In this document: in pieces, positions 1-64,000 of the stretch
How positions within the stretch are numbered: the first letter of the stretch is position 1
Layout of the letters: each line of letters opens with the position of its first letter
Assembly: GCA_040905385.1 (NCBI GenBank)
Contig: JBBDRP010000002.1
Span: 21,337 to 85,336, forward strand
Source: Minisyncoccota bacterium
GTDB taxonomy: Bacteria; Patescibacteriota; Minisyncoccia; Phycocordibacterales; SW-6-46-9
Length of the DNA stretch: 64,000 bases
Reading direction: 5' to 3'
Position numbers and translations under genes: made by a program
The notes under the pieces: model-generated
Database searches by the model: none
Told to the model about the DNA's origin: nothing
The model's input: only the letters and a program-made list of their open reading frames with translations

Positions 1-940
1 TCTCAGGCCCAAGATCAACAATCGTCTCATCGTCGATCACATCTGCAACCGACCTCACGCTTGTCTCGCCGTCAGCGGAGAGTGTCAACACATCCGTCGG
101 CAGCTTCAAGGCATCGCTCGCCAGACCAGCAGAAAGATCAAACTCGGCTTCCGGCAACACCGAGTTACCCACCGGCTGGCCTGATGCCGCCAGGTAGGCA
201 TTAGCCAAAGCTCCAGCAACAAATACGCTGTCGGCCACGCCGGAGAACTTCTCAACGAGCGGTAGCTTGGTAGAGAATTTCGCCCCGCCCAGAATAAAGG
301 TAAAGGGATGATCAGGATGCAGTATCGCCGACAACTCCTCTAGCTCGCGGGCAAACTGAAGTCCGGCGTAGGCGGGCAGGTGCGTCGGCACACCTACAAT
401 CGAAGCATGAGCGCGGTGAGTGGTCGGAAATGCATCGTTGACGTAGATGTCACCGTAACCGGCCAGCATCTGGGCAAACGCCGGATCATTCGCCTTCTCG
501 CCCTCATACTGACGCAGGTTCTCCAGCAGCACCACCTCCCCATTTCCCATTGCGTTGACCGCGTCACTGGCAGCACCCGATGCGTAGTCGGTAATAAATG
601 TCAGTTCAAAATGCTCTTCGAAATACTTCACGAGCGGTTTTAGTGATTTCACATTTTTTACCCCGTAGCCGGAGCCGTCAGGCGACGTGGTACCGGGGCC
701 CGACATATGCCCGGCCAGAATTATCCGCGCGCCCTGCTCGCGCAGATACGCAATCGTCGGCAGCAGCTTCTGTAGACGGTAGTCGTCGGTAATCACGCCA
801 TCCCCGCTAGAGCGGGATTTCGTGTCATTATCACGGAACTCAACCTCGACCGGCACATTCAGCGCCCCACGCAGGAATACGCGCTGGCCGGCCAGGTCAT
901 CGCAATCCTTGATTGAATTAATGGAAAATTTAGTCTTCAT
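1..940 (-). CDS. pgk: phosphoglycerate kinase (partial; C-terminus runs off window start)
   Basis: Minus-strand translation from ATG at 940 gives MKTKFSINSIKDCDDLAGQRVFLRGALNVPVEV...ENLRQYEGE...GDIYVNDAFPTTHRAHASIVGVP...ILGGAKFSTKL, matching PGK N-terminal and hinge motifs. The open frame continues to base 1. It is absent from the ORF track because no stop lies within the window. Confidence 0.85.
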   Translation of the reverse strand, partial: MKTKFSINSIKDCDDLAGQRVFLRGALNVPVEVEFRDNDTKSRSSGDGVITDDYRLQKLLPTIAYLREQGARIILAGHMSGPGTTSPDGSGYGVKNVKSLKPLVKYFEEHFELTFITDYASGAASDAVNAMGNGEVVLLENLRQYEGEKANDPAFAQMLAGYGDIYVNDAFPTTHRAHASIVGVPTHLPAYAGLQFARELEELSAILHPDHPFTFILGGAKFSTKLPLVEKFSGVADSVFVAGALANAYLAASGQPVGNSVLPEAEFDLSAGLASDALKLPTDVLTLSADGETSVRSVADVIDDETIVDLGPE

Positions 941-1751
941 TATTTTTCTCGATCTCCTCACTGATGTCATTGATAATCCGCAGAATGTCACAGAAGTGAT
1001 CGGCATCCAGCGAGGCACCACCAATCAGGAAGCCGTCGATGTTGGTGCCGGTGAAAAGCTCGCGAGCATTGTCGCGCTTGACCGAACCACCGTACAGAAT
1101 CTTTGTTTTGTGTGCCAACGCCATTGAGAAATGACTCTGCAGCACCTTGCGAATAAAGAGACTAGCCTGATGCAGGTCATGTGGTGTCACCGCCTTGTCT
1201 GCACCACCACCGATGGCCCACAGGGGCTCGTAGGCGATGGTGATTTTGTCATGGAAACGTCCGGGAATGTTTTTGAACACGTCCAGAATCTGAGACTGCA
1301 GAAAGGCCAGATACTGACCATCCTCGTCACGCTCGGACTCACCGATACAGTAGATAACCCCCAGATTAGCATTCAGCGCGTTCATAGCCTTGGCCTTTAT
1401 ATTAGCGGTATTTTCACCCATTGCCCGGCGTTCCGAGTGGCCAATAATGCTGACACCGGCGCCAGAATCAGCAATCATCTCGGCCGAGACCTCCCCGGTC
1501 TGAGAACCAACACCAGAAAATCGTGAGACATCCTGACTCCCTAATATTATCTTGGTACCACCGTAACTTTCGCTCAGCGCCCCAAGAAAAAGTGACGGCG
1601 GACAGATAACCGTCGTGACATGCTTGAGGTACGAAGCTGTGCGTTTGATACCAGTAAATAGCTTCTGGGCTGCATGAAGATTGTCCGGATGCATCTTCCA
1701 GTTAGCCGCGACGACGGGTGATGTAGAGGGATTTTCGCTCATTACTGCCAT
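930..1751 (-). CDS. tpiA: triosephosphate isomerase
   Basis: Carries the TIM motifs AANWKMH, IGHSERR and YEPLWAIGGG. Its stop overlaps the pgk start by 11 nt. Confidence 0.9.
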   Translation of the reverse strand: MAVMSENPSTSPVVAANWKMHPDNLHAAQKLFTGIKRTASYLKHVTTVICPPSLFLGALSESYGGTKIILGSQDVSRFSGVGSQTGEVSAEMIADSGAGVSIIGHSERRAMGENTANIKAKAMNALNANLGVIYCIGESERDEDGQYLAFLQSQILDVFKNIPGRFHDKITIAYEPLWAIGGGADKAVTPHDLHQASLFIRKVLQSHFSMALAHKTKILYGGSVKRDNARELFTGTNIDGFLIGGASLDADHFCDILRIINDISEEIEKNNED

Positions 1752-1825
1752 TGTACCATCATCGGATTAATCTGAAATCTTTTCGACCTACTGACTGCAG
1801 GCAACTCCTTATAAAGAACAGATGA

Positions 1826-1854
1826 TTGCACCCGCACCGTCTGCGTGCTATATT
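1826..1854 (+). promoter_or_regulatory. sigma70-like promoter candidate upstream of nusA leader
   Basis: TTGCAC, a 17-nt spacer, then TATATT. Confidence 0.35.
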
Positions 1855-1911
1855 TTAGGTAAAGATTGTCCGCAGCCGGAACCGGCCCGGGCAAAAGTTT
1901 TTAAATGAGTG

Positions 1912-2001
1912 CCCGATATCTTTTATCCCGCTTTACGGATAAAAGAACGGTTACACGAATTTATGTCCGAATTTTCTCATTGCATGAGAAAATTCCTGGA
2001 C
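1912..2001 (+). repeat. structured intergenic element family A, copy 1
   Basis: CCCGATATC, hairpin, GAACGGTTACACGAATTTATGTCCGAAT, hairpin, ATTCCTGGAC. Near-identical backbone to the copies at 30124 and 53052; the hairpin sequences differ but stay paired. Confidence 0.7.
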
Positions 2002-2100
2002 GAAATAAAATCATCACAAGAATGTTTTCGTGAGACAACGCAGACTCAGAAAAAAACAGCTGAGTATCTCATTTGTTAAAAATCTAACAACTAAATAATT

Positions 2101-3492
2101 ATGTTCGACCTAAAAGTAATTAACTCAGTTCTTAACCAACTTGAAAATGACCGCGGTATTCCGCGTGCAAAAGCCTTAGATGCCATCGAGCAGGCGCTGG
2201 CTAGTGCCTACAAAAAGGAGTACGGCAAACACGGTCAGATTATCCGTGCCGACTTCGACCAGGAATCCGGAACCGTTAGCTTCCAGCAGGTAAAGGAGGT
2301 AATTGATGACTCTATCGTTCAGATGCCGGATGATGACGGTGAGTTTGATAAAGACAGCGAACTTGACCGCTTTGATCCTGAACGCCACATTCTGATTGAT
2401 GATGCGCAGAAGATCAAAAGCAGTGCTGATCTTGGTGATGAAATTGCCTTCCCGCTGGAGGACAAGGACGACTACGGCCGTATCTCAACCCAGACAGCCA
2501 AGCAGGTAATCATCCAAAAAATTCGCGAGGCCGAAAAGGTTTCTGTCTATGACGAGTTTGCCGAAAAGAAGGGGCAGATTGTGAATGGTACCGTCCAGCG
2601 CTTCGAGCGCGGCAACCTGTACATCGACCTCGGTCGAGCGACTGGACTGATGCCGTACAAAGAACAGATTCCTGGTGAGCGATTCCGTCAGGGTGAACGT
2701 ATTCGCGCGCTACTTCTTGATGTTGAGGAGTCGTCTCGGGGAATCTTCCTGAAACTATCTCGCTCCAATGCTGACTTTCTGCGTCGCTTATTTGAGATGG
2801 AGGCGCCGGAGGTTGCCAGTGGTGTCGTAGAGCTAAAAAAGATTGCACGTGAGGCTGGCAGCCGATCAAAGATTGCCGTCCACTCTGACGATGAGTATAT
2901 CGATCCAGTTGGCGCCTGTGTGGGTCAACGCGGTGTGCGTGTTACCACCGTTATGAGCGCGCTTGGTAACGAAAAAATTGATATCATCGAGTGGTCGGAC
3001 AATACCGAAATATTTATCGAGAAGGCACTATCACCGGCCGAGGTGATGCGCGTTGATCTGGATGAAGATACGCATGAAGCCCACGCGTACGTAATGTCTG
3101 ATCAGCAGTCGCTGGCCATTGGTAAAGGTGGGCAGAATGCTCGCCTAGCGGCCAAGCTTACCGGCTGGACGATTGATATTCGTTCACTGGATGGCGATAA
3201 TGAAGAGAGCGAAATTGTGGTTGACCCAGAAGGAGAAGAGGTTGAATCGGACGATAGTGAGACAAAGCCCAACTCTAGTGAAGATGCTGAGTCATCAACA
3301 GATGACGAAGTCCCGTCTGGGGAGCAGGATGAGGCTAACGACAGCGAGAATAAAGCGGACGAATCGGCCAAAGCAGGAGAAGATGCAGAATCAACCTTCG
3401 AGGAAGCTGAGGAGAAGGATGATGATGCAGAAGATGAAGACCCCGTAGAGGAATCTGAGAAAACTCAGGAGGCAGGGGAAAAAGAAGCGTAA
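2101..3492 (+). CDS. nusA: transcription termination/antitermination factor NusA with acidic C-terminal tail
   Basis: N-terminal NusA domain, S1 domain and KH domains (GQRGVRV..., KGGQNARLAAKLTGW), followed by a long D/E-rich tail. Confidence 0.9.
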   Translation: MFDLKVINSVLNQLENDRGIPRAKALDAIEQALASAYKKEYGKHGQIIRADFDQESGTVSFQQVKEVIDDSIVQMPDDDGEFDKDSELDRFDPERHILIDDAQKIKSSADLGDEIAFPLEDKDDYGRISTQTAKQVIIQKIREAEKVSVYDEFAEKKGQIVNGTVQRFERGNLYIDLGRATGLMPYKEQIPGERFRQGERIRALLLDVEESSRGIFLKLSRSNADFLRRLFEMEAPEVASGVVELKKIAREAGSRSKIAVHSDDEYIDPVGACVGQRGVRVTTVMSALGNEKIDIIEWSDNTEIFIEKALSPAEVMRVDLDEDTHEAHAYVMSDQQSLAIGKGGQNARLAAKLTGWTIDIRSLDGDNEESEIVVDPEGEEVESDDSETKPNSSEDAESSTDDEVPSGEQDEANDSENKADESAKAGEDAESTFEEAEEKDDDAEDEDPVEESEKTQEAGEKEA

Positions 3493-3548
3493 TTTATTCA
3501 TACTAATTTTTAGCTAATTGCTAAAAGCTACTAGCTAATTGCTCACAT

Positions 3549-4073
3549 ATGAACTACTGGCATGATCTTGAACCAGGAACCGCCGATGAGATGACTACCA
3601 TCGTGGAGATTCCCAAGGGCTCAAAAAACAAGTACGAAATCGACAAGGAAACCGGACTGATCGCTCTTGACCGAGCTATGCACACAGCTCAGGATTATCC
3701 ATTTGATTATGGATACATTCCACAGACGCTTTGGGATGATGACGATGCGCTTGATGTCATTATCCTGACTAGCAACCCACTAGATTCTGGTATCCTTGTC
3801 CGGACGCGTCCAGTCGGTATCATGAACATGATTGATGACGGCGAAAGAGATGACAAAATTATAGCTGTACCGACAACCGACCCACGTTTTGACGAAATCC
3901 TGGATCTTACTGACGTCAACTCGCACACCCTCAAGGAGATGAATCACTTCTACGCAACCTACAAAAACCTACAGGATAAGGAGGTAGAGGTCACCGGCTT
4001 TGGGGACAAAAAAGCCGCTATTGAGGCTTTTGAGCGAGGAAAGAAACTTTACAACGAGGCGTATAAAAACTAA
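3549..4073 (+). CDS. ppa: inorganic pyrophosphatase (family I)
   Basis: DYPFDYGYIPQTLWDDDDALDVIILT and the neighbouring family I PPase signature. Confidence 0.9.
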   Translation: MNYWHDLEPGTADEMTTIVEIPKGSKNKYEIDKETGLIALDRAMHTAQDYPFDYGYIPQTLWDDDDALDVIILTSNPLDSGILVRTRPVGIMNMIDDGERDDKIIAVPTTDPRFDEILDLTDVNSHTLKEMNHFYATYKNLQDKEVEVTGFGDKKAAIEAFERGKKLYNEAYKN

Positions 4074-4075
4074 TT

Positions 4076-4315
4076 ATGACTACCGAGGACAAAAACGCAC
4101 CACTTACCGGAGAAATTGTGCAGGAGTCCGGTGAAGCCCAGAAAACACCTAGCGGCCGCGAACTTTCGATTCGTCGCTATCTCTTCCCGGCGCTCCTGGA
4201 TGAAAAACGAGACAACCACCGATCAAACCGAAAAATACTGGCGCTTGTCTTTGCTGTGGTGGTGCTTGCCGGAATTCTGGCGCTGTATATCTACGGCGGC
4301 AGCCTAGCTGCATAA
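4076..4315 (+). CDS. small hypothetical protein with C-terminal TM helix
   Basis: Starts 3 nt after the ppa stop; hydrophobic C-terminus LALVFAVVVLAGILALYIYG. Confidence 0.4.
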   Translation: MTTEDKNAPLTGEIVQESGEAQKTPSGRELSIRRYLFPALLDEKRDNHRSNRKILALVFAVVVLAGILALYIYGGSLAA

Positions 4316-4381
4316 TCGAAGTGTTCACTACTAATTTACCCGGATTATATTTAACCGGGTGCATGTAATCTAAATTTACGT

Positions 4382-5488
4382 ATGACAGACGACACAAACA
4401 CTGACTACGACGCTGATATTAAAAAGGAATCGGGAGAAGCCAAGATCAAAGCCCAAATCCCGTGGGAGACCTTTGAAAGCTACCGTTCTCAGGCCCTTGA
4501 GAGTCTGCAGGAAAGCGTCTCTATTGACGGTTTTCGTGACAAGAAGATTCCAGAAAAAGTATTGGAGGATCACGTCGGTGAGATGGGTGTAATCTCCGAG
4601 ATGGCGCAGTTTGCTATCTCTGACGTTTACCCGAAAATTGTTACCGACAATAAACTACAGACGATCGGACGACCCGATGTAAAAATCACCAAGATATCCA
4701 AGGGCAACCCACTAGAGTTCGAAGCCATCGCCACCATGATGCCGGTTGTCCAGCTGCCGGATGATTACCTCGAGACAGCTGCTGATGCCTACGACGAGAA
4801 AGGTGATGACAGTACCGAGGTTGAGGACACTGAGGTTAATGAAGCAATCGAGAATATTCGCCAGCAGTGGGCACAGAGTCAGGCACACCAGAAGGCTCAG
4901 GAATCTGGAGAAGAGATTGATATCGCCAACCTGGAAATTTCCGATGAGGATCTTCCGGAGATTGATGACGAGTTTGTGCAGAAGATTTCCAGCAATGAGA
5001 CCGTTGATGAGTTCAAGGCTATACTGAAGGAAAACCTCGCCGACCAGAAAGGACGCAAAGCCGCCGAGGCAACACGCGGAAAGATTATTCAGGCGGTTGT
5101 TGATGCTGCCGAGGTTGAGATTCCGAACCTCATCATTGATGGTGAGCTGGACAAAATGATGGCCCAGTTCGAGTCTGATGTAGCTCGTGCCGGAATGGAG
5201 ATGGACGACTACTTCGAGCAGGCCGACACAACCAAGGAGGAAATGCGCGACAAGTGGCGACCGGATGCTAAGCGACGCGGCAAGACACAGCTGGTGCTAA
5301 ACAAAATTGCTGCCGACCAGAATATTCAGGCCAATGACGACGCGGTGGACGAAGAGGTCAAGCAAATCGTTGCCCAGTACGAAGAAGTTCCTGAAGCTCG
5401 CGCGCGTACCTTTGTCCGCAGTCGGATGATCAACGAGAACACAATCGAGTGGCTTGAAAACGAAGCCAAAGGCAAGAAGCAGGAATAA
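4382..5488 (+). CDS. tig: trigger factor (short form)
   Basis: N-terminal ribosome-binding motif IDGFRDKKIPEKV (consensus GFRxGxxP). Gene order tig-clpP. Confidence 0.75.
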   Translation: MTDDTNTDYDADIKKESGEAKIKAQIPWETFESYRSQALESLQESVSIDGFRDKKIPEKVLEDHVGEMGVISEMAQFAISDVYPKIVTDNKLQTIGRPDVKITKISKGNPLEFEAIATMMPVVQLPDDYLETAADAYDEKGDDSTEVEDTEVNEAIENIRQQWAQSQAHQKAQESGEEIDIANLEISDEDLPEIDDEFVQKISSNETVDEFKAILKENLADQKGRKAAEATRGKIIQAVVDAAEVEIPNLIIDGELDKMMAQFESDVARAGMEMDDYFEQADTTKEEMRDKWRPDAKRRGKTQLVLNKIAADQNIQANDDAVDEEVKQIVAQYEEVPEARARTFVRSRMINENTIEWLENEAKGKKQE

Positions 5489-5676
5489 GGAATCTAGAAT
5501 CACGAATAATGAACAGAGGTGATAGAATGAATACGAAACGACTAGCAAGAAAAAATTTGAGTTTAATAACTTTAAAAAGATAGAGAGATTTGCCCTAGAT
5601 CGCGGAAGAATCGAGTACTGTCGTGAGGTGTATATACGAATACAGTGAACGACAGACGGAGATTCTGACAAAGAAA

Positions 5677-5705
5677 TTGGTCAAATATCTCTATCTGCCT
5701 ATACT
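5677..5705 (+). promoter_or_regulatory. promoter candidate for clpP
   Basis: TTGGTC, a 17-nt spacer, then TATACT, ending 8 nt before the clpP ATG. A single GGTCAAA half-site sits here, not a full CtsR tandem. Confidence 0.3.
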
Positions 5706-5713
5706 AAAAAACT

Positions 5714-6316
5714 ATGAGTACATTAATCCCCACAGTAATAGAAAAGTCCCAACGCGGCGAACGTGCCTACGACATCTATTCACGCTTACTGAAAGAACGC
5801 ATTGTGTTCCTAGGTGGACCAATTCACGACCAGGTTACCAACACCGTCATTGCCCAGCTCTTGTACCTAGAGAGTGAGGCCCCGGACAAAGACATTTCAC
5901 TGTACATCAACTCCCCTGGTGGCTCTGTTACGGCTACTCTGGCAATGCTAGACACTATGAACTACGTCCAGTGTGAAGTGCAGACTATCTGTGTCGGTAT
6001 TGCTGCCTCTGGTGGTGCAGTACTGCTTTCTGCCGGAGAGAAAGGCAAGCGCTTCTGTCTCGAGAATTCCGAGGTTATGATTCACCAGCCACATGGAGGT
6101 GCACAAGGACAAGCAACGGACATTGAAATTACTGCTAAGCATATCCTCAAAACTCGCGAGCGTCTGAATCAGATTATGGCTGAGAATACTGGTCAGTCAT
6201 TTGAAAAAATTCAGGATGATGTCGAGCGTGACTTCTTTATGGATGCCAAAGAAGCCAAAGACTATGGCATCGTTGATGAGATTATGCAGAGTAAAAAGAA
6301 GAAATCTACCAAGTAG
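5714..6316 (+). CDS. clpP: ATP-dependent Clp protease proteolytic subunit
   Basis: [33 protein letters not shown], and the catalytic Ser/His/Asp context. Confidence 0.9.
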
Positions 6317-6354
6317 ATTTCTTCCCTAACGTATAACGTGTAATGTATATCGAA

Positions 6355-6381
6355 AAAGTGCCTTCTTGGGCGCTTTTTTTA
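6355..6381 (+). terminator. rho-independent terminator after clpP
   Basis: AAAGTGCC, loop TTCTTG, GGCGCTTT, then a T7 run. Confidence 0.55.
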
Positions 6382-6658
6382 ATGCCTCCACATGGCCTTA
6401 ATTTATCACTTCACTATCAAGTAGAGTGTGAGCCACACAAACATGTTTGTGTGGCCGAACGGAGCGTGCAAAATAAACTTTTACATTTATTTTCGAGCAG
6501 AATGCAAATAGACAAATGAATAATTGACCGTTTCAGCGGGGAAGCAGGTTTATAACCTGCTTATGTAATCATGAATTATTTATTTGACAAACTTACTTAT
6601 TTCTTATACTTTATAATCAGATTCATTCGAGCAATCTTAAACAAAAAGGTGAAAGCTT

Positions 6659-7042
6659 ATGGAAGAAATGAAGAAAGCAGAAAGCGAATTAAAGCAAAAA
6701 CAAGCAAAGTTTGACCGGAGCATAGACCGATTTATCAATCAAATAGAAGACTTAAAATTCACTTTGAAAAACTTGAAATACGATGATGATAAATCTCATT
6801 TCAAAAAGGACAGTGCGTTAAATAAGTCGATTGATGAGCTAGACATGGGCACAAGAACTTATAATGCTCTTAAGTCTAAACAGATGGTTACACTTGCTGA
6901 GATAGCCAGAGAAAAACCAAGTCAATTACTAGAATATAGCGGATTTGGTAAAGTGGCCTTAGCTGAATTATCAGAAATTCTCGAAGAGCACAGTCTGCAC
7001 TTCGGTATGGATATTTCGGCTCATTTAAAAGAATCAAAATAA
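6659..7042 (+). CDS. standalone RNA polymerase alpha-subunit C-terminal domain (alpha-CTD)-like protein with N-terminal coiled coil
   Basis: The C-terminal 60 aa (IDELDMGTRTYNALKSKQMVTLAEIAREKPSQLLEYSGFGKVALAELSEILEEHSLHFGM) align to E. coli RpoA residues ~255-315. The R265, N268, G296 and K298 equivalents are present. The gene lies in an AT-rich island. Confidence 0.55.
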   Translation: MEEMKKAESELKQKQAKFDRSIDRFINQIEDLKFTLKNLKYDDDKSHFKKDSALNKSIDELDMGTRTYNALKSKQMVTLAEIAREKPSQLLEYSGFGKVALAELSEILEEHSLHFGMDISAHLKESK

Positions 7043-7090
7043 ACCATTAAACCCAAAGCCGCTTGTGTATACAGCACGGGTGGCTTTTTT

Positions 7091-7128
7091 ACCCACCTAC
7101 TCGAAGCTTCGAGTAGGTGGGTTTATTG
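7091..7128 (+). terminator. rho-independent terminator (perfect 14-bp palindrome)
   Basis: ACCCACCTACTCGAAGCTTCGAGTAGGTGGGT followed by TTATT. Confidence 0.5.
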
Positions 7129-7284
7129 CTCTCGCTACACGTTGTGCGTTATGGGTTATACATATATATCTTTCCTGGCGTATTTACAGAAATTATCGTA
7201 TGATGAAAACAATACTGATGATCCGCACTATCACCATTGCCGCCCATCCGCGCGATAAATTTAACCGACTCAAAAGCTCTAAAA

Positions 7285-8811
7285 ATGAATATTTCTATAC
7301 TACTAGCCACCGTGGTGGCCGGCCTGGTTGGGATTGGACTGGGCTATGCGCTCCGGCGACTAGTACTACTTTCGCAAAAATCAACCCTAGAACTAGAAGT
7401 AAAAGAGCAGCGTATTGCTGCCAAGGAAGCAGCGGTGGAGATAAAGCAAGCTGCTGAGAACAAAGCCGAGGAGATAAAGCAACAGGCTGAAAAAGAAGCA
7501 GCTGAACGCAAAAGTGAGCTTGAATCCAGGGACGAAGAATTGAAAGAGCGGCAGGAAGAGATTCGCGAGCAGAAAAGAGATCTAAAGAACCAACGCGAAA
7601 AACTAGACAGAAACCGCGATCAGCTGCAGCAGATCGAAGAAGACAACGAAGAAAAACAGCATCAGCTAGAAAGCGAGCTCGCTCACTTGTCAGAGATGAG
7701 CCCGAAGGAGGCCAAGGAAACGCTGCTATCGCGAATCGAGAAGAGACACCACGACGAGTTACAGGCTCGTGAGCAGAAACTAGAGATGAATGCTAAGGAG
7801 CGTATCGAAGCCCGTGGCAAGGAGATGCTGGCCGGCGTACTGCAGCGGCTTAGTCGTGATGTGGATCCGGATATTCTTTCTACCAAGGTAAAGCTGGAAG
7901 ACGATGATCTCAAAGGCAAGATTATCGGTAAGGAAGGCCGGAACATTCGTGCCTTTCAGCAGGCCACCGGGGTTGAGATTGTTATTGATGATACGCCCGG
8001 AATCATCACAATATCTTCATACGACCCCATCCGCCGGGCCGTGGCAAAGTACGCGCTGGACCAGCTTCTAAGGGACGGCCGGGTTCAACCGGCCCGTATC
8101 GAGCGATTTGTTGCTGATGCCAAGGCCAAGGTAAATAAAATTATCCATGACCAGGGGGCAGCCGCTGCTAATGAGACCAACCTTCTGTCGTTGGATAACC
8201 GGATTGTCGTAATGCTCGGGCGGCTTCATTTCCGCACTAGTTATGGCCAGAATGTTCTCGAGCACTCTATCGAAGCGGCGCACATTGCGGAGATGCTGGC
8301 CCATGAACTAGATCTCGATGTAGAGGTGGCCAAGACCGGTGCCCTGCTGCATGACATCGGCAAGGCAGCCGACCACGAGCTATCGGGATCCCACGTCGAT
8401 ATCGGGATTCATATTCTGACCAAGTTTGGCGCTGCGCAGGCGGTGATTGATGCCATGAAGTCACATCACGATGATTACCCTCACGAATCACTGGAGTCGA
8501 TCATTGTTCAGGTCGCAGACGGTGTGTCCGGAGCTCGTCCAGGTGCCCGCAAGCAGACACTGGAGTCTTACGTAACCCGCCTGAAAGAGCTTGAAAATAT
8601 TGCGCAAAGCATGGATGGCGTTGTCAATTCATATGCTATCGAGGCTGGTCGGGAGATCCGCGTTTTTGTAAACTCAAAGCAAATTAGCGACCCACAAGCG
8701 GGTAACATAGCTCGTCAGATTGCGGCCCAGATCGAGAGCCGGGTTAGCTATCCCGGCGAGGTTAAAGTGCATGTCATCCGCGAAACCCGGCTGACTCATT
8801 ACGCACGATAG
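7285..8811 (+). CDS. rny: ribonuclease Y
   Basis: N-terminal TM helix, a K/E-rich coiled coil, a KH domain (IIGKEGRNIRAFQQATGVEIVID) and an HD domain (LLHDIGKA). Start is placed at MNISILL; the ORF-track start at 7237 is probably too far upstream. Confidence 0.85.
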   Translation: MNISILLATVVAGLVGIGLGYALRRLVLLSQKSTLELEVKEQRIAAKEAAVEIKQAAENKAEEIKQQAEKEAAERKSELESRDEELKERQEEIREQKRDLKNQREKLDRNRDQLQQIEEDNEEKQHQLESELAHLSEMSPKEAKETLLSRIEKRHHDELQAREQKLEMNAKERIEARGKEMLAGVLQRLSRDVDPDILSTKVKLEDDDLKGKIIGKEGRNIRAFQQATGVEIVIDDTPGIITISSYDPIRRAVAKYALDQLLRDGRVQPARIERFVADAKAKVNKIIHDQGAAAANETNLLSLDNRIVVMLGRLHFRTSYGQNVLEHSIEAAHIAEMLAHELDLDVEVAKTGALLHDIGKAADHELSGSHVDIGIHILTKFGAAQAVIDAMKSHHDDYPHESLESIIVQVADGVSGARPGARKQTLESYVTRLKELENIAQSMDGVVNSYAIEAGREIRVFVNSKQISDPQAGNIARQIAAQIESRVSYPGEVKVHVIRETRLTHYAR

Positions 8812-9120
8812 GGCTAATAATAAGGACGTGATGACGATGCTATCGGAAGCGTCCATTCGTCTAGGGCTACAGAAGACACAGATTTACCGCAAAGGAGTAC
8901 CTGGATTTATCTGCCACGCGCTGCAATAGCTTCTTACATAATTTCGCTTTACTAATCCTCCAAGAAAACTTTTATCCGACTATTTACACCAAACATACCG
9001 GAAATACCGTATTCTGATTCCAGCGCTAATCTCATTGCGTAAATATAATTTTTTCGCTACTATCAATACAGAGGTTTGCGATGAGAAACCTTTTTTACTA
9101 GCGCTAATTTAGATAAAAAC

Positions 9121-9429
9121 ATGGCTAAAATTAACAAGTCAGATTTCGTTGAGATGATCTACGATGAAATTGATGATTGCACCAAAGCCGACGCCAAACG
9201 TGTGATGGAATCAATTGTCGACACCATCACTGACACACTTGCCAACGCCGAGGAGGTATCAATCGCCGGTCTTGGAATCTTCAAGTCACGCATTCGACAG
9301 GCTCGTACTGCTCGAAACCCACAGACAGGTGAAGAGATTCAGGTACCAAAGATGCGCGTACCAAAATTCCGCCCAGCCAAGGCGCTGAAGGAGGCGGTCA
9401 AGGACAAGCGACTCGATCTAGAGGAGTAG
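9121..9429 (+). CDS. hup: DNA-binding protein HU/IHF family
   Basis: GLGIFKSRIRQARTARNPQTGEEIQVP matches the beta-arm of HU-family proteins. Confidence 0.85.
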   Translation: MAKINKSDFVEMIYDEIDDCTKADAKRVMESIVDTITDTLANAEEVSIAGLGIFKSRIRQARTARNPQTGEEIQVPKMRVPKFRPAKALKEAVKDKRLDLEE

Positions 9430-9505
9430 ATTCTACTTCCCTAGCCCACTTATACAAATGCCTGGCACCCGCCGGGCTTTTGTATTTTTGTAGTACCATG
9501 AATGT

Positions 9506-10273
9506 ATGGAAAAAATACCAACACCGAAAGATAAAAACCTCGAGGAGAAAGAAAAGATGTCCGAAGAAGAGATGTTCCGGCAAGATGCTCTGGATAAGGC
9601 TAGTCAGCGACTTGCTGAGGCCTTGGCACAGAAAGAAGATGCTGAAGACATGGCGGAAGCTGTAGCTTTTCATTACTATATCGTTAAAAATCTCTGCAAC
9701 CGACTTACAAAAAAGCTTTTTGAGATAGATTATGCAAAAGAAGAAGTCGAGCAAGTCGTCAATGAATTGATGGAAATCCCTGAACGAGATGCTGTAAGTA
9801 TTTTACTTCTCAGTGATCGTCAGATGGATATTTTCTTTACACAGAAAAAGAATGAAGGAAATACAGTACAGAGTATTCTTGATGCCTTTATGGAGGCTGG
9901 AGCGGACAAACCAACCATCGGCTTTCACGCTACTCCAAAACAAATAATGCCAGCTACAAAAATCCGAAATGGCAGGGAAACAGAAGAATGGATTGTAGAC
10001 GGATCTGAAAAAGATCATAGAGATAACGATTTGCCAATGGCGTACTATAGTTACGACTATACGCATCTTTATCGTCAAAACAAAAGTGATTATTTATATA
10101 TCGTTCAATCACTTCCCTCCCACCGTGGTGATCCAAGTAATAACTGGGGCCGAGCACCAAGCCTGCAGATAATTTCAGAGATGAAGCAAGAGAATATCAA
10201 AGAGTATATTGAAAAGATGAAGTCTGCTGCACGTTTTGAAGATACTTCGGATTCTAAAAATAAAGCGGCGTAA
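9506..10273 (+). CDS. hypothetical protein (AT-rich island)
   Basis: 255-aa ORF with no motif I recognise. Local composition is markedly AT-rich. Confidence 0.45.
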   Translation: MEKIPTPKDKNLEEKEKMSEEEMFRQDALDKASQRLAEALAQKEDAEDMAEAVAFHYYIVKNLCNRLTKKLFEIDYAKEEVEQVVNELMEIPERDAVSILLLSDRQMDIFFTQKKNEGNTVQSILDAFMEAGADKPTIGFHATPKQIMPATKIRNGRETEEWIVDGSEKDHRDNDLPMAYYSYDYTHLYRQNKSDYLYIVQSLPSHRGDPSNNWGRAPSLQIISEMKQENIKEYIEKMKSAARFEDTSDSKNKAA

Positions 10274-10276
10274 AAT

Positions 10277-10644
10277 ATGAAATTTTACGTTGGATCCAGG
10301 CTAAAACACACCGCGCAGGTAAAAGAATTAACAAAGAAATTAGAGAATAAAGGCTATTTCTGTACTCACAAATGGACTGACGGCAAGAAGTTAAAGCCGT
10401 ACGAAAAAAATATTACCCAATCACAAGTAGTAGCTAACCAGCAAGCGGAAGCAATAAAAAAAGCGATGTATTCATACTATTAAACCCAGATACTGGTGGC
10501 ACAGGAATGTATGTAGAACTTGGCGTCGCGCTGGCGGAAGGTAAGAAAATATTTGTTGTTAATAAGTGCGAAAAGCCATTACTCCTCTTTCACTCTAAAG
10601 TAAAGCACGTCAGCAACGCAGAAGATCTTCTAAAACTAATTTAG
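10277..10644 (+). pseudogene. 2'-deoxynucleoside 5'-phosphate N-hydrolase (DNPH1/Rcl)-like gene with a -1 frameshift
   Basis: Frame 1 gives MKFYVGSRLKH... ending at TAA 10481-10483. Frame shifted by -1 from 10480 gives LNPDTGGTGMYVELGVALAEGKKIFVV...* ending at 10644. The two together resemble the Rcl-family motifs (YFCGSIRG ... SEGGTSVELGYA). The break is at CTATTAAACCC. Confidence 0.45.
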
Positions 10645-10648
10645 AGAT

Positions 10649-10826
10649 GGGAGAATCGGGGTCAGCTCTCATCAATATTTCTCTTCGCTACGCTCTAGAA
10701 ATATTGTGAGGCTCCTCCCCGGACTCGTGCGTCGTACTCGCTATGCTGCGTGCGACATCACTCCGTCTTTCGATATCTCCACGCAGGCAAAGAAATTTGC
10801 CTGCTCATCCTGCTCGCTCGTGTTAC
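10649..10826 (+). repeat. tRNA-proximal repeat family B, copy 1
   Basis: ~85% identical to 14459-14600. Contains hairpin CAATATTTCT...AGAAATATTG and a GAAA-looped hairpin GCAGGCAAA-GAAA-TTTGCCTGC. Confidence 0.6.
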
Positions 10827-10832
10827 TCGCGG

Positions 10833-10903
10833 TGCGGGATGGGAGAATCGAACTCCCGACCTCTGGTTGGAAACCAGACGTTTTACCACTAAACTAATCC
10901 CGC
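10833..10903 (-). tRNA. tRNA-Gly (anticodon TCC)
   Basis: Manual fold of GCGGGATTAGTTTAGTGGTAAAACGTCTGGTTTCCAACCAGAGGTCGGGAGTTCGATTCTCCCATCCCGCA. Anticodon loop is TTTCCAA. Confidence 0.8.
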
Positions 10904-11582
10904 AAAAATAAACCAATAATTTGAGCTGTTTTATTAGTTTATTTTTGCGGGGCTCGCCGAAGGCGGCCCGCCCCTGTAGAAATTATTCTAGCAAATTTAG
11001 CCCCAAATAACAAAACAGCAGACCCACAAGGGGCCCGCTGCTTCGTTCGAAGGTAAAAAAGATTTACGCTTCTTCGTCAGTATCATCTTCTTCCTCTCCT
11101 TCATCCTCTCCTTCTTCCTCTTTCTTTTCTTCTTCGTTGTTGAATTCGTCAGACATAGTATATATGTTTATTATTCGAACAATAAAACCTGGTCACCGAC
11201 TTGCAACCAAGTACATCACATATCTTACAAAATACACCGGATTTGTCAATAGGTTGTCACGAATTTTTAGTAATGTCAAGTAATTTTATAGCTTGACAAA
11301 TAAAGCTATATTTGGATTTTCTTCTTTTTTAAATTCCATATTTCCCTGCTGTGCGCATGATTTCTGATACCGACATCAGCTGTCAGATAGTAATTTCATC
11401 AGAAATTACAAATCATTTAAATAACTCACCCGGTTGAGTTATTTAGCCAGCGACGATAACATAAGTATTAGTGAGCTTACCTACCCACCGACAAGATCCA
11501 CAAGGAAGAGAGACGAGTCCTTGTGAAACCCGCAAATGACTCAAATAGGCCAATCAAAAAATTGTGAAATTTCTCGAGCTCT

Positions 11583-11745
11583 TAGTCGGGGCACCCGGAC
11601 TTTCACATAAACACAACATCCATCCCCGACCCCCTAACTTTGAAAACCTCACGGTTTTCAACACCCCTTATTACGCAGCACGCCACGTAACAAGGGGTTG
11701 CTTTCCTCCACGGGGATGGATGGGTTCAAGTCCTTATATGGCTCA
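11583..11745 (+). repeat. tRNA-proximal repeat family C, copy 1
   Basis: Begins with a 19-nt duplicate of the tRNA-Pro 3' end (AGTCGGGGCACCCGGACTT). Contains the conserved hairpin TTGAAAACC-TCAC-GGTTTTCAA and a degenerate T-arm-like GGGTTCAAGTCC. Parallels 14628-14770. Confidence 0.55.
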
Positions 11746-11796
11746 AAAATTATCAAAATCCAAGAGGTGAAAGTTTTTAAGTTCTTTAGCTATTAG

Positions 11797-11870
11797 TCGG
11801 GGCACCCGGACTTGAACCGGGAATCGCTCCGTCCCAAACGGAGTATGTTAGCCAATTACACCATGCCCCG
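11797..11870 (-). tRNA. tRNA-Pro (anticodon TGG)
   Basis: Manual fold CGGGGCATGGTGTAATTGGCTAACATACTCCGTTTGGGACGGAGCGATTCCCGGTTCAAGTCCGGGTGCCCCGA. Confidence 0.75.
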
Positions 11871-11960
11871 ACTAAGGGCTGAAGAGCCTCACGAGATCTT
11901 CATAAATTGTAAAAATACTTTCCCAGGAACGTAGAAAGAATACCACAACCGCACGGAAAA

Positions 11961-12353
11961 TTAAATAATAATGTTATCCAGCCACTTTATCCGTGCCTCG
12001 CCGCGGGCCTGATCCAAGTATACGCACAGCAGATCAAACCGCCAGGCTGGATCGCCATCAACCTCACTGCTGAGATACGTCTCGGTAATGCGCCGTAGGC
12101 GCTCTCTCTTCGCTGTACCGACGTTTTCCTCGGGTCGGTGTGCATCGCTCCCCTCTTTCGGAATATCGTCGGGAATACGGCAACTAACCGCCTTGACCTC
12201 GATAAATACCAGCGAGTCCTTGCGGGCAATAATATCAATCTCTCCGTACGGTCGTCGATAGTTGGTGCCGATGATCCTGTAGCCGTGCCGACGAAGAAAA
12301 TCAGCCGCCACAGCCTCCCCCAGCCGACCGGTTGTGGTGGTGGTCTCACGCAT
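11961..12353 (-). CDS. yraN: YraN-family (UPF0102) endonuclease
   Basis: GEAVAADFLRRHGYRII...GEIDIIA...LVFIEVK matches the YraN signature. Confidence 0.75.
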   Translation of the reverse strand: MRETTTTTGRLGEAVAADFLRRHGYRIIGTNYRRPYGEIDIIARKDSLVFIEVKAVSCRIPDDIPKEGSDAHRPEENVGTAKRERLRRITETYLSSEVDGDPAWRFDLLCVYLDQARGEARIKWLDNIII

Positions 12354-12780
12354 ACCGTCATGGTAGCAAAAAGATTTTTATCTTCCTTAAAGAGATTAGT
12401 GTCCTTTGTCCACTTATCAACAACTTTGTCTGTATATGACGATTAGTCATTTTATCAATTATTTTAGGGCTATTTTCTCTCTGTAAGCCATGCAAACGCC
12501 ACCATATCAGCCACAAACGACGTCGTTTATACACATACCCACTTAGTTATCCACATACAATGTCTTTAGAGAAATACGTCTATTTTATGAATATAGCCCT
12601 ATAATTAGGTTTATATGGAGAGATCTAACGTTACTATCTATCAGACAGGTGGCTTTTATCGACACCTCTGCCCAAATTGGTCTGTATACGAGATCGAAGT
12701 TGAAGAGTAGAGAAATATGCGTACAATGAGTAGCGGTTACGGTGGTGAAGTGAATTATCCGCCGGAAGCTGAAATAAGTA

Positions 12781-12854
12781 AGCGGGATTAGTATAGTGGT
12801 AGAACACATCCTTGCCATGGATGAGACGGGGGTTCGATTCTCCCATCCCGCACC
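12781..12854 (+). tRNA. tRNA-Gly (anticodon GCC), CCA encoded
   Basis: GCGGGATTAGTATAGTGGTAGAACACATCCTTGCCATGGATGAGACGGGGGTTCGATTCTCCCATCCCGCACCA. Confidence 0.85.
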
Positions 12855-13039
12855 ACATAACAAAGCCACCGGCGCATGTCGGTGGCTTTGTTATTTTTGG
12901 AATGGTAGTTGGGAGAATCGAACTATTGAAAGGGTCGGAAAACGATAGTTTTTCGTGGAGGAAAGCAGTGAGCGAAAGCGAGCGTTGAGAACCGTGGGTT
13001 CTTAAAGAGTTCCGCTTCAGCGGAACGAGTGAGATAGCG

Positions 13040-13140
13040 AAGCGTCTCCCATCCCGCACAGCGAGCAACGTGAGCGAGCAGGATGAGCAGGCAAATTTCT
13101 TTGCCTGCGTGGAGATATCGAAAGACGGAGCGTTATCTGA
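13040..13140 (-). repeat. repeat family B, partial inverted copy
   Basis: 13075-13130 is the reverse complement of 10762-10818, including the GAAA hairpin. A tRNA-Gly-like 3'-end fragment lies next to it. Confidence 0.55.
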
Positions 13141-13215
13141 GTTTCAGCGTAGCTGAAGGCGAAGATCGCGAGTCGAGGTCGCATAATTTTCTCCTCAGAG
13201 AAAATATCTGTGACC

Positions 13216-13240
13216 GATTCTCCCATCCCGCACCACATAA
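13216..13240 (+). repeat. 25-nt exact direct repeat of the tRNA-Gly(GCC) 3' end (att-like); a degenerate third copy at 13398-13424
   Basis: GATTCTCCCATCCCGCACCACATAA is identical to 12835-12859. ATATCTGTGACCGATTCTCCC recurs as ATATTCGTGACCGATTCTCCC at 13390. Confidence 0.6.
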
Positions 13241-13500
13241 AGAGAATCTCTCTGAGATTCTCCACGTGGCGAGCCAGAAAGTGGGCCACGACAAAAACAA
13301 GCCCAAAAGCTGGTGTTTTTGTATTACGTGAGTTCAGTGATGAATCCCGCTCCAGCGGGATGAGTTTTACGGGACATGTTTGGATTACGAAATATTCGTG
13401 ACCGATTCTCCCTGCCTGCCGGCACTACTTCGATTGGTTCAGGTAATATACAGTAGCATGCTCTTTTTATCGAATAGAAATTATAATAATTTAAACGATA

Positions 13501-13875
13501 ATGTTACACACAGTGAAAAAATTTAGTCTTTTTATAGCTAGTTTTTTAGTTGTTGTATTGCTACTATTCCAACTCATTGACAGCTTGGCTGGGCCTGCTG
13601 AAGCTACTTTTCGCAATGCTCCAAGTATATTTTGTGAACAGACTCGTTTTATTGGAATAACACTCCCTCCATTTGGAATATACCTGTGTTCTGAAGCAGA
13701 AGGTAGTGAATCGACGCGGGCACACGAGCTTGTACATTGGGATCAGTATGAATCTCAAGGTTTTTTAATGTTCTACGTCTCTTACGGTATTGGATATATC
13801 AAGTCTGACTTTGTTTATGAAGATCATCCTATGGAGATAGACGCACGGCAACGAGAAGCCCAGTTTATGCGGTAA
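13501..13875 (+). CDS. hypothetical membrane-anchored protein with HExxH (zinc-metallopeptidase-like) motif
   Basis: N-terminal TM helix, and AHELVHWDQ...E further downstream. Confidence 0.4.
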   Translation: MLHTVKKFSLFIASFLVVVLLLFQLIDSLAGPAEATFRNAPSIFCEQTRFIGITLPPFGIYLCSEAEGSESTRAHELVHWDQYESQGFLMFYVSYGIGYIKSDFVYEDHPMEIDARQREAQFMR

Positions 13876-13897
13876 TCATTTAATTAAACAGGAATGG

Positions 13898-14200
13898 TTA
13901 CTCTCCAGAAAGTTGCTTATAGACAGACTCGATCGACTTTACCAGCTTGAAGTCAGCCTCTGTCAGACCCTCCTTTTCGTGCGTGGTAACCATACAGACA
14001 ACGCTGTTGTAAGAGATACAGATATCTGGATGATGCGCGAGCTCTTCGGCCTCTTCGGCGATCGCGTTGGTAAACTCCATTGCCTCGACAAAGTCCTCGA
14101 AACGAAACTCCTTCTGCATTAATCCCCCCGCCTCATCTGCCTCCCAGCCTTCTAGATGCTCTAGCCGCGCCTCAACCTGTGATTGTGATAGCTTTTTCAT
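13898..14200 (-). CDS. pterin-4-alpha-carbinolamine dehydratase (PCD/DCoH family)
   Basis: EELAHHPDI matches the [EDKH]-H-H-P-x-[IL] signature; length is ~100 aa. Confidence 0.75.
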   Translation of the reverse strand: MKKLSQSQVEARLEHLEGWEADEAGGLMQKEFRFEDFVEAMEFTNAIAEEAEELAHHPDICISYNSVVCMVTTHEKEGLTEADFKLVKSIESVYKQLSGE

Positions 14201-14458
14201 CTCGTTAGAAAGTTATTATTGATACTAATAAATTATAACCAGGTTATTGCCGTAAACAAAGTTCGATGACCTTCTAACCGTCAGACATTACTTTCTAACG
14301 GGATTCATAAGATATAAGTTACACGAATAACTCCACTCACCTTTTTAGTATACGGTACACATGAAACTTTATCAGTATAATCTTATCAAATTCATATAAA
14401 AACCAGAAAGTAAGCTTTTCCAGGCACTCGCTCACTTTGGTAGTTGCACATGTAACAA

Positions 14459-14650
14459 AGATTCGGCGTCAGCTCTCATCAATATTCCCTCTCGCTTCAC
14501 TCGTGAAATATTGTGAGGCTCCTGGCCGGACTCGTTCGTCGGGCTCGCTGCGCTCACTCGACATAACTCCGTCTTTCGAATCCTTACGAAAGTGCAGAAA
14601 TGCACTTTCTCCGAGTGCAAAAATTCGCTCCGCTCATTTTGTGCACTCGG
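14459..14650 (+). repeat. repeat family B, copy 2
   Basis: Collinear with 10649-10790. At the position of the copy-1 hairpin it carries a different GAAA-looped hairpin, GAAAGTGCA-GAAA-TGCACTTTC. Confidence 0.6.
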
Positions 14651-14770
14651 AAGGAATCTCACATGAACACAACCTCGTTCCCGACCCCTCAACTTTGAAA
14701 ACCCACGGTTTTCAACGGCCTTCGGCCTGCTTTCCTACACGGGAACGAGAGGTTCGAATCCTACGAGATG
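14628..14770 (+). repeat. repeat family C, copy 2
   Basis: Begins with a 15-nt duplicate of the tRNA-Arg 3' region (TGCACTCGGAAGGA). Contains hairpin TTGAAAACC-CACG-GGTTTTCAA and a T-arm-like GAGGTTCGAATCCT inverted relative to the real tRNA. Confidence 0.55.
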
Positions 14771-14790
14771 CTCACTCACGTTGTTCGTTG

Positions 14791-14864
14791 TGCACTCGGA
14801 AGGATTCGAACCCTCAACCTGCTGATCCGAAGTCAGCTGCTCTATCCAGTTGAGCTACGAGTGC
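14791..14864 (-). tRNA. tRNA-Arg (anticodon TCG)
   Basis: GCACTCGTAGCTCAACTGGATAGAGCAGCTGACTTCGGATCAGCAGGTTGAGGGTTCGAATCCTTCCGAGTGCA. Confidence 0.75.
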
Positions 14865-14921
14865 ATGATATACTTCTGTCACAGATCGAACGTGACTAAC
14901 CCCATACATACTAGCAAATTT

Positions 14922-16427
14922 ATGACAAAAAGCGACATCAAAATTCCTATTGAAGTTACTCGTGTAACAGACCAGCTGTATACGGCTGGGTACGAGGCGT
15001 ATATTGTCGGTGGCTGTGTGCGCGACATCCTGCGTGGTGAAACTCCAAAAGACTGGGACATAACGACAAATGCCCTGCCAGATGAAATGCTGGATGTCTT
15101 TGAGCACGCTCATTACGACAATGACTTCGGAACTGTGCGCGTCATAAACGACACCGAGGATGAGCGTCTGCACGTTATCGAGATCACCACCTATCGCACC
15201 GAGGACAGTTACACGGATAACAGACATCCTGATCGAGTGCAGTTTTCCGACTCAATTAGCGAGGATCTCCGGCGACGTGACTTTACCATCAATGCCTTAG
15301 CCCTGGATTTGCAAGATGTTTCACGTGACAACATGGTAAGTGTTTCATCTGAAACACTTATAGACGAACATGGAGGTCTGGTAGACCTGCAAAAGCGCCG
15401 TCTGCGGGCGGTTGGTGACCCAAAAGAACGATTCCAAGAGGATGCACTGCGAATTATCCGCGGTATCCGCTTCGCGGCTGAGTTATCATTGGAAATAGAC
15501 CCAGATACGCTAGAGGCTATGCAGGACGAGGTTGCCCGCCTTAATGACGTGGCAGTAGAGCGTATTCGCGATGAGTTCGAGAAAATTGTTTCCTGTGAAA
15601 CACCAAAGCTCGGGCTGGAGATTACTCAGAAAATCGGGGCGTTAGATATTTTTATCCCTGAGCTTAGCGATACTATTGGTGTTGGTCAAAATCAGGCGCA
15701 CTCGTATGATCTCTGGGAGCATCTCACCCGGGCCTGTCAGACCACTGCTGACAAGGATTGGCCGCTTCATATCCGGCTGGCGGCACTTTTTCATGATATT
15801 GCCAAGGTACAGACCAAGGAATGGTCTGATGAGCGTAATGACTGGAGTTTCCATAATCATGAGGTAATTGGCGAACGTGTCACCGAAAAAATCCTCAATC
15901 GACTTAAATTTCCCAAAGATCTCGTGCGACAAGTAACAAATCTCGTGCGCTGGCACATGTTTTTTTCTGATACCGACGAAATTACCCACTCTGCTGTGCG
16001 ACGCCTTATCCAGAATGTTGGCAAAGAGAATGTTTGGGATCTGATGAAGGTGCGTCGAGCCGACCGACTCGGTATGGGCCGGCCCAAAGAAGAACCGTAC
16101 AGGCTACGTAAGTACCAATCAATGATAGAGGAGGTAATGCGCGACCCGGTATCAGTCGATCAGCTGGCCATTGACGGCAATGATGTTATTCGTGAAACAG
16201 ACGAAAGCCCGAGCCCTCGTATTGGATGGATACTGCATGCTCTTTTGGAAGAGGTACTGGATGATCCGAGTAAGAATGAAAAAGACACGCTTATTGATTT
16301 TGCAAACGAGCTTGCGAAGCTATCCGACAGCGAGTTAGAAGAAAAAGGCACTAAAGGACAAAAGGAAAAGGAGCGGCTCGAGAAAGAGGCGTTAAAAGAC
16401 ATACGTTCGAAATATCACGTAAAATAG
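14922..16427 (+). CDS. cca: CCA-adding tRNA nucleotidyltransferase with HD domain
   Basis: GGCVRDIL, RRDFTINA, and an HD motif (LFHDIAK). Start is moved to MTKSDIK because the ORF-track start overlaps tRNA-Arg. Confidence 0.8.
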   Translation: MTKSDIKIPIEVTRVTDQLYTAGYEAYIVGGCVRDILRGETPKDWDITTNALPDEMLDVFEHAHYDNDFGTVRVINDTEDERLHVIEITTYRTEDSYTDNRHPDRVQFSDSISEDLRRRDFTINALALDLQDVSRDNMVSVSSETLIDEHGGLVDLQKRRLRAVGDPKERFQEDALRIIRGIRFAAELSLEIDPDTLEAMQDEVARLNDVAVERIRDEFEKIVSCETPKLGLEITQKIGALDIFIPELSDTIGVGQNQAHSYDLWEHLTRACQTTADKDWPLHIRLAALFHDIAKVQTKEWSDERNDWSFHNHEVIGERVTEKILNRLKFPKDLVRQVTNLVRWHMFFSDTDEITHSAVRRLIQNVGKENVWDLMKVRRADRLGMGRPKEEPYRLRKYQSMIEEVMRDPVSVDQLAIDGNDVIRETDESPSPRIGWILHALLEEVLDDPSKNEKDTLIDFANELAKLSDSELEEKGTKGQKEKERLEKEALKDIRSKYHVK

Positions 16428-16551
16428 ATCTATTTTGTTCCACGTAAAACACTGGTAGCGATGAATTAAAGGGTTGAGTCTGGCTAGTGGTTTCAGTGGC
16501 TGTACGTATGAAATGTTACCCATATAACCCTTTTATAGTTACACATATCAC

Positions 16552-16579
16552 AAAACGCTCCGCAGAAGCGGAGCGTTTT
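16552..16579. terminator. hairpin terminator candidate
   Basis: AAAACGCTCCGC-AGAA-GCGGAGCGTTTT. Confidence 0.4.
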
Positions 16580-17119
16580 GCTGGTCAAGAGGGAGAAAAA
16601 TAATATAAACATTCATGAGAATAGAATGAAGTGTAGTTGCCACAGCCGCGCGGACATAATCTCCAGCCACAGGAGATATGTCACGCATTAAAATGTCCCA
16701 AAGAACATGCCGTATGACTGATTGATCTTTTTTACAGACAATCTGTCTCGGTCTGATTTAAATACTACGCGTATTAAAAGACATGTAAAGGACGTATGTG
16801 TGGATAAGTGTCTTAATAAGTGTATAAGTGTCTTTTATGTGTAAAATACAGCTATTATTAGCTATCGATTAGAGTCATCTATTACTCATTCACATGTCTT
16901 TCCCTTATTATTCTAGTATTTGTGTACATCTGTAATACAGAATTGTCGTAAAAGATTTGTTCTCGACATTCTTCAGACACTTTAGGCAAAATTAAAGACA
17001 GTATTCTGCTGACGGTGTCTAATGTTGATATATACGCACTCTCTCTTGCTTGATTTAGCAGGAAAGTGGTAGAATCCTTTGCAATTCCGGTCATTTCGTG
17101 CTACCTTTCTATATGTAAT

Positions 17120-17431
17120 ATGGCACTTACAACACGAAAAAAATTAAATGAGATTAAGAAGACGCGTCGGCACGCCGAAGATACTGGATCGCCTGAAAGT
17201 CAGATTGCGATCTTAACTCGTCGTATTAATGAGCTTTCTACACACTTAAAGCGCAATCAGCGCGATAAGCATTCTCGAAAGGGTCTTTTGGGACTCGTTG
17301 AGAAGCGACGCAAGCAGATTAATTATCTTATTGATACTAATCCTGACGCCTACAACAAAGTAGCAAAGGAGCTTGATTTAAAGACGCTTGCAGAGCGTCG
17401 TCCCGAGCCGGAAGAGACCGAGGAGGAGTAG
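17120..17431 (+). CDS. rpsO: 30S ribosomal protein S15 with short C-terminal extension
   Basis: MALTTRKKLNEIKKTRRHAEDTGSPESQIAILTRRINELSTHLKRNQRDKHSRKGLL matches S15. Confidence 0.85.
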   Translation: MALTTRKKLNEIKKTRRHAEDTGSPESQIAILTRRINELSTHLKRNQRDKHSRKGLLGLVEKRRKQINYLIDTNPDAYNKVAKELDLKTLAERRPEPEETEEE

Positions 17432-17491
17432 TCTGTCGGTGCCTTTTTATTACATTTCTGTTCAAGACTTTTAGTACTAACTTTTTATTTT

Positions 17492-17998
17492 ATGGCCTCA
17501 ATTAAGCACCCAGCCCAGCATGTGGGCGTATTTATTGATACACAGAATCTGTATCATTCAGCAAAGCATCTCTACAACGCCAAGGTAAACTTCAAAAATG
17601 TTCTTAAAGAATCAGTTGGTGATCGCCAGCTGGTCCGCGCAATCGCCTATGTAATCTCTACTGAAAGTGGGGAGGAGCAGGGATTCTTCGATGCATTGGA
17701 AAAGATCGGTATCGAAACCTGTGTAAAGGACCTGCAGATCTTCTCTGGCGGAGCCAAGAAGGCTGACTGGGATGTCGGACTGGCCGTTGACGCGATAAAA
17801 TTGGCACCACGTCTGGACACCGTAATTCTTGCGACCGGTGACGGAGACTTCACCGATCTGGTCGAGTACCTTCAGATCAACATGGGTTGTCAGGTGGAGG
17901 TGGTTTCATTCCGCCGTTCATCCTCGGCTCAGCTAATCGAGGTAGCCGACAATTTTCTGGACTTTGATGAAGCTCAGGACACCTTCTTGATTAAATAA
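17492..17998 (+). CDS. NYN/LabA-like (PIN-related) domain protein
   Basis: VGVFIDTQNLYHSAK...ILATGDGDF matches the NYN-domain pattern. Confidence 0.7.
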   Translation: MASIKHPAQHVGVFIDTQNLYHSAKHLYNAKVNFKNVLKESVGDRQLVRAIAYVISTESGEEQGFFDALEKIGIETCVKDLQIFSGGAKKADWDVGLAVDAIKLAPRLDTVILATGDGDFTDLVEYLQINMGCQVEVVSFRRSSSAQLIEVADNFLDFDEAQDTFLIK

Positions 17999-18017
17999 GT
18001 ATTCTACACAGATGTGC

Positions 18018-18048
18018 AAAAAACCGCCAATAGAGGCGGTTTTTTTAT
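18018..18048. terminator. bidirectional rho-independent terminator
   Basis: AAAACCGCC-AATAGAG-GCGGTTTTTTT between convergent genes. Confidence 0.6.
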
Positions 18049-18071
18049 ATATCAATACTGAAACCCGAACG

Positions 18072-18329
18072 TTAGGCTGCCTTCTTCATATCTGGCTCAT
18101 CATCGTCGGATGCCTGTTCGGCTTCAGCTTCAGCGGCCTGCTGCTTTTCCTTTAGTTTCTGCAGCTTTTCCAACGTTTCCTCGTTTAGAGCCTCGCTCAG
18201 CGGATAGGTACTGTGGCCGGTGCCTTCAGCATCTTTGTAACGCTCAGGATTTCTGCTGAGGCCTTTTTCTTTATTATTTTTCTCCTCTTTGTTGTCAGGA
18301 GTTGGTGACTCAAAGTTTCCAAATTCCAT
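18072..18329 (-). CDS. small acidic hypothetical protein
   Basis: Start is trimmed to MEFGNFESP so it does not overlap the downstream + gene. The C-terminus is E/A/D-rich. Confidence 0.3.
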   Translation of the reverse strand: MEFGNFESPTPDNKEEKNNKEKGLSRNPERYKDAEGTGHSTYPLSEALNEETLEKLQKLKEKQQAAEAEAEQASDDDEPDMKKAA

Positions 18330-18386
18330 ATTATCTGCAGTATAGCACAATTCGCTATCTGCTATAATTGCGGTAAAATTAGACCA

Positions 18387-19187
18387 ATGGAAAATACTAA
18401 CGACAACCAAACCGACGGGGCGGAAGACCGACCGACGCCGGAAGAACTGCTAGGAACCAGCCGTCAGCAGCTGGAACGACAGGGAAAGGAGGTTACCGGC
18501 GAGCTGGTGTACGAAGAGGAAGCCTCCAGTCACACCTTTTTCCAGCTGTATATTGGAATTGCTAGTATTCTACTGGTTATTCTTGGGATTGTGGCGCTGG
18601 GTATCTGGTTTTTCTCCAGCAGTGGCGAGGAGCCGTCAGAGCCCGTCTCAATCACGCCAGAACGCTTCTTTTCTATCTCTGAGCGGACGGAGATTGAGCT
18701 ACTACCCTCAACCAACATCAGCGAAGCAGTCGAAGCGGCCAGTGACCTCGGCCAGCCGACCGGTACCTTTACCCAGATTTACTTTACCCACACCACCGAA
18801 GCAGGGAAGCGACTGGCCGGGGCCGGAGAGCTAATCCGCCGACTCGGAGACGACGGCCGGTCAATCGCTGCGTATCTAGCGAATGATTTTATGTACGGCT
18901 TTTACACCACAGACGATGCGCAGCATCCGTATCTGGTGCTGCGGGTTATCGACTACGAACGCGCCTACGGCACCATGCTACAGGCAGAAGAATCGCTTGT
19001 TGACGCGCTTCGAGCGCTCGGTTTTCCACCGGTTCGCGATTTCAGTGACATTATTGTACAGAATCAGGACGTACGCGTCGCCACCGGAGGCGCCGGCCGA
19101 TCCTTTTTCTACTCATTTCCACGGGGAGATACGCTGGTTATCACCACCGACCAAGCCGTGCTGCGAGAGATATTCAGCCGGCTGTAG
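18387..19187 (+). CDS. hypothetical bitopic membrane protein
   Basis: Single TM helix (IGIASILLVILGIVALGIWFF) with an extracytoplasmic domain. Confidence 0.5.
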   Translation: MENTNDNQTDGAEDRPTPEELLGTSRQQLERQGKEVTGELVYEEEASSHTFFQLYIGIASILLVILGIVALGIWFFSSSGEEPSEPVSITPERFFSISERTEIELLPSTNISEAVEAASDLGQPTGTFTQIYFTHTTEAGKRLAGAGELIRRLGDDGRSIAAYLANDFMYGFYTTDDAQHPYLVLRVIDYERAYGTMLQAEESLVDALRALGFPPVRDFSDIIVQNQDVRVATGGAGRSFFYSFPRGDTLVITTDQAVLREIFSRL

Positions 19188-19229
19188 AGCAGTTGTCTGG
19201 CGGCTGGCACGTGCTACTATATACCCACT

Positions 19230-19640
19230 ATGAAAAACGATATCAACACCGATCACTACAAAAAACTTCTAGAGCAGGAGCAAAAAGAGCTTGAGGAAGA
19301 CCTCGCAACCTTGGGACAGATCAACCCAGACAATGAAAGTGACTGGGAGGTCGTAAAGGAGGATCTGAACGTGATGGATTCTGATCTTAATGAGCTAGCG
19401 GATGAGTTCGAAGAGTTCGAAGAGGACGCCGCAATTCTGAATGAGCTGGAAATCCGTCTCAATGAAGTCAGGCACGCGCTGCGAAAGATTGAAGGGAACG
19501 AGGAAGCCGGCGAGTACGGCATCTGTGAAGTCTCTGGCAAGCCTATTTCAAAAGAAAGGCTGGAGATAAACCCGGCCGCTCGTGCCGGTGCAGAAGATGC
19601 CGACAAGCTGCATCCGTTGTATCCGAATCAAGATAACTAG
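19230..19640 (+). CDS. DksA/TraR-family-like protein
   Basis: Coiled-coil N-terminus and a C-terminal GICEVSGKPISKERLEINPAAR segment resembling the DksA/TraR zinc-finger region, though only one Cys is present. Confidence 0.5.
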   Translation: MKNDINTDHYKKLLEQEQKELEEDLATLGQINPDNESDWEVVKEDLNVMDSDLNELADEFEEFEEDAAILNELEIRLNEVRHALRKIEGNEEAGEYGICEVSGKPISKERLEINPAARAGAEDADKLHPLYPNQDN

Positions 19641-19804
19641 CTTATAGGTTGCTAGCTTCATTAGCTTGTTAGTAAAAAGTTCCTAATTGGGGGCTTTTTT
19701 AATTTATGCTTGACATATTTTATTTCAAATGTACTATATACGCAGAAGTACACGAGTACCTACAAAAATAAAATCACGAAATAAATGACCTAAGGAGGTT
19801 ATCT

Positions 19805-20143
19805 ATGGAAACATTGCTAGATGCTATAGAAAACATTAACACCGAAATAAAGGAAGCTCTGAAGCATAAAAACTATAAGAGCGAATCTAATGAGTTCTTA
19901 GAAAAATGGTTAATGACACAAAAAAGCTACAACATTTTTGCTCATAATTTTAAGTTATTTTCCAAAAACCCTGAAAAAATACCTTTTCATGGCACTGTAG
20001 AAAACATTTTTAAGAATTCTTGGGAGGCATCCAAAAAATACTGGAAGGAATCAGAAGAATCGGCCGCTGTTATAGAATTTAAAATATTCGGAATAGCACA
20101 AAATGCGGCTATTCTCATCAATCAGCACACATCAGGTGATTGA
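19805..20143 (+). CDS. hypothetical protein in AT-rich island
   Basis: Strong SD (AAGGAGG, 8 nt upstream) and its own terminator at 20168-20206. Confidence 0.45.
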   Translation: METLLDAIENINTEIKEALKHKNYKSESNEFLEKWLMTQKSYNIFAHNFKLFSKNPEKIPFHGTVENIFKNSWEASKKYWKESEESAAVIEFKIFGIAQNAAILINQHTSGD

Positions 20144-20245
20144 TATTATTCATTGTTAATTTTTACATCCCGCCGCGTATACAACGCCGGCGGGATTTTT
20201 TTATTGCTCAAATGCTATACTGCGCATACATAAACCACAAAATAT

Positions 20246-21460
20246 ATGTATGAACCTAGCGAGAAAATTTTAGAGAGTTATGCCGATGTGCTGGTGAACT
20301 TTGCGCTTGGTAATGGGCAGGGGATTGCACCGGGAGATGTCGTATACCTGCAGGTTCCCGAAGCAGCCAAGCCGCTTTTTGTCGCCCTTTATAAGGCAAT
20401 TACCAAGGCAGACGGTCATGTCATCAGCCACTACACACCCTGCGTCGATGAGACACATAACCACAAACGTGATTTCTACGAGCATGCTAGCGACGAGCAG
20501 CTCGATCACTTTCCGGAGGGATACTATCGCGGGATAATTGACGAAGCCGACCATATGCTAAAGATCATTGCCGAGACTGATAAGCAGGCGCTAAAAGGAA
20601 TTGATTCCAAAAAGCTCATGAAGCGTGGTAAGGCTAAGCGTCCTTTCTTGGACTGGCGACTTGAAGAGGAGGGGAAGGGCAACCTCAGCTGGACAATTGC
20701 TGCCTACGCCACCCAGGCAGCCGCTGACGAGGCCAACCTAACGCTGGAGGAGTACTGGCAGGAGATCATTCATGCCTGCTACCTGGACATGGACGACCCA
20801 ATCGAGCAGTGGAAGAAAACCGAAGAGAAGATTCAGGCTATTATCGGCAAGCTGAACAATTTAGAAATCCAGACAATCCATATTGAGTCAGAGAATATAG
20901 ATCTGCATGTCAAGATTGGCGACAGGCGCCGGTGGGAAGGTGGTGGTGGCTCCAACATTCCGTCGTATGAGATCTTTACCTCACCCGACTGGCGCGGCAC
21001 CGAGGGAACCATTGCCTTCAACCAGCCACTGTATCGCTACGGCAACCTGATTAAAGGTATCAAGCTTACATTCGAGGAAGGGAAGGTGGTCGAGGCGAGC
21101 GCCGAGGAGAATGAACAGGTCTTGCGCGATATGATCGCCACCGACGGGGCGGACAAGGTCGGTGAGTTTTCGCTGACAGATCGTCGCTTCTCGCGGATAG
21201 GTAAGTTTATGGCCGAGACACTTTTCGATGAGAATACCGGTGCCGAACACGGCAACACCCACATCGCCCTCGGCCAGTCCTACAAAAGCTGTCTGGACGG
21301 CGATGAAAGCGAGTTGAGTGATGAAGACTGGGGGGAGCTGGGCTTTAACAACTCATCGGTTCATACCGATATCATCTCAACCGAGCCGAGAGTTGCCACC
21401 GCCACACTAAAGGACGGGTCAGAGGTGGTTATTTATAAAAACGGTGAATTTTGTATCTAA
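20246..21460 (+). CDS. aminopeptidase, M29 (AmpS/PepS) family
   Basis: Length and ...EHGNTHIALGQSY... fit M29 thermophilic-type aminopeptidases. Confidence 0.8.
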   Translation: MYEPSEKILESYADVLVNFALGNGQGIAPGDVVYLQVPEAAKPLFVALYKAITKADGHVISHYTPCVDETHNHKRDFYEHASDEQLDHFPEGYYRGIIDEADHMLKIIAETDKQALKGIDSKKLMKRGKAKRPFLDWRLEEEGKGNLSWTIAAYATQAAADEANLTLEEYWQEIIHACYLDMDDPIEQWKKTEEKIQAIIGKLNNLEIQTIHIESENIDLHVKIGDRRRWEGGGGSNIPSYEIFTSPDWRGTEGTIAFNQPLYRYGNLIKGIKLTFEEGKVVEASAEENEQVLRDMIATDGADKVGEFSLTDRRFSRIGKFMAETLFDENTGAEHGNTHIALGQSYKSCLDGDESELSDEDWGELGFNNSSVHTDIISTEPRVATATLKDGSEVVIYKNGEFCI

Positions 21461-21596
21461 AACAGACAGTGATCTGCGAAAATACGTGCCTCATTGATTC
21501 GTTTGATTTGGTGGTTAAATAGAAGCAATAGAACGTGTAACGTGTAGCTTATATCACTGTAAAAAGTGCCTAACTTAAGTGCTTTTATGTTATTTT

Positions 21597-21735
21597 ATCA
21601 TCAAACGGAGTGAGCGATATGAACACTTGTATTTATATCCGAGCGGAGTGCAGATAGACAAATAAATAATCGTACTTTAGGCATAGCCTCAAAGTACGAA
21701 AGAGGCTGTAGACTCTTCATGAGTAATCTTTGATT
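21597..21735 (+). repeat. left arm of ~130-bp inverted repeat pair
   Basis: TCAAACGGAGTGAGCGATATGAACACTTGTATTTATATCCGAGCGGAGTGCAGATAGACAAATAAATAAT is the reverse complement of 26188-26256 (~95%). Flanking modules are an internal hairpin and TTATTTATTTGACA. Confidence 0.7.
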
Positions 21736-21825
21736 ATTTATTTGACAGAATATTTTTATAAATGTATTATAATAGTTAGAAATCGAGCAGTTTTTAAAAT
21801 AGAATACCAACCAAACCCGAACGAA

Positions 21826-22701
21826 ATGAAACGACTAAAAACTACCGTAACCCTGGTACTCATTGGAATGCTGGCAACGTTTTTTGTTGAGCAGGTTAAA
21901 GCTCAACCAAACCGAGTAATCAACCTTAATGATTCGACTCTTATCGTTGCCCACAACAACACAATCGCCAGGGCAGGTGTTGAAGACTGGGCAGCCATAG
22001 CAACAGAGAGATCACTTTTAGAACTTTCTAATTCTGAAATTATCGAACTTTTTCAGACCCGTAAGGTGACCCAAAAAGGTTCATGGACACACCGCATTGA
22101 GAAAGAGCTATTGCCTGTATTGCGTGGAAATGAGATGGATGTATTCACTCACTGGGAAATCACTAATGGTTTTCTTGAGACAAGAAATGAAGACGTTATC
22201 ACTGCAAAAAATCAGGTAAACAAGCCGGGAACCATCGCCTTCTGGCTTGGTCTTTTATCTGGAGCATTGATGATATTTTTTCTTCTTATACCACCAAGAC
22301 AAGAAGTGAGTGGGTATAAAATTAGAAGGATATACGCATCTGTAAGCCTGACGCATATTACGTCATTAGCTGGTCTTGCCGGCCTTGGAAGGCTGTATGA
22401 AGTATTTCCATCTCAGTTGATGTCAATTGGAATTACCTTAGGCTTTCTTGGCATGATGTTCGTTTCATCTCTACCTATCGTATCTGCAAGTGATAAGCTA
22501 AAACGAGGCGCTGGCTTGGTAGTAACGAGTTTAGGATTATTTACTTTTCTTGGACTCGTTATTCTGGCAGTTCCAGGCAAACTCAGCTTAGCAGTCTTGG
22601 TATTGGCGGGATTATTATTTTTCGCTGGTTATCTTGTTACTGAAGCAGTAATAGCATTTACACCGGAAGAAAGAGAAAAGGCTTTAGCTGAAACTCATTA
22701 A
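21826..22701 (+). CDS. hypothetical polytopic membrane protein
   Basis: Start at MKRLKTTVTL; multiple hydrophobic helices. Confidence 0.5.
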   Translation: MKRLKTTVTLVLIGMLATFFVEQVKAQPNRVINLNDSTLIVAHNNTIARAGVEDWAAIATERSLLELSNSEIIELFQTRKVTQKGSWTHRIEKELLPVLRGNEMDVFTHWEITNGFLETRNEDVITAKNQVNKPGTIAFWLGLLSGALMIFFLLIPPRQEVSGYKIRRIYASVSLTHITSLAGLAGLGRLYEVFPSQLMSIGITLGFLGMMFVSSLPIVSASDKLKRGAGLVVTSLGLFTFLGLVILAVPGKLSLAVLVLAGLLFFAGYLVTEAVIAFTPEEREKALAETH

Positions 22702-22856
22702 AATATTAATCAAAGTATACGGACCACATTCGCAAACGCGGATGTGGTCTTTCTTATGGATAAACCCACCTGCGCAGACAACTCCTTACTAGAAGCGCAA
22801 GGAGTCGCCGACATTCTTGGCAATAGTGTTTTTTGCTAACAAATACCTAGTAGGAA

Positions 22857-23696
22857 TTACTCACCAAAGTAATTATCTGTCGAGTTATCAGATTCAGCTT
22901 CCGGGAGTTTAGCACCATCAATCGGCCGCAGTGTGGCAGCAATCACCTCCGCTACCTCCTGCGCATTACCTGAATCTAAATCCTGCATGGAAAGACCGTA
23001 CCAGTTGTTATGCGTCCATACCTGAAGTAGTGACTCACCTTGTGGGCTACTAGACCAAAAACCTTCAGCGTAGTCAGTCTGGAAGTGGTAAACCTGGGCG
23101 GTAGAAGAAAGCATATTTCCAGCCTTCAGAATAATAGCGTAAGCCCGCAGCTGGGCTTCTTCTGATGTCGCGGCAGCCGCCACATCATCCGGTGTTACAG
23201 AGAAAACGTACTTCATCATCTCGTATTCACTAAAACCTTCTCCAAGCTTATCCGTAAAAAGCTCCAGTGAGGAGGCCTGTCCTGGCAGCTGATCTTCGTC
23301 CATCTCCATAAGAAAATCCTGCGAAGTCTCGTAATCATCAGCATCTCGAGAACTACTCATAATCACCATTTCCTGACCATTCGGAAACTCTAGCATAGCA
23401 GCTGTTTCACGATCATCCGTTACCTCACCAGCACCCCACGGCGTTGCAAAGAAGATGCCCACGGCTTCGGTACGCGGATACTCATCCTGAACAGTAGACA
23501 AATCAAGCTCCTTCAGCTCGTAGTGAAGAGCTCGTTGATTTTCCTCTGAACGTTCCTGCATAATTTGCTGTATCTCCGCAGCCGCTGCGTCTATTTGTGA
23601 CTGCGAAGAATTACCGAAAAAGTACCACCCGGCGCCAGCTACTACCACGAGAATGATTACCGAGATTGTTACTGTGATTGTTTTATTCATATACAT
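22857..23696 (-). CDS. hypothetical secreted/anchored protein
   Basis: N-terminal TM/signal sequence (ITVTISVIILVVVAGAGWYFF). Confidence 0.5.
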   Translation of the reverse strand: MYMNKTITVTISVIILVVVAGAGWYFFGNSSQSQIDAAAAEIQQIMQERSEENQRALHYELKELDLSTVQDEYPRTEAVGIFFATPWGAGEVTDDRETAAMLEFPNGQEMVIMSSSRDADDYETSQDFLMEMDEDQLPGQASSLELFTDKLGEGFSEYEMMKYVFSVTPDDVAAAATSEEAQLRAYAIILKAGNMLSSTAQVYHFQTDYAEGFWSSSPQGESLLQVWTHNNWYGLSMQDLDSGNAQEVAEVIAATLRPIDGAKLPEAESDNSTDNYFGE

Positions 23697-23815
23697 CTAG
23701 CTTAGCATGCAGAACTTGATTCATGCGCAAGATAGGGGCTTTACGCGTTTGTTGTATATCTTACGCTACACGTTACACGTTTTGCGATATGCGCTACATG
23801 CTACACTAAATACTA

Positions 23816-25381
23816 ATGACGAAGGGTGGCGACAACGAGACGCCGGACATAAAGGGCTTTGCAACGGTCAAAGCCGCCCAGACCTCCATGCTCCAGACGC
23901 AGACGATTGATATCGAGGTTGATATCCTGCGTGGACTGCACTCCTTTACCGTCGTTGGCCTGGCCGGCAAAGCAGTAGATGAGTCTCGCGACCGTGTCTC
24001 GGCTGCGATTAAGAACGCTGGGTTTGAGACCCCGAAAAAGAAGAATCAGAAGGTCGTCATCGCCCTGGCACCGGCCGATATCAAGAAAAGCGGGCCGGTT
24101 TTTGACCTCGCCATCGCCATCTGCTACCTGCTGGCCGACCGGCAGATCAAGGCTGACCTAGCCGATACACTCCTCTTGGGTGAGCTGTCGCTGGACGGCA
24201 AGCTGCGGCCGATCAATGGTGTGCTACCACTAACCCAGCACGCTAAAGAGGAAGGTTTCACCAGTGTTGTGGTTCCCCGAGCCAATGCCGAGGAGGCAGC
24301 ACTGATCGACGGGATTGATGTCCTGGCTGCCGAGACGCTGAAAGAAGTAATTGACCACGTCGATAGTGAGAAAGCGGCAAAAATACAGCCAGAGCCTCCC
24401 ACCGAGATAGAGCACGAGGCGCCGAAACATGCGGTCGACTTTGCTGATGTGCGCGGCAACCAGACGGCCAAGCGGGGGTTGGAGATTGCAGCAGCCGGCG
24501 GGCACAACATCCTGCTTTTTGGACCACCCGGGACAGGGAAGACGATGCTGGCCCGTGCCTTCTCCTCGATCCTGCCACCGCTGGAGACCGAGGCGGCGCT
24601 GGAAGTGACCGGGATCCACTCGGCAGCTGGTGAGACAGATAAAACACTGATTACGCATCCACCATACCGAGCGCCGCATCATACGGCCAGCTACGTCGCA
24701 GTGGCCGGTGGTGGCACCGTTCCCAAGCCTGGGGAGGTAACGCTGGCCCATCGCGGCGTACTTTTCCTGGATGAGTTTCCAGAGTTCTCTCGCCGTGTTA
24801 TCGAGGCGCTACGCCAGCCGCTGGAGGACAAGTTGGTGCGAATTACTCGTTCACGAGCCAAGGCTGAGTTTCCGGCCAACTTTATCCTCTTGGCGGCGAT
24901 GAACCCGTGCCCGTGCGGTAACTTCGGCTCGGAGGGCAAGGAGTGCACCTGCAGCCCACAAGCCCGCGAGAAGTATAAGCGCAAGATCAGCGGCCCGATT
25001 CTAGACCGGATTGATATGTGGATCGAGGTTGCCGAGGTCGAGCACGAGAAGCTGGCCGAGGCAGCCGACGGCGAACCGAGCGAGGCTGTTCGCCAACGTG
25101 TGCAAGCTGCTCGCGACCAGCAGTCAAGCCGATTCAGCAACGCTGGCGCCAGCACCAACAGCGACATGACCGCTGCTGACATCGACGAATACATTGATTT
25201 AGATAAAAAGACAAAGAAGCTCTTGACCCAGTCGGCCCAGAAGCTGGATCTCTCTGCCCGCGGGCATCACAAGGCGGTCAAGCTAGCCCGCACCATCGCC
25301 GACCTGGATGATAGTAACAACATTACCCAGGAGCACCTGCTGGAGGCCCTGCAGTACCGACCGAAGAGCTGGAGCGCGTAG
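23816..25381 (+). CDS. comM: Mg-chelatase-like AAA+ protein YifB/ComM
   Basis: N-terminal domain (VVGLAGKAVDESRDRV...LAPADIKKSGPVFDLAIAI), Walker A (LLFGPPGTGKTML), and Cys cluster CPCGNFGSEGKECTC. The true start may be upstream via a non-ATG codon. Confidence 0.85.
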   Translation: MTKGGDNETPDIKGFATVKAAQTSMLQTQTIDIEVDILRGLHSFTVVGLAGKAVDESRDRVSAAIKNAGFETPKKKNQKVVIALAPADIKKSGPVFDLAIAICYLLADRQIKADLADTLLLGELSLDGKLRPINGVLPLTQHAKEEGFTSVVVPRANAEEAALIDGIDVLAAETLKEVIDHVDSEKAAKIQPEPPTEIEHEAPKHAVDFADVRGNQTAKRGLEIAAAGGHNILLFGPPGTGKTMLARAFSSILPPLETEAALEVTGIHSAAGETDKTLITHPPYRAPHHTASYVAVAGGGTVPKPGEVTLAHRGVLFLDEFPEFSRRVIEALRQPLEDKLVRITRSRAKAEFPANFILLAAMNPCPCGNFGSEGKECTCSPQAREKYKRKISGPILDRIDMWIEVAEVEHEKLAEAADGEPSEAVRQRVQAARDQQSSRFSNAGASTNSDMTAADIDEYIDLDKKTKKLLTQSAQKLDLSARGHHKAVKLARTIADLDDSNNITQEHLLEALQYRPKSWSA

Positions 25382-25628
25382 AAAATTACTAATTTGTAGT
25401 ATCCAGCAAAAAAAGACCAAGCTGGGAAATCCAGTCGGTCTTATGGATTAGTGTTTTGATCAAGCTGATCAGATTAACCAGACAAGATATATAAAACAAA
25501 TTATAATAATACATACCGAAAAAAACACGGTATAGGCCAGATAATTAGGATGGCGTGGTTTCATTTCTGGATGCTCGTACTTTTTTTCTTCTTTCATTCT
25601 TCTCCTTTCTTTTCGTTTCTGTTTTAAT

Positions 25629-26057
25629 TTAGTTTCCCATCACGAATTCGACAGACAGGCTATCGTGTTCCTCTGTTCCCGTGTAAGCAACGATCTTTAC
25701 GTCAAGAAGAAAATCTTCATTTGTGTAATAGCGCTTTACGGATATTCTGCCAATTTTCTCAGCTACAAATTGTAGGCTATCAGTCCAGAGAATGATTTCC
25801 ATCTCTTCTTTGTCCCGGTCAATAATTGATCGTTCCGGAGCGTTGATAATGAGATTTTGCACAGAATCTATGTGAGAGATTTGCTTTTCGGTTAGTTCAG
25901 TATCAGTGGTTGATCCAGAGAATATGTAAAATATCCCAGATAACACCACGATAACAAGGATTGCAAATATAACTGGTGCTGGTGAATTGTGTGAGATTGG
26001 GTATATTTCTGAGTCAGCAGTTGGGCGGTTCATTCCAAAATTTGGCATTTTGATCAC
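25629..26057 (-). CDS. hypothetical bitopic membrane protein
   Basis: TM helix PAPVIFAILVIVVLSGIFYIF. Confidence 0.4.
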   Translation of the reverse strand: MIKMPNFGMNRPTADSEIYPISHNSPAPVIFAILVIVVLSGIFYIFSGSTTDTELTEKQISHIDSVQNLIINAPERSIIDRDKEEMEIILWTDSLQFVAEKIGRISVKRYYTNEDFLLDVKIVAYTGTEEHDSLSVEFVMGN

Positions 26058-26129
26058 CTATGTTTTTTGTTCGTATTTTTGTTAGGGTGCTTCTGGGTAT
26101 TATAGTACTGGTATAAAAGTATTTTGTCA

Positions 26130-26345
26130 AACAAATAAGGAGGCTGGCCTTGAGAGTCAAAGACTCTTACATCCGCACGGCGGATGTTTATTTGTTTGTC
26201 TATCTGCACTCCGTTCGGATATAAATACAAGTGTTCATATCGCTCACTCCGTTTGAAGAGTAGATTGGGAATCTACCTACCTTCACTTCGTTCGGACATG
26301 CAAATATATTCGCATGTCGCTCACTCCGATTGGTAGTCAAGTACT
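26130..26345 (-). repeat. right arm of inverted repeat pair plus a tandem related unit
   Basis: 26188-26256 is the reverse complement of 21601-21670. 26262-26340 is a second ~80-bp unit sharing CACTYCGTTCGGA...TCGCTCACTCCG. The internal hairpins differ between arms (CATCCGCCGTGCGGATG versus CGTACTTTAGGCATAGCCTCAAAGTACG). Confidence 0.7.
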
Positions 26346-26571
26346 TTCTTCTTAAGGTAATTTTATATATTAAATATTAACGGGGCGAAGGTTGTAATTT
26401 TGCTAGCCTTATATTAATAAAACCCATCGCCACGTCTGACGTGGTGATGGGCGGCTTTCTTTGGTTAAATTGCTTATCTGGCTAAATATTAATAAACCCA
26501 ACGAATCAATGAGGTACAGATGTTAGCACTTCACTGCCTGCTATAGATAGCTTAATAACAAAAGCCGCCGT

Positions 26572-26602
26572 CGCGGAGACGGTGGCTTTCCCGAAGCACT
26601 CA
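26572..26602 (-). terminator. rho-independent terminator after M23 peptidase gene
   Basis: The minus strand reads GGAAAGCCACCGTCTCCGCGACGGCGGCTTTTGTTATT. Confidence 0.5.
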
Positions 26603-26645
26603 AGTGCGCTCAAATGTATAAGTATTAAAAAATGTGGTAGATATC

Positions 26646-27713
26646 CTAGCTACCGCACCGCGTCCGCAACCCACAACTCGCGAACGGGTTATGCGCACCA
26701 CGAATCTCGAAGTGAAGGTGAGGACCGGTCGAGCGACCAGATGAGCCAATGTAGCCGATCACCTGACCGGCAACTACATTCTGACCACGAGACACAATAA
26801 TACTCGATAGATGAGAGTACAGCGTTCGGGTGCCATTTGGATGCTCGATAACAATGAACTTGCCATATCCACCATTCCAACCACTATTTACACTAGTAAT
26901 CACACGCCCAGAAGCAGCAGCAACAATAGAGGTACCACTCGGTGCCCCAAAGTCAACGGCGTTGTAGCCGTGCAGTCGCTGCGTCACCACCGAACCTGGT
27001 ACAGGATGGATGTAGTATCCGCTGGAAACAGCTGTTGTTTGTGTTGGTGTTACTGCACCACCACCGGCTACCTGCACGCTGCTTCGCGCCTGCGTTGGCT
27101 GCGTCTGTTCCGGCATCTCACCGCCTGGTACATCGATGATAGCACCAACCGACAACACATCATCTTCATCAAGCTGATTGTACTCACGAATATCATCCAC
27201 TGATACATCGTACCGATCAGCAATAGAGGAGATAGTATCGCCCTCCTCAGCTTCATGACGAACCCCAGATACCGGTAGAATTACCAGTACGTCACCCGGG
27301 CTGATGCTGCCGCCGGAAATATTGTTCGCCCACACAATGGTATCGACAGACACCCGGAACATCTCGGCCACCTCACTGAGAGTGTCGCCTTCACGCACTA
27401 CATAGATGCTAGCCTGCTTGCTGGAATTATAATGATGTGACTCGGCCAGCTCGTCACTTTGTGGACTCTGCGGTGCCACCACCGCTGCATCACCAATCAC
27501 CTCGATGGCTGGACCACCGGTTGCGTCAGAAAGACTAAACATCTCGCCAACCGGCTGCAGCGCCATCGTCTGGAGATTGCCATCAGACTGATTGCTGCCG
27601 ACGGTATGAGCAGAGGAAGGGGTGCCACCCAACGCCATGAGACCAACAGCAAAAGCGCCAATTGCCGCCAGGGCGATAATCGATAGTAGTGATCGGTATG
27701 TCTGCTGAGGCAA
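26646..27713 (-). CDS. secreted M23 family metallopeptidase with two LysM domains
   Basis: Signal/TM at the N-terminus, two LysM repeats (GDTLSEVAEMFRVSVDTIVWAN; GDTISSIADRYDVSVDDIREYN), and the C-terminal M23 motif SSGRSTGPHLHFEIR. Confidence 0.85.
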   Translation of the reverse strand: MPQQTYRSLLSIIALAAIGAFAVGLMALGGTPSSAHTVGSNQSDGNLQTMALQPVGEMFSLSDATGGPAIEVIGDAAVVAPQSPQSDELAESHHYNSSKQASIYVVREGDTLSEVAEMFRVSVDTIVWANNISGGSISPGDVLVILPVSGVRHEAEEGDTISSIADRYDVSVDDIREYNQLDEDDVLSVGAIIDVPGGEMPEQTQPTQARSSVQVAGGGAVTPTQTTAVSSGYYIHPVPGSVVTQRLHGYNAVDFGAPSGTSIVAAASGRVITSVNSGWNGGYGKFIVIEHPNGTRTLYSHLSSIIVSRGQNVVAGQVIGYIGSSGRSTGPHLHFEIRGAHNPFASCGLRTRCGS

Positions 27714-28206
27714 ATGATGTGGTTCCTCAGCGTTCTGTATAGATGGTTTAATAGGTCAGAATAAGTAAGCAGATTGGCGGTATTTTCAGGAATCGGTCAA
27801 TCACATTCGGGCTTTCGGGGGTCGGGACAGTAATGAGCTTATTACGTACACAAGGGTGATTATAGCTAGCTCATATTCGCTGTCAACCCCGTTAGAAAAT
27901 TACTTTTTGTGTATAAGTTTATACCTATAGATAACCCAACAAACACCATTTTTTAATATATCAGAGCGTCGTCAGTAATTCTCTAACGGGGTCAAGGAGT
28001 ATCTGTGGATTCAATATCCGCCGGATATTTTCGAAAAAATACTGAAGTGGGGGTATAAGACTGGCGCCACGTTAGAAGTGGTGCCAGTCGGCTTACCGGA
28101 GTAAAGATTTCTTATCTAGCGAAACATTAATTACTCCAACGACTCAAGTCGGTAACTATTTTCGTGCATTAAAAGACTCCATAGATGATAAGTGTTACAG
28201 TAGTCC

Positions 28207-30120
28207 GTGATGCATGACTTTCTCAATGAACTAAACGAAGCCCAGCACGCCGCCGTCACCCACACCGGCGGACCCTTGAAGGTGATTGCTGGCGCTGGCA
28301 CCGGCAAGACTCGCGTCATCACCCGACGCATTGCCTACCTGATTCATGAAAAGGGGGTAGATCCAAGCCAAATTCTAGCCATCACCTTTACCAACAAGGC
28401 AGCGGCCGAGATGAAGGAGCGCATTGCTAAATTAACCGACGCAGACAACAGCCCAACTATCTCAACCTTCCACGCCCTCGGTGCCCGACTACTGCGCCAG
28501 TACGGGCCGAAGCTCGGGATTGATGCCGGCTTTACGATTCGTGACCAGGGGCAAAGCCAGACCATGCTGAAAAACCTTATCAAGGAGGCTGGTTACGACC
28601 CCAAGCAGTGGAAGCCCAAAAGCATCGGGCGGGCGATCGGTAACCTTAAAAGCGAGGGAATGGATGCCAGCGACTTTGATCCTGGACCAACGCAGGCCGG
28701 TACCAAACTGATCGTTTCCGAGATCTGGCCCCGGTATGAGGACCAGCTACGCGCCGAGAATGCACTTGATTTTAATGATCTTATTCTGCGTCCGTATCAG
28801 CTGCTGCGGGATCATCCAGAGGTGCGAGAGCGACTCCAGCGGCAGTGGCGGCACATTCATGTTGACGAGTATCAGGACACCAGTCGCCTCCAGTACAAGC
28901 TAGTCAAGCTCTTGGCCGGGGACGTCTCGGATGTGTTTGTTGTTGGCGACGGCGACCAGACGATCTACACCTGGCGCGGAGCCACGCTCGATAATATTCT
29001 GTCCTTTGAGGAGGACTTTGTGGGCGCCGAGACGGTAACCCTGTCGGAAAACTACCGCTCGACTAAACGAATCCTGCAGGCGGCCAATGACGTTATCAAG
29101 AAGAACCAGCAGCGCGAAGACAAGGAGCTCGTAACAGGCAACAGCGACGGCGAGAAGCTGCGGCTCGTAACGGCCTACAACGAGAAAGCCGAGGCAGAAG
29201 CTATGGCCGAAACCTTCGCCCAGTATGCCCGCAGCGGTGGTGATCTGGCCGACTGGGCCGTACTGTACCGAACCAACTTCCAGTCGCGTATTATCGAAGA
29301 AACGCTGAATCGGGCCGGGATTAGCTATCAGATTACAGGTACCGGCTTCTTCCAGCGAGCCGAGGTGCGAGATGTACTGGCGTATGTGACCTTTGCGCTG
29401 AATCGTGAGTCCACCACGGATATGCGGCGGATCATCAACACCCCACGGCGAGGAATTGGTAAAAAAACCGTTGAGAAAATCCTGAACGGCCAGCTGGAGG
29501 AGCTATCCGCAAACCGACGCGAAGCGGTGGATGACTTCTTCTCGCTGATGGATACCCTGCAGACAGACATCGCCAACAACCCGCCGAGCGAAGCGATTGA
29601 GCTCATACTAAAAAAGACCGGTCTCCAGAGTGAGCTTGCTAAGAAAAAAGAGGACGAGGAGCGGCTGGAGAACGTCTACGAGCTCGTCTCTGTAGCCGCC
29701 GAGTATGACGCCGAGTACACGAGTAGCGAATCAGCCATGCGAGATTTTTTGGAGAATGCCACGCTCGCCAGCGACCAGGACAACGTCTCAGAAACCGGCG
29801 TGCAGTTGATGACGGTGCACGCCGCCAAGGGGCTGGAGTTCCCCAACGTATGGATCTGTGGGATGGAGGAGGACCTGTTTCCTCGCAACAAAGACGGCGA
29901 TCGTGAGCGGGCCGAGGAGGAGCGGCGACTTTTTTACGTGGCCTTAACGCGGGCTCAAAAGCAGATCGTACTTTCTTACGCCCAGTCACGGCGACTTTTT
30001 GGTGATCGTGAGTGGAAGACACCGAGCCCATTTCTAGAGGACATAAATAACGAACTCATCCAGCCGGACGAGGATCAAAAAAATTTTGGTGATGATGAGG
30101 ACGTGGTGTTCTTTGAATGA
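28207..30120 (+). CDS. pcrA: ATP-dependent DNA helicase PcrA/UvrD
   Basis: LNEAQHAAV, GAGTGKT, DEYQDTS, TVHAAKGLEF. Confidence 0.9.
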   Translation: MMHDFLNELNEAQHAAVTHTGGPLKVIAGAGTGKTRVITRRIAYLIHEKGVDPSQILAITFTNKAAAEMKERIAKLTDADNSPTISTFHALGARLLRQYGPKLGIDAGFTIRDQGQSQTMLKNLIKEAGYDPKQWKPKSIGRAIGNLKSEGMDASDFDPGPTQAGTKLIVSEIWPRYEDQLRAENALDFNDLILRPYQLLRDHPEVRERLQRQWRHIHVDEYQDTSRLQYKLVKLLAGDVSDVFVVGDGDQTIYTWRGATLDNILSFEEDFVGAETVTLSENYRSTKRILQAANDVIKKNQQREDKELVTGNSDGEKLRLVTAYNEKAEAEAMAETFAQYARSGGDLADWAVLYRTNFQSRIIEETLNRAGISYQITGTGFFQRAEVRDVLAYVTFALNRESTTDMRRIINTPRRGIGKKTVEKILNGQLEELSANRREAVDDFFSLMDTLQTDIANNPPSEAIELILKKTGLQSELAKKKEDEERLENVYELVSVAAEYDAEYTSSESAMRDFLENATLASDQDNVSETGVQLMTVHAAKGLEFPNVWICGMEEDLFPRNKDGDRERAEEERRLFYVALTRAQKQIVLSYAQSRRLFGDREWKTPSPFLEDINNELIQPDEDQKNFGDDEDVVFFE

Positions 30121-30123
30121 GCA

Positions 30124-30216
30124 CCCGACATCTTTTATTTTGCTTTAGCAGAATAAAAGAACGGTTGTGCGAATTTATGTCTGAATATTGTCATTAATAT
30201 GACAATATTCCTAGAC
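30124..30216 (+). repeat. structured intergenic element family A, copy 2
   Basis: CCCGACATC, hairpin, GAACGGTTGTGCGAATTTATGTCTGAAT, hairpin, ATTCCTAGAC. Starts 4 nt after the pcrA stop. Confidence 0.7.
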
Positions 30217-30344
30217 GGATTAGTCTACGATGTCTTTTTAGTCAATATTACAACTATAAATATAAGGTTTTAGGGGTCAGCGAAATCAAATGACTCAGGT
30301 CGGCACAAATATGCGATAATCACCGTACGTAATAGATAATATTT

Positions 30345-31139
30345 ATGGGAGAAAACCTCGGACAGCATTTTTTAAAGGATGAAGCAGCGCTGGCGGCTAT
30401 TGTGGCCGCCGGAAAGCTTTCGCCTACAGATACCGTTCTAGAGGTCGGGCCGGGGGAGGGGGCGCTGACGACACCATTGCTGGAGACCGGCGCAAAGGTA
30501 GTAGCAGTCGAAAAAGACCCAGCGCTGGTCGAGAAACTGCAGGAAACCTTCGCAGAAGAGATCGAGAGCGGAGAGCTGAAGGTGATTCAGGCAGATATTC
30601 GCGACCTGGATCCCGAAGAGCTTTTTGCCAACCAGCCGTACAAAGTAATTGCCAATATTCCGTACTACCTAACCGGCCAGCTGATCGAGGAGACCCTCGC
30701 CAGCCCCCATCAGCCAGAAAAAGTGGTGCTTTTAGTACAAAAAGAGGTGGCCGAACGCATCATTGCCGCCGGTGGCAAGGAAAGCATTCTGTCGCTGTCT
30801 GTGAAGGTATTTGGTACGCCCCGAATTGTCCAAGTTGTGCCACGAGATTGCTTTGACCCACCACCAAAGGTTGACTCCGCGATCCTTGAAATCAGCGCTA
30901 TTTCACGGGACTTTTTTACCAATATCTCTGAAGAAGACTTCTTTTCACTGATAAAACGCGGCTTCGGACAGAAGCGCAAAACGCTGGCCAATAACCTGGA
31001 CACCGACCCGCGATTTGAGAAGGATCAGACCAAAAAAGCCCTAGAAAAGTGCGGGTTAAAGGCCAACATCCGGGCTGAGCGACTAACGACCGATGACTGG
31101 AAGCGCCTGAAGCAGGAGTTATCCACAAGCCATGTCTAG
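30345..31139 (+). CDS. rsmA: 16S rRNA (adenine1518/1519-N6)-dimethyltransferase
   Basis: GQHFL, LEVGPGEGALT, NIPYYLTGQLI. Confidence 0.9.
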   Translation: MGENLGQHFLKDEAALAAIVAAGKLSPTDTVLEVGPGEGALTTPLLETGAKVVAVEKDPALVEKLQETFAEEIESGELKVIQADIRDLDPEELFANQPYKVIANIPYYLTGQLIEETLASPHQPEKVVLLVQKEVAERIIAAGGKESILSLSVKVFGTPRIVQVVPRDCFDPPPKVDSAILEISAISRDFFTNISEEDFFSLIKRGFGQKRKTLANNLDTDPRFEKDQTKKALEKCGLKANIRAERLTTDDWKRLKQELSTSHV

Positions 31140-31169
31140 CATCAGATTTGCTTTGCTATTATATACTTA

Positions 31170-31988
31170 GTGAACTCGTCCTATCTACCATCAAAAAAGG
31201 TCTGGATTCTTCTCAGCGTTATTTTGGTAATTACCGTTGGTTTTTTCGTACTTCGTGGTGATGAAAATAATCCATCTATTGTTTCTCAAATAAACGCACG
31301 TATTAGTGGAAATGATATTGAAGGTTCCGGCTTTCTTGGCTTTGGTAGTGACTCTCGTGATACTGAGCGAGCAGAATTTTCCAGCAATAAAACTACCGAG
31401 GCCTGGCAGGATCTCTTTCCGTATATGGCGTCTTACGTATCAGTAAGTGGTGATAAGGAAATCGCCGAAGGTGAGCTAGACCGACTCACCGAAGAGGTGG
31501 CACAAAAAATTCAGGATGAGGAGGTTGAGCTCTACACTGAGTCTGATGTACAGATTATCTCTAACGCTAGCTTTGACGATCTTGATACTTATTTTGAGGA
31601 TATGGTTACGTTCACGGCTGAGTACTACACCAATACCAGCATGGAAGACGAGCTTTTAATATTTGCCCAGGCCTCAGCTGACAATGAAGCTACAGAGGAT
31701 GAACTCAAGGAGCTTAGAGTAATTGCTGATCAATACAAGGCACTGGCCAGTGAGCTGATCCAGCTACCTGTACCGGCTTCTCTGGCCTTGATTCATCTCG
31801 AGATGGTCAACAACTACGTTGGCCTCGGAAATGCTACACGTAATATGTCAACACTACAGACCGATCCCGTTCGCTCGATGGTGGGGCTCGAGAATTACCA
31901 GCAGCTGGCCAATGAGCAAATAATCATCAGTGAAGAGCTCGGTAGGCAGATTGGTCGCCAGGCGCGATTATTAGCCGAATCAGAATAA
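31170..31988 (+). CDS. hypothetical membrane-anchored protein (first gene of T4SS-like operon)
   Basis: N-terminal TM helix (VWILLSVILVITVGFFVL) and an acidic ectodomain. Confidence 0.5.
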   Translation: MNSSYLPSKKVWILLSVILVITVGFFVLRGDENNPSIVSQINARISGNDIEGSGFLGFGSDSRDTERAEFSSNKTTEAWQDLFPYMASYVSVSGDKEIAEGELDRLTEEVAQKIQDEEVELYTESDVQIISNASFDDLDTYFEDMVTFTAEYYTNTSMEDELLIFAQASADNEATEDELKELRVIADQYKALASELIQLPVPASLALIHLEMVNNYVGLGNATRNMSTLQTDPVRSMVGLENYQQLANEQIIISEELGRQIGRQARLLAESE

Positions 31989-31994
31989 TATATT

Positions 31995-34900
31995 ATGCAA
32001 TTTTCAATACTTCAAAAAATCGTTTCAGTCACTATGACAGTAATGTTTATTCTGACCTCTGCCGGATTCGGTATGATGACACCGCGCCAGGCCCAGGCGC
32101 AGGGCATTGTTGATTTTGTAGTTCGCGGTGGGCAAGTACTGGACGGATGTGAGGGTATCACCGGGTCACGCTATCAGGCGATCGCTTCACAGCTGGGTAT
32201 TGATTTAGAAGGTGGAGTCCGAGCTGGTCTTTCTGACCTTGGAAGTAGATTACAAGATCCTGCAAGTGATCTGGGAGGTAGTATTCTTGACGGCCTTTCA
32301 AGTATTGGTGGACAGCTGTCTGACTCTGCTATTGGAGATGCTATTGGATCGCTTGGAAGTACTCTAGGAGATGCTTTTGGCAGTGCGGGAAGCGGAATTG
32401 GAAACGCGATTGGTAGTGTGGCCGGAATACTAGGAGGGCCTGTTGGAGGAATCTTGGGGAGTGTCGTAGGTGGTCTCTTTGGTGGGGGTGGTCCAGATAA
32501 AGTCGTAGAGGAGGGTTTGCGTAAAATTATTCAGCAAGGGCAGCGAATCACTCAGTTTAATCAGTCAAAAATTATTGAAAAGGAGCGTTGTCTTGACTCC
32601 TTGGCTCGCGAGGCTGGTCAGGCCGCTCTGCGTGACTTTACCAACGCCTCAGTCGACTGGCTTAATACAGGGTTCGAACGTGGTGGAGAAACGGGAAATC
32701 AGGCCTTTGTTCAGGATCTAAGCCTCTTTGTTGCTGAGGTGTCCGACAACGAGCTAAGGGAATTTACTGAAGAAGCCGAAAATGAAGGAGGTGGGTTTGC
32801 AAATACGTGCGGCTCCTTTGGACAGTCAGTATTCAGTACCGTAATCAATAATTACTTCCAGGGTACTCCAGAAAGCGGGGTTGATCCAGGTACCGTCAGA
32901 AGTACCATTGTTGCCGATGGTAACTGTCTGGCCTCCGATGCGTTCCTCCGCGGTGATTTCTCTGAAGGTGGCTGGAGTGCACTAGCCCAAAGTGTTTCCA
33001 ATAGCGGGTCCAACCCAATTGGTGCGTATCTTGAACAAAGTAATTCTTTGGATGAACGTATTCGAGAACGTGAGGAGAATGAGCGCGAAGAGCTGCAGTG
33101 GGGACAGGGATTTCTGGCTAATGAAAGTGGTGGATTTACCCCGGCCAGTGTTGTAAACGGTATCAGTAACAGACTTTTCGAAAGTGATTTTAACCGACTC
33201 GAACTCATTGATGAAATGAATGAGGTAGCTGGAAGCTTTGCTAGCTCACTGATCGGAAAGGTAACTGGGTTATCTGATGGAGGCGGTAATGATCCAGAAA
33301 GCGGAACTGGTTTATCGACGCTTGATGGAAGCAATACCGTTGGAGGAGACCAGGCAAGTCCATTTGGCTACCTGGCTGAATCATTATTAAATCGAGTTGA
33401 GGAGCAAGTCGCCATCGAAGAGGATGTCCAGCTAGCAATGGAGGATGTACTACCGTTATATCTGGATGATCGCATTGATCCACTAATAAGTGACGTGCGT
33501 AGTTGTCTAGAAACAGCCGACTTCACCAGTCAGAACATTACTGAGGTACTAAGCAGTGTAATCAATAACAAAGAGCGCTTTGAGAATAATGTACTCCGGA
33601 CACGAGTTCGGATCGACTGGCGTGGCGAGGACCTCTTCTGGCAGGGTGTGATTCGTGAACAGTCACGTAAAATGATCGGCTGGAACGGTACCGATTACAA
33701 CTGGCGTGATGACGGTGTTGAAAGCTACGCGAGACAAGGATTTTCAAATTTATGTGAAACTGATGGAGACTACGGAAATGCCCAGTATGTAATCCGGCAA
33801 GAAATCATCCCCGATCCAGAGAGGACGTTCAGTGGAGCTTTCTTTAGTCTCGAACAAGATGATGCTATTCGTTGGGAGGAGGGTAATTATGAATCTGGTT
33901 TAGATAGTGAAGGAGGAGTGTTGTATTTTGGAAGCCAGTGGATAGGAAGCGGTACGTACGAGAGTCTCGTCGGAAAGAATAATCATCGAACTCCAATATT
34001 CAATGCAGATGACGGCGGTTCTTTCTTTGACTGGCAAGATCTAGTTACGGGACAAACTCCAGCAGCCGTAAATCATAGTAAACCACCACGTGTTCATACT
34101 GTATGGGAAAAGCAGATATGTAGAGATAGTGAATGGCACGCGCAAATAACTAATATGGACCTCGATTTTCCGGATACTCCGGCCGGGCAACGAGATGCCC
34201 AGAACGCCCAGTGTGATCTGATCGGTGAACTTGAGTTTTGTATTTATCCTGCCTACAGATCGCCACGGCTAATCGCTGGAGAGATGTACCAACGAAATGT
34301 TGACGGCGGGGTAGAAGCCTCACAATGTCAATCACGAAGCGACGCTGGTACCCATTACTTTGTTCGCAGCGGTGATGGTGTCTGGAGCACGCGCCAGTGT
34401 AACACTCGCCAATCTCCACAAGGATCTGCTGTGGAGTGGGAAAGTGGTTTCCCTGACTCTACCGTACAAACCGACCGACCGGCGTATGAGACTCGAGATA
34501 CTGATACACCATTAGAAGATCAGCGAGATCTTCTTGTGAGACTCAAAGAGATACAGGCAGAACTTGAGGAAATGGTCGGAAATGATGACACCTCCGACTT
34601 CCAGAAGGTACAAGCAGATTTTTATGCCTTGGAAGATCAATTCAATAACGGTAATACCGCAGATAATCTTCTCAACAATGCCCGTACTTTTGTTGAAAAC
34701 GTTCGTTTGCTCAATGAAGCCCTCCTTGAAACTGATGAGTGTGAGGGTGGCAGCGATGACCTACGACAGTTCGGGACCGGTTTCCTGAATGACAATCCAG
34801 AAAGCGGAAATGATGGAGGAGGAGCACCTGGCCCTCTATCAATTGAATCTTTTGAAGCTAACCGATTATACGAATCTAGTACGTATGTGAGAGTTAGCTG

Positions 34901-35123
34901 GGAATCAAATGCTGAAAGTTGTACTGCTTCGGCCAACCCGAGTAATGCTGTCTGGCAGGGAGAAATAGGTCCAGATGGAGAGACTGCCCTGAACATTTTT
35001 GGAGGTAGTATACTCTCACTAACTTGTGAACGAGAGGGGGAGACAGATGTAAGTAGTAGTGTTGAAGTATTTCCACTGCAAGAACGTGGACGATTAGATC
35101 CACTAGATCCTCAGCTACAGTAG
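31995..35123 (+). CDS. large (1042 aa) secreted protein with Gly/Ser-rich GxxGS repeat region
   Basis: Signal peptide, then degenerate Gly/Ser-rich repeats (e.g. GSILDGLSSIGGQLSDSAIGDAIGSLGSTLGDAFGSAGSGIGNAIGSVAGILGGPVGG) from about residue 64 to 160, then a long Cys-containing domain. Confidence 0.6.
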   Translation: MQFSILQKIVSVTMTVMFILTSAGFGMMTPRQAQAQGIVDFVVRGGQVLDGCEGITGSRYQAIASQLGIDLEGGVRAGLSDLGSRLQDPASDLGGSILDGLSSIGGQLSDSAIGDAIGSLGSTLGDAFGSAGSGIGNAIGSVAGILGGPVGGILGSVVGGLFGGGGPDKVVEEGLRKIIQQGQRITQFNQSKIIEKERCLDSLAREAGQAALRDFTNASVDWLNTGFERGGETGNQAFVQDLSLFVAEVSDNELREFTEEAENEGGGFANTCGSFGQSVFSTVINNYFQGTPESGVDPGTVRSTIVADGNCLASDAFLRGDFSEGGWSALAQSVSNSGSNPIGAYLEQSNSLDERIREREENEREELQWGQGFLANESGGFTPASVVNGISNRLFESDFNRLELIDEMNEVAGSFASSLIGKVTGLSDGGGNDPESGTGLSTLDGSNTVGGDQASPFGYLAESLLNRVEEQVAIEEDVQLAMEDVLPLYLDDRIDPLISDVRSCLETADFTSQNITEVLSSVINNKERFENNVLRTRVRIDWRGEDLFWQGVIREQSRKMIGWNGTDYNWRDDGVESYARQGFSNLCETDGDYGNAQYVIRQEIIPDPERTFSGAFFSLEQDDAIRWEEGNYESGLDSEGGVLYFGSQWIGSGTYESLVGKNNHRTPIFNADDGGSFFDWQDLVTGQTPAAVNHSKPPRVHTVWEKQICRDSEWHAQITNMDLDFPDTPAGQRDAQNAQCDLIGELEFCIYPAYRSPRLIAGEMYQRNVDGGVEASQCQSRSDAGTHYFVRSGDGVWSTRQCNTRQSPQGSAVEWESGFPDSTVQTDRPAYETRDTDTPLEDQRDLLVRLKEIQAELEEMVGNDDTSDFQKVQADFYALEDQFNNGNTADNLLNNARTFVENVRLLNEALLETDECEGGSDDLRQFGTGFLNDNPESGNDGGGAPGPLSIESFEANRLYESSTYVRVSWESNAESCTASANPSNAVWQGEIGPDGETALNIFGGSILSLTCEREGETDVSSSVEVFPLQERGRLDPLDPQLQ

Positions 35124-35233
35124 TTTCTCTAGTAAAAACGATCTGGTAAGAAAATCATTCGTGATGAATGCTGTATGGAGGGTATAATAAACGCGTGAAT
35201 GTCTGCAGTAACCTTGTTATACATAGATAATAT

Positions 35234-37363
35234 ATGGGATTTCTTGATATAACCGTAGGTTGGTTTTTTGCTGAGACCGCTCAGATATTTTTCAATGCGG
35301 TTGCCTGGATTGTTGCCCAGATTGGATATCTCCTGGACTATACTGTTGAAAAGATGGTGCTCGAGATGGCAGAACTGGTAAATGGCATCACAGCAATTGA
35401 CGCACTGTGGTCAACCTTTCGTGATCTGGGAAACATTGTTTTTATTGGGGTGCTCCTCTACATTGCCATTCGTACAATCTTGAATGTTGGAAATAGTTTT
35501 AATACGAAACGCATCCTGGTTCGGCTAGTTATTGTCGCCTTATTTGTTAACTTCAGCCTGTTTGCTAGCAAGGTGGTTATTGATACATCAAACGTCGTTG
35601 CACTACAGTTTTACAACAGTATTCAGGTGGAGGAATGTGGTGAATCGGCCTGTAACATATCGCACTTTTTTGCCGATGTAACCAATATCTCCTCAGTACA
35701 AAGTCCCGAAGCCCTCGAGGCGCTTGAAAACGAAGGTTCCGAAGAAGGGGCCAACTTCAAGATTTTAATTGCTCGGGTTATGGGAATCGTATTCCTGGCA
35801 GTAGTAGGGTTCGTGATGGCGGCAATGGCATTTCTTTTACTTATACGCTTTGGTTTTTTGATACTGCTTATGATCGCTTCGCCGTTGGCTTTTATTGCTT
35901 TTGTTCTGCCTGGAACTTCCGACATGGGACAGAAGTGGCTACACAACCTCTTTAACCAATCATTTTTTGCCCCGATTTTATTTGCCATGGTCTACGTTGT
36001 GGCGGTACTTGGAGCGGAGCTGGCTAATGGTCTTGGTGGCAATGGTGATCTCATGGCCGCCATCTTGGATCCTGACGGGGACAACTACGGTGTTATCCTG
36101 ACATTTGCGCTGATGACCTTCCTGATGGCTTACACGCTCGTGGTTGCCAAGCAGATGGGTGGGTGGGTGACTCAAAAAAGTATGCAAGTTGGGGTAAAGG
36201 CCCGTAACTGGACTGGTGCTAAAGTTGTTGGTGCTACCGCTGCTGGTGTACGAGCAACCGCTGGACGTGGAGGGCAGAAAGCTTCAGAATCAAGAGGGTT
36301 AAAAGATGCAGCAAGTGATGAGAATAGAAATGCAGTGACTAGATTCGGGGCGCGCGCAGCACTCAAATTATCTGACAAAGCTGCTAATAGCAGTTTTGAT
36401 ATGCGTAATACCCGAGCCGGAAAAGCAGCCGGGGTTGATGATGGCAAGCAACGCAGCAGCGGCTTCCGTCAGGTGGTAGAAGAAAAGGCAGAGAAGCGCA
36501 AAGAAGAGAAGGGAATGATCGAGAGACTGTCACCGGAAGAAAAGGCTAAAGTTGAGCGGGCAAAGATAAAACAAGAACAGGCGGACAAGAGTCTGGAAAA
36601 GGCAGAGAAAGAAATAAAAAAGCTAGAAAAGGAAGCAAAAACCAGGTATGAGGATGCAAAAGAAAACGCTCAGGCTCAGTATGATAGAGTTAAAAATACT
36701 GTCGAGGAGGCGCAGCAGCAGACAAATAATGAACTTACTGATGTCACGAATAACCTCAAACAGGTGTCGTCAGCCATCAAAAAACGTGCTGAACTCGGTG
36801 ATAAACTAGCGGCAGCTCGTAGCTCTGGAGATAGACGTCTGGAAGAACGCATAGCAGCTCGCCTTAACGCACTCACAGATGATATTGATGGCGTTTCGAA
36901 CCTTGAGGATCTAGATACAAAGCAGAACGATTTGCAAGACCGAAAAAGTGATCTCGAGAGTCGCAAAGAAACCCTGCAAAGACGCCGTAATACTGTCCAG
37001 AACGCCTACAACGACCGAAAATCGCAAGCACGGAATGTCTACACTGATGAGCGCGATGAACTTAAGACCAAACGAGAAGTCGCAAAGGAATCAACTAAAA
37101 AATTCAAAAAGAAGATGGATAATGTTATTAATGTTGGAAACAAGCGTGGTGAGGGGTTCGTAGAAACCATGCTTGAACAGCAGAGTACGCTGGACAAGAT
37201 AGCTGGCTTCGCCGGGTATAAATTTGACACTACGCAAAGTCGGGCAAATCGCGACTTTGCTCTGGAAAATATTGGTGATATCAAGAGTAAAGACGAGGAC
37301 AGTGCCGGCAGAACAGCGAAAGACCGTGCCTCTAGTAAGCTCCGTAACATATATAACACCTAA
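35234..37363 (+). CDS. VirB6/TrbL-like polytopic membrane protein with long charged coiled-coil C-terminal extension
   Basis: Five or more TM helices over the first ~330 aa, then a K/E/R-rich coiled coil (EKAEKEIKKLEKEAKTRYEDAKENAQAQYDRVK...). Confidence 0.5.
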   Translation: MGFLDITVGWFFAETAQIFFNAVAWIVAQIGYLLDYTVEKMVLEMAELVNGITAIDALWSTFRDLGNIVFIGVLLYIAIRTILNVGNSFNTKRILVRLVIVALFVNFSLFASKVVIDTSNVVALQFYNSIQVEECGESACNISHFFADVTNISSVQSPEALEALENEGSEEGANFKILIARVMGIVFLAVVGFVMAAMAFLLLIRFGFLILLMIASPLAFIAFVLPGTSDMGQKWLHNLFNQSFFAPILFAMVYVVAVLGAELANGLGGNGDLMAAILDPDGDNYGVILTFALMTFLMAYTLVVAKQMGGWVTQKSMQVGVKARNWTGAKVVGATAAGVRATAGRGGQKASESRGLKDAASDENRNAVTRFGARAALKLSDKAANSSFDMRNTRAGKAAGVDDGKQRSSGFRQVVEEKAEKRKEEKGMIERLSPEEKAKVERAKIKQEQADKSLEKAEKEIKKLEKEAKTRYEDAKENAQAQYDRVKNTVEEAQQQTNNELTDVTNNLKQVSSAIKKRAELGDKLAAARSSGDRRLEERIAARLNALTDDIDGVSNLEDLDTKQNDLQDRKSDLESRKETLQRRRNTVQNAYNDRKSQARNVYTDERDELKTKREVAKESTKKFKKKMDNVINVGNKRGEGFVETMLEQQSTLDKIAGFAGYKFDTTQSRANRDFALENIGDIKSKDEDSAGRTAKDRASSKLRNIYNT

Positions 37364-37365
37364 TC

Positions 37366-37782
37366 ATGCAACAAGAAGAAGTTCTACAAAAAGCTAAAAA
37401 GAATCTTCCGGATGAGTACGTCCAAGCTGTTATTGATCTGGAACTACCAAAAAGAATTGATAAAATCAGCGAACAATATCAGTTAAGTGATATTGAGACT
37501 GATATTCTTGATCAAGAAGTAGTGTATCTACTACTCGGAATTACTGACTCACCAACCTTTACCGACCGGTTCGGAGATATTTCTGAACTTGAAAATAACG
37601 TGCTTTTAAAAGTAATCAAATCAGTCACACGAGATATCATCATTCCACTTCAAGAAAAGTTTCAGGGTGACAATGAGGAAAACTCTACCACTAGCATGCC
37701 CGTGCCGCCGCCACCACCAGCCCCGTCAGCCGGCTACGGGGGGACAAGTGATCCGTATCGCGAACCGACCGATGATCGGTAA
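37366..37782 (+). CDS. hypothetical cytoplasmic protein with Pro-rich C-terminus
   Basis: Translationally coupled (2-nt gap); ends PVPPPPPAPSAGYGG. Confidence 0.45.
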   Translation: MQQEEVLQKAKKNLPDEYVQAVIDLELPKRIDKISEQYQLSDIETDILDQEVVYLLLGITDSPTFTDRFGDISELENNVLLKVIKSVTRDIIIPLQEKFQGDNEENSTTSMPVPPPPPAPSAGYGGTSDPYREPTDDR

Positions 37783-37829
37783 CGCGAGCATTAGGTAGAA
37801 GATGGGAGGCTTGCTAAAATAAATACTAG

Positions 37830-38306
37830 ATGCAATTCCACGTTCCACAATTTATTGATGTTGAGGATAAAATCTTTGGGCCACTGTCCTTTAGGCAGTT
37901 TGTGTACCTCATCGGTGGTGCCGGTTTCTGCGTTATTCTGTATGCTCTAATTCCGTACCGGGTTATTTCACTACCATTTATTGCAATAGTCGCTAGTTTC
38001 TCACTTGCATTATCTTTTTATGAGGTTAATGGCAAACCATTTATCTATACCGTCCAGGCCGCCTTTTCGTACATAACTAATTCACACCTCTACCTCTGGC
38101 AGCGAACAGAGCACAAGGATAAATCAAAAAAACAAATCGAGAAGGAGGCAGAAGAAATTCAGCGGGTAGTGGTCAATATGTCTTCGGATCAATCAACTGG
38201 CAGCAGGCTGGCAGACAAGGCCTTCTCGGTTGATGTCGGTGAAGATAACCAGGCAAGTGAGGAGAAAGAGCCAAAACACACGTCACCTAACCGTAGTCCA
38301 AGCTAA
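37830..38306 (+). CDS. VirB3/PrgI-like small membrane protein
   Basis: EDKIFGPLSFRQFVYLIGG followed by two TM helices. Lies immediately upstream of VirB4, the typical arrangement in Gram-positive-type T4SS. Confidence 0.45.
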   Translation: MQFHVPQFIDVEDKIFGPLSFRQFVYLIGGAGFCVILYALIPYRVISLPFIAIVASFSLALSFYEVNGKPFIYTVQAAFSYITNSHLYLWQRTEHKDKSKKQIEKEAEEIQRVVVNMSSDQSTGSRLADKAFSVDVGEDNQASEEKEPKHTSPNRSPS

Positions 38307-38308
38307 TT

Positions 38309-38971
38309 ATGGCAACCGGCAAGAAAAACTCACAGGCCTCTCAGAAATTTGTACCCATCAACGAAATTCGCGACGGTGTAGCCATTCTTGATGACGGCTC
38401 ACTACGAGCAATCCTGATGGCTTCATCGATTAACTTTGCCCTCAAATCACAGGAGGAGCAGCAAGCAGTGCTGATGCAGTTTCAAAACTTTCTCAATTCA
38501 CTTGATTTCAGCGTCCAGTTTCATATTGAGTCACGAAATCTTAACATAAAACCATACCTAGAAAGTCTTAAGAAGGAGTATCAGAAGCAGGATAACGAAC
38601 TAATGAAAACACAGATCAGTGAGTACATAGAGTTTGTGCGCACCTTTACCGAGAATACAAATGTGATGCAGAAAACTTTTTTTGTGGTAATCCCGTACAA
38701 TCGATCTGTCATTTCCAGCTCAGGTGGCATCATGGAATCAATTCAAGGTATGCTAGGGGGAAGAAGTAAAGAAGATAAAGCAACCGCCAAGGAAGAGTCA
38801 TTTCAAGAAGCACACAATCAGTTACGACAGCGAATACAGATCGTCCGTCAAGGACTAGTTCGGACCGGAGTACGCGTTACTCAACTCGGAACCGAGGAGA
38901 ATATTGAGCTCTTCTATCGACTCTTTAATCCCGGTAATCTCGAGCAGAAGATTACCGATAGTAATATATAA
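38309..38971 (+). CDS. VirB4/TrbE-like N-terminal domain fragment (ends at in-frame TAA)
   Basis: FVPINEIRDGVAILDDGSLRAILMASSINFALKSQEEQ follows the VirB4 N-terminal pattern. It is in the same frame as the next ORF. Confidence 0.55.
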   Translation: MATGKKNSQASQKFVPINEIRDGVAILDDGSLRAILMASSINFALKSQEEQQAVLMQFQNFLNSLDFSVQFHIESRNLNIKPYLESLKKEYQKQDNELMKTQISEYIEFVRTFTENTNVMQKTFFVVIPYNRSVISSSGGIMESIQGMLGGRSKEDKATAKEESFQEAHNQLRQRIQIVRQGLVRTGVRVTQLGTEENIELFYRLFNPGNLEQKITDSNI

Positions 38972-38977
38972 TTATTT

Positions 38978-40819
38978 ATGGCGTTATTTGATATTTTTAA
39001 AACTGATAAAAGCAATGAGGATTCACAAATGTCTAATGAGACTGAGCGTGGTGCATTTTTGCCGCATCAGGTTGAGGATACAGGATCGCTTGATCTCAAG
39101 GACGTGATTGCCCCAGCTGCCTTAAAGATAAGTCCACGGCAACTCAACCTTGGTGAAAAGATATCACGGACCTTTTTTGTAATCTCCTACCCAAGCACGC
39201 TTCCTGATAACTGGTTTTCACCAGTGATTAATCTGGATCGACTTTTTGATATATCAATATTTGTTCACCCGGTTGATACCCGTAAAATCCTGCGTCAGTT
39301 TGAGAAACGCGTTGCCGAAGTACAGAGCCAGATCAATATCCGTGAGGAAAAGGGGCTTGTTCGTGATCCAAAGCTTGATAGTGCCCACCAGAACCTTGAG
39401 CAGCTGCGTAACGACCTCCAGCAGGCCAAGGAGAAGATCTTTGATGTCGGGCTGTACATTACCATCTACGGCAAGGATGAGAACGAACTACAGAAGACTG
39501 AGTCCGAGATTCGCTCTGTACTCGAGTCACAGTTGATTTACCTAAAACCAGCCCTGTTCCAGCAGGAGGAAGGATTTCGCTCGACGCTTCCAATCAGCAA
39601 GGACGAGCTGCAGGTTCACTCTAAACTTAACTCATCACCACTCTCAAGCCTCTTTCCATTCGTGTCTTTTGACCTAACTTCTGATACGGGAATTTTGTTT
39701 GGAATTAATCGTCACAACTCCGGACTCGTACTGTTTGATCGCTTTCAGATGGAGAACTACAACTCATTGATATTTGCTACCTCTGGTGCTGGTAAATCCT
39801 ACGCCACGAAGCTGGAAATTCTTCGTAGCTTGATGTTTGATACCAATGTGATCGTTATTGACCCCGAGGACGAGTACCGTTACCTGGCTGAGGCAACCGG
39901 CGGGCGTCACTTTAATATCTCTCTGACCTCCAAACATCACATCAACCCATTTGATCTGCCGAAACCTCGACCAGACGAAAACTTTGGTGACGTGCTACGC
40001 AGTAATATTATCTCGCTGGTTGGATTGTTTCGCTTGATGTTTGATGGCCTTAGCCCAGGTGAGGACTCAATTGTTGATAAAGCTATTGCCGAGACCTATT
40101 CACTAAAGGATATTACATATGAAAGCGAGTGGAGTGAGGATATGCAGGTACCCCTACTTTCAGACTTCGAGATGGTGCTAGGGGGGATGGAAGGGGCAGA
40201 AACACTTGTCGAAAAGCTGCAGAAGTACACCGAGGGTACCTGGGCCGGCTTCCTCAACAAACCCACAAATATCGATATTGAACGTAAGTTCATCGTTTTC
40301 TCGGTACGTGATATGGAAGATGAGCTGAAGCCAATCGCGATGCATATTGTGATGCATCATCTCTGGAATGCTATCCGAAAGAACCTGCGTAAGCGATTGT
40401 TAGTAATTGATGAGGCCTGGTGGATGATGCAGTCTGATGATACGGCCAGCTTCCTGTTTAAGCTGGCAAAGCGAGGGCGTAAGTACTACCTTGGGTTGGC
40501 TACCATCACCCAGGATGTCGGCGACTTTATCAAGTCTCCGTACGGTATGCCGATTGTCAGTAACTCATCCATACAGCTTCTGATGAAGCAGTCACCGTCG
40601 GTTATTGACAAGATTCAGGAAACCTTCAATCTTACCGATGAAGAGAAGTACCTACTACTTGAGTCGGATGTAGGCGAGGGCATCTTCTTTGCTGGACGTA
40701 AGCACGTAGCATTAAAGGTTATTGCTTCGTATACCGAGGATCAGATCATCACCTCGGACCCATCACAACTAATGGACATAGAGCGTAATCGCCAGGAACT
40801 GGAGGATAGAGATGCCTAG
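38978..40819 (+). CDS. VirB4/TrbE-like T4SS ATPase (C-terminal 613 aa)
   Basis: Walker A (FATSGAGKSYATK) and Walker B (LLVIDEAWWMM). Together with the 220-aa piece it makes an ~836-aa VirB4. Confidence 0.75.
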   Translation: MALFDIFKTDKSNEDSQMSNETERGAFLPHQVEDTGSLDLKDVIAPAALKISPRQLNLGEKISRTFFVISYPSTLPDNWFSPVINLDRLFDISIFVHPVDTRKILRQFEKRVAEVQSQINIREEKGLVRDPKLDSAHQNLEQLRNDLQQAKEKIFDVGLYITIYGKDENELQKTESEIRSVLESQLIYLKPALFQQEEGFRSTLPISKDELQVHSKLNSSPLSSLFPFVSFDLTSDTGILFGINRHNSGLVLFDRFQMENYNSLIFATSGAGKSYATKLEILRSLMFDTNVIVIDPEDEYRYLAEATGGRHFNISLTSKHHINPFDLPKPRPDENFGDVLRSNIISLVGLFRLMFDGLSPGEDSIVDKAIAETYSLKDITYESEWSEDMQVPLLSDFEMVLGGMEGAETLVEKLQKYTEGTWAGFLNKPTNIDIERKFIVFSVRDMEDELKPIAMHIVMHHLWNAIRKNLRKRLLVIDEAWWMMQSDDTASFLFKLAKRGRKYYLGLATITQDVGDFIKSPYGMPIVSNSSIQLLMKQSPSVIDKIQETFNLTDEEKYLLLESDVGEGIFFAGRKHVALKVIASYTEDQIITSDPSQLMDIERNRQELEDRDA

Positions 40820-40849
40820 CACATTTACGGTATAATACAGTTACCTCCT

Positions 40850-41314
40850 ATGGATACAGCCAAGTTAAAATCAGCAGTAAAGACAGGGTTGGGCTGGTGG
40901 GCCAAGACCGAAGGCTACCGTGGACACCTGTTTGTTGCCCTTGTTTTCGACCTGCTTTCGATGATTCCGTGGGTGGGAATGATCTTTTCCTTTTTAGGAT
41001 ACGCAATTCTTTGGCTTTGGTTTGAGATGGGCGGAATTAATCCCAGCCTTTTTTCAGGACGAAAGAAGGCGAAGAAAGCGGCTTCTTTTATAAGTGAGTG
41101 GCTATTTGGACTTATTGGTCTGGGAATATTTCCCGGAATCATGATGTGGACCTACTTTGCTGTCAGTGAACACAAGGAAGAACAGGTAGAAAAACAGGAG
41201 GCTACTATGAAGCAGGTCCAGGAAAAGCTTGTTAAGCAATCACAGGAAAGCAACCGACGTATCCAGGAAGTAAATACACATAAACGTCGGGCAAAGACCT
41301 CAGCCTATCAGTAG
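40850..41314 (+). CDS. hypothetical membrane protein
   Basis: Three or four hydrophobic helices and a charged C-terminus. Confidence 0.45.
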   Translation: MDTAKLKSAVKTGLGWWAKTEGYRGHLFVALVFDLLSMIPWVGMIFSFLGYAILWLWFEMGGINPSLFSGRKKAKKAASFISEWLFGLIGLGIFPGIMMWTYFAVSEHKEEQVEKQEATMKQVQEKLVKQSQESNRRIQEVNTHKRRAKTSAYQ

Positions 41315-41317
41315 ATT

Positions 41318-42322
41318 ATGAAAATATTTTTCAATACATTAGTATTCGTTACTATATTTGGACTAGTATTAATTCTAGCTCCAGTGGTAGTTACCGGTCA
41401 ATCAATATTTAGCCCCTCTACTGACACAATCGGCCTTTCCCAGTCACCACGCTTTCCGGAACCAAATGAAACCATTACACTATCAGTGGTCAGTCGAGTT
41501 ATCAATCTAAATAATAAGCAGACGGTGTGGCAGATAGATGGTGAAACAGTTTCGTCTGGAACCGGGGTGCTAGAAATCGATGTCGAGCTTGGTGGTAGCG
41601 GGGAAACAACCCAGGTTGATTTTCGCGTAATTGTTGAAGGTGAGGTCGTGCAGCGTACTGCCAACCTTTCACCAGTTGATGTTAATCTTGTCTGGGAGGC
41701 AATTGAGTCTTATACGCCACCATTTTATGGAGGAAAAGCCCTTAATCCAGGCTGGGGAAAGATTCGTATTACCGCTCTTCCACATGTATACCGAGAGGAT
41801 GGTCAATTGTACGATGCTCAGAATCTTATCTACAAATGGGAGTATAATGGACTTGTGCATGGAGATGATTCCGGTCGCGGTAAGGATTCGTTTTTAATAA
41901 ACACCGTACCACGTCGGGGTAATAGGGTAACAGTAGAGATTGAAACCCTGGATGGAAATATGGTAGCCCGAAGATCTGTCGGATTACCAATAAGCGAACC
42001 GGAGATTGTGCTATATCCGTATAATATCCTGTTTGGGCCGCAAGGAAATCTGGCCTTAGACAACACTCAGGAGCTCAATACTGATGAAGAGATTGAGCTA
42101 ATTGCGTATCCATACTTTTACCTTACAGATAGTGATGTTGCTGACTTTATCGAGTATCATTGGCGGATGAATGGGGAATCATTAACACCACCAGAGGATA
42201 AAAATATCATCCGACTCCGTCGTCAGAGCGGAGTCAGTGGCGAAGCACGTATTGATGTCAGAGTCCAAGATACATCATCCATCTTCTCCACTAAATCAGC
42301 CGGGGTTAATCTTCAATTTTAA
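41318..42322 (+). CDS. hypothetical secreted protein
   Basis: Signal peptide (FFNTLVFVTIFGLVLILAPVVVTG); coupled to flanking genes. Confidence 0.5.
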   Translation: MKIFFNTLVFVTIFGLVLILAPVVVTGQSIFSPSTDTIGLSQSPRFPEPNETITLSVVSRVINLNNKQTVWQIDGETVSSGTGVLEIDVELGGSGETTQVDFRVIVEGEVVQRTANLSPVDVNLVWEAIESYTPPFYGGKALNPGWGKIRITALPHVYREDGQLYDAQNLIYKWEYNGLVHGDDSGRGKDSFLINTVPRRGNRVTVEIETLDGNMVARRSVGLPISEPEIVLYPYNILFGPQGNLALDNTQELNTDEEIELIAYPYFYLTDSDVADFIEYHWRMNGESLTPPEDKNIIRLRRQSGVSGEARIDVRVQDTSSIFSTKSAGVNLQF

Positions 42323-42324
42323 TC

Positions 42325-43287
42325 ATGAAACCTCTTTCACAACTTTTTACCATCATACTCACTACTACTTTAGTATTTTTTCTAATTCTGCCAATGATTG
42401 CTGGTATCGGAACATCCAGCGCAGACATTGAAATACTTCCAGTAGCTGAAGCCCAAGAAGATACTGACTACAAATTCCTTGCCCCGATTGGAGGCTTTGG
42501 GGAAAGCGTCGATGTTACCAGCACATCCAGCTTTACCAACTACATTCAAAATGGGATAACTATCATGATTGGATTTGCCATCATGGCCGCAATTGTACTG
42601 ATTATCGCCGCCGGTTTCCGTTACATGACCAGCGTCTCGCAAAGTGGAGTTAGTCAGGCAAAGAAGACGATGAGTAACGCCATTCTTGGGCTGATTCTAG
42701 CCCTAACCGCCGTACTGATACTCCAGACTATTAACCCTGACCTGGTTGAGCTTAACGCCGTTAAGACCGTCACCACGAGTGGAAGTAGTTTTGATGATCA
42801 CTTACAAACTGGCGGCTTTGAAAGCAGTAATGTAGTTAGTGAATCCATCATCGATGGTCCTGAGGACAGGAGAGGTAATCAGCACTGCTACCGTGTTGAT
42901 GGTGAGTGGGCTGATTGGACGCATGATCGATTCTACTGTTACCACACCGAAGAAAATTGTGAGGATGGTTACAGTGAAGCTCAACAAAGCTATCCTGGAT
43001 CAATAGATCATGGGTGTACTTATTATTATGGATCTGAAGGTACGTTATTTTCTACTGAGTATGGACAATTTAATGAGTTAGAGAGTGGTATAAATGGTGT
43101 ATCTACAGAAAGTGGATTTGCTGCAGTTGAAGATTGTGAGCAGGAAGTAGAGAATATAGCCGTTGGTAAAGATGCAGCAACGCAAGAATATAATTATGAA
43201 CAATGTGTGACATTTTCTGGTGGAATTGAAAGATTCGATACTGATAATTGTTCTATTGTATGTACTGAAGAGGTTGATGAAATATAA
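42325..43287 (+). CDS. VirB2/TrbC pilin-like protein with C-terminal Cys-rich (9 Cys) extension
   Basis: Signal peptide plus two hydrophobic helices separated by a short polar loop (ITIMIGFAIMAAIVLIIAAGFRYM...ILGLILALTAVLILQTI), then a ~150-aa Cys-rich tail. Confidence 0.4.
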   Translation: MKPLSQLFTIILTTTLVFFLILPMIAGIGTSSADIEILPVAEAQEDTDYKFLAPIGGFGESVDVTSTSSFTNYIQNGITIMIGFAIMAAIVLIIAAGFRYMTSVSQSGVSQAKKTMSNAILGLILALTAVLILQTINPDLVELNAVKTVTTSGSSFDDHLQTGGFESSNVVSESIIDGPEDRRGNQHCYRVDGEWADWTHDRFYCYHTEENCEDGYSEAQQSYPGSIDHGCTYYYGSEGTLFSTEYGQFNELESGINGVSTESGFAAVEDCEQEVENIAVGKDAATQEYNYEQCVTFSGGIERFDTDNCSIVCTEEVDEI

Positions 43288-43330
43288 AAAACATAGTTAT
43301 TTTTATCGCTGTTTTTATAATAAATAAGTC

Positions 43331-44569
43331 ATGAAAACCTGGCAGAAAATTACAATTATTCTTCTTATCCTGGCACTAATCGGTATTTTAGTGTTCCTAT
43401 ACTTTTACGGAGCATCAACCACCAACCCAGACGACCCAGACGGCGTTCAGAACCCCGTATTTCCATTTGAACCACCAGTAGGTGATGATGGTGATGATTT
43501 CTTTTCCGGAGACAGTGGTGACCCATCAGATGATGATGAAGAAAATGATCCAGAAGAGAAAGACCGGCTTTGGCGAGTAAGCGACCGTCCAGTAGCTGGT
43601 AGTGGGTGGGTGACACGAGAAGATGGTTCCCAAGCTATCTGGTACGTACTCAAAGAGAATGGTCACGTCTACGAGCATGATATCGAGAATCGTGCGTCTA
43701 CTCGGCTAACGAATACCACTATTCCGCGTGTACAAGAGGCTATTATTAGCCCGAATGGGGAACATGTTATATATCGCTACATCGATATCGAGAGCCGTAA
43801 CATAAAAACCTTTCTTGCGACGACCGAAAGAACTCCTGATGGAGAGACACTGTACAGCATTGACGGTTCATTTCTTCCTGATAACCTCACCGAGGTTAAT
43901 CTCTCACCAGATGGAAATCGTATTTTCAGCTTTCAAAATACAACAGATGGTGTAATTGGTGTGCTTTACAATATCACCACTGATGAAGGAGAGGTTTTTT
44001 TTGATTCGCCACTACAGGAATGGCGTAGTGAATGGAATCATAGTGATCTGATTACGATTTTTACCAAGCCTGCCGCGGGAGTTACTGGAGTTGCCTACCA
44101 GTTAAACACTACTTCAGGTGAAAAAACGAAGATAATTGATGGATCTGCTCTCACCGCCAGCCTGCACCCAAGTAATCAGTATCTTCTGACTGGAAAACAA
44201 GAAAGTGGTAGTTACCGTAGTCGATTGTATGAAATGGATGATCTAACAAGTAATGTAATGTCACCAGCTACACTGGTTGAGAAGTGTAATTGGAGCGATG
44301 ATGAACTATTCTGTGGAATTCCAAATAATCTTCCAAATAAACCATTAAAAGACTGGTATCAAGGAAAAATAAATTTTTCTGACCAACTAGTTTCTTTTCA
44401 TCTAGCCACTCGTAATCAAGATCGCATCTTCACCGAGGAAGAGTTAAACAAAGGGCCTTTCGATATAATTAAAATTAGTCCAGCTAATAATACTGAGCAT
44501 TTAATATTTACAAACCACCGAAATAATGATCTCTGGGCAATTGATCTAGAAAATGATCAAGAAAACTAA
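43331..44569 (+). CDS. hypothetical membrane-anchored protein with D/P-rich linker and repeat (beta-propeller-like) ectodomain
   Basis: TM helix (ITIILLILALIGILVFLYFY), the D/P/E-rich linker beginning NPDDPDG, then a repetitive domain that appears beta-rich. Confidence 0.45.
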   Translation: MKTWQKITIILLILALIGILVFLYFYGASTTNPDDPDGVQNPVFPFEPPVGDDGDDFFSGDSGDPSDDDEENDPEEKDRLWRVSDRPVAGSGWVTREDGSQAIWYVLKENGHVYEHDIENRASTRLTNTTIPRVQEAIISPNGEHVIYRYIDIESRNIKTFLATTERTPDGETLYSIDGSFLPDNLTEVNLSPDGNRIFSFQNTTDGVIGVLYNITTDEGEVFFDSPLQEWRSEWNHSDLITIFTKPAAGVTGVAYQLNTTSGEKTKIIDGSALTASLHPSNQYLLTGKQESGSYRSRLYEMDDLTSNVMSPATLVEKCNWSDDELFCGIPNNLPNKPLKDWYQGKINFSDQLVSFHLATRNQDRIFTEEELNKGPFDIIKISPANNTEHLIFTNHRNNDLWAIDLENDQEN

Positions 44570-45363
44570 TCAGACTCCTTCTTTGATTCTTCCGTAGCAC
44601 TTTCTGTATTAATGACCTTGTTTACGTACACCGTCTGCAGTGCCTGAAAGAGGTTTGAGGTAGCCCAGTAGACCGCGATTACCGCCGGGAGAGAGTAGGA
44701 GATTGCAAACACAACCCCAGGAAGAATGTAGGTCAGCTTTCCACCGATTGTGTCCTTGAACTCATCTATAAATGTTTCTTGACCCTTAGCTGATTTCTCC
44801 TCAGGCTTTTCGTCGCTTTCTGGCTTCTTGTCGGAAAGTTTATTACTTATCCAGCTTTGTAGGTACTGAGAAGCACCGGCAATTGCTGCAAATATAATGC
44901 TTCTTTCTGCTAGATCTGTACCAAGAAAAGTCATGTTCACCATCTCTGGAATCTGCACAAAGCTGTAAATAATATCCATGTTCACCTCCGGTAGTCCACC
45001 GTTAAAGAATACATAATATAAGGCAATAATAATTGGAAACTGAATCAGAATGATCAGAATTCCAGCAAAGGGATTTACGTTGTGCTCGGCGTAGGCCTCC
45101 ATCATTTTCTGCGCCTGCTTCTCTTTATCATCGCCGTATTTTTCCTTAATCTCATCAATGTGCGGCTTTACCTGCTTCATGGTCTGTTGAGTTCGTACAG
45201 ACTTAATAGACAGGGGTAGTAGTATAAATTTAACCGCTAGTGTAATCAAAATAACCGCCAGACCAACACTTCCGCCGGGAATAATATCAATAAAAAACAC
45301 CAATCCGTTATAGATCGGTTCGTACAATATTGTTGAGAAAAATCCTTTAATAGCACTCCACAT
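44566..45363 (-). CDS. yidC: membrane protein insertase YidC (short form)
   Basis: 265 aa, with the conserved TM1 region LPLSIKSVRTQQTMKQVKPHIDEIKEKYGDDKEKQAQKMMEAY. Confidence 0.85.
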   Translation of the reverse strand: MWSAIKGFFSTILYEPIYNGLVFFIDIIPGGSVGLAVILITLAVKFILLPLSIKSVRTQQTMKQVKPHIDEIKEKYGDDKEKQAQKMMEAYAEHNVNPFAGILIILIQFPIIIALYYVFFNGGLPEVNMDIIYSFVQIPEMVNMTFLGTDLAERSIIFAAIAGASQYLQSWISNKLSDKKPESDEKPEEKSAKGQETFIDEFKDTIGGKLTYILPGVVFAISYSLPAVIAVYWATSNLFQALQTVYVNKVINTESATEESKKESD

Positions 45364-45470
45364 AGTAAATAATTTCTAATTAATAATTTCTAATGTCTAA
45401 TACTCAATCTCTTACGTTTCAGAAATTAGATATTAGAGATTAGACATTCTGCGCTTGCACACTTTTATTA

Positions 45471-45803
45471 CTATACACTATCGAGACGGTTAATCATCTT
45501 TTTAACACTGCTGTCGAGAAGGGAGGAGTCAGCGTCAGTGGCCTCAGCCGGAAGAAACCAGATGATCCAAAATCCGTCCGGTATATCTGAGAAGTATTTC
45601 TCAATGGTGCCATATCCACGCCGCCGAATACGATTTCTATGAGCACTATACTTTGTATCTCTTCTTGAAGTCGTACAGGAAACTCTCTTATCATCATTAT
45701 TTTTCAGCATTTTGAAGTATCCAACCGTTGATTTGACATTTTTACCGTTTTTATAAACCAAATCAAACTCTTCTTTGGTTAATCGCTGTTTTTTCTCAAG
45801 CAT
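45471..45803 (-). CDS. rnpA: ribonuclease P protein component
   Basis: 110 aa, basic. Sits next to yidC and upstream of dnaA in the classic origin neighbourhood. No rpmH was found adjacent. Confidence 0.75.
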   Translation of the reverse strand: MLEKKQRLTKEEFDLVYKNGKNVKSTVGYFKMLKNNDDKRVSCTTSRRDTKYSAHRNRIRRRGYGTIEKYFSDIPDGFWIIWFLPAEATDADSSLLDSSVKKMINRLDSV

Positions 45804-45901
45804 ATTACCTTATATAGTAACGGAAAAAACCCTAGTAATAAAGATTTTGTATTTTTATGATTTGTAATCTATTGGTTAGTAGGGCGCAGTACGAATTTTT
45901 T

Positions 45902-45960
45902 TGTGGATTAAAAAAAGTGGTGATACGATGTTATACACAGCCCTTTGAAGATGTCCACAG
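45902..45960 (+). promoter_or_regulatory. DnaA-box-like motifs upstream of dnaA
   Basis: TGTGGATTA, TTATACACA and TGTCCACAG, each 1-2 mismatches from TTATCCACA. Confidence 0.45.
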
Positions 45961-45990
45961 CTTCTGAATGTAAGTGGAAAACACGATTTT

Positions 45991-47367
45991 ATGGCAGAAA
46001 AAACTATTTTAGATAAAAATAAACTATGGGAGCAGGTACTTGTGGAGATTGAGCTCTCTACATCCAAAGCAAATTTTAATACCTGGTTTGCTGATACTAC
46101 TATCCTCCGCCGAGAGGAGGGAACAATATATATTGGTGTTCCAAATGAGTTTGTACGTACGTGGTTGATTGAAAAATATGACAAAAAAATAAAAAGTTTA
46201 ATTCGAGAACTTACTAGTGATGTTCAGCGTGTAAAGTATGAAGTAGGTAACACTAAAAATTCTAAAACAGTAGATAGTAATAATGATAGTGTAGTTAAGT
46301 TACAAAAAAATAGTAGTAGTGAGGAAGGACAGTTACTATTAACTGAATCAGTAGATAAAAATAATAATCTTAACCCACGTTACTCTTTTGAGTCTTTTGT
46401 GGTTGGATCATTTAATGAACTGGCTCATGCTGCCAGTCAGGCGGTGGTTAAGCAGCCAGGATCGGCCTATAACCCACTGTTTATATACGGAAAAACTGGA
46501 TTTGGAAAAACACATCTTATTCAAGCAATTGGAAATCATTTTATTCAAAATAGTGATAAAAAAGCCTTTTACCTTACTTCAGAAAAATTTGCTGTTGATT
46601 ACATTAACTCGGTAAAAAATAATAAGGTTAATCAATTTAAAGAGAAGTACCGGCAGTATGATTGCTTAATCATGGATGATATTCAATTTCTCTCTAAGAA
46701 AGAAAAAACTCAAGAAGAATTATTTCACCTCTTTAATACACTTTTTGATAATAATAAGCAGATTATCTTTTCTTCAGATATGCACCCTAATTATCTTAAA
46801 GATATGGAGGACCGGTTGAAGTCACGTTTTAATGCCGGAATGATTGTTGATATTTCTCCTCCAGAGCATGAGTCACGAGTTGCTATATTAAAAAAGAAGG
46901 CTAAAGAGAAGGATATTTCACTTTCAGAAGATGTGTTAGATTATGTCGCTAACTCAATTAAGAGAAATATTCGTGAGTTAGAAGGAGCTTTGAATGCGAT
47001 TGCTATCCAGTCAGAGTTATCAGGTGGTAATCTTACTTTGGTGGATATTAAACGCCTTATAAAGGACAATGTGAGTTCACAGAAGGTAGTTAATATTGAG
47101 GATATAATTCAGACTGTTAGTAATTTTTATAATATTGAAGAGGAGAAAATTTACTCAAAAACACGTAAGCGAGAAATTGTAAAACCACGTCAAGTGGTAA
47201 TGTTCATCTTACGAGAGGATTTTAGTTTTGCGTACCCAGCCATAGGGGAGAAGATCGGGGGACGTGATCACACAACCGTTATTCATTCTTATAAGAAAAT
47301 AAAAGAAGAGTTGAAAACTGATGGTGATTTAGTCTCGGAACTTAATCAAATTCGTTCACTTCTGTAA
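45991..47367 (+). CDS. dnaA: chromosomal replication initiator protein DnaA
   Basis: AAA+ Walker A (GKTGFGKTHL), Walker B (LIMDDIQFL), and a C-terminal DNA-binding domain. Composition is very AT-rich. Confidence 0.9.
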   Translation: MAEKTILDKNKLWEQVLVEIELSTSKANFNTWFADTTILRREEGTIYIGVPNEFVRTWLIEKYDKKIKSLIRELTSDVQRVKYEVGNTKNSKTVDSNNDSVVKLQKNSSSEEGQLLLTESVDKNNNLNPRYSFESFVVGSFNELAHAASQAVVKQPGSAYNPLFIYGKTGFGKTHLIQAIGNHFIQNSDKKAFYLTSEKFAVDYINSVKNNKVNQFKEKYRQYDCLIMDDIQFLSKKEKTQEELFHLFNTLFDNNKQIIFSSDMHPNYLKDMEDRLKSRFNAGMIVDISPPEHESRVAILKKKAKEKDISLSEDVLDYVANSIKRNIRELEGALNAIAIQSELSGGNLTLVDIKRLIKDNVSSQKVVNIEDIIQTVSNFYNIEEEKIYSKTRKREIVKPRQVVMFILREDFSFAYPAIGEKIGGRDHTTVIHSYKKIKEELKTDGDLVSELNQIRSLL

Positions 47368-47699
47368 TTTAATTATATAAGTGTTGATATATCCGTGGAT
47401 AAGTTATGTATAACATTATTATTATGTGTTTATAATCTGTTATATGTTTGTTGTTTTTCCACAATATAAATTGGCTATTAAAAGTTGTGCGAGCTTTTAG
47501 TGTGGTTTTACTATTTGATTAAAAGAATAAATTCATTACTTTAAAAGGCTGTGTGTAGAGGTATGTATTAATTCATACACATAATCCACCACCTTAATAA
47601 TAAATATAGTTTATTTAAATAATAAGTACTTCTTTATTTTATACAGTTGTATATAGATCGGGAGTAGAGAAAAAAAGGTGCTTATGTCACAATAGATGT
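47368..47699 (+). promoter_or_regulatory. candidate oriC (dnaA-dnaN intergenic)
   Basis: CGTGGATAA at 47393 and TTTTCCACA at 47456 (each 1 mismatch), plus TAATCCACC (2 mismatches). A strongly AT-rich stretch at 47590-47660 could act as the DNA unwinding element. Confidence 0.5.
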
Positions 47700-48794
47700 A
47701 TGAAAATCAAATGTGTATTAGAAAAGTTAAAAGCGGCTGTGTCCAAGACTGAACGGATTACCACTAAGAAAGCTAGCCTTCCTGTACTTGAATGTCTTTT
47801 ACTAGAGGTGGTCGATAATATGCTGTATGTGCGAGCTACTAATCTTGATATTGGAGTTGAGATAAAGATTCCAGTTAAGATGGATGAACCAGGTCGGGTT
47901 GCTGTGCCTGCCTCTGTTTTTTCTCAGTATCTCTCTCATCTTCCATCTGATGGTTCTGTTGAGCTTAAGCATAATGGAAAAACCCTTCGGGTATCCGGAA
48001 GTACCTCAAATACAGAGATTAAAACCCGCGAAGATGATGAATTTCCCTCCATTCCAAAAGTTGAGTCCGGAACCAAAACCGAGCTCTCTACCGAGAAAAT
48101 TACTACTGGTTTTAAGTCGGTCTGGTACGCTGCATCACCATCTAGTATGAAACCGGAGTTATCAAGTGTATATATGTTTAGCGAAGATGGAGATCTCTTC
48201 TTTGTGGCGACCGACTCCTTTCGCTTGGCAGAAAAAGTAATTAAGGATACCAGTGTTGGTGATATTTCAGTCTTGATTCCACACCAGAATGTGGCCGAGA
48301 TAATTCGAGTAATTAGTGATCTGGATACAGACGCCACAATTACGGTTGGCGAAAACCAGGTAACGCTCATGGCCGGCGACACGTATATTTCAAGCCGTCT
48401 TATTGATGGTTCATTTCCAGATTATAAAAAAATAATCCCTGACAGCAGTGATGTCTCTATCAATGTGTCGGTAAATGAGCTTTCTAATTCACTGCGAATT
48501 TCCGATATTTTTTCCGATAAGTTTAACCAACTCACAATTACGGTTAATCCAGATAATAAAACTCTTCAACTAACCAGTAGTAATACTGATATTGGTGAAA
48601 ATACTACAAGTATTCCAGTTGATGTAAAAGGGGTGGATTTATCAGTTCAGTTTAACCACCGTTATATCACTGACGTATTTGGATCTATTTCCACACCAGA
48701 AGTACAGCTGAACCTTTCTCAGGATGCGCCAATGGTAATAAAACCTAAAGGAGATGAATCCTTTCAGTATCTCGTAATGCCGATGAGTAACTAA
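47700..48794 (+). CDS. dnaN: DNA polymerase III beta sliding clamp
   Basis: 364 aa, three-domain clamp pattern, immediately downstream of dnaA. Confidence 0.9.
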   Translation: MKIKCVLEKLKAAVSKTERITTKKASLPVLECLLLEVVDNMLYVRATNLDIGVEIKIPVKMDEPGRVAVPASVFSQYLSHLPSDGSVELKHNGKTLRVSGSTSNTEIKTREDDEFPSIPKVESGTKTELSTEKITTGFKSVWYAASPSSMKPELSSVYMFSEDGDLFFVATDSFRLAEKVIKDTSVGDISVLIPHQNVAEIIRVISDLDTDATITVGENQVTLMAGDTYISSRLIDGSFPDYKKIIPDSSDVSINVSVNELSNSLRISDIFSDKFNQLTITVNPDNKTLQLTSSNTDIGENTTSIPVDVKGVDLSVQFNHRYITDVFGSISTPEVQLNLSQDAPMVIKPKGDESFQYLVMPMSN

Positions 48795-48801
48795 TCAACT
48801 T

Positions 48802-49059
48802 ATGGAGATTCCAATTGATAAAATTCTGCAGAAGTACACACTGTCTGCACCAGATCGTACAGTTCATAAGAAGGTTATAGAGACGATTAAAGTAGTAGTT
48901 GGAGTAGATGTACCACTTGAGGCGGTAATGTATCAGAATGGAAGAATACACGTGGATACATCACCACTCTTGCGGTCACAGATACATATTCATAAAGAAG
49001 AAATCCTCAAGCTTCTCAAAGAGAAGCTTGAGGGTAAAAAAATCAAGGACGTTCGTTAA
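48802..49059 (+). CDS. DUF721/DciA-like small protein
   Basis: 85 aa; position directly after dnaN; C-terminal ...LEAVMYQNGRIHVDTSPLLRSQIHIHKEEILKLLKEKL fits the DUF721 pattern. Tentative. Confidence 0.45.
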   Translation: MEIPIDKILQKYTLSAPDRTVHKKVIETIKVVVGVDVPLEAVMYQNGRIHVDTSPLLRSQIHIHKEEILKLLKEKLEGKKIKDVR

Positions 49060-49060
49060 A

Positions 49061-51508
49061 TTATCGTACCGAGAAGTTGTGATTTAAGGTTTCTTGCTCA
49101 CCTTCCTCATTTGTTCCTTGAATAGTTAGTACGTTACCATCACTATCACTAATATTATCTATATCACGTGGCATAAATGAAACTGAAAATGGCTGACTAT
49201 TATCAGTGTCAATCAGTTCATTGTTTACATAAAGCTCTAGTTTTTCAAGACGTCCGTTGTCCTCTGCCTCGATACGTACACGTTGGTTTTCTGTATAAGA
49301 TGGACGTAGATCAGTGGTGATTATGAGAATATCACCTTCTCCTTCTGAGTTGTCTGAATCATTTGACACACCATTACTATCGGCAATATCAGCATCAATT
49401 TCCTTAAATTCATCTCCTTCAATCCACTGACGCACCGAGTACTCCCAGTTTCTATACTGCCCATCACTCGTTGGATTAGAGGGGATTGGTCCACGAGGAC
49501 TCCTTTTATCTACCCAATGAAGAATATTATGGACTCCACCTATTAATCCTCCTTCTTCGTTAAAGTATCCTCCCTGCCATTGTCCTTGCAAGATAGGTTT
49601 TAGATTTTCTATATTTTCTCTATTTGGAGATCTAAAATATTCATCATCTCCCATTTTCTCAAGAGCGATCTGCATGAACTCCTGCCACATCGGCGCCACC
49701 ACAAACCCAGCCACCTCGCCATTAACCGGTGTATTGTCGTTATTACCTGACCAGATACCAACTGATACAGTTGGGCTGTAACCAACCGTCCAGAGGTCAA
49801 GAAAGTTATTAGTGGTACCGGTTTTTGCGGCTACATCACTGCTGGGAAAGTGGAGTGGTGAGTTGGGGCCAAAGGATGGTGTGCGAGCTACATTATCTGA
49901 TAGAATATCGTTAATTAACTGAGCTGTATTACTAGATAGTACTTGTTCTGGATCTTCTTGAAACTCTTCTAATACATCTCCATCGATATTTTCTATGCGC
50001 ATAATTCCGGTGTGTGGATGGCGCACACCGTTATTACCAAATACTCCATACGCACTTGTGAGGTCCAGCAAGGTCACTTCACCGGATCCTAGTACAAGTG
50101 ATAATCCGTACTGATTAGTAGTATTATTAAGCGTAGAGATTCCCATATTTCTAGCCGTGTCCAGTGACTGCTCCATTCCGGCTAAATAAAAGGTCTTTAC
50201 AGCCGGAACATTAACTGATTGAGCTAGTGCATTACGTAAAGAAATTGGACCCCGAAAAGCCTCGTCGTAGTTTTCAGGAGAGAAGCAGCCATCTTCACTG
50301 TTTAATTGCGAGGCTGCACAATTAACTGAAAACTGTGTTGGTAGGTCAAAAACAACTGTACTTGGGGTATATCCACGATTAAACGCAGTAGCGTAAATAA
50401 ATGGCTTAAAGGATGAGCCTGGCTGCCGGGCGGCGGTGGCGGCATTGAAGTTTCCTTGAATTTCTTCATTCTCATAATCTCTGGAACCAACCATGGTGAT
50501 AATCTGACCTGTTTTTGGATCAATTGCTACCAGTGCGGCATTCGAGGCATTGAAACGTTGGTTATTCTGCTCTCCATACTCGGCCAAAATCTCCTCTGCC
50601 TGCTGCTGAAGCTCGTAATCTAAGGTTGTAATAACCTTAAGACCTTGGCGCTCAATACCACTGACACCGTACTGCTGCTCGAGATACTCACGGATAAAGA
50701 ACACAAAATGAGGAGCCCGGATAGAGGAACCGCTCTCATTTAGAAAGGTAATTTCATCAATCAATGCCTCTTGATACTCAGTCTCAGTAATAAAGCCATT
50801 GTTTCGCATCTCTCGTAGTACTTTATTCTTACGAATTTCTAACTGGTTCTGATTATTCCAGTAGTAGGTAGGGGCTTGTGGAAGAGCTGCTAAGTAAGAT
50901 GACTCAACGATGGATAGATCACTAGCTGCTTTACCAAAGTAGCGATCAGCGGCTTCCTCAGCGCCGTACACACGACCTCCATATGGAGTTTCGTTGAGAT
51001 ATATTTCCAGAATAGTGTCTTTATTAATTTGACTGTCAATTCGAATGGCGAGGATCCATTCTTTTAGTTTACGAGGAATGGTTTTTTCTGGGGTAAGAAG
51101 CGTATTTTTTACTACCTGCTGGGTAATGGTGGACCCTCCTTGTGCAAACTCAAGGCTGCGAAGATTAGTTATCATTGCTCGTAGAATAGCGCTTGGTTGA
51201 ATACCATGGTGATTATAAAAATTACTGTCCTCGATAGCGATGGTAGCGTCAATAAGGTTTTGTGATATATCTTCCAGTTTAACTCGGGTTCGTCGGACAT
51301 CTCTATTCAAATCGTACAGAACAATCTCTCCAGTTCGATCGTATATTTTAGTTGACTGCTGTACCTGACGATTGGTAAAGGAGTCAAAGTCAGGAATGTT
51401 AAAGGTTGATACCCAGATAAAACCAACCCCGGCCAGAATAATGGAACCAATCAGGAAGATTTTTCCAGCTCCCCACAAAAAACCTTTAGTTTTAGCAAAT
51501 TTTGACAT
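49061..51508 (-). CDS. penicillin-binding protein 1A (bifunctional glycosyltransferase/transpeptidase)
   Basis: N-terminal TM helix, a GT51 motif (EDSNFYNHHGI), and a transpeptidase SxxK (SSFKPF). Confidence 0.85.
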   Translation of the reverse strand: MSKFAKTKGFLWGAGKIFLIGSIILAGVGFIWVSTFNIPDFDSFTNRQVQQSTKIYDRTGEIVLYDLNRDVRRTRVKLEDISQNLIDATIAIEDSNFYNHHGIQPSAILRAMITNLRSLEFAQGGSTITQQVVKNTLLTPEKTIPRKLKEWILAIRIDSQINKDTILEIYLNETPYGGRVYGAEEAADRYFGKAASDLSIVESSYLAALPQAPTYYWNNQNQLEIRKNKVLREMRNNGFITETEYQEALIDEITFLNESGSSIRAPHFVFFIREYLEQQYGVSGIERQGLKVITTLDYELQQQAEEILAEYGEQNNQRFNASNAALVAIDPKTGQIITMVGSRDYENEEIQGNFNAATAARQPGSSFKPFIYATAFNRGYTPSTVVFDLPTQFSVNCAASQLNSEDGCFSPENYDEAFRGPISLRNALAQSVNVPAVKTFYLAGMEQSLDTARNMGISTLNNTTNQYGLSLVLGSGEVTLLDLTSAYGVFGNNGVRHPHTGIMRIENIDGDVLEEFQEDPEQVLSSNTAQLINDILSDNVARTPSFGPNSPLHFPSSDVAAKTGTTNNFLDLWTVGYSPTVSVGIWSGNNDNTPVNGEVAGFVVAPMWQEFMQIALEKMGDDEYFRSPNRENIENLKPILQGQWQGGYFNEEGGLIGGVHNILHWVDKRSPRGPIPSNPTSDGQYRNWEYSVRQWIEGDEFKEIDADIADSNGVSNDSDNSEGEGDILIITTDLRPSYTENQRVRIEAEDNGRLEKLELYVNNELIDTDNSQPFSVSFMPRDIDNISDSDGNVLTIQGTNEEGEQETLNHNFSVR

Positions 51509-51579
51509 ATAATCAAGCTATTCTCGATAATTAAGCGTACGCGTCTTCATAAAGACCGTCAATAGTGTAAGCTGACAGT

Positions 51580-52794
51580 ATGTCAATTATAACTGATGAG
51601 AAAAAAATAGCCGAAATACTGGAACGATCGGTGGATACCATCTATCCAGACAAGGAATCTCTAAAGGAGCGGATGATGAGTGGGGAGCTGTTACGGATTT
51701 ATGCTGGAGTTGATGCTACCGGACCGCGTCTCCATCTTGGTCACGCTATCAATTACCTTATGCTGAAGCGATTTCACCAGCTGGGACACAAGGTAATAAT
51801 TTTAATTGGTGATTTTACCGCTACAATTGGTGATCCTTCAGACAAGACCTCGGCTCGAAATCGACTTACTAAAAAGGAAGTACAAAAAAATTTTCAAGAA
51901 TTCAAGGATCAGATTGGGAAGATTATAGATCTTAAAAATACAGATAATCCTGTAGAATTTCGTTTTAATAGTGAATGGCTGGCAGAACTATCCTTTTCTG
52001 ACGTGGTTGATCTGGCAAGTAATTTTACGGTACAACAAATGATTGAACGGGACGTTTTTCGTCGCCGTCTAGATGATGAAAAACCACTTTATGTTCATGA
52101 GTTTTTCTATCCGTTGATGCAGGGGTACGACACGGTAGCGCTGGAAGCAGATGTTGAGATTGGCGGTACTGATCAGACCTTTAACATGCTGGCCGGCCGT
52201 ACCTTGCGAAAGCGTATGGAGGGAAAAGAGAAGTTTGTGATTACCCATCCATTGCTTGAGGATCCAAATACCGGTGAGATGCTGATGAGTAAATCCGAAG
52301 GTCGTGGTGTTTTTCTAGATGATGAGCCGGCGGAAATGTTTGCGCAGGTGATGCGGATTCCCGATAGTGGCATTGTTCAGTTTCTTACCCACTGTACAGA
52401 TGTTTCTCTTGACGTAATCTCTGAGAAGGAGAGGCAGCTGTCGGCTGGTGAGAATCCACGTGATGTAAAGCTGGCTCTGGCTGAAGAGATTGTGACACTT
52501 CTACATGATAAAGATGCGGCAAAAGAGGCGAAAAATAGCTTTATATCGACATTTTCTGACAATGATATTCCTAAGGATATCCAAGAGATTGCGGCTGGTA
52601 GTGGTGATCAGTTAATTGATCTCTTGAACGAAGCCGAGATAGTGCCAAGTAAAACCCAGTTCCGCCGTCTGGTGGAGCAGGGAGCAATCACGAACCTAGA
52701 CACTGATGAGAAGGTGGTGGATCCAAACCTGGAAGTCACCAAAACAACTAACTTCAAGATTGGTAAACACCGCTTTGTAAAAGTTGTGGTGTAA
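51580..52794 (+). CDS. tyrS: tyrosine--tRNA ligase
   Basis: HLGH (HIGH motif), LMSKS (KMSKS motif), and a C-terminal S4-like domain. Confidence 0.85.
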   Translation: MSIITDEKKIAEILERSVDTIYPDKESLKERMMSGELLRIYAGVDATGPRLHLGHAINYLMLKRFHQLGHKVIILIGDFTATIGDPSDKTSARNRLTKKEVQKNFQEFKDQIGKIIDLKNTDNPVEFRFNSEWLAELSFSDVVDLASNFTVQQMIERDVFRRRLDDEKPLYVHEFFYPLMQGYDTVALEADVEIGGTDQTFNMLAGRTLRKRMEGKEKFVITHPLLEDPNTGEMLMSKSEGRGVFLDDEPAEMFAQVMRIPDSGIVQFLTHCTDVSLDVISEKERQLSAGENPRDVKLALAEEIVTLLHDKDAAKEAKNSFISTFSDNDIPKDIQEIAAGSGDQLIDLLNEAEIVPSKTQFRRLVEQGAITNLDTDEKVVDPNLEVTKTTNFKIGKHRFVKVVV

Positions 52795-52799
52795 AGGAC

Positions 52800-53050
52800 G
52801 TTCACATCCAGCTACTCGCTTAGCATGAGTCAAGCTCTCCGCTCCCCAGCACTTTACGAGTAAAGTGCTGGGTGCGCGAGGCACGCGAGAAGCAGATGTT
52901 CACTTTAAGGAAACTGTGCAACACTTAGTGTTGCACAGTTAAAAAAGCGCTAGATAAAGCGAGCGCTTCGACTTGCGGAGTGCTCGCGGCTTTCATTAGG
53001 TTGTATACTTATCTCTCGAAAAACCAGAAAGTTCAAGCACTTGAATGAAC
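52800..53050 (+). ncRNA. hairpin-dense non-coding region (candidate structured RNA or palindromic repeat cluster)
   Basis: Two perfect 12-bp stem-loops (52845-52872 CCCAGCACTTTA/TAAAGTGCTGGG; 52913-52939 ACTGTGCAACAC/GTGTTGCACAGT), plus 52945-52968 and 53032-53045. No recognisable tmRNA, RNase P or SRP motifs. Confidence 0.25.
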
Positions 53051-53051
53051 A

Positions 53052-53131
53052 CCCGACATCTTTTTTTGTATACAAAAAAAGAACGGTTGTGTGAATTTAT
53101 GTCCGAATTTTGCATGTCAAAATTCCTGGAC
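53052..53131 (+). repeat. structured intergenic element family A, copy 3
   Basis: CCCGACATC, hairpin, GAACGGTTGTGTGAATTTATGTCCGAAT, hairpin, ATTCCTGGAC. Confidence 0.7.
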
Positions 53132-53176
53132 CAAGTCGGCACTTTTTTATAAAATTACAAAACGCAATAGATGTAT

Positions 53177-53647
53177 TCATCCTTCATGTGCCAGGCAGGT
53201 GATACCAACCGCAACGGCATCGTACTCATCATCGTGTTTTGCATCACCCCGAACATCAACTAATTGTGTAACCATCTGAATCATTTGCTCTTTAGGACTT
53301 TTTCCATATCCAGTCACAGCGGTCTTTATTTCCTGTGGAGCGTATTCATAAACTGCTATTCCGGCTGCTTTGGCGGTCAGTATAATACCTCCCTTCACCT
53401 GGGCTACCTTCATGGCAGTAGTGGTATTCTGGTTAAAGAAGAGTTTCTCAATTGCTAATCCGTCTGGATCGTGTTTCTCAATCACATCGGCCACGAAGTT
53501 ACAGATCTGGAGCAGTCGATCGGTAAAATCAGTACCGCTTTGGGTTTCTATACAGTCGGAGAACTCACAGGTTTGTTTTACGGCGTTTCCAGAAAGCACA
53601 GCGATTCCGCAGCGACCGTATCCTGGATCGATTGAGACTATTTTCAT
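53177..53647 (-). CDS. ruvC: crossover junction endodeoxyribonuclease RuvC
   Basis: MKIVSIDPGYGRCGIAVL and downstream catalytic acidic residues. Confidence 0.85.
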   Translation of the reverse strand: MKIVSIDPGYGRCGIAVLSGNAVKQTCEFSDCIETQSGTDFTDRLLQICNFVADVIEKHDPDGLAIEKLFFNQNTTTAMKVAQVKGGIILTAKAAGIAVYEYAPQEIKTAVTGYGKSPKEQMIQMVTQLVDVRGDAKHDDEYDAVAVGITCLAHEG

Positions 53648-53662
53648 AAAGCAAGTAAGAAA

Positions 53663-54205
53663 TTAGGCAGCATTCGTAAAGACCGTTCGTACTTCTTCAT
53701 TATCTTCGAGTTCGTCTAAGATTTTGTTGAGCTTTTCGTTGCTCTCATCATCAAGCTCAATTTTGTTTTGTGGTGTCCAGCGTCGGTAGCCGTCACCATC
53801 ACGACTCTTCTCAAAGGCCCAAACCACAGCACCGGGCTTAGCCAGCTCAATCCCGTGCTCGGACAGAATATGACGAATCTCGGCGGCTGATTTATTGCGG
53901 TTGCTGGTTTCGGATTCAATAATGATCTGACTGCCACCTGGTCCGTAGGATTCATAGGTTATTTCTTGCGATCCTTCGGCGGCGGTTGTGGCGCGTTCGA
54001 TGGCATCCTGAATGTTGTCCTTGGGCATGTTGGCATCCTTGGCTTCAGCGATTGCCTGTTGTAATCCCGGGTCATTCATATCACCTTTGCAGCGCTTTGC
54101 TTCAGTTTGAATTTGATCAACAAGCTTGGAGAAGACCTTGCTTCGCTCCTTATCCTTTTTCTCCTTCTTTCTTTTTATTTTTGACCATTTATTGTGTCCA
54201 GACAT
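53663..54205 (-). CDS. yebC: YebC/PmpR-family transcriptional regulator
   Basis: MSGHNKWSKIKRKK start and a YebC-like body. The ORF-track start at 54259 is probably too long. Confidence 0.8.
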   Translation of the reverse strand: MSGHNKWSKIKRKKEKKDKERSKVFSKLVDQIQTEAKRCKGDMNDPGLQQAIAEAKDANMPKDNIQDAIERATTAAEGSQEITYESYGPGGSQIIIESETSNRNKSAAEIRHILSEHGIELAKPGAVVWAFEKSRDGDGYRRWTPQNKIELDDESNEKLNKILDELEDNEEVRTVFTNAA

Positions 54206-54467
54206 GATTAAATGATTGATTATTTTATGAATGATGGTGAAATAAAATATCACCATCATTTAATTACCCAGCTTGGTTTTTGTAGTGAGTTTGAACTTAC
54301 CAGTTATGGTAAATTTTGTTGGTTTATGTAAAAAGTAAGATAAATGTAAAGTAACAAAAGCGGAGCTGTGGTGACTTTTATACTATCACAAACCTACCGG
54401 TGTTTATATAAAAAAACCGCACAACACTTACTAGTGCTGTACGATTTAATGTTAAAAGTTAAGATTA

Positions 54468-55004
54468 TTATTTAGAAGCAAAAATCTTGCCTGCAATCTC
54501 GAGGATCTTTTTGGGGACTGTTTCTTCTTTTTCAAAACCATCCTCATGTTCTTCCTCATAACTAACGGATGGTTTTATGGATCTGTTTCTGATAGCAAAA
54601 TAAATATTTCGCATATCTTCGATATTTCCTCCCAGCATAGATAAGACATAGTACCTATTCAGGCTGCCTCCTTCCCGCACATACCTTTTTTTAACCTCGG
54701 CTCTCGCTGATTGGTGGTGGTATACCCCTCGCTCAATAGATGGTAATGAAGGTATATCTTCTTCTCGGAAAGATATAATTTTCACAACATCAGAAATCAC
54801 ATTAGGAATATCTTCCATAAGCACACTTGCTGCACTTTTAAAAAGATAGTGATCACCCGTATTTGTATCAATCCTTAAATTGATACCAGGTATCTCATAC
54901 TTAGCCCAGTCTGAGCCCGTGGAGTTTTCTGGGATGTTCTCAGATGTTGCTAACTCCATTTCTTTGAGTTTTTCGGAGTCGAGATATATGTGTAATGTAG
55001 CCAT
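54468..55004 (-). CDS. hypothetical protein (AT-rich insert between yebC and ruvB)
   Basis: 178 aa with no recognised motif. Sits where ruvA would usually be, but has no HhH/GIGxK motifs. Confidence 0.45.
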   Translation of the reverse strand: MATLHIYLDSEKLKEMELATSENIPENSTGSDWAKYEIPGINLRIDTNTGDHYLFKSAASVLMEDIPNVISDVVKIISFREEDIPSLPSIERGVYHHQSARAEVKKRYVREGGSLNRYYVLSMLGGNIEDMRNIYFAIRNRSIKPSVSYEEEHEDGFEKEETVPKKILEIAGKIFASK

Positions 55005-55231
55005 TGTTTCTCCTTTTTTTGCGTTGTCAAAGTTATGCTGGATCTTTTAGATCTAAGCGTTTTCGATCAACTATTGGATTTTGAAATATATGTCGGCTTT
55101 TCCGACGAATCTGACTATATTTATACACTCTTTATATTATATTGTCAAGTACAAGATTACTTTTTCTATAAAAACAACAAAAACGTCAATATTGGCGTTT
55201 TATTCGTTATATGCTACACGATGCATATTTC

Positions 55232-56236
55232 CTACAACCCCAACTCCTTATTCTCCGGTACATCGTACCCGAGGTGTTTGTGCGCTCGTGGAGTGGCAAC
55301 GCGGCCGCGAGAGGTGCGCTCCAGAAACCCTTCACGCATTAGATACGGCTCATACACCTCCTCGATGGTGCTGGGGTCCTCGGCAATCGCTGCGGCCAGG
55401 GTTTTGACCCCAACCGGGCCACCAGAGAATTTATCAATGATTGTCTCCAGGACACGGCGATCATCATCGCCGAGCCCTTTCTCATCTATTGCTAGAAGAT
55501 TCAGCGCCTCCTGAGCGCTTTTCTTGGTTAGCGCGGTGCCATTAACCTGGGCGTAATCACGACAGCGCTTCAGGAAGTAGTTGGCGGTTCGTGGAGTGTA
55601 GCGACTGCGCTGGGCAATCTCTTCCAGGGCTTCTTCATCAGCTTCCAGATCCAGAATATCGGCCGAGCGGGTGAGGATCTGCTTGATCTCTTCAGGAGTA
55701 TAGAAGTCCAGACGAAAAACACCACCCGAGAAGCGACTGCGGAGTGGAGAGGAGACCTGGGCTGCCTGGGTCGTGGCAGCCACCATGGTAAATGGCGGCA
55801 GATCCAGCTGAATCGTACGCGCCGACGGGCCCTTACCGATTACGATATCAAGCTGGCCGCTCTCCATGGCTGGGTAAAGAATCTCTTCGATGGCGGTATT
55901 TAGCCGGTGGATTTCATCAATAAAGAGAATGTCGTGATCAGATAGATTCGTGATGATGGAGGCGAGATCACCAACCTTCTCAATTGCTGGACCACTGGTG
56001 ACCCGGAGCTGTGCGCCGACCTCATTGGCAATTAGGTGGGCGAGGGTGGTTTTTCCCAGCCCGGGTGGGCCATGAAAAAGAATGTGCTCCGGCGCATGTC
56101 CGCGCTCCTTGGCGGCTCGAAGCAGGATCTGCAGATTATCCTTGGTCTTCTGCTGGCCAATGTAGTGCTCCCACGTATTCGGCCGCAGGGTGGCATCGAG
56201 AAATGACTTATCAACGCTTTTACCCGGTGTTTTCAT
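55232..56236 (-). CDS. ruvB: Holliday junction branch migration ATPase RuvB
   Basis: GPPGLGKTTLA and DEIHRL. Confidence 0.9.
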   Translation of the reverse strand: MKTPGKSVDKSFLDATLRPNTWEHYIGQQKTKDNLQILLRAAKERGHAPEHILFHGPPGLGKTTLAHLIANEVGAQLRVTSGPAIEKVGDLASIITNLSDHDILFIDEIHRLNTAIEEILYPAMESGQLDIVIGKGPSARTIQLDLPPFTMVAATTQAAQVSSPLRSRFSGGVFRLDFYTPEEIKQILTRSADILDLEADEEALEEIAQRSRYTPRTANYFLKRCRDYAQVNGTALTKKSAQEALNLLAIDEKGLGDDDRRVLETIIDKFSGGPVGVKTLAAAIAEDPSTIEEVYEPYLMREGFLERTSRGRVATPRAHKHLGYDVPENKELGL

Positions 56237-56283
56237 ATACCTTCATTATACATAGAGACCGGCTGGACAGTCATTCTGATGGC

Positions 56284-57981
56284 TTACAGAACCAGATCAT
56301 CAATACTGTCATCAAGATCAACAACTCGTCTTAACTCACTGATGTCGGTGATTCCTCGGAGAACTTTTATGATTCCATCCTGAGCCATCGTGAGCAACTG
56401 CTGTTTTTTTGAGGTATGTTCGCGAATTTTTGGGTCGGATGGATTCTCCTGAACAAGTTGCGAGATAACATCATCGACAACAATGGCCTCAAAAACTCCA
56501 ATTCGACCCCGATACCCGGTGTCATTACACTCTGAGCAGCCAACAGCCTTGTACATAGATGTTGCAGACAAAGCGTCCTCATACTCATCTGGGTTAGGAA
56601 TATCCTTCGTTAGTGCATTGATAAGTGGTTTATTCTCTTCGTTTATCTTTATCTCTTGTTTGCAGTTATCGCAAAGGGTGCGAACCAATCGCTGCGCCAT
56701 CACAACATTAACTGATTGGCCGAGTAGATTTTCTTTGATACCAAGCTCGACAAGGCGAGGGAAGGTACCGGCTGCGTCGTTAGTGTGAAGGGTTGAGAGA
56801 ACGCGGTGTCCAGTAAGGCTGGCCTGTACCGCAGTCTTGGCTGTGTCAGTATCACGAATCTCACCAACCATGATAATGTCCGGGTCCTGACGCATGGCGG
56901 CCTTGAGACCGTCATGGAAGGTGTAGTCATCATCGGGGTCAACCTGCGTCTGTACAATTCCGTCCAGATGATACTCGACCGGATTTTCGATAGTGATGGT
57001 TTTTACACCCGGCTGATTTACCTCTTTGAGAAATGAGTACAGCGTGGTTGTTTTACCTGATCCGGTCGGTCCAGTATTTAAAACTAAGCCTTTTGGTCGG
57101 TTGATCTCGTGACGAATCAGGCGCAGAAAGTGTGGCTGCATACCCAGATTTTCCATAGTGATATCAAGTGCAGACTTACTTAGTACCCGCATTACAATTG
57201 CTTCTCCGTAGGTGCTGGGAACAACTGAGCTTCTGACTTCGGTGTCATTTCCTTCTACACGAATACTAAAACGCCCATCCTGTGCCTCATCCTTAATATT
57301 TAATTTCATCCCAGAAAGCAGCTTTATTCGTGAAAGGAGAAGATTATAGGTTCGCTCTGGTATTGAATGTATTTTTTGCAGCACACCATCAATTCGCATA
57401 CGAATAGCCCGCTCTTTTTCTCCGGCTTCAATATGAATATCCGATGCCTTCATCGCAATTGCAGCTGCCACGACTGCCTCTACCATCTCGGTTGTGTCCT
57501 TAGATGTCTCGAGGGTTTCAGTTATAAAATCAATCGCTTCTTTTCTGCTTGGATTTGATTCCAATAGGGCGGAGGCAGCATTTTCCGAGAAACTCACCTT
57601 ACCGGCATCGCTGCGTTCGGCTTTGGAGACATCGGCGTAGTAGCCGAAGGCTTTTTGTAAGCTGGTAGATGATGCCACAAAAATCTGGGTTTCATACCCA
57701 GATTTCTGTAGCTGGTACACAATCGATTGAACACCATCAGCATCCGGCTCGTGGGCGGCAATTTGAAGCCTTTTGTCGACGCGTCCAAAAACAGCCATGT
57801 TGGCAGCTCGGGCTGTTTCTTCATCAACAAGTAAGAGTGCGTCGGTATCAATTGATATACCGGTGAGATCGACATATGAATAGTCACTTTGAGCAGCCTT
57901 CTGCTGGGCAAGGTACTCCTCCTCCTTTTTCCGGAAGGTAGCAAGCTTTTTCTTTTGATCGGTTTCGTTAAAAAGGACCAT
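56284..57981 (-). CDS. pilB: type IV pilus assembly / type II secretion ATPase (PilB/GspE family)
   Basis: Walker A (GPTGSGKTTT) and a tetracysteine motif (CDNCK...CSECNDTGYRGRIGVFE). Confidence 0.85.
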   Translation of the reverse strand: MVLFNETDQKKKLATFRKKEEEYLAQQKAAQSDYSYVDLTGISIDTDALLLVDEETARAANMAVFGRVDKRLQIAAHEPDADGVQSIVYQLQKSGYETQIFVASSTSLQKAFGYYADVSKAERSDAGKVSFSENAASALLESNPSRKEAIDFITETLETSKDTTEMVEAVVAAAIAMKASDIHIEAGEKERAIRMRIDGVLQKIHSIPERTYNLLLSRIKLLSGMKLNIKDEAQDGRFSIRVEGNDTEVRSSVVPSTYGEAIVMRVLSKSALDITMENLGMQPHFLRLIRHEINRPKGLVLNTGPTGSGKTTTLYSFLKEVNQPGVKTITIENPVEYHLDGIVQTQVDPDDDYTFHDGLKAAMRQDPDIIMVGEIRDTDTAKTAVQASLTGHRVLSTLHTNDAAGTFPRLVELGIKENLLGQSVNVVMAQRLVRTLCDNCKQEIKINEENKPLINALTKDIPNPDEYEDALSATSMYKAVGCSECNDTGYRGRIGVFEAIVVDDVISQLVQENPSDPKIREHTSKKQQLLTMAQDGIIKVLRGITDISELRRVVDLDDSIDDLVL

Positions 57982-58232
57982 TATATCTACATGATACCCG
58001 CATCCTCCGTTTCAATCCAATTTCTAACAAAAGTAAGCAATTAAAATTTTAAAATCGCTTATTCTGGCTAAATCTATGTTTTTGCATTAAATATAGCCCT
58101 AATAATAGGGATATATTTAAAAATTACAGAATAAGCGATTTACTGCAAATAAGTACTTGACAAATAATTTATATGTTGTAATATACACTCAGACTTAAAA
58201 AACAAATAACCAACAAATTCCGAGGTACTGCT

Positions 58233-58628
58233 ATGAAAATTCAATCTCTGTTACGTTTAGCCCTCCTGACGATCCTTTTAGCAGCTATCAATACCAGCTG
58301 CGTAGATTTTCGAGCTGTTGTAGCCAGTAGTGCAGGAGATGCCTGTATACGAGTTCCTAACTACATCAGTCCAGAGTATGAACTTCACGTTCGTACAGGA
58401 ATATCCTCGATGAAACAAATCGAGTACCAGGAATCGAAAACTTTCTACATTCCGGTGAAGGAAAATAGTAATTATGCGCGAACCGATCTCTCAGCGATGG
58501 TTGTTGATAAAGCTACCAACCGAACTGTCAACTCCCACAAAGAAGAAGTCAGTTTTAGAAAAAGAGATGTTGGTTGTGCAATAATTCAGATATCAAATCC
58601 AGATGAAATTAGATTCGATATTGAGTAA
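58233..58628 (+). CDS. hypothetical secreted protein
   Basis: Signal peptide MKIQSLLRLALLTILLAAINTSC. Confidence 0.45.
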   Translation: MKIQSLLRLALLTILLAAINTSCVDFRAVVASSAGDACIRVPNYISPEYELHVRTGISSMKQIEYQESKTFYIPVKENSNYARTDLSAMVVDKATNRTVNSHKEEVSFRKRDVGCAIIQISNPDEIRFDIE

Positions 58629-58655
58629 AAAATGTTCCTTAAACTAAAATTCACA

Positions 58656-58690
58656 AAAACCACCACGTTATACGTGGTGGTTTTTTTTAT
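58656..58690 (+). terminator. rho-independent terminator
   Basis: AAACCACCACG-TTATA-CGTGGTGGTTT followed by a T9 run. Confidence 0.6.
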
Positions 58691-58755
58691 TTACAAACAG
58701 GAAAAAGTTGGTATAATCATGTTAGTTTCATTGAAAATTCAAACAAAACCAAAAG

Positions 58756-59328
58756 GTGTTTATGGCGCGTTTATTAGTTCCAATCTTACTTCTGCTCATC
58801 CTATCCACTGGCTGTACATCCATTGTTGAAAGTGAGTATGAAGATAGTGAGCCTCGTGACGTACGAGGTGTTAGTGTCTCGACTCTTGGCATTCTTCCTA
58901 TTGAAGAAATTCTGGATCGAGAAAATATAAAAGTGGTGTGGGATACACCAACCATAATAAAAAAATCCTTACGAGAAGGTAGGTTCTATGTTGACAGTAT
59001 TCTGGTTCATCGAGCCAATACGTTAAAGAGCCGTTTTCTTCTCGAGCTACAGTCAGATTCTTACGACAGAACACCTCGCTTTGTCTTCCATCCCAATGAG
59101 CTCCCGGATCCGTCCGGAAAACTGTACCAGTATGTACCTGCCCGAATCCTGTCTCGATGGGATGAGACAGCAGACGGTCTTGTATCTAAGTATGAACCTG
59201 AAGATTACCTGCGTTCGATTAAGACGAGTCACTTCTTTGCTCAGACTGACTCGTTGAAAATCATGGCAAGAAAAGTACATGATTTCAATCGGGTTGGTAT
59301 CAATACAATGTTCTACGTTGTAAAATAA
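58756..59328 (+). CDS. hypothetical lipoprotein
   Basis: Signal peptide with a lipobox-like LSTGC. Confidence 0.5.
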   Translation: MFMARLLVPILLLLILSTGCTSIVESEYEDSEPRDVRGVSVSTLGILPIEEILDRENIKVVWDTPTIIKKSLREGRFYVDSILVHRANTLKSRFLLELQSDSYDRTPRFVFHPNELPDPSGKLYQYVPARILSRWDETADGLVSKYEPEDYLRSIKTSHFFAQTDSLKIMARKVHDFNRVGINTMFYVVK

Positions 59329-59391
59329 TTATGTTATCAAAAGGCCGCTTACGCTTATGTAAGGGGTCTTTTTTCATGTCTACGTGCTACT

Positions 59392-59856
59392 ATGGAGGTA
59401 ATGATTGCTTCTGCCACACGCACGATTTCGGGCCCTGGTGAGCTGCGTGATTTTGCAACGAATCTGGCTGACAACCTCGCTCCTGAGCCACATGAAGCTA
59501 CAGTGGTAGGACTCGTCGGGCCGCTTGGGGTGGGGAAGACGGCGCTTGCCGGTGAGCTGCTGGCTGCCTACGGTGTTGAGGGGCCGGTGACGAGCCCAAC
59601 CTACACAATCGAGACAGTCTACTGGCTGCCGAATGGTCCATTTTCGCATGCGTATCATCTGGATACGTACCGGCTGGATGGCTCTAATGATTTGGAGGCA
59701 CTTGATTTCGAGCGTCGCCTGGAAAATCCAGAAAACCTGATTCTAATAGAGTGGGCAGACAAGATCAGCGATATTCTTACAGGAAAGACACTTTACATTG
59801 ATATGCTCTTTGGAGAGGCGGAGGACGAGCGGATAATCAAAACCTATTATGAGTAA
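59392..59856 (+). CDS. tsaE: tRNA threonylcarbamoyladenosine biosynthesis protein TsaE
   Basis: P-loop GPLGVGKT; ~150 aa; overlaps the polA start by 8 nt. Confidence 0.7.
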   Translation: MEVMIASATRTISGPGELRDFATNLADNLAPEPHEATVVGLVGPLGVGKTALAGELLAAYGVEGPVTSPTYTIETVYWLPNGPFSHAYHLDTYRLDGSNDLEALDFERRLENPENLILIEWADKISDILTGKTLYIDMLFGEAEDERIIKTYYE

Positions 59857-62236
59857 ATCATACAAAAAACGTCTTGTGCTTCTGGACGGCAACGCGATCC
59901 TTCATCGTGGGTATCACGCTCTGCCAGACTTTTCTACCCAGGACGGTCGACCAACCGGGGCGCTGTACGGGCTGTGTCTGATGCTTCTGGGAATAATTAA
60001 GGATCTCGAGCCGGATGAAATTGTGGCGTGTTTTGACCTGGCGGCTCCAACCCACCGGCACGAAAAATTTGCCGACTACAAGGCGCACCGGCCCAAAACT
60101 GATGACGCGCTTATATCCCAGATCAAGCAGGCGCGAGAGGTGCTGGAGGCCTTCTCGATTCCGTACTACGAGCTGGAGGGTTTCGAGGCTGATGATCTTT
60201 TGGGGACTATTGCTGAAGACATGAAGGAGGAAGCGTCGGTACAGGTAGTGATTGCATCCGGCGACCACGACACATTGCAGTTGGTTGAAGATGAAAAGAC
60301 CCTGGTATACACCCAGCGACGCGGCATTAAGGATACGATTCTTTACGACGAGGAGGGGGTAAAGAAGAAGTACGGTTTTGCCCCCGAATACTTACCAGAC
60401 TTTAAGGGGATGAGTGGTGACTCGTCAGACAATATTCCCGGCATAAAAGGAGTCGGTGAAAAGACAGCAACACGGGTAATCGAAAGCTTCGGTCATCTAG
60501 AGGATATTTACCGAGAGCTGGCGGAAAATCAGGATGATGTTGCTTTTGTTGATGCTGGGCTAACAACACGGTTTATTAATCTGCTGCGTGAGGGCAAGGA
60601 CAAGGCGATGTTTTCCAAGGATCTGGCAACGATTCGTCTAGATGCACCGATTGATTTTTCTCTACCGGATAAAGGTTGGCGCGATCGACTGGATCAGGAG
60701 AAGATTAATAATATATTTACCGAGCTTGAGTTTGGCTCACTGCGTAGCCGGGTGGCAGAAGAGTTGTTTGCAGATACCGCCGACGATGACGAAGAGGAGT
60801 CCAGTCATGACGCGAAGAAAAGCCTGCCTGTTGAGGAGATCGAGGAGCTAAAGATTGCCTTATGGCTGTGTGATTCTTCTAAAACTGATCCGGACGAAGA
60901 AGATATTCTGGCTTACACTGACAAGGCGACACTCGCAACCACCAAAAAACCTTTAATGGATGAGCTGGAAAAGAAGGAACTGATGGAGGTTTTTAATACT
61001 ATAGAAAAACCACTGATCCCAATCGTTCAGAAGATGAAAGAGGTGGGCATAAAGATAGACGAGGATTATCTGGATACATTGTCGACCGAGTACCAGAAGA
61101 AGCTAGATAAAATCGAGAAGAAGATCTACAAAGAAGCCGACCAGGCGTTCAATATCAACTCACCCCAACAGCTTGCTGAGGTAATGTTTACGGAGATGGA
61201 GATTCCTACCAAAGGTTTAGCCAAGACATCGACCGGGGCGGTATCCACCCGCGAGTCAGAGTTGGAGAAGCTGGCCGACGAACATAAGATTGCCGAGCTG
61301 ATGCTGCTGTATCGGGAGGTTCAGAAGCTGCTTTCGACCTATATCAATGTACTGCCAGAACGCATTGGTGAGGATGGGCGCCTCCATGCCGACTTTATTC
61401 AAAGCGGCACCACGACCGGTCGGATGAGTTCAAAAAATCCTAACCTGCAGAACATTCCAATTCGCTCAAAAGATGGAAGAAAGATCCGGGGGGCTTTTGT
61501 GTCCGAAAAAGATAGCAAACTGGTGGCGCTTGATTACTCACAGATCGAGCTTCGGATTGCTGCCTGGTTGTCTGGCGACGAGCGGCTGATTCAGGTGTTT
61601 AAGGATGGTCGAGATATCCACGGGGCCGTGGCAGCCGATGTTTTCTCGGTTGATGAGTCTGAGGTTACAAAGAACCAGCGCTCCAAGGCTAAGGTGATTA
61701 ATTTTGGCATTCTGTACGGTATGGGGGTGGATGCACTGCGTCGTAATCTGGGTGACGGTACATCTCGAGATGAAGCCCAGGCGTACCTGGATCAGTACTT
61801 CGAAAGCTACGTTGGCATCGCGGATTTTATGGAGGAGAAGAAGCAGGAGGTACGCGAGCAGGGGTATACGACAACCTACTTTGGCCGCCGTCGGTACTTT
61901 CCAGAGATCTACTCCAGCCGATCCTGGATTCAGGCGCAGGCAGAACGAATGGCGATAAATGCACCGGTGCAGGGAACGCAGGCAGACATCATAAAGCGAG
62001 CCATGATTGCTGTTGATGCGTATCTAGAGAAGGAAGGTCTCGATGAGGAGGTACATCTGCTGCTGCAGGTGCATGATGAGCTTATTTACGAGATTCCGGA
62101 TGAGCGAGTAGAGGCAGTGGCAGGCGAAATAAAAAGAATCATGGAGTCGGTGCTTCCAACTGAGGAGACAGCCGGTATTGAACTGATTGCTGATGTGTCG
62201 GTCGGGGAGCGCTGGAATGAGCTAAAATCACGTTAA
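59849..62236 (+). CDS. polA: DNA polymerase I
   Basis: A 5'-3' exonuclease domain at the N-terminus, then family A polymerase motifs (DYSQIELR, KVINFGILYG, QVHDELIYE). Confidence 0.9.
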   Translation: MSKSYKKRLVLLDGNAILHRGYHALPDFSTQDGRPTGALYGLCLMLLGIIKDLEPDEIVACFDLAAPTHRHEKFADYKAHRPKTDDALISQIKQAREVLEAFSIPYYELEGFEADDLLGTIAEDMKEEASVQVVIASGDHDTLQLVEDEKTLVYTQRRGIKDTILYDEEGVKKKYGFAPEYLPDFKGMSGDSSDNIPGIKGVGEKTATRVIESFGHLEDIYRELAENQDDVAFVDAGLTTRFINLLREGKDKAMFSKDLATIRLDAPIDFSLPDKGWRDRLDQEKINNIFTELEFGSLRSRVAEELFADTADDDEEESSHDAKKSLPVEEIEELKIALWLCDSSKTDPDEEDILAYTDKATLATTKKPLMDELEKKELMEVFNTIEKPLIPIVQKMKEVGIKIDEDYLDTLSTEYQKKLDKIEKKIYKEADQAFNINSPQQLAEVMFTEMEIPTKGLAKTSTGAVSTRESELEKLADEHKIAELMLLYREVQKLLSTYINVLPERIGEDGRLHADFIQSGTTTGRMSSKNPNLQNIPIRSKDGRKIRGAFVSEKDSKLVALDYSQIELRIAAWLSGDERLIQVFKDGRDIHGAVAADVFSVDESEVTKNQRSKAKVINFGILYGMGVDALRRNLGDGTSRDEAQAYLDQYFESYVGIADFMEEKKQEVREQGYTTTYFGRRRYFPEIYSSRSWIQAQAERMAINAPVQGTQADIIKRAMIAVDAYLEKEGLDEEVHLLLQVHDELIYEIPDERVEAVAGEIKRIMESVLPTEETAGIELIADVSVGERWNELKSR

Positions 62237-62238
62237 GT

Positions 62239-62949
62239 ATGTTTTACGTTTATCACGGAAAAAATATTCATCGTCGTCAGCAGGCGCTTGGGAAGCTGCG
62301 GGAAGGACTGCTCCAGAAGCGTCCGGAGGCCGAGGTATTTGAGATCGATGCCGACACCTTCAGCGTTGATCGTATCGAGGAGCTAACGGTCGGCCGTGGC
62401 CTGTTCGAAGAAAAGTACATTGTATTTCTATTTCATGTTCTTTCCACCGATCATGGTCAAGAGGCCTTGCTGGAGCGTCTTGAGGCGCTCGGGACGGCCG
62501 AACATATCTTTATCCTTATCGAGGATGAGGTAAAAAAGACGCACCTAAAAAAGCTCGAAAAGCATGCCGAGGCTACGCAGGAGTTCGCTGGCAAAGGGGA
62601 GGGCGAGGAGTACAAGCCCTTTCCGCTGTCCGATGCGTACGGTCGTCGGGATAAGCGCGGTGCCTGGATTGAGCTACAGAAGGCTCGCGAGGCCAACCAG
62701 CGGGCCGAGTCAGTACATGGGATACTGGCCTGGCAAACGCGCCTGATGCTGCTGGCTAAGGAGTGTAAGACAGCCGACGAGGCCGGTGTCTCAGCCTATC
62801 CATTTAAAAAGGCAAAAAACTTCGGCCGCAATTTTTCGGCTGCTGAGTTAGCTGACAATATGCAGCAACTGGTGTGGATGTATCATAACGCTCATCGTGG
62901 CAGATATGATCTGCACGATGCGATGGAGCAGTTTCTTTTAGAGATTTAA
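62239..62949 (+). CDS. DNA polymerase III delta subunit (HolA)-like, short form
   Basis: Starts 3 nt after polA. The N-terminal FYVYHGKN...GRGLFEEKYIVFLFH region resembles HolA. Tentative. Confidence 0.4.
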   Translation: MFYVYHGKNIHRRQQALGKLREGLLQKRPEAEVFEIDADTFSVDRIEELTVGRGLFEEKYIVFLFHVLSTDHGQEALLERLEALGTAEHIFILIEDEVKKTHLKKLEKHAEATQEFAGKGEGEEYKPFPLSDAYGRRDKRGAWIELQKAREANQRAESVHGILAWQTRLMLLAKECKTADEAGVSAYPFKKAKNFGRNFSAAELADNMQQLVWMYHNAHRGRYDLHDAMEQFLLEI

Positions 62950-63036
62950 GCTACACAGATTGTGTCCTGTAGTACCATTGCCGCAAACTTCAAAAATCCA
63001 GTAATTATGGTACTATTTCGTCTGTGAAAAGAAGAT

Positions 63037-63110
63037 CCGCCCATAGCTCAGCCCGGTAGAGCAGCTCCCTTTTAAGGAGACGGCCCTTGGTTCGAATCCA
63101 AGTGGGCGGA
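63037..63110 (+). tRNA. tRNA-Lys (anticodon TTT)
   Basis: CCGCCCATAGCTCAGCCCGGTAGAGCAGCTCCCTTTTAAGGAGACGGCCCTTGGTTCGAATCCAAGTGGGCGGA. Confidence 0.75.
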
Positions 63111-63115
63111 CAATA

Positions 63116-63577
63116 ATGCAAGCAATTCTCCATAACATTCGTAGTATTTATAATGTCGCCTCGATATTTCGGACGGCCGACGGGCTGGGTGTCCAGCAGC
63201 TGATTCTTTCGGGGTTTACGCCGGCGCCAGTGGATCGCTTTGGCCGCGACCGGGAAAAATTTCAAAAAGTAGCTCTTGGGTCCGAATTGACAGTTACCTG
63301 GCAGCAGACTGATGATGTATTTCGGAAAATCACTGAGCTGCAGGATGAAGGGGTAGAGGTGCTGGCCTGTGAACCAACGGAGGCGGCAATTGATTACCGC
63401 ACATGTGATTCTAACGATAACATTTGCCTTGTCTTTGGTAGTGAGCCAGATGGCCTACCAGATGATGTAATAGCGGCCTGCGATAGGGTAATAGAGATAC
63501 CAATGCAGGGCCAGAAAAGTTCACTTAATGTATCCGTTGCTTTCGGCATAATCTCGGCTAATCTTATTGACAAGTAA
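63116..63577 (+). CDS. SpoU/TrmH-family tRNA/rRNA 2'-O-methyltransferase (TrmL-like)
   Basis: 153 aa; IFRTADGLGV, LVFGSEPDGL and NVSVAFGI fit SPOUT methyltransferase motifs. Confidence 0.75.
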   Translation: MQAILHNIRSIYNVASIFRTADGLGVQQLILSGFTPAPVDRFGRDREKFQKVALGSELTVTWQQTDDVFRKITELQDEGVEVLACEPTEAAIDYRTCDSNDNICLVFGSEPDGLPDDVIAACDRVIEIPMQGQKSSLNVSVAFGIISANLIDK

Positions 63578-64000
63578 TCTTAATAAAAGCATACTATACA
63601 TAGATAATAATCTTTCAAATCTAAAAAAAGAGGTCACTATGATGATTCAGAAAAAGAATTATTATATAAGCACTCAAGGAAAATTAACTAACAGAAAGGA
63701 GGAAGTTTGGATTTTTCTTTCTCTACTCTTTTTCATGCTTGTGACTTTTATGTCCAGCATAAGAATGGTTATGATTATTGGAGGTATCGGTATTATTCTT
63801 ATTTCGATAAGGAATATACTGGTTTTCTTTGAGAAGAGAAGAGAGGAAAAAATACAAATAATGCCAAGTACTTGCAAGAAGGGTGAGTTGACCTGTCAGT
63901 CAGGAAATTATGAAGGCTTACTGCCAGAAAACTTATCATTTAGTGATAGACTAAAATATCATAATTTTTCTAACAGACTATTTATTTTTAATCGTAGATT

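Follow-up and report, generated by a model that had tools for sequence, protein, structure and literature searches.

The 64 kb stretch of DNA analysed here (the window) carries three copies of a non-coding, intergenic element of about 90-105 nt, all on the + strand. The window comes from a MAG of Candidatus Paceibacterota (Patescibacteria/CPR), on a 784-kb contig, and the PcrA and RuvC encoded in it are 100% identical to MAG proteins at NCBI. The first copy (c1) lies in the leader of nusA, the second (c2) at the 3' end of pcrA with the start of ksgA/rsmA downstream at 30345, and the third (c3) between tyrS and ruvC (Table 1). An earlier note, made from the sequence alone, had placed the three copies and named their neighbouring genes correctly, and a pattern search and a covariance model agree on them: the backbone pattern GAACGGTTNNNNGAATTTATGTCYGAAT has exactly three matches in the window with none expected (100 shuffles), and the covariance model, run over the whole 64 kb with its filters off, returned just these three copies, the runner-up match reaching 17 bits. 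The extent proposed earlier was right in location and 10-11 nt too short at the start, the true 5' end being T(G/A)AATGA(G/A).

One strand, which is the + strand here, forms two adjacent stem-loops with a single linker nucleotide between them, and the termini of the element are the outermost base pairs of these two adjacent helices. From 5' to 3', stem-loop 1 is made up of P0 (UGAAU with AUUUA), a 2x2 GA/GA loop, P1, a UU bulge on the 3' strand, P1b, an AYA/A loop and variable hairpin 1, and stem-loop 2 is made up of P2 (GUCY with RGAC), a CU bulge and variable hairpin 2. P1 consists of four covarying base pairs between the 4-mer preceding CCCGA and the variable ACAC/GTGC/GTGT, and P1b of three base pairs, CCG with CGG. 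The conserved backbone had been described as single-stranded; its conservation is real, while most of it is in fact paired (P0, P1, P1b and GTCY/RGAC). Likewise, the two hairpins had been called completely different in each copy, which holds for their distal halves and loops and fails for the halves proximal to the base, which are common to the copies (CTTTT.../...AAAAG in one and GAAT.../...ATTC in the other). Minimum-free-energy folds are concordant across all copies, with folding energies at z = -4.8 to -8.6 relative to shuffled sequence (-7.8 for c1).

Table 1. Positions of the element copies, their parts and neighbouring features in the window and in related loci.
Feature	Sequence	Position	Strand	Remarks
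tpiA	window	930-1751	-	flanks c1
Copy c1	window	1902-2001	+	nusA leader, between tpiA and nusA; covariance model 90 bits
c1 P0	window	1902-1906/1959-1963	+	
c1 GA loops	window	1907-08 and 1957-58	+	
c1 P1	window	1909-1912/1953-1956	+	
c1 P1b	window	1913-1915/1948-1950	+	
c1 AUA	window	1916-18	+	
c1 hairpin 1	window	1919-1928/1937-1946	+	
c1 UU bulge	window	1951-52	+	
c1 P2	window	1965-1968/1998-2001	+	
c1 hairpin 2	window	1969-1980/1984-1995	+	
c1 CU bulge	window	1996-97	+	
nusA	window	2101-3492	+	flanks c1
Unoccupied M site	window	28136-28155	+	CCAACGACT^CAAGTCGGTAA, upstream of pcrA; same context as the c3, L007, L008, L021 and L039b insertions
Copy c2	window	30114-30216	+	pcrA 3' end, ksgA downstream; covariance model 89.6 bits
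tyrS	window	51580-52794	+	flanks c3
Repeat unit U, left part	window	52950-53041	+	interrupted by c3
Copy c3	window	53042-53131	+	between tyrS and ruvC; covariance model 101 bits
Repeat unit U, right part	window	53132 to about 53172	+	M-right through TAGAT
ruvC	window	53177-53647	-	flanks c3
Further copy	L013	9429-9524		pcrA site; covariance model
Further copy	L026	5675-5780		covariance model
Further copies, tandem	L026	11901-12001 and 12002-12092 (11901-12092)		pcrA site; covariance model
Further copies	L039	9804-9940 and 4163-4237		covariance model
Further copy	L058	3288-3370		covariance model

About 0.5 Mb of related DNA was examined for the family. One scan of a genome collection and one of metagenomes, each limited to exact matches to the alpha-type backbone, were carried out; the former gave one true relative, locus L001 in the Paceibacterota MAG JBBDUH01 (GCA_040904005.1), and the latter loci L007, L008 (identical to L018), L013 and L021. 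Extra covariance-model searches of those loci and of loci around PcrA, RuvC and NusA homologues yielded the further copies of Table 1, among which L039 9804-9940 is the orthologue of c1, and a partial copy is present at L001 6086-6141. Two weak covariance-model matches were rejected as copies, namely L034 1742-1826 and positions 28010-28091 of the window, the latter of which are the hairpin of another repeat, unit U. The element is confined to one clade of Candidatus Paceibacterota, its bearers being the genome of the window, JBBDUH01 and the Ga01365xx bins.

The proposal that the fold is kept despite sequence change is borne out by these copies, which retain the pairing in their stems. In eight hand-checked copies 97.3% of the cells are paired and 13 pairs show two-sided change; in a set of 14 copies, drawn from this genome and three related Paceibacteria genomes or bins, 97.8% are paired and 24 of the 33 pairs show compensatory (two-sided) change, figures that are somewhat inflated by the fitting of this alignment to the model. 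None of 500 shuffles reached the 14-copy values on any measure, and controls in which the pairing partners were slid by 1-3 columns gave 32-48% paired. P1b occurs as CCG/CGG, CGG/CCG, TGG/CCA and TCG/CGA, and the first pair of hairpin 1 alternates between U-A and A-U, whereas GA/GA, AYA, A and U(U/C), all unpaired, are constant while the stems vary. In total about 14 unpaired nucleotides are invariant, those of the GA/GA tandem loop, the AYA/A loop and the fixed bulges included. Selection acts on the fold and on the unpaired bases that do not vary. As for the strand, G·T pairs outnumber A·C pairs by 18 to 6, the P0 pair that is G·T in 10 of 13 copies and A-T in the remaining three included, and the + strand is therefore taken to be the folded one; P0 in c2 and c3 is formed by the + strand alone. 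The bias to the + strand shown here is weak to moderate, and it is compatible with RNA and with single-stranded DNA alike.

The genes next to the copies are unrelated housekeeping genes, the contexts being the nusA leader, the pcrA 3' end, tyrS/ruvC, comM, ndk, MFS/RNase J, HlyD/PG-binding, pilC and RNase H/recJ. Roughly one copy in three (L007, L008/L018, L039b) runs antisense to the genes on either side, and for c3, L013a and L021 the next gene downstream is convergent. These varied contexts and antisense copies rule out a gene-specific cis-regulatory leader or riboswitch. An intrinsic terminator is ruled out as well, since no copy has a T-run 3' of hairpin 2, and terminators were called only upstream of the element. 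Nor is there a conserved ORF or peptide in the element: a small protein ending at the conserved TGA was dismissed on open frames of 20-39 codons with no conserved sequence except in pcrA, and an ORF from the conserved ATG of GAATTTATG stops after six codons in c2. A larger known RNA extending upstream was rejected too, the upstream alignment sharing nothing except repeat unit U, and the recurrence of the CCCAGCACTTT stem of L013b near c3 is at chance level.

Hairpin 2 occurs in long and short forms, and the 3' arm of the long form, ATGACA, together with a flanking TAAAAT or TAAGAT, could constitute an outward sigma-70-like promoter, which would make the element a portable promoter or regulatory cassette. 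Such arrangements are seen at c1 (ATGAGA-16-TAAAAT, 1984-2011, upstream of nusA) and at L026a (ATGACA-16-TAAGAT, upstream of comM), and the ATGACA arm is also present in c2, L026#1 and L039a, each of which precedes a gene on its own strand. However, shuffled sequence gives about as many sites (one found versus 1.0-1.1 expected), the short forms of hairpin 2 (c3, L007, L008, L021, L001 and L013) are devoid of the hexamer, several copies have the 3' end of a convergent gene in front of them, and the conservation of stem-loop 1 would be left unexplained. We therefore consider a promoter cassette a quite improbable account of the family; a promoter role may apply to the copies with a long hairpin 2 only.

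The junctions of the element with its flanks are informative. The copy c3 interrupts the M mini-hairpin of unit U, reading ...CAAGCACT^[element]^CAAGTCGGCAC, where the left part of the unit consists of a variable hairpin (AAAGC-GAGCG-CTTCGACTTGCGGAG-TGCTC-GCGGCTTTC) followed by ...ACTTATCTCT... and M-left. The insertion point in the loop of the M mini-hairpin is shared (...AACGAC-T^CAA-GTCGG...): five copies at five loci (c3, L007, L008/L018, L021 and L039b) occupy the identical point ...ACGACT^...^CA(N)GT, and L013a, a degenerate sixth copy, is found in this repeat as well, after ...GCTAGT, with its 3' end deleted and its junction hence not exactly placeable. Empty M sites coexist with filled ones in the same genomes. 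For several other copies the starting point is the final T of a T-run behind a hairpin. Thus, c1 starts directly 3' of a conserved hairpin and T-run (about 1868-1901), and c1 and its orthologues stand behind the conserved promoter-like TATAnT, hairpin and T-run of the nusA leader; the L001 copy follows ACACCACG-ctaga-CGTGGTGT TTTTT, called a terminator by the scan, and the L026a copy follows GGCCATATTCGC-acataac-GCGAATATGG-TC-TTTTT. Of the flank preceding the element, which reads TT, CT or GT, only the last base, T, is constant. With the insertion boundaries resolved to about 1 nt, no target-site duplication was found at the M sites, where an empty ACGACT^CAAGTCGG becomes a filled ACGACT[TGAATGA...GGAC]CAAGTCGG, and the maximal possible duplication at the pcrA site is an ambiguous GA (1-2 nt). 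Terminal inverted repeats are absent as well, for the ends TGAATGAG... and ...CCTGGAC are not mutual reverse complements, each end pairing with internal sequence instead. Second and third repeat families lie nearby, and the intergenic regions of this clade are made up of modular hairpin elements.

At the end of pcrA the insertion can be read codon by codon. The copy c2 was thought to lie 4 nt after the pcrA stop, which is wrong: the pcrA TGA (30118-30120) falls within the conserved 5' end of the element. In fact c2 separates the last TTT codon of pcrA from the final codon and stop that the gene originally had, so that PcrA now ends on the element's own GAA TGA (30115-30120), and the original GAT TAG persists 3' of the element at 30218-30223. 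The old pcrA end is likewise kept 3' of the element in L013 (GAC TAG) and L026 (GAA TAA), and the element-free relatives end in ...TTTGATTAA (L022) and ...TTCGATTAA (L027), that is, with ...TTT GAT TAA or ...TTC GAT TAA. The site is occupied in the window, in JBBDUH01 (by two tandem copies) and in L013; the L022-like genomes have no element there and a different spacer of 370 nt, and the pcrA-ksgA gap of the outgroup L027 is 30 nt, again with no element.

It might be argued that the copies are merely a family of passive DNA palindromes with no recognising factor, whose stems are kept by hairpin-templated correction (template switching in quasi-palindromes) and which spread along with their flanks by recombination or segmental duplication. 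Consistent with this, L001 has pcrA-like flanks on both sides of its copy (GACGTGGTGTTTTTT...GAATTAGT) with pcrA elsewhere in its genome, which suggests copying together with the flanks; variants of hairpin 2 resemble palindrome expansions around CATG; and modules have apparently been exchanged, the hairpin 2 of c2 being of the L026#1 type and its 5' domain of the L026a type. Such correction, however, would erase bulges and internal loops, yet GA/GA, AYA/A, UU and CU are invariant, which needs purifying selection on the unpaired bases, and the use of one exact point of the M loop at five independent loci is unexpected from random recombination. We thus regard this explanation as very unlikely.

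The distribution of the element among relatives shows gain, loss and decay. PcrA identity to the window falls from 87% in the L022-like lineage through 77% in JBBDUH01 and 72% in L013 to 58% in the outgroup L027. The closest, L022-like lineage (RuvC 79% and NusA 84% identical) has no full copy at the three sites occupied in the window, and none in 64 kb of syntenic DNA. Its ruvC/tyrS site is empty in L029 (GTTGAACGAAC-CAAGTCGGCACC), with flanks alignable on either side, and L032 has a 63-nt gap at this site. At the nusA-leader site, full copies are present in the window and in L039/L040, L058/L059 keep the 5' domain with hairpin 2 cleanly deleted (GAATTTT-TGGAC), and L036, L038 and L057 have stubs, ACCYGG, aligned to the 3' end of the element; the sites called empty may be scars left by deletion and not targets that were never filled. 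Sharing a site does not make two copies nearest relatives: c2 matches L026a, from a different genome and locus, at 90% identity, and the copies at the pcrA site of L026 and L013 at 76% and 58%, respectively, and the nusA-leader copy is of the CCG/CGG type in the window and of the CGG/CCG type in L058. This points to turnover, in which either preferred sites were re-occupied by new insertions or copies converted one another. On the other hand, the occupation of the nusA-leader and pcrA sites in genomes 72-77% identical in PcrA fits vertical retention, and the turnover is superimposed on some retention of this kind.

Such retention would also be expected if the element were a structured RNA with a host function, either acting in cis (in mRNA processing, stability, insulation or antitermination) or as an sRNA, possibly protein-binding or a ribozyme, that was multiplied by duplication and lost in some lineages. 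The very strong covariation, the G·U pairs favouring one strand, and the invariant unpaired nucleotides, which are typical of RNA tertiary or protein-contact motifs, argue for it, as does the sense orientation of 8-9 of the 15 copies relative to an upstream or downstream gene. The layout, furthermore, appears to resemble that of HK022 put, a polymerase-modifying cis RNA; put and similar cis-acting RNAs share with the element two stem-loops, a 1-nt linker and conserved irregularities of the stems. The element differs from put in that it has no sequence or Rfam relation to it, is inconsistently positioned relative to promoters and terminators, and is multi-copy and insertion-polymorphic. Against a host RNA stand the lack of any conserved promoter upstream or terminator downstream of the copies, and the start of several copies at the end of a terminator-like T-run, where they would be transcribed by read-through only. 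Between opposite-strand genes, moreover, transcripts across the antisense copies would be the reverse complement. In addition, none of the three sites of the window is filled in the sister lineage, the clean deletion of hairpin 2 in L058 is accompanied by no visible compensation, and the unrelated gene contexts do not suit a gene-specific regulator. Since the element brings neither promoter nor terminator, often lies right behind a terminator, adjoins unrelated genes and includes antisense copies, it does not behave as a plain RNA gene or leader, and we hold a host RNA to be the less likely reading, though a serious rival.

We have compared the element with known families. The earlier note had recognised no known RNA family in it, and indeed Rfam 15 at the gathering threshold finds only five tRNAs in the window and only one tRNA in six related loci; in E-value mode the best scores over each copy are 12-20 bits, to be compared with thresholds of 43-100. 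Correspondence to a known IS, MITE or Rfam family was not found either. There was no match by blastn to plasmids and phages, the IMG/VR pattern matches are due to chance with no real viral match, and in the literature on CPR repeats and RNA motifs no description of the element was found, only TIGR-Tas papers on a different subject. The Pfam annotations of about 20 related Paceibacteria loci (about 370 kb) include no transposase, recombinase or reverse transcriptase, and neither their annotated genes nor the window ORFs checked include a Y1 (HUH)/RAYT gene.

Among mobile repeats, a classical MITE of the Correia or RUP type is excluded by the absence of terminal inverted repeats and target duplication. 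REP/BIME-RAYT elements and the PATEs of the IS200/IS605 family are closer: like the element, they are short extragenic hairpin repeats that are strand- and orientation-specific, lack terminal inverted repeats and target duplications, insert 3' of a short target, lie at gene ends beside terminators, and occur in tandem or as mosaics with other repeats, and in these known systems they are recognised as folded single-stranded DNA. However, REP/RAYT repeats are single imperfect palindromes of 20-40 nt with a GTAG-like tetranucleotide, whereas the element has about 95 nt, two hairpins and no GTAG. Y1 transposases bind a conserved hairpin sequence, while the two hairpins here are mutually unlike and vary between copies. 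PATEs have a conserved 4-5-mer target and similar subterminal hairpins at both ends, in contrast to a target of only T and hairpins 1 and 2 that differ; in the element, unlike either group, the conservation resides in internal loops and bulges, not in stems. Integron attC sites share with it the conservation of structure and of a few unpaired or extrahelical bases in a single-stranded DNA site, the freedom of the stem sequence, a variable terminal hairpin, and strand specificity. An attC site, though, is one imperfect hairpin closed by RYYYAAC...GTTRRRY at the 3' end of a cassette, whereas the element has two hairpins, no cassettes or arrays, core housekeeping neighbours (nusA, pcrA, ksgA, tyrS, ruvC) and no integrase nearby. 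It also has no RYYYAAC, and its TTGAAT, which fits TTRRRY, is located 5' and is paired with ATTTA.

Pneumococcal BOX/RUP/SPRITE, Neisseria Correia, Rickettsia RPE and enterobacterial ERIC resemble the element in being non-coding, lineage-restricted, insertion-polymorphic repeats of about 100 nt with stable folds that lie in intergenic regions or at gene ends and can touch coding ends, and they can supply promoter or processing signals. Correia and RUP have, however, the terminal inverted repeats and target duplications that the element lacks, the copies of all these families are similar in sequence where those of the element covary, and no shared sequence with any of them was found by Rfam and BLAST. 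Class C group II introns share the niche only, with orientation-specific insertion 3' of intrinsic-terminator hairpins and T-runs; they exceed 400 nt, and the element, at about 95 nt, lacks ribozyme domains, a GUGYG 5' end and a reverse transcriptase. Judged by their defining features, attC, C/D-box or K-turn, group II domain V, hairpin or hammerhead ribozyme, IS110 bridge RNA and TIGR array do not fit, on the grounds of a wrong attC box order, no 3-nt bulge beside the GA/GA loop, size, conserved loops with variable stems and not the reverse, and a non-tandem arrangement.

Our best reading is thus that this is a new repeat, constrained in structure and polymorphic in its insertion, which has neither terminal inverted repeats nor target duplications, and we give an even chance to its being a non-autonomous element that a trans-acting enzyme recognises in the form of a folded single strand. 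The structure-defined insertion points, the gene-independent orientation, the tandem and partial copies, the stubs, the loss in the sister lineage and the module exchange are the behaviour of a selfish repeat. Its logic would be closest to that of REP/RAYT, IS200/IS605 mini-elements and attC, the defining features of each of which it fails. The fold had originally been read as a functional RNA structure or a protein-binding DNA element; its constraint is upheld, and RNA is one of two readings, a DNA element being at least as likely.

In such a mobile repeat the form recognised would be the folded single strand, which is most likely to be DNA laid open in replication or repair. A trans-acting protein would place the element, in an orientation-specific manner, just 3' of a T, which would be the end of a terminator-like T-run or the first T of the TCAA loop in the mini-hairpin of the other repeat, and the insertion would proceed without terminal inverted repeats or target duplication. 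The invariant unpaired bases would be the protein contacts, while the stems would need only to pair and could drift or be exchanged, and later decay would delete whole hairpins. The folded strand is more plausibly DNA than RNA, and the mobilising protein presumably an enzyme of the HUH/Y1 type or another structure-specific enzyme; some copies may have been co-opted, for example through the -35-like ATGACA of hairpin 2 facing downstream genes. Counting against mobility, the copy number is low, at 3 per 64 kb, and the copies within a genome are well diverged, which indicates no recent burst. Perfect pairing and invariant loops in old copies amid diverging flanks also require ongoing selection or conversion, and such constraint is equally expected of an RNA useful to the host.

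CPR genomes are tiny, and their non-coding and mobile DNA is little known. The element rewrites the last codon and stop of PcrA and sits in the nusA leader, and can therefore affect annotation and possibly expression. A rather doubtful prospect, to which we attach some weight, is that it represents a new class of recognition site, either an attC-like single-stranded DNA substrate for recombination or transposition, defined by shape and a few unpaired bases and served by an undescribed CPR enzyme, or a mobile small RNA (a protein-binding module or self-cleaving ribozyme). The clean covariation, the invariant unpaired bases, the defined insertion point and the filled, stub and empty alleles make the family a substrate for finding the protein that reads it, which could be a new structure-specific DNA enzyme or an RNA-binding factor.

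The copy of the two-hairpin element at the 3' end of pcrA (c2) has altered the gene that it adjoins: its insertion changed the pcrA stop codon from TAA/TAG to TGA and the C-terminus of PcrA from ...FFD* to ...FFE* (window 30115-30120), and the old pcrA end, GAT TAG, is fossilised directly 3' of the element (window 30218-30223). In the closest relative, L022, the pcrA-ksgA spacer (11909-12278) lacks the element; its 370 nt are made up of other hairpins and short repeats (two copies of CTGGTATTTC; ACCGGCACCCTG...CAGGGCACCGGT), and a different intergenic element appears to occupy this site.

The orthologue of the nusA leader copy (c1) in MAG JBBDUH01 carries within the 5' arm of hairpin 2 a 38-nt insertion, GCGCCCTGAGCAAAGCGAAGAAGTGCTCTTCGAGTA (L039 9866-9903), which is itself hairpin-forming. 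In L026, the region 3' of the two tandem copies (12093-12150) contains a further occurrence of ATGACAATATTCCTGGAC, the 3' arm of hairpin 2 (18 nt), and after it the inverted complement of that arm, GTCCAGGAAT, an arrangement that suggests a nested insertion or a partial duplication. The nusA leader is kept in every relative compared, with a TATAnT -10-like box followed by GATGTCCGCAGCCGGnnCCGGCCSGGGCAA and a T-run; from its sequence, this layout looks like a promoter with an attenuator-like hairpin 5' of nusA, possibly with a role in NusA autoregulation.

A second repeat family, unit U, has a mode of evolution like that of the two-hairpin element, and had no match in Rfam. It consists of an A-rich run, a variable GC-rich hairpin, GGC(G)GCTTTC, ~15 nt, T(T/A)CTTATCT, ~20 nt, the mini-hairpin M (CCAACGRCT-CARGTCGGYA), exactly 26 nt and TAGAT. 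The unit occurs in two positions, 8 nt from a convergent gene's stop codon (ruvC, M23 peptidase) or immediately 5' of a start codon (pcrA, ksgA). L022 bears a tandem array of three, and the hairpin of the unit reads as a bidirectional terminator. A third hairpin repeat takes the form CACTCCGTTCGGA-[variable hairpin]-TCGCTCACTCCG; its 72-nt inverted pair flanks 4.5 kb of the window containing comM and two further genes; in the L022-like relatives, neither of these two is present between comM and the gene for the M29 peptidase.

Coordinates of the leader, the repeats and the genes beside comM
Feature	Sequence	Positions	Remark
Conserved nusA leader	window	1835-1901	
Conserved nusA leader	L036	9860-9915	
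Conserved nusA leader	L038	9835-9890	
Conserved nusA leader	L039	9745-9808	
Conserved nusA leader	L058	3235-3292	
Third repeat, inverted pair	window	21598-21669 and 26188-26259	96% complementary
Third repeat, direct pair	window	26200-26255 and 26277-26332	
Gene beside comM	window	21730-22701	no Pfam domain
Gene beside comM	window	22857-23696	no Pfam domain
Unit U	window	26400-26645	
Unit U	window	28036-28200	
Unit U	window	30280-30344	
Unit U	window	52950-53041 plus 53132-53176	in two parts
Unit U	L022	8350-8700	
Unit U	L013	5800-5900 and 6000-6150	
Unit U	L039	4080-4162	

A long same-strand cluster encoding large proteins without Pfam domains (window 31170-45400) adjoins putative PrgI-, TraC-, TraG- and TrbL-like genes, whose names are carried over from the Pfam annotations of syntenic genes in L022 and the outgroup L027. 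It is predicted to be a locus of the type IV secretion or competence-like kind that CPR genomes typically have. The gene order of L029 and L032 places rnpA, dnaA and dnaN by synteny at about 44000-48800, where the GC content of the window is lowest (0.36), and the replication origin probably lies within the window. If so, c1 and c2 would be on the opposite side of the origin from c3, the copy between tyrS and ruvC, and yet all three share a single orientation.

Follow-up and report, generated by a model that had tools for sequence, protein, structure and literature searches.

The 64-kb window analysed here contains an operon of the kind already published beside the replication origin of the ultrasmall CPR/Patescibacteria, and it is a typical Parcubacteria-type example. 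Its eleven co-directional genes (31170–44569, + strand) probably encode a chromosomal, origin-proximal T4SS of the Patescibacteria-specific monoderm (MPF_FATA) branch, most likely of the Parcubacteria/Paceibacteria type, with a non-conjugative function in a host-dependent lifestyle. The same T4SS and gene context have been described in Patescibacteria (PMC12102498), within a literature on Patescibacteria T4SS that spans 2023–2025 and has been reviewed (PMC12857230). Five core T4SS parts are shown by homology of the predicted products: a VirB6/TrbL-like protein (ORF3), PrgI/VirB3 (ORF5), TrsD (ORF6), VirB4 (ORF7), and a pilin (ORF10). The T4SS identity proposed in the first-pass annotation therefore stands, as VirB4 and PrgI score over their family cut-offs and TrsD, VirB6, and the pilin are supported at the family level.

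All eleven ORFs lie exactly where they had first been placed, and none overlaps another. From ORF1 to ORF11 the intergenic gaps are 6, 110, 2, 47, 2, 6, 30, 3, 2, and 43 nt; the earlier description of gaps mostly of 2–3 nt and up to 110 nt is right about the 110 nt before the VirB6 gene, but just 4 of the 10 gaps measure 2–3 nt. The last gene does converge on yidC (44566–45363, − strand), with which ORF11 shares 4 nt. The co-directional run begins further upstream with uvrD (28207–30120) and ksgA (30345–31139, + strand), followed by ORF1. The ksgA product is a 16S rRNA dimethylase (Pfam RrnaAD, 8.4e-57) and a neighbour of the T4SS, not a part of it; the gene ends 30 nt upstream of ORF1 and is possibly co-transcribed with the operon. 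It was found in 43 related loci, and ksgA is reported to be enriched near virB4 in Patescibacteria (PMC12102498). The overall order is M23 peptidase, uvrD–ksgA–T4SS–yidC/rnpA–dnaA–dnaN, and the T4SS adjoins the replication origin. The housekeeping genes uvrD, ksgA, yidC, rnpA, dnaA, and dnaN on its two sides bear out the proposed chromosomal location.

The genes run in the order ksgA, ORF1, ORF2, VirB6, ORF4, PrgI, TrsD, VirB4, small membrane protein, ORF9, pilin, ORF11; this order is colinear in all 80 of the 80 related loci, and is therefore more than chance. VirB6, PrgI, and TrsD are each present in 50 of 50 loci and the pilin in 45 of 54. The large secreted protein and the tails of VirB6 and the pilin, which had been singled out as unusual, are usual in this clade and conserved in the relatives.

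ORF7 (38978–40819, 613 aa) is a VirB4 ATPase of the monoderm (MPF_FATA) CD1110 family. It matches NF045971 at 3.6e-108 (362.8 bits against a cut-off of 325; model positions 176–734) and Pfam P-loop_TraG at 3.4e-27, and phmmer relates it to pCF10 PrgJ (1.5e-45) and pSK41 TrsE (8e-34). Our genome collection holds 528 relatives, the best 80 of which are 53–82% identical to it. The preceding ORF6 (38309–38971, 220 aa) is of the TrsD type, equivalent to the VirB4 N-terminal domain (NCBIfam TrsD/TraD, 2.5e-9), and an identical product is already annotated with Pfam TraC-like. It aligns to positions 2–123 of the 752-position CD1110 VirB4 model, such that ORF6 and ORF7, both Cys-free, tile one full VirB4 model. 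The two share a reading frame and are separated by TAA plus 6 nt, and the gene had first been read as a split VirB4. We found that 78/78 related loci encode TrsD and VirB4 separately, with relative frame 0 in 20, 1 in 26, and 2 in 32 of these loci, and plasmid pSK41 carries the same separate trsD–trsE pair. The shared frame is thus coincidental, the fission is old and conserved, and the window holds a native TrsD plus VirB4 pair, not a disrupted gene.

ORF3 (35234–37363, 709 aa) is an extended VirB6/TrbL-like polytopic membrane protein with about 6–7 TM segments (residues 16–305) and a charged, Cys-free, coiled-coil-like C-terminal tail of about 400 aa. Like the pilin, the window copy falls just under its Pfam gathering score (TrbL, 8e-5, 22.9 bits against 25.9), and both assignments are supported by tests at the family level. 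For ORF3 these include NCBIfam CD3337/EF1877 (1.5e-5), an hhalign match to pSK41 TrsL (E 5.4e-4), and TrbL matches in 9 of 40 homologues (best 3.8e-8), with TrbL_4 in one. The tails of 61 homologues have a median of 377 aa, with no Cys in 56 of them, and extended VirB6 proteins already form a recognised category (PMC12857230). A crude TM count permits an outside location of the tail, while the positive-inside rule and the lack of Cys favour the inside. ORF4 (37366–37782, 138 aa) is a small cytoplasmic protein of a conserved family, with a Pro-rich C-terminus, no TM segment, and no Cys; 43/50 loci have a profile relative of it between VirB6 and PrgI, and it showed no similarity to pCF10 PrgF, pCF10 PrgG, or the PDB. 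ORF5 (37830–38306, 158 aa) is a PrgI/VirB3-like protein with two TM segments (24–42 and 45–63) that scores over its cut-off (Pfam PrgI, 8.7e-9, 36.2 bits against 27). ORF8 (40850–41314, 154 aa) is a small polytopic membrane protein with 2–3 hydrophobic segments. It has sequence relatives in 2 loci only, and a small ORF (80–220 aa, at least 2 TM segments) directly follows VirB4 in 35/72 loci; ORF8 is conserved in position and divergent in sequence.

ORF10 (42325–43287, 320 aa) is a VirB2-like T4SS pilin and the sole pilin-like ORF in the window. It has a signal peptide, a two-TM hairpin (about 74–136), and an acidic C-terminal extension of about 180 aa, in which we counted 8 Cys (residues 188–313), one fewer than first reported. 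It matches Pfam T4SS_pilin at 2.4e-5 (24.8 bits, under the gathering cut-off of 26.6), the NCBIfam Mbov_0395 pilin-like family at 1.5e-5, and an HMM of the short pilins of the clade at 2.2e-28, and NCBI names an identical protein 'pilin'. Of 81 related pilins, 33 have a tail of 60 aa or more, and the extended tails are mostly Cys-rich. When 36 extended pilins (32 from related loci) were scanned with Pfam, 3 contained Peptidase_M23 and 1 contained SLT. The 180-aa domain may keep ORF10 from polymerising like VirB2; the tail could also be cleaved off.

The remaining four genes probably encode accessory envelope proteins that are conserved in relatives and have no assigned function. ORF1 (31170–31988, GTG start, 272 aa) belongs to a lineage-specific family of membrane-anchored envelope proteins and has one TM segment (residues 10–28) and no Cys. 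Of the 50 loci whose upstream sequence is long enough, 32 have a relative at the same position by iterated profile search. The window copy matched no Pfam family, while 23 of 30 family members contain bacterial TSP3 Ca-binding repeats, the only feature of the family that matched the PDB. ORF2 (31995–35123, 1042 aa) is secreted and 100% identical to the NCBI hypothetical protein WD335_00290. It comprises a signal peptide, a Gly/Ser tract (about 60–165), a conserved all-alpha module (about 180–500), a variable Cys-containing region, and a C-terminal FN3/Ig-like beta-sandwich (about 945–1030) with weak FN3-like matches, and contains 14 Cys. The GxxGS repeat tract described earlier is real as a compositional region but is not a DNA tandem repeat; it is a glycine-zipper-like, lineage-specific insertion. 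AF2 models reached pLDDT 46 for the whole protein and 60 for the module, which is all helical and in this model had no Foldseek match in the PDB or BFVD. The family, unannotated, comprises 5,968 clusters at E<=1e-3 with no informative Pfam domain. It lies upstream of VirB6 in 27/50 loci and, conversely, all three members checked, selected among the homologues because their contigs are long, share the T4SS context. ORF9 (41318–42322, 334 aa) is N-terminally anchored or secreted (hydrophobic residues 7–25) and probably consists of tandem Ig/PKD-like beta-sandwich domains: family members match BiPBP_C and PKD domains, and its profile matches phage T4 Hoc weakly (E 0.0095). It lies downstream of VirB4 in 21/54 loci. 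ORF11 (43331–44569, 412 aa; in 32/54 loci) has an N-terminal TM anchor (7–25), an acidic low-complexity linker (about 30–80), and a TolB-like (PD40-type) beta-propeller with a conserved Cys319/Cys328 pair. The family profile matches TolB chains (5.5e-10) and designed propellers (1e-13), and members match DPPIV_N, PD40, and DUF5050.

Inside the operon we found no VirB8-like or VirB1-like gene. A divergent gene upstream of uvrD (26646–27713, − strand) encodes an M23 peptidase with two LysM domains (Pfam Peptidase_M23 1.4e-31, LysM 3.9e-24), and from its position we tentatively suggest a VirB1-type cell-wall hydrolase partner. In 9 loci a relative precedes the T4SS, likewise on the − strand, and in one locus (L084) a Pfam-identified M23 gene occupies the same position.

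These parts suggest how the machine might work. VirB6, VirB3, TrsD, VirB4, and ORF8 would form the membrane translocon and motor, with the charged, Cys-free VirB6 tail and ORF4 in the cytoplasm, where, as the vicinity encodes no coupling protein, they may take on the docking of substrates. The pilin would form a filament or stalk with its Cys-rich domain facing outward, at the position taken by M23 or SLT cell-wall hydrolase domains in related loci. ORF1, ORF2, ORF9, and ORF11 would be lineage-specific envelope proteins that stand in for the outer components of classical systems and serve in crossing the wall or contacting the host. The Cys pattern fits this topology, with 14 in ORF2, 8 in the pilin tail, and the conserved pair in ORF11, and none in ORF4, ORF6, ORF7, or the VirB6 tail. 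The extracellular-type folds (TolB-like ORF11, Ig/PKD-like ORF9, the FN3-like ORF2 C-terminus, and TSP3 in ORF1 relatives) support the envelope role. The T4SS would move macromolecules between cell and host, serving the host-dependent lifestyle. The first-pass terms 'translationally coupled' and 'effector/contact system' say too much for the present evidence and are to be read as inferences.

The informatively named VirB4 relatives all belong to Parcubacteria-group lineages, a class-level placement made by named neighbours and not by a tree. A saccharibacterial identity of the organism is not supported, and the gene set also differs from that of the Saccharibacteria (Southlakia) T4SS cluster, which is essential for epibiotic growth (PMC10633639). 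Many VirB4 neighbours are labelled 'uncultured Candidatus Saccharibacteria'; these labels are unreliable.

The T4SS filament could instead reach or pierce the host and import macromolecules (RNA, DNA, nucleotides), much as the archaeal Ced and Helicobacter ComB DNA importers are also based on VirB4-type ATPases, but we consider this unlikely. Two archaeal DNA-import ATPases, CedB (1.8e-11) and CedD (3.7e-5), match part of ORF7 weakly, but the CedB match is confined to some 70 residues of the common ATPase fold and scores 43 bits against a family cut-off of 700, and no component specific to Ced or ComB turned up. In a study whose reference set included archaeal DNA importers, 37 Patescibacteria VirB4s outside the main clade clustered with archaeal homologues (PMC12102498); we placed the window VirB4 by named neighbours, not on a tree. 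The pilin-fused hydrolase domains of related loci fit wall breaching, and a 2026 preprint describes tubes, possibly T4SS pili, at a parasite–host interface together with host RNA uptake (10.64898/2026.06.21.733656), but itself calls the uptake mechanism unresolved. Furthermore, Southlakia competence needs ComEC, which is dispensable for viability, whereas the T4SS is essential (PMC12857230).

Still less probably, the operon serves active conjugation or DNA export, with relaxase, oriT, and coupling-protein gene located in other parts of the genome. The core derives from monoderm conjugation machinery, we examined 64 kb of a 784-kb contig, and 2,918 of 3,035 Patescibacteria genomes encode VirD4-like homologues, usually at a distance from virB4; relaxases, however, occur in only 103 of the 3,035 and rarely near virB4, and in Southlakia the distant coupling-protein gene is dispensable but the T4SS genes are essential (PMC12102498). 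As first proposed, none of the 32 ORFs outside the operon that we scanned with Pfam (E<=0.01 in one scan, E<=1e-5 in the others) matched a relaxase, a VirD4-type coupling protein, or an integrase; the four ORFs left out, of 153–236 aa, are too short to encode VirD4 or a relaxase of typical size. Beyond the window, a gene for either protein could still be present. The locus is fixed beside ksgA and dnaA across the 80 loci, and with neither a relaxase nor mobile-element genes among the ORFs scanned it probably does not encode conjugation machinery, in agreement with the published non-conjugative reading of Patescibacteria T4SS (PMC12102498, PMC10633639) and with the first-pass annotation. An integrated conjugative element in decay, its VirB4 broken by an in-frame stop codon, would account for the single frame and joint model coverage of ORF6 and ORF7, but is scarcely credible, being contradicted by the absence of integrase or repeat hallmarks, the conserved separation of the two genes in varying frames, the intactness of all eleven ORFs, and their colinearity in every related locus.

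We found all eleven plus-strand ORFs at 31170–44569 (ORF1–ORF11), as the first-pass annotation had described. The intergenic gaps from ORF1 to ORF11 are 6, 110, 2, 47, 2, 6, 30, 3, 2, and 43 nt, and the short gaps suggest translational coupling of the operon genes. The last gene does converge on yidC, with a 4-nt overlap between yidC and ORF11. The true start of the co-directional run lies further upstream, at uvrD and ksgA, the latter ending 30 nt before ORF1. Promoter and terminator scans performed no better than on shuffled sequence.

Homology searches place the VirB4, VirB6, and VirB3-like genes in type IV secretion (T4SS) families and not in unrelated ones. ORF7 is a VirB4 ATPase of the monoderm CD1110/MPF_FATA type (NF045971 362.8 bits against a cut-off of 325; P-loop_TraG 3.4e-27), and ORF6 corresponds to the N-terminal domain of VirB4, encoded separately as TrsD (TrsD/TraD family 2.5e-9). 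The two tile a single VirB4 model, ORF6 covering positions 2–123 and ORF7 positions 176–734. TrsD is the most abundant T4SS component detected in Patescibacteria and mostly adjoins virB4 (PMC12102498). ORF5 is PrgI/VirB3 (Pfam 36.2 bits, above the cut-off of 27). ORF3, the VirB6/TrbL protein, scores slightly under the Pfam cut-off (22.9 against 25.9 bits); TrbL is matched by 9/40 of its homologues (Pfam, best 3.8e-8), and its profile aligns with pSK41 TrsL across the conserved R..SP..LP..WW segment (hhalign 5.4e-4). ORF10, the VirB2-like pilin, likewise falls slightly under the PF18895 cut-off (24.8 against 26.6 bits) and matches an HMM made from the short pilins of the clade at 2.2e-28. PF18895 is matched by 25 of 36 extended pilin relatives of ORF10, and the NCBI product name of a protein identical to ORF10 is 'pilin'. 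A pilin HMM search of the window ORFs identified ORF10 as the sole pilin; a weak match at 25629–26057 on the minus strand (0.0012) is a single-TM protein and was rejected as a second one.

The best 80 of 528 VirB4 relatives show 53–82% identity and are almost all from CPR MAGs. The VirB4 proteins of pCF10 and pSK41 are far more distant from ORF7 (1.5e-45 and 8e-34, respectively). The named relatives among these best 80 (Parcubacteria group, Spechtbacteria, Nealsonbacteria, Portnoybacteria, Moraniibacteria, Yanofskybacteria, and Staskawiczbacteria) all belong to Parcubacteria-group lineages, and a Saccharibacteria origin is unsupported. NCBI lists proteins identical to ORF2 and ORF10 under 'Candidatus Paceibacterota bacterium', a name that its present taxonomy treats as a mere synonym at phylum level. 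Other MAGs carry the labels 'uncultured Candidatus Saccharibacteria', 'uncultured Bdellovibrionales', and 'Candidatus Pacearchaeota archaeon', and their T4SS loci are Parcubacteria-like; the Saccharibacteria labels are untrustworthy because the Bdellovibrionales and Pacearchaeota labels occur at the same identity levels. From the Parcubacteria-group relatives and a gene set unlike that of the Saccharibacteria reference, we infer that the source is a Parcubacteria/Paceibacteria-type organism.

The eleven proteins were compared with the ORFs of the 80 loci around these VirB4 relatives by phmmer and iterated profiles, and the gene order is colinear in 80/80. Occupancy was counted as loci with the gene over loci with enough flanking sequence. 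VirB6, PrgI, and TrsD are each present in 50/50 loci, followed by ORF4 (43/50), the pilin (45/54), ORF1 (32/50), ORF11 (32/54), ORF2 (27/50), and ORF9 (21/54), and a small ORF with at least two TM segments directly follows VirB4 in 35/72. KsgA lies upstream of the T4SS in 43 related loci, and the yidC/dnaA flank is missing from some. The reverse test gave the same picture: all three ORF2-family members checked, taken from the homologue search, sit in the same context, flanked by an ORF1-like gene with TSP3 repeats and a VirB6-like gene of 760–1194 aa, with PrgI–TrsD–VirB4 downstream and uvrD–ksgA upstream. Five related loci (L019, L032, L033, L038, and L047; ~14.6–18.8 kb in locus coordinates) carry two to three consecutive minus-strand genes of 400–480 aa with at least eight TM segments, which follow the ORF11 homologue, ahead of yidC in the loci that have it, and are absent from the window.

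The operon is flanked by housekeeping genes, not by mobile-element genes. Upstream are an M23/LysM peptidase gene (minus strand), uvrD, and ksgA, and downstream are yidC, a small ORF with rnpA-like relatives, dnaA, and dnaN. The rest of the scanned window is also housekeeping (tpiA, nusA, ppa, tig, clpP, RNase Y, CCA-adding enzyme, ruvABC-type genes, tyrS/trpS-type synthetase, polA, PBP1-type synthase, and PilB-type ATPase). A Pfam scan of 32 window ORFs outside the operon found no relaxase, VirD4/TcpA coupling protein, or integrase, in agreement with the first-pass annotation. The locus comprises a complete set of inner-membrane T4SS core genes and a pilin at a conserved housekeeping site, with no DNA-processing genes nearby. 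Within the operon, the 11 ORFs gave no Pfam or NCBIfam match to a VirB1-type hydrolase or a VirB8-like (NTF2-fold) protein. The M23 peptidase (26646–27713, minus strand) has two LysM domains and lies divergently upstream of uvrD–ksgA–T4SS. In 9 related loci its sequence relatives occupy the minus strand on the upstream side of the T4SS, and in L084 a Pfam-detected M23 gene takes that place; this kept position makes the peptidase a candidate that may serve the T4SS as a VirB1-type wall hydrolase.

At the level of sequence, the T4SS and its context match the published Patescibacteria T4SS exactly. These systems are nested in the monoderm MPF_FATA class, usually lack a relaxase, and are enriched by dnaA, dnaN, ksgA, rnpA, and rpmH, above all in the Paceibacteria and the Microgenomatia (Quinonero-Coronel et al. 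2025, Microb Genom, PMC12102498). They have the same VirB4 of MPF_FATA ancestry with an adjoining TrsD, share PrgI/VirB3, VirB6, and a PF18895-type VirB2-like pilin with the window, likewise have no relaxase or coupling protein nearby, and occupy a chromosomal site by dnaA, dnaN, ksgA, and rnpA. We found no core difference between them and the window operon. Genes with no NCBIfam, Pfam, or TIGRFAM match stay uncoloured in the synteny figure of that study, whereas ORF1, ORF2, ORF4, ORF9, and ORF11 are here resolved as conserved families with predicted folds or topologies.

The only such system with functional data is SEML1_0006–0019 of Southlakia epibionticum ML1, in which most genes of the cluster were scored as essential to epibiotic growth (Wang et al. 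2023, Cell, PMC10633639); a 2025 review also highlights the pilins and the essentiality of Patescibacteria T4SS (PMC12857230). The Southlakia cluster is also chromosomal and origin-proximal, shares VirB4, a TrsD-like gene, PrgI, extended VirB6-like proteins, and PF18895 pilins with the window, and again has no recognisable relaxase or coupling protein. The gene set of this Saccharibacteria reference differs from that of the window. Southlakia has lysozyme and peptidase genes beside virB4, an NTF2-like protein, two VirB6-like proteins of ~1,000 aa, and six short pilins of 126–138 aa, whereas the window has a single VirB6 and a single, extended pilin, and its operon contains no recognised hydrolase. 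Counterparts of ORF1, ORF2, ORF9, and ORF11 are not apparent in the portion of the Southlakia annotation covered.

ORF2, the giant secreted protein, belongs to a large family. The GxxGS repeat tract ascribed to it on first inspection is indeed Gly/Ser-rich, but it is compositional and glycine-zipper-like, with no tandem repeat at the DNA level, and it is an insertion limited to close relatives. The conserved part is a ~320-aa module at residues about 180–500, which no Pfam family covers. A full HMMER scan assigned 5,968 clusters to the family at E ≤ 1e-3 and 3,364 at E ≤ 1e-30. The word-index homologue searches retrieved 8 homologues for ORF2 and 6 for ORF10, which limits alignment depth. The AF2 model of full-length ORF2 is poor (pLDDT 46); the module is modelled as all-helical with moderate confidence (pLDDT 60). 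Foldseek found nothing matching the module in PDB or BFVD, and the ORF2 profile has no match in PDB. The C-terminus is modelled as an FN3/Ig-like sandwich. ORF2 contains 14 Cys. Extra domains in the family are occasional Ig-like domains only, plus PG_binding in 2/27 members, which is insufficient to call ORF2 a hydrolase.

In ORF11, an acidic linker joins an N-terminal TM anchor to a TolB-like PD40 β-propeller (family profile against the TolB propeller 5.5e-10), and its family members match PD40 and DPPIV_N. The propeller alone matches TolB of the Tol–Pal system; the TM anchor and acidic linker stand in place of the TolB N-terminal domain, and no tol/pal genes were found among the window ORFs scanned. 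The likeness is limited to the fold, and hence ORF11 is not a Tol–Pal member. ORF9 probably contains tandem Ig/PKD-like domains. An Ig-like module of this type also forms the C-terminus of larger proteins of 727–999 aa in three related loci (L044:12349–20487, L050:12207–20961, and L051:10382–13057), as many as three of which lie in tandem after VirB4. Most ORF1 relatives have bacterial TSP3 calcium-binding repeats, and these are absent from the window ORF1. ORF4 shows no similarity to PrgF or PrgG and was rejected as either. Profiles of the accessory families gave no match at E ≤ 1 to the ORFs of pCF10 and pSK41.

The first-pass annotation had regarded the VirB6 tail, the Cys-rich pilin tail, and the giant secreted protein as unusual, but all three have widespread counterparts in the related loci. 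ORF3 has about 6–7 hydrophobic segments up to residue 305, followed by a tail of ~400 aa that is K/E/R/D-rich, Cys-free, and coiled-coil-like, with no family match. A hydrophilic C-terminal tail is present in 61/61 VirB6 homologues (median 377 aa, ~29% charged) and is Cys-free in 56 of the 61. Extended VirB6 proteins, with at least five hydrophobic helices and a large hydrophilic central or C-proximal domain, are a recognised category (PMC12857230), and ORF3 resembles them in helix number and in its large C-terminal hydrophilic tail. The tail is a clade trait and fits the extended VirB6 category.

The pilin tail of ORF10 has 8 Cys rather than the 9 first counted. At least 60 aa follow the pilin domain in 33/81 pilin ORFs (57 loci), and 27 of these 33 extended pilins contain at least four Cys; the extremes are 953 aa and 63 Cys. 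When 36 extended pilins, 32 of them from related loci, were scanned against Pfam, 3 showed a C-terminal Peptidase_M23 domain (best 8.7e-22) and 1 an SLT domain. The pilin–M23 fusions are at L014:12307–13920 (plus strand), L012:4102–5712, and L078:11797–13581; in the first, a Cys-rich linker connects the pilin hairpin to an M23 domain at residues 412–505. VirB2-type pilins have both termini on the outer side of the membrane, and by this analogy the ORF10 tail is most likely an exodomain. No mention of extended pilin tails was located in the sections of PMC12102498 covered, nor any description of pilin–hydrolase fusions in the portion of the Patescibacteria T4SS literature covered.

In the mechanism that we propose, the translocon and motor would consist of VirB6, VirB3, TrsD, VirB4, and ORF8. 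The VirB6 tail, which lacks Cys, would be cytoplasmic, as would ORF4, and the two may stand in for a coupling protein. The extracellular part, crossing the wall and contacting the host, would be built from the pilin together with ORF1, ORF2, ORF9, and ORF11, which are Cys-containing or β-rich. That the machine imports rather than exports is doubtful. A 2026 preprint on a cultivated relative (10.64898/2026.06.21.733656) describes tubular structures at the interface with the host that may be T4SS pili, as well as uptake of host RNA, but the preprint itself leaves the mechanism of RNA uptake unresolved. A more elaborate joint reading, which we regard as a long shot, would make the Parcubacteria-type T4SS a feeding organelle that pierces the host and has a novel extracellular architecture, importing host macromolecules such as RNA and not exporting DNA. 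The VirB2-like hairpin would then be a carrier for variable exodomains along or at the tip of the filament (Cys-rich here, M23/SLT wall hydrolases in relatives), a monoderm-specific outer assembly would be made up of ORF1, the ~6,000-cluster ORF2 family, the Ig-like ORF9, and the TolB-like propeller, and the VirB6 tail would replace the coupling protein.

True conjugation is very unlikely, even though two conjugative plasmid systems share much of the core. The staphylococcal pSK41/pGO1 Trs system (MPF_FATA subclass) also has separate TrsD and TrsE (VirB4) genes preceded by a VirB3-like gene, and pSK41 has a TrbL-family VirB6 (TrsL) and a small CagC/VirB2-like TrsB, as in the window. It differs in being a plasmid with a relaxase, VirD4 (TrsK), a CHAP hydrolase (TrsG), topoisomerase, and SSB. 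In enterococcal pCF10 (Prg/Pcf), PrgI, PrgJ (VirB4, CD1110 family), and PrgH (VirB6) lie in matching relative order, but the VirB4 is fused and full-length, there is no pilin, and the plasmid also has the PrgK hydrolase, the VirB8-like PrgL, the coupling protein PcfC, and the relaxase PcfG. The hallmark of conjugative MPF_FATA systems and ICEs, a relaxase with a VirD4/TcpA-type coupling protein, was not found in the scanned ORFs of the 64-kb window.

A decaying element is excluded. ORF6 and ORF7 are in the same frame at 38969–38980 with only TAA and 6 nt between them, which resembles a nonsense mutation, and VirB4 had been annotated as split. TrsD and VirB4 are nevertheless separate ORFs in 78/78 related loci, in relative frames 0, 1, and 2 in 20, 26, and 32 of them, and we reject pseudogenisation by the stop codon. 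Since all three frames occur, the shared frame of ORF6 and ORF7 is coincidental.

Earlier publications already describe the system and its context, the pairing of TrsD with VirB4, the pilins, and the lack of a relaxase, and the window adds no new system. It provides a clean Parcubacteria-type reference locus for a T4SS that is essential in the sole species tested and that ~80% of the genomes in a very large bacterial radiation carry. The genes around the core are conserved families (a ~6,000-cluster all-α secreted family, a TolB-like anchored propeller, an Ig/PKD-like family, and a small cytoplasmic one), and large Cys-rich or hydrolase-bearing C-terminal pilin domains are common in the clade. 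In the part of the Patescibacteria T4SS literature covered, we found no account of the conservation of the unannotated accessory genes as families, of how large the ORF2 family is, or of how often pilins carry such tails. These three points are useful leads, not surprises, and the accessory families and tailed pilins offer concrete targets for structural and genetic studies of host engagement by ultrasmall cells.

Elsewhere in the window, a 4.5-kb stretch at 10273–14850 has no ORF of at least 150 aa and contains four tRNA genes (10833–10903, minus; 11797–11870, minus; 12782–12852, plus; and 14791–14864, minus), with no other Rfam family at threshold. The dnaA–dnaN region at 46001–48000 has 33% G+C against ~45% in the remaining window, and the cumulative GC skew climbs over the entire window with no sign change at dnaA. 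A PilB/T2SSE-type ATPase gene (56284–57981, minus strand; Pfam T2SSE 1.4e-114), located ~12 kb beyond the T4SS on its downstream side, belongs to a type IV pilus or a type II secretion system, the other surface machinery implicated in the Patescibacteria lifestyle.

What the first reader, a model, noticed from the sequence alone, without database searches (positions are those of the whole stretch)
38309..40819. VirB4 ATPase interrupted by a single in-frame TAA (38969-38971) between its N-terminal domain and ATPase domain
ORFs 38309-38971 and 38978-40819 are in the same reading frame, separated only by TAA TTA TTT ATG. Translated together they give an ~836-aa protein with the normal VirB4/TrbE architecture: an N-terminal VPI..I.DG...DGS domain, then Walker A and B motifs. 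No Shine-Dalgarno sequence precedes the internal ATG. The options are a nonsense mutation (pseudogenisation of the core T4SS ATPase), a sequencing or assembly error, stop-codon readthrough, or a genuine two-polypeptide VirB4. If the stop is real, the T4SS-like system may be inactive in this strain, or it may rely on reinitiation.
Basis: seen in the sequence. Interest (0 to 1): 0.6.

Follow-up and report, generated by a model that had tools for sequence, protein, structure and literature searches.

The report
Normal two-gene VirB4 (TrsD plus ATPase)

Summary
The sequence facts are correct. ORF 38309-38971 (220 aa) and ORF 38978-40819 (613 aa) share a frame and are separated by TAA TTA TTT ATG. 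Together they are collinear with full-length VirB4.

The "interrupted gene" reading is wrong:
- The 220-aa protein has over 5,000 homologues. The best 120 are all stand-alone proteins of 184-231 aa.
- In all 75 species-level relatives where both genes could be read, the first gene ends in a stop. The ATPase gene then lies in any of the three relative frames (18/37/20), with spacers from a 4-nt ATGA overlap to 490 nt.
- The three closest relatives (75-78% identity) also have two genes, in other frames.
- The ATPase's own N-terminus (M-x-h-h-D-x-h-K-K-K) is conserved from its ATG.
- The missing Shine-Dalgarno says nothing: only 4 of 58 candidate genes in the window have one.

This pair was published in 2025 as TrsD plus VirB4, with TrsD the most abundant T4SS component of Patescibacteria. 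The window also shows the described context: KsgA, VirB6-like, PrgI/VirB3-like, pilin-like, then yidC-dnaA-dnaN.

Rare fused relatives exist (2 of 150 representative clusters). The split lies inside the N-terminal half of VirB4, about 270 residues before Walker A. Ordinary and already known.

The parts
38309..38971 (+). Gene for a stand-alone TrsD-like / 'TraC-like' protein (220 aa). It is homologous to the first ~120-215 residues of full-length VirB4.
   Evidence: NCBIfam: TrsD/TraD NF041427 E 2.5e-9; N-termini of VirB4 models CD1110 (profile 2-123), Mbov_0397 (98-233) and VirB4_CagE (5-168). There are 5198 homologues and the top 120 are all 184-231 aa. An identical protein is annotated in NCBI as a separate hypothetical protein, WD335_00310. 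The AF2 model's top 14 PDB fold hits are all TrwK/VirB4.
38969..38977 (+). Gene boundary: TAA stop of the TrsD-like gene (38969-38971) plus a 6-nt spacer TTATTT.
   Evidence: Spacers of 2-6 nt are typical of this operon. Relatives have spacers from -4 to 490 nt, median 6.
38978..40819 (+). VirB4-type T4SS ATPase gene (613 aa). It lacks the first ~170-220 residues of canonical VirB4.
   Evidence: NCBIfam conju_CD1110 gives 362.8 bits against a cutoff of 325, covering profile 176-734. Pfam P-loop_TraG E 3.4e-27. PDB 4ag5 VirB4 CTD E 2.3e-38, and TrwK 300-735. The N-terminus MALFDIFK aligns with the conserved M-x-h-h-D-x-h-K-K-K start of 75 relatives.
39776..39799 (+). Walker A motif (ATSGAGKS, ORF2 residues 267-274).
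   Evidence: Translation and alignment to the fused relative P0201.
40397..40420 (+). Walker B motif (LLVIDEAW, ORF2 residues 474-481).
37830..38306 (+). PrgI / VirB3-like small membrane protein gene (158 aa). It ends 2 nt before the TrsD-like gene.
   Evidence: Pfam PrgI PF12666 E 8.7e-9, 36.2 bits against a cutoff of 27. The same PrgI-TrsD-like-ATPase order is seen in relatives and in Firmicutes plasmids.
35234..37363 (+). Candidate VirB6-like polytopic membrane protein gene (709 aa).
   Evidence: Weak, below-cutoff hits: Pfam TrbL/VirB6 E 8e-5 (22.9 bits, cutoff 25.9) and NCBIfam CD3337/EF1877 mobilome membrane protein E 1.5e-5. A syntenic 719-738-aa gene occurs in relatives.
37366..37782 (+). 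Small conserved gene of the cluster (138 aa), function unknown.
   Evidence: No family hit. A syntenic 137-152-aa gene occurs in relatives L084 and L086.
40850..42322 (+). Two conserved downstream genes of the cluster (154 aa and 334 aa), function unknown.
   Evidence: No significant family. Syntenic 155-163-aa and 336-aa genes follow the ATPase in relatives.
42325..43287 (+). Candidate VirB2-like T4SS pilin-domain protein gene (320 aa).
   Evidence: Pfam T4SS_pilin PF18895 E 2.4e-5 (24.8 bits, cutoff 26.6) and NCBIfam Mbov_0395 pilin-like E 1.5e-5. Both are below cutoff.

Best explanation
These are two bona fide adjacent genes of the chromosomal type IV secretion system of a Patescibacteria (Paceibacteria-type) genome.

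- Gene 1 (38309-38971) encodes a stand-alone TrsD-like protein. It is the homologue of the extreme N-terminal region of VirB4.
- Gene 2 (38978-40819) encodes the rest of VirB4: the second half of the N-terminal region plus the RecA-like ATPase domain.

The stop codon is the normal end of gene 1. Its being in frame with gene 2 is coincidence.

Inferred, not shown:
- The two polypeptides assemble non-covalently into a VirB4-like unit. Together with the PrgI/VirB3-like membrane protein encoded just upstream, this anchors the ATPase hexamer at the membrane.
- Gene 2 is translated from the polycistronic mRNA by SD-independent initiation or termination-reinitiation coupling across the 6-nt spacer, like its neighbours in the operon.
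For: 1. Family size and length. There are 5198 homologues of ORF1, and the best 120 are all 184-231 aa. Of 150 representative clusters at 50% identity, 113 are under 300 aa, 35 are 300-443 aa with no ATPase part, and only 2 are fused.
2. Junction comparison in 75 species-level genomes. The stop is always present (TAA 48, TAG 14, TGA 13). The relative frame is 0/+1/+2 in 18/37/20. The spacer runs from -4 (ATGA overlap, 7 cases) to 490 nt, median 6.
3. The closest relatives (75-78% identity) have two genes with spacers of 5, 1 and 4 nt, in frames +2, +1 and +1.
4. The conserved N-terminal motif of the ATPase starts exactly at its ATG in 75 relatives.
5. The two ORFs are collinear and non-overlapping against VirB4 profiles and against a naturally fused relative. 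ORF1 11-214 matches P0201 8-215, and ORF2 36-601 matches P0201 226-791.
6. The ORF1 fold model hits only TrwK/VirB4 chains at the top of the PDB list.
7. SD motifs are present at 4 of 58 genes in the window and at 1 of 75 junctions in relatives.
8. The same PrgI-TrsD-like-ATPase triad occurs on Firmicutes plasmids.
9. Literature, PMC12102498: TrsD is a remote homologue of the VirB4 N-terminus. There are 2272 homologues in Patescibacteria, 1664 of them next to virB4. It is essential in Ca. S. epibionticum ML1. The clusters lie near dnaA, dnaN and ksgA, which is the layout of this window.
Against: - No reads were available, so the base calls at 38969-38971 cannot be checked directly.
- The physical association of the two polypeptides, and the mode of translation initiation of gene 2, are inferred and not shown.
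- The TrsD NCBIfam hit is far below that model's cutoff (37 vs 200 bits), so ORF1 is only a distant relative of staphylococcal TrsD.
- The fold match to TrwK is modest (TM 0.38-0.47, model pLDDT 72).
- Rare fused relatives show that a single-chain form is also viable.
Confidence: 0.93

Rival explanations
1. A recent nonsense mutation has pseudogenised a formerly single-chain VirB4, leaving the T4SS inactive in this strain.
For: The two ORFs are in frame, separated by one stop and two codons. Fused single-chain relatives do exist (P0201 and P0234).
Against: - The stop is present in 75 of 75 relatives, in all three frames and with variable spacers.
- The closest relatives at 75-78% identity are split in other frames.
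- Both ORFs are intact. ORF1 has 49 invariant positions across a 30-sequence alignment.
- The ATPase has its own conserved N-terminal motif starting at its ATG.
Confidence: 0.02
2. A sequencing or assembly error created a spurious TAA.
For: The window comes from a metagenome-assembled genome. No reads could be inspected.
Against: An error is not needed to explain a feature shared by every relative examined, from many independent assemblies. The end of ORF1 and the start of ORF2 both align with the termini of homologues.
Confidence: 0.01
3. Programmed stop-codon readthrough, or another recoding event, yields a fused ~836-aa VirB4, possibly alongside the separate products.
For: The frames match in this genome and in 18 of 75 relatives. 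Fused forms are functional in principle.
Against: - The frame relation is what chance predicts (18/37/20).
- Stop identity is not conserved.
- Spacers reach 490 nt.
- No conserved recoding context was seen.
- TAA is the stop codon generally regarded as the least leaky (established knowledge, not tested here).
Confidence: 0.03
4. ORF1 is an independently functioning protein that only shares ancestry with the VirB4 N-terminus. It does not act as a detached VirB4 domain.
For: [quoted passage not shown]
- 35 of 150 representative clusters carry long low-complexity tails, which indicates independent evolution.
- In Gracilibacteria, TrsD homologues are mostly not next to virB4.
Against: - The adjacency PrgI-TrsD-like-ATPase is tight and near-universal.
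- Natural fusions join the two parts in the canonical order.
- ORF2 lacks precisely the region that ORF1 supplies.
Confidence: 0.05

Closest known systems
TrsD + VirB4 pair of the Patescibacteria (CPR) T4SS (Quinonero-Coronel et al. 2025, Microb Genom, PMC12102498; essentiality in Ca. Southlakia epibionticum ML1 as cited there)
   Same: - A stand-alone ~220-aa TrsD-like gene lies immediately upstream of a ~600-aa virB4.
- PrgI/VirB3-like, VirB6-like and VirB2-like pilin genes are in the cluster.
- The cluster lies next to ksgA, yidC, dnaA and dnaN.
   Different: Nothing substantive. This is one more genome of the class. The in-frame spacing of the two genes is particular to this genome and has no apparent significance.
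TrsD/TrsE (TraD/TraE) of staphylococcal conjugative plasmids of the pGO1 subclass of MPF-FATA (NCBIfam NF041427 TrsD/TraD)
   Same: A small protein homologous to the VirB4 N-terminus is encoded separately from the VirB4-type ATPase. ORF1 residues 8-128 match profile positions 12-142 of 201.
   Different: The relationship is only remote: 37.3 bits against a family cutoff of 200. The pGO1 system is plasmid-borne and conjugative, whereas this one is a chromosomal system next to the origin. I could not fetch pSK41 to compare gene junctions.
Single-chain MPF-FATA VirB4 ATPases (CD1110 family NF045971; PrgJ-type) and R388 TrwK/VirB4
   Same: ORF1 + ORF2 are collinear with the whole profile (2-123 and 176-734 of 752). 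ORF2 scores above the CD1110 cutoff. The ORF1 model resembles the N-terminal part of TrwK.
   Different: Here the protein is made as two polypeptides. ORF2 alone lacks the first ~170-220 residues.
PrgI-TrsD-like-DUF87 ATPase triads on large Firmicutes plasmids (C. perfringens pJFP838A, Geobacillus subterraneus pGspE55-1)
   Same: The same three-gene order and the same split. ORF1 aligns over 92-93% of its length at 27-29% identity.
   Different: The TrsD-like proteins there are longer (312-318 aa). The elements are plasmid-borne and typed non-mobilizable. They are annotated only as hypothetical or DUF87.

Membership tests
VirB4-type T4SS ATPase (NCBIfam conju_CD1110 NF045971 / Pfam P-loop_TraG) | Score above the curated family cutoff | tested here: met
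   ORF2 scores 362.8 bits against a cutoff of 325. P-loop_TraG scores 95.6 bits against a cutoff of 25.8.
VirB4-type T4SS ATPase (NCBIfam conju_CD1110 NF045971 / Pfam P-loop_TraG) | Walker A and Walker B NTP-binding motifs | tested here: met
   ATSGAGKS (residues 267-274) and LLVIDEAW (residues 474-481).
VirB4-type T4SS ATPase (NCBIfam conju_CD1110 NF045971 / Pfam P-loop_TraG) | Single polypeptide covering the full profile, including the N-terminal ~170 residues | tested here: not met
   ORF2 covers profile 176-734 only. Positions 2-123 are matched by the separate ORF1. The full architecture is met only by the two proteins together.
VirB4-type T4SS ATPase (NCBIfam conju_CD1110 NF045971 / Pfam P-loop_TraG) | Encoded with other T4SS inner-membrane components (VirB3, VirB6) | tested here: met
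   PrgI/VirB3-like scores above cutoff at 37830-38306. A weak VirB6-like hit lies at 35234-37363.
TrsD/TraD conjugative transfer protein (NCBIfam NF041427) | Score above the curated cutoff (200 bits) | tested here: not met
   37.3 bits, E 2.5e-9. ORF1 is a remote homologue, not a member of this narrowly defined subfamily.
TrsD-like proteins in the broad sense used for Patescibacteria (MPF-FATA TrsD profile; Pfam PF26593 'TraC-like') | Homology to the N-terminal part of VirB4 | tested here: met
   ORF1 hits the N-termini of three VirB4 models. It is 38% identical to residues 8-215 of the fused relative P0201. Its top fold hits are all TrwK/VirB4.
TrsD-like proteins in the broad sense used for Patescibacteria (MPF-FATA TrsD profile; Pfam PF26593 'TraC-like') | Stand-alone ~200-aa protein encoded directly upstream of virB4 | tested here: met
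TrsD-like proteins in the broad sense used for Patescibacteria (MPF-FATA TrsD profile; Pfam PF26593 'TraC-like') | Match to Pfam PF26593 | tested here: inconclusive
   A precomputed PF26593 hit is recorded for the identical protein P0001 and for all 120 top homologues (the name comes). My own hmmscan against the local Pfam copy returned no family for ORF1. The model may be absent from that copy.
Patescibacteria chromosomal T4SS (PMC12102498) | Cluster located near dnaA/dnaN/ksgA/rnpA | tested here: met
   KsgA-type RrnaAD at 30345-31139, YidC at 44566-45363 (-), DnaA at 45991-47367 and DnaN at 47700-48794.
Patescibacteria chromosomal T4SS (PMC12102498) | No relaxase in the cluster | tested here: inconclusive
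   No relaxase domain was found among the 30 window proteins scanned with Pfam. Not every ORF of the window was scanned.
Patescibacteria chromosomal T4SS (PMC12102498) | Required for epibiotic growth | not testable with these tools
   Reported for Ca. S. epibionticum ML1, as cited in PMC12102498. This is an experimental property.

The most novel reading that the evidence does not exclude
The split is functional rather than neutral. On this reading, the free TrsD-like subunit is a detachable adaptor whose stoichiometry or timing controls docking of the VirB4 ATPase onto PrgI/VirB3 at the membrane. In some lineages it may carry long disordered tails for extra partners. That would make it a regulatory subunit peculiar to this essential Patescibacteria/MPF-FATA machinery. 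A lesser variant: in this genome the in-frame TAA also allows a trace of fused readthrough product.
Probability: 0.2. Interest if true: 0.4.

Novelty: already known. Interest (0 to 1): 0.1.

Why it matters
For the genome scan, this removes a false alarm. The T4SS of this organism is not broken, and no recoding needs to be invoked.

More generally:
- An in-frame stop between two ORFs that jointly resemble one protein is not evidence of a pseudogene until orthologous junctions have been compared.
- A missing Shine-Dalgarno is uninformative in SD-poor lineages such as this one.

One open biological question remains. TrsD has no assigned function, although it is the most widespread component of a T4SS reported to be essential in Patescibacteria. 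That question is already recognised in the literature.

Tried and rejected
- **Local Pfam scan of ORF1:** no family. NCBIfam and the precomputed Pfam annotations were informative instead.
- **Profile search of the ORF1 alignment against PDB sequences:** only chance-level staphylocoagulase hits at E~0.25. Fold comparison was needed.
- **Fetching pSK41 (AF051917)** to compare the traD/traE junction directly: the record is not in the collection. The comparison with the staphylococcal prototype therefore rests on the NCBIfam profile and the literature.
- **Rfam and tRNA scans of the window:** nothing at or near the junction. No known recoding or regulatory RNA is present.
- **Nonsense mutation, assembly error and readthrough:** considered and rejected on the comparative junction data.
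- **SD-dependent reinitiation:** considered and set aside, because the lineage hardly uses SD motifs.
- **A second large protein search with ORF2:** not spent, because the N-terminal side had already answered the question.
Full report
**1. The observation**

- ORF1 runs from ATG 38309 to TAA 38969-38971 (220 aa).
- Six bases, TTATTT, follow.
- ORF2 runs from ATG 38978 to 40819 (613 aa).
- The two starts are 669 nt apart, which is 3 x 223, so the ORFs share a frame.
- No GGAG/GAGG/AGGA lies upstream of the second ATG.

**2. What the two ORFs are**

ORF2 is a VirB4-type ATPase of the monoderm (MPF-FATA) kind.
- NCBIfam conju_CD1110 scores 362.8 bits against a cutoff of 325, over profile positions 176-734 of 752.
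- Pfam P-loop_TraG gives E 3.4e-27.
- The Thermoanaerobacter VirB4 C-terminal domain (4ag5) matches ORF2 residues 235-593 at E 2.3e-38.
- R388 TrwK residues 300-735 match ORF2 residues 134-559.
- Walker A (ATSGAGKS) is at residues 267-274. Walker B (LLVIDEAW) is at residues 474-481.

ORF1 matches only the N-terminal ends of VirB4 models, plus one stand-alone family:
- CD1110 positions 2-123.
- Mbov_0397 positions 98-233.
- VirB4_CagE positions 5-168.
- The stand-alone 'TrsD/TraD family conjugative transfer protein' model (E 2.5e-9, far below that model's cutoff).

An AlphaFold model of ORF1 built on 30 homologues (mean pLDDT 72) was compared with the PDB. The best 14 matches are all TrwK/VirB4 chains. 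The scores are modest (E 1e-3 to 0.1, TM 0.38-0.47), but nothing else is in that range.

However, the break is not at the border with the ATPase domain. ORF2 retains about 234 residues ahead of the RecA-like domain, so the break lies inside the N-terminal half.

**3. Is the stop a lesion or a gene boundary?**

Every comparative test points to a gene boundary.

(a) *Family size and length.* ORF1 has 5198 homologues at E<=1e-3 in the 5.8-billion-protein collection. The best 120 are all 184-231 aa. The identical protein is annotated in NCBI as a separate protein of a 'Candidatus Paceibacterota bacterium' MAG, on a 784-kb contig. In an exhaustive search of 1.84 billion cluster representatives there are 2250 hits. 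The best 150 break down as follows:

| Length class | Clusters | Notes |
|---|---|---|
| under 300 aa | 113 | stand-alone |
| 300-443 aa | 35 | no ATPase-part homology in any of the 35; all five sequences I read carry low-complexity Pro/Ala/Gln/Thr-rich C-terminal tails |
| full-length fusions | 2 | 797 and 898 aa |

(b) *Junctions in relatives.* A scan of one genome per species returned 80 loci from Paceibacteria-type MAGs. Many are labelled Saccharibacteria, Parcubacteria, Taylorbacteria or Kaiserbacteria. Both genes could be read in 75 of them.
- The first gene ends in a stop codon in all 75: TAA 48, TAG 14, TGA 13.
- The ATPase gene lies in relative frame 0, +1 or +2 in 18, 37 and 20 loci.
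- The spacer ranges from a 4-nt ATGA overlap (7 loci) to 490 nt. The median is 6, and 52 loci have 15 nt or fewer.
- None is fused.

(c) *Closest relatives.* Those found at 75-78% identity have two genes, with spacers of 5, 1 and 4 nt in frames +2, +1 and +1.

(d) *The ATPase start.* The ATPase begins with a conserved motif, M-[S/G/A]-[I/L/F]-[F/L]-D-x-[F/L]-K-K-K. In these relatives it starts exactly at the first ATG. The window's MALFDIFK fits it. A conserved N-terminus is not expected of an internal segment.

(e) *Chance.* Sharing a frame is a 1-in-3 event. In this same operon 3 of 8 adjacent gene pairs are in frame, including the two junctions that follow ORF2.

**4. The missing Shine-Dalgarno**

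Only 4 of 58 candidate genes in the window have a core SD tetramer upstream. Only 1 of 75 relatives has one at this junction. The operon is tightly packed, with spacers of 2, 47, 2, 6, 30, 3, 2 and 43 nt. The absence of an SD therefore says nothing. Translation of ORF2 by SD-independent initiation or termination-reinitiation coupling is an inference, and it applies equally to its neighbours.

**5. Fused relatives**

- P0201 (797 aa) is a real continuous ORF in MAG GCA_964615945.1. Its context is the same: PrgI, then the fused gene, then yidC, rnpA, dnaA and dnaN downstream.
- ORF1 residues 11-214 align with P0201 residues 8-215 at 38% identity. ORF2 residues 36-601 align with P0201 residues 226-791 at 52% identity. 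Only about 10 linker residues lie between the two parts.
- The two window proteins are therefore jointly equivalent to one VirB4, and the single-chain state is viable.
- The fused state is rare: 2 of 150 representative clusters.
- Whether these are secondary fusions or ancestral retentions was not resolved.

**6. Context in the window**

The genes, in order:

| Coordinates | Assignment |
|---|---|
| 30345-31139 | KsgA-type rRNA dimethylase |
| 31170-35123 | two unassigned ORFs, one of 1042 aa |
| 35234-37363 | weak VirB6-like |
| 37366-37782 | 138-aa ORF |
| 37830-38306 | PrgI/VirB3-like |
| 38309-38971 | TrsD-like |
| 38978-40819 | VirB4 |
| 40850-42322 | two unassigned ORFs |
| 42325-43287 | weak T4SS-pilin-like |
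| 43331-44569 | 412-aa ORF |
| 44566-45363 (-) | yidC |
| 45991-47367 | dnaA |
| 47700-48794 | dnaN |

**7. Comparison with what is known**

Quinonero-Coronel et al. 2025 (PMC12102498) describe exactly this arrangement.
[quoted passage not shown] - It is otherwise known only from the pGO1 subclass of MPF-FATA.
- It has no assigned function.
- It is listed as essential in Ca. S. epibionticum ML1.
- The clusters sit near dnaA, dnaN, ksgA and rnpA.

The same PrgI-TrsD-like-ATPase triad also occurs on large Firmicutes plasmids, annotated only as hypothetical or DUF87 proteins. Examples are C. perfringens pJFP838A and Geobacillus pGspE55-1.

On membership:
- ORF2 is a VirB4 by every test except that it is not the whole chain.
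- ORF1 is not a member of the narrow NCBIfam TrsD/TraD subfamily (37 against 200 bits).
- ORF1 is a TrsD-like / PF26593 'TraC-like' protein in the broad sense used for Patescibacteria.

**8. Mechanism**

Shown:
- There are two conserved genes.
- They are jointly collinear with VirB4.
- They are always adjacent to each other and to PrgI.

Inferred:
- The TrsD-like protein supplies in trans the extreme N-terminal module of VirB4.
- Together with the PrgI/VirB3-like protein, it anchors the ATPase at the membrane. This draws on the statement in PMC12102498 that VirB3 interacts with VirB4 and anchors it to the inner membrane. That this contact runs through the N-terminal region of VirB4 is my own recollection of the R388 structures and was not checked here.

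No tool here could test the interaction.

**9. Verdict**

- The alarming interpretations (nonsense mutation, assembly error, readthrough, inactive T4SS) are rejected.
- Interest is low.

Noticed in passing
window 1-64000 (gene starts); junctions in L001-L080: The genome is almost devoid of Shine-Dalgarno motifs. Only 4 of 58 candidate genes have a GGAG/GAGG/AGGA core in the 20 nt upstream. Only 1 of 75 relatives has one at the trsD-virB4 junction. Many starts are instead preceded by A/T-rich TAnnAT-like strings close to the ATG, for example cggTATAATacagttacctcctATG at 40850. This hints at very short leaders or SD-independent initiation.
   Followed up: partly
window 44566-48794: The T4SS cluster abuts the presumptive replication-origin region: yidC (-), a 110-aa ORF at 45471-45803 (-) in the position where relatives have rnpA, then dnaA and dnaN. 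The stretch 46-48 kb is the most AT-rich of the window (GC 0.33). This matches the published near-origin placement of Patescibacteria T4SS.
   Followed up: partly
L003-L080 (first 10 codons of the ATPase gene); window 38978-39010: The VirB4 ATPase subunit has a strongly conserved N-terminal peptide, M-[S/G/A]-[I/L/F]-[F/L]-D-x-[F/L]-K-K-K. It is followed by a variable stretch and then an invariant (D/E)(I/V)IAPSALK box. The leading peptide is absent from the natural fusion P0201. Its role is unknown. Possibilities are an amphipathic membrane peptide or a TrsD-docking peptide.
   Followed up: no
L081 544-2937 (P0201); P0234: Rare natural fusions of the TrsD-like and ATPase parts exist. P0201 (797 aa) has a ~10-residue linker and sits in the same PrgI...yidC-rnpA-dnaA-dnaN synteny. 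P0234 (898 aa) has a ~100-residue Pro/Ala-rich linker that resembles the tails of long stand-alone TrsD-like proteins, which suggests fusion by stop-codon loss.
   Followed up: partly
P0139, P0167, P0191, P0197, P0222 (representative clusters): 35 of the 150 best representative clusters of the TrsD-like family are 300-443 aa, and none of them has ATPase-part homology. The five sequences I read all owe the extra length to 100-220-residue low-complexity Pro/Ala/Gln/Thr-rich C-terminal tails. This means the detached N-terminal module is evolving appendages of its own in some lineages.
   Followed up: partly
L082 5572-8878 (C. perfringens pJFP838A); L083 5567-8728 (Geobacillus pGspE55-1): Large Firmicutes plasmids typed 'non-mobilizable' carry the same PrgI-TrsD-like (312-318 aa)-DUF87 ATPase triad. 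A sigma-70 family factor and a TlpA-type disulfide reductase lie nearby upstream. The TrsD-like genes are annotated only as hypothetical. A few haloarchaeal plasmids also gave hits.
   Followed up: no
L015, L027, L056: In three relatives one of the two genes looks truncated. The TrsD-like ORF is only 72 codons in L015. The ATPase ORF is 292 codons in L027 and 239 codons in L056. These could be true pseudogenes, frameshift errors in the assemblies, or artefacts of my ORF tracing.
   Followed up: no
L086/L087 2131-2478: In one close relative, a gene for a 23S-rRNA-intervening-sequence protein (PF05635) is inserted between the 152-aa cluster gene and PrgI. The window has only a 47-nt spacer at that position.
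   Followed up: no
window 31995-35123: A 1042-aa ORF at the head of the T4SS cluster has no family assignment and lies in the stretch with the strongest GC skew of the window (0.22). The 272-aa ORF at 31170-31988 and the 412-aa ORF at 43331-44569 that flank the cluster are likewise unassigned.
   Followed up: no
window 56284-57981 (-) and 26646-27713 (-): A PilB-type T2SSE ATPase (E 1.4e-114) is encoded about 15 kb downstream of the T4SS. This indicates a type IV pilus or competence machinery. A LysM + peptidase M23 cell-wall hydrolase is encoded about 4 kb upstream of the cluster.
   Followed up: no
window 14790-14864 (-): tRNA-Arg(TCG) on the minus strand overlaps the mechanically called TTG starts and ends of the plus-strand ORFs 14437-14853 and 14850-16427 (CCA-adding enzyme). 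The true start of the latter is probably further downstream.
   Followed up: no
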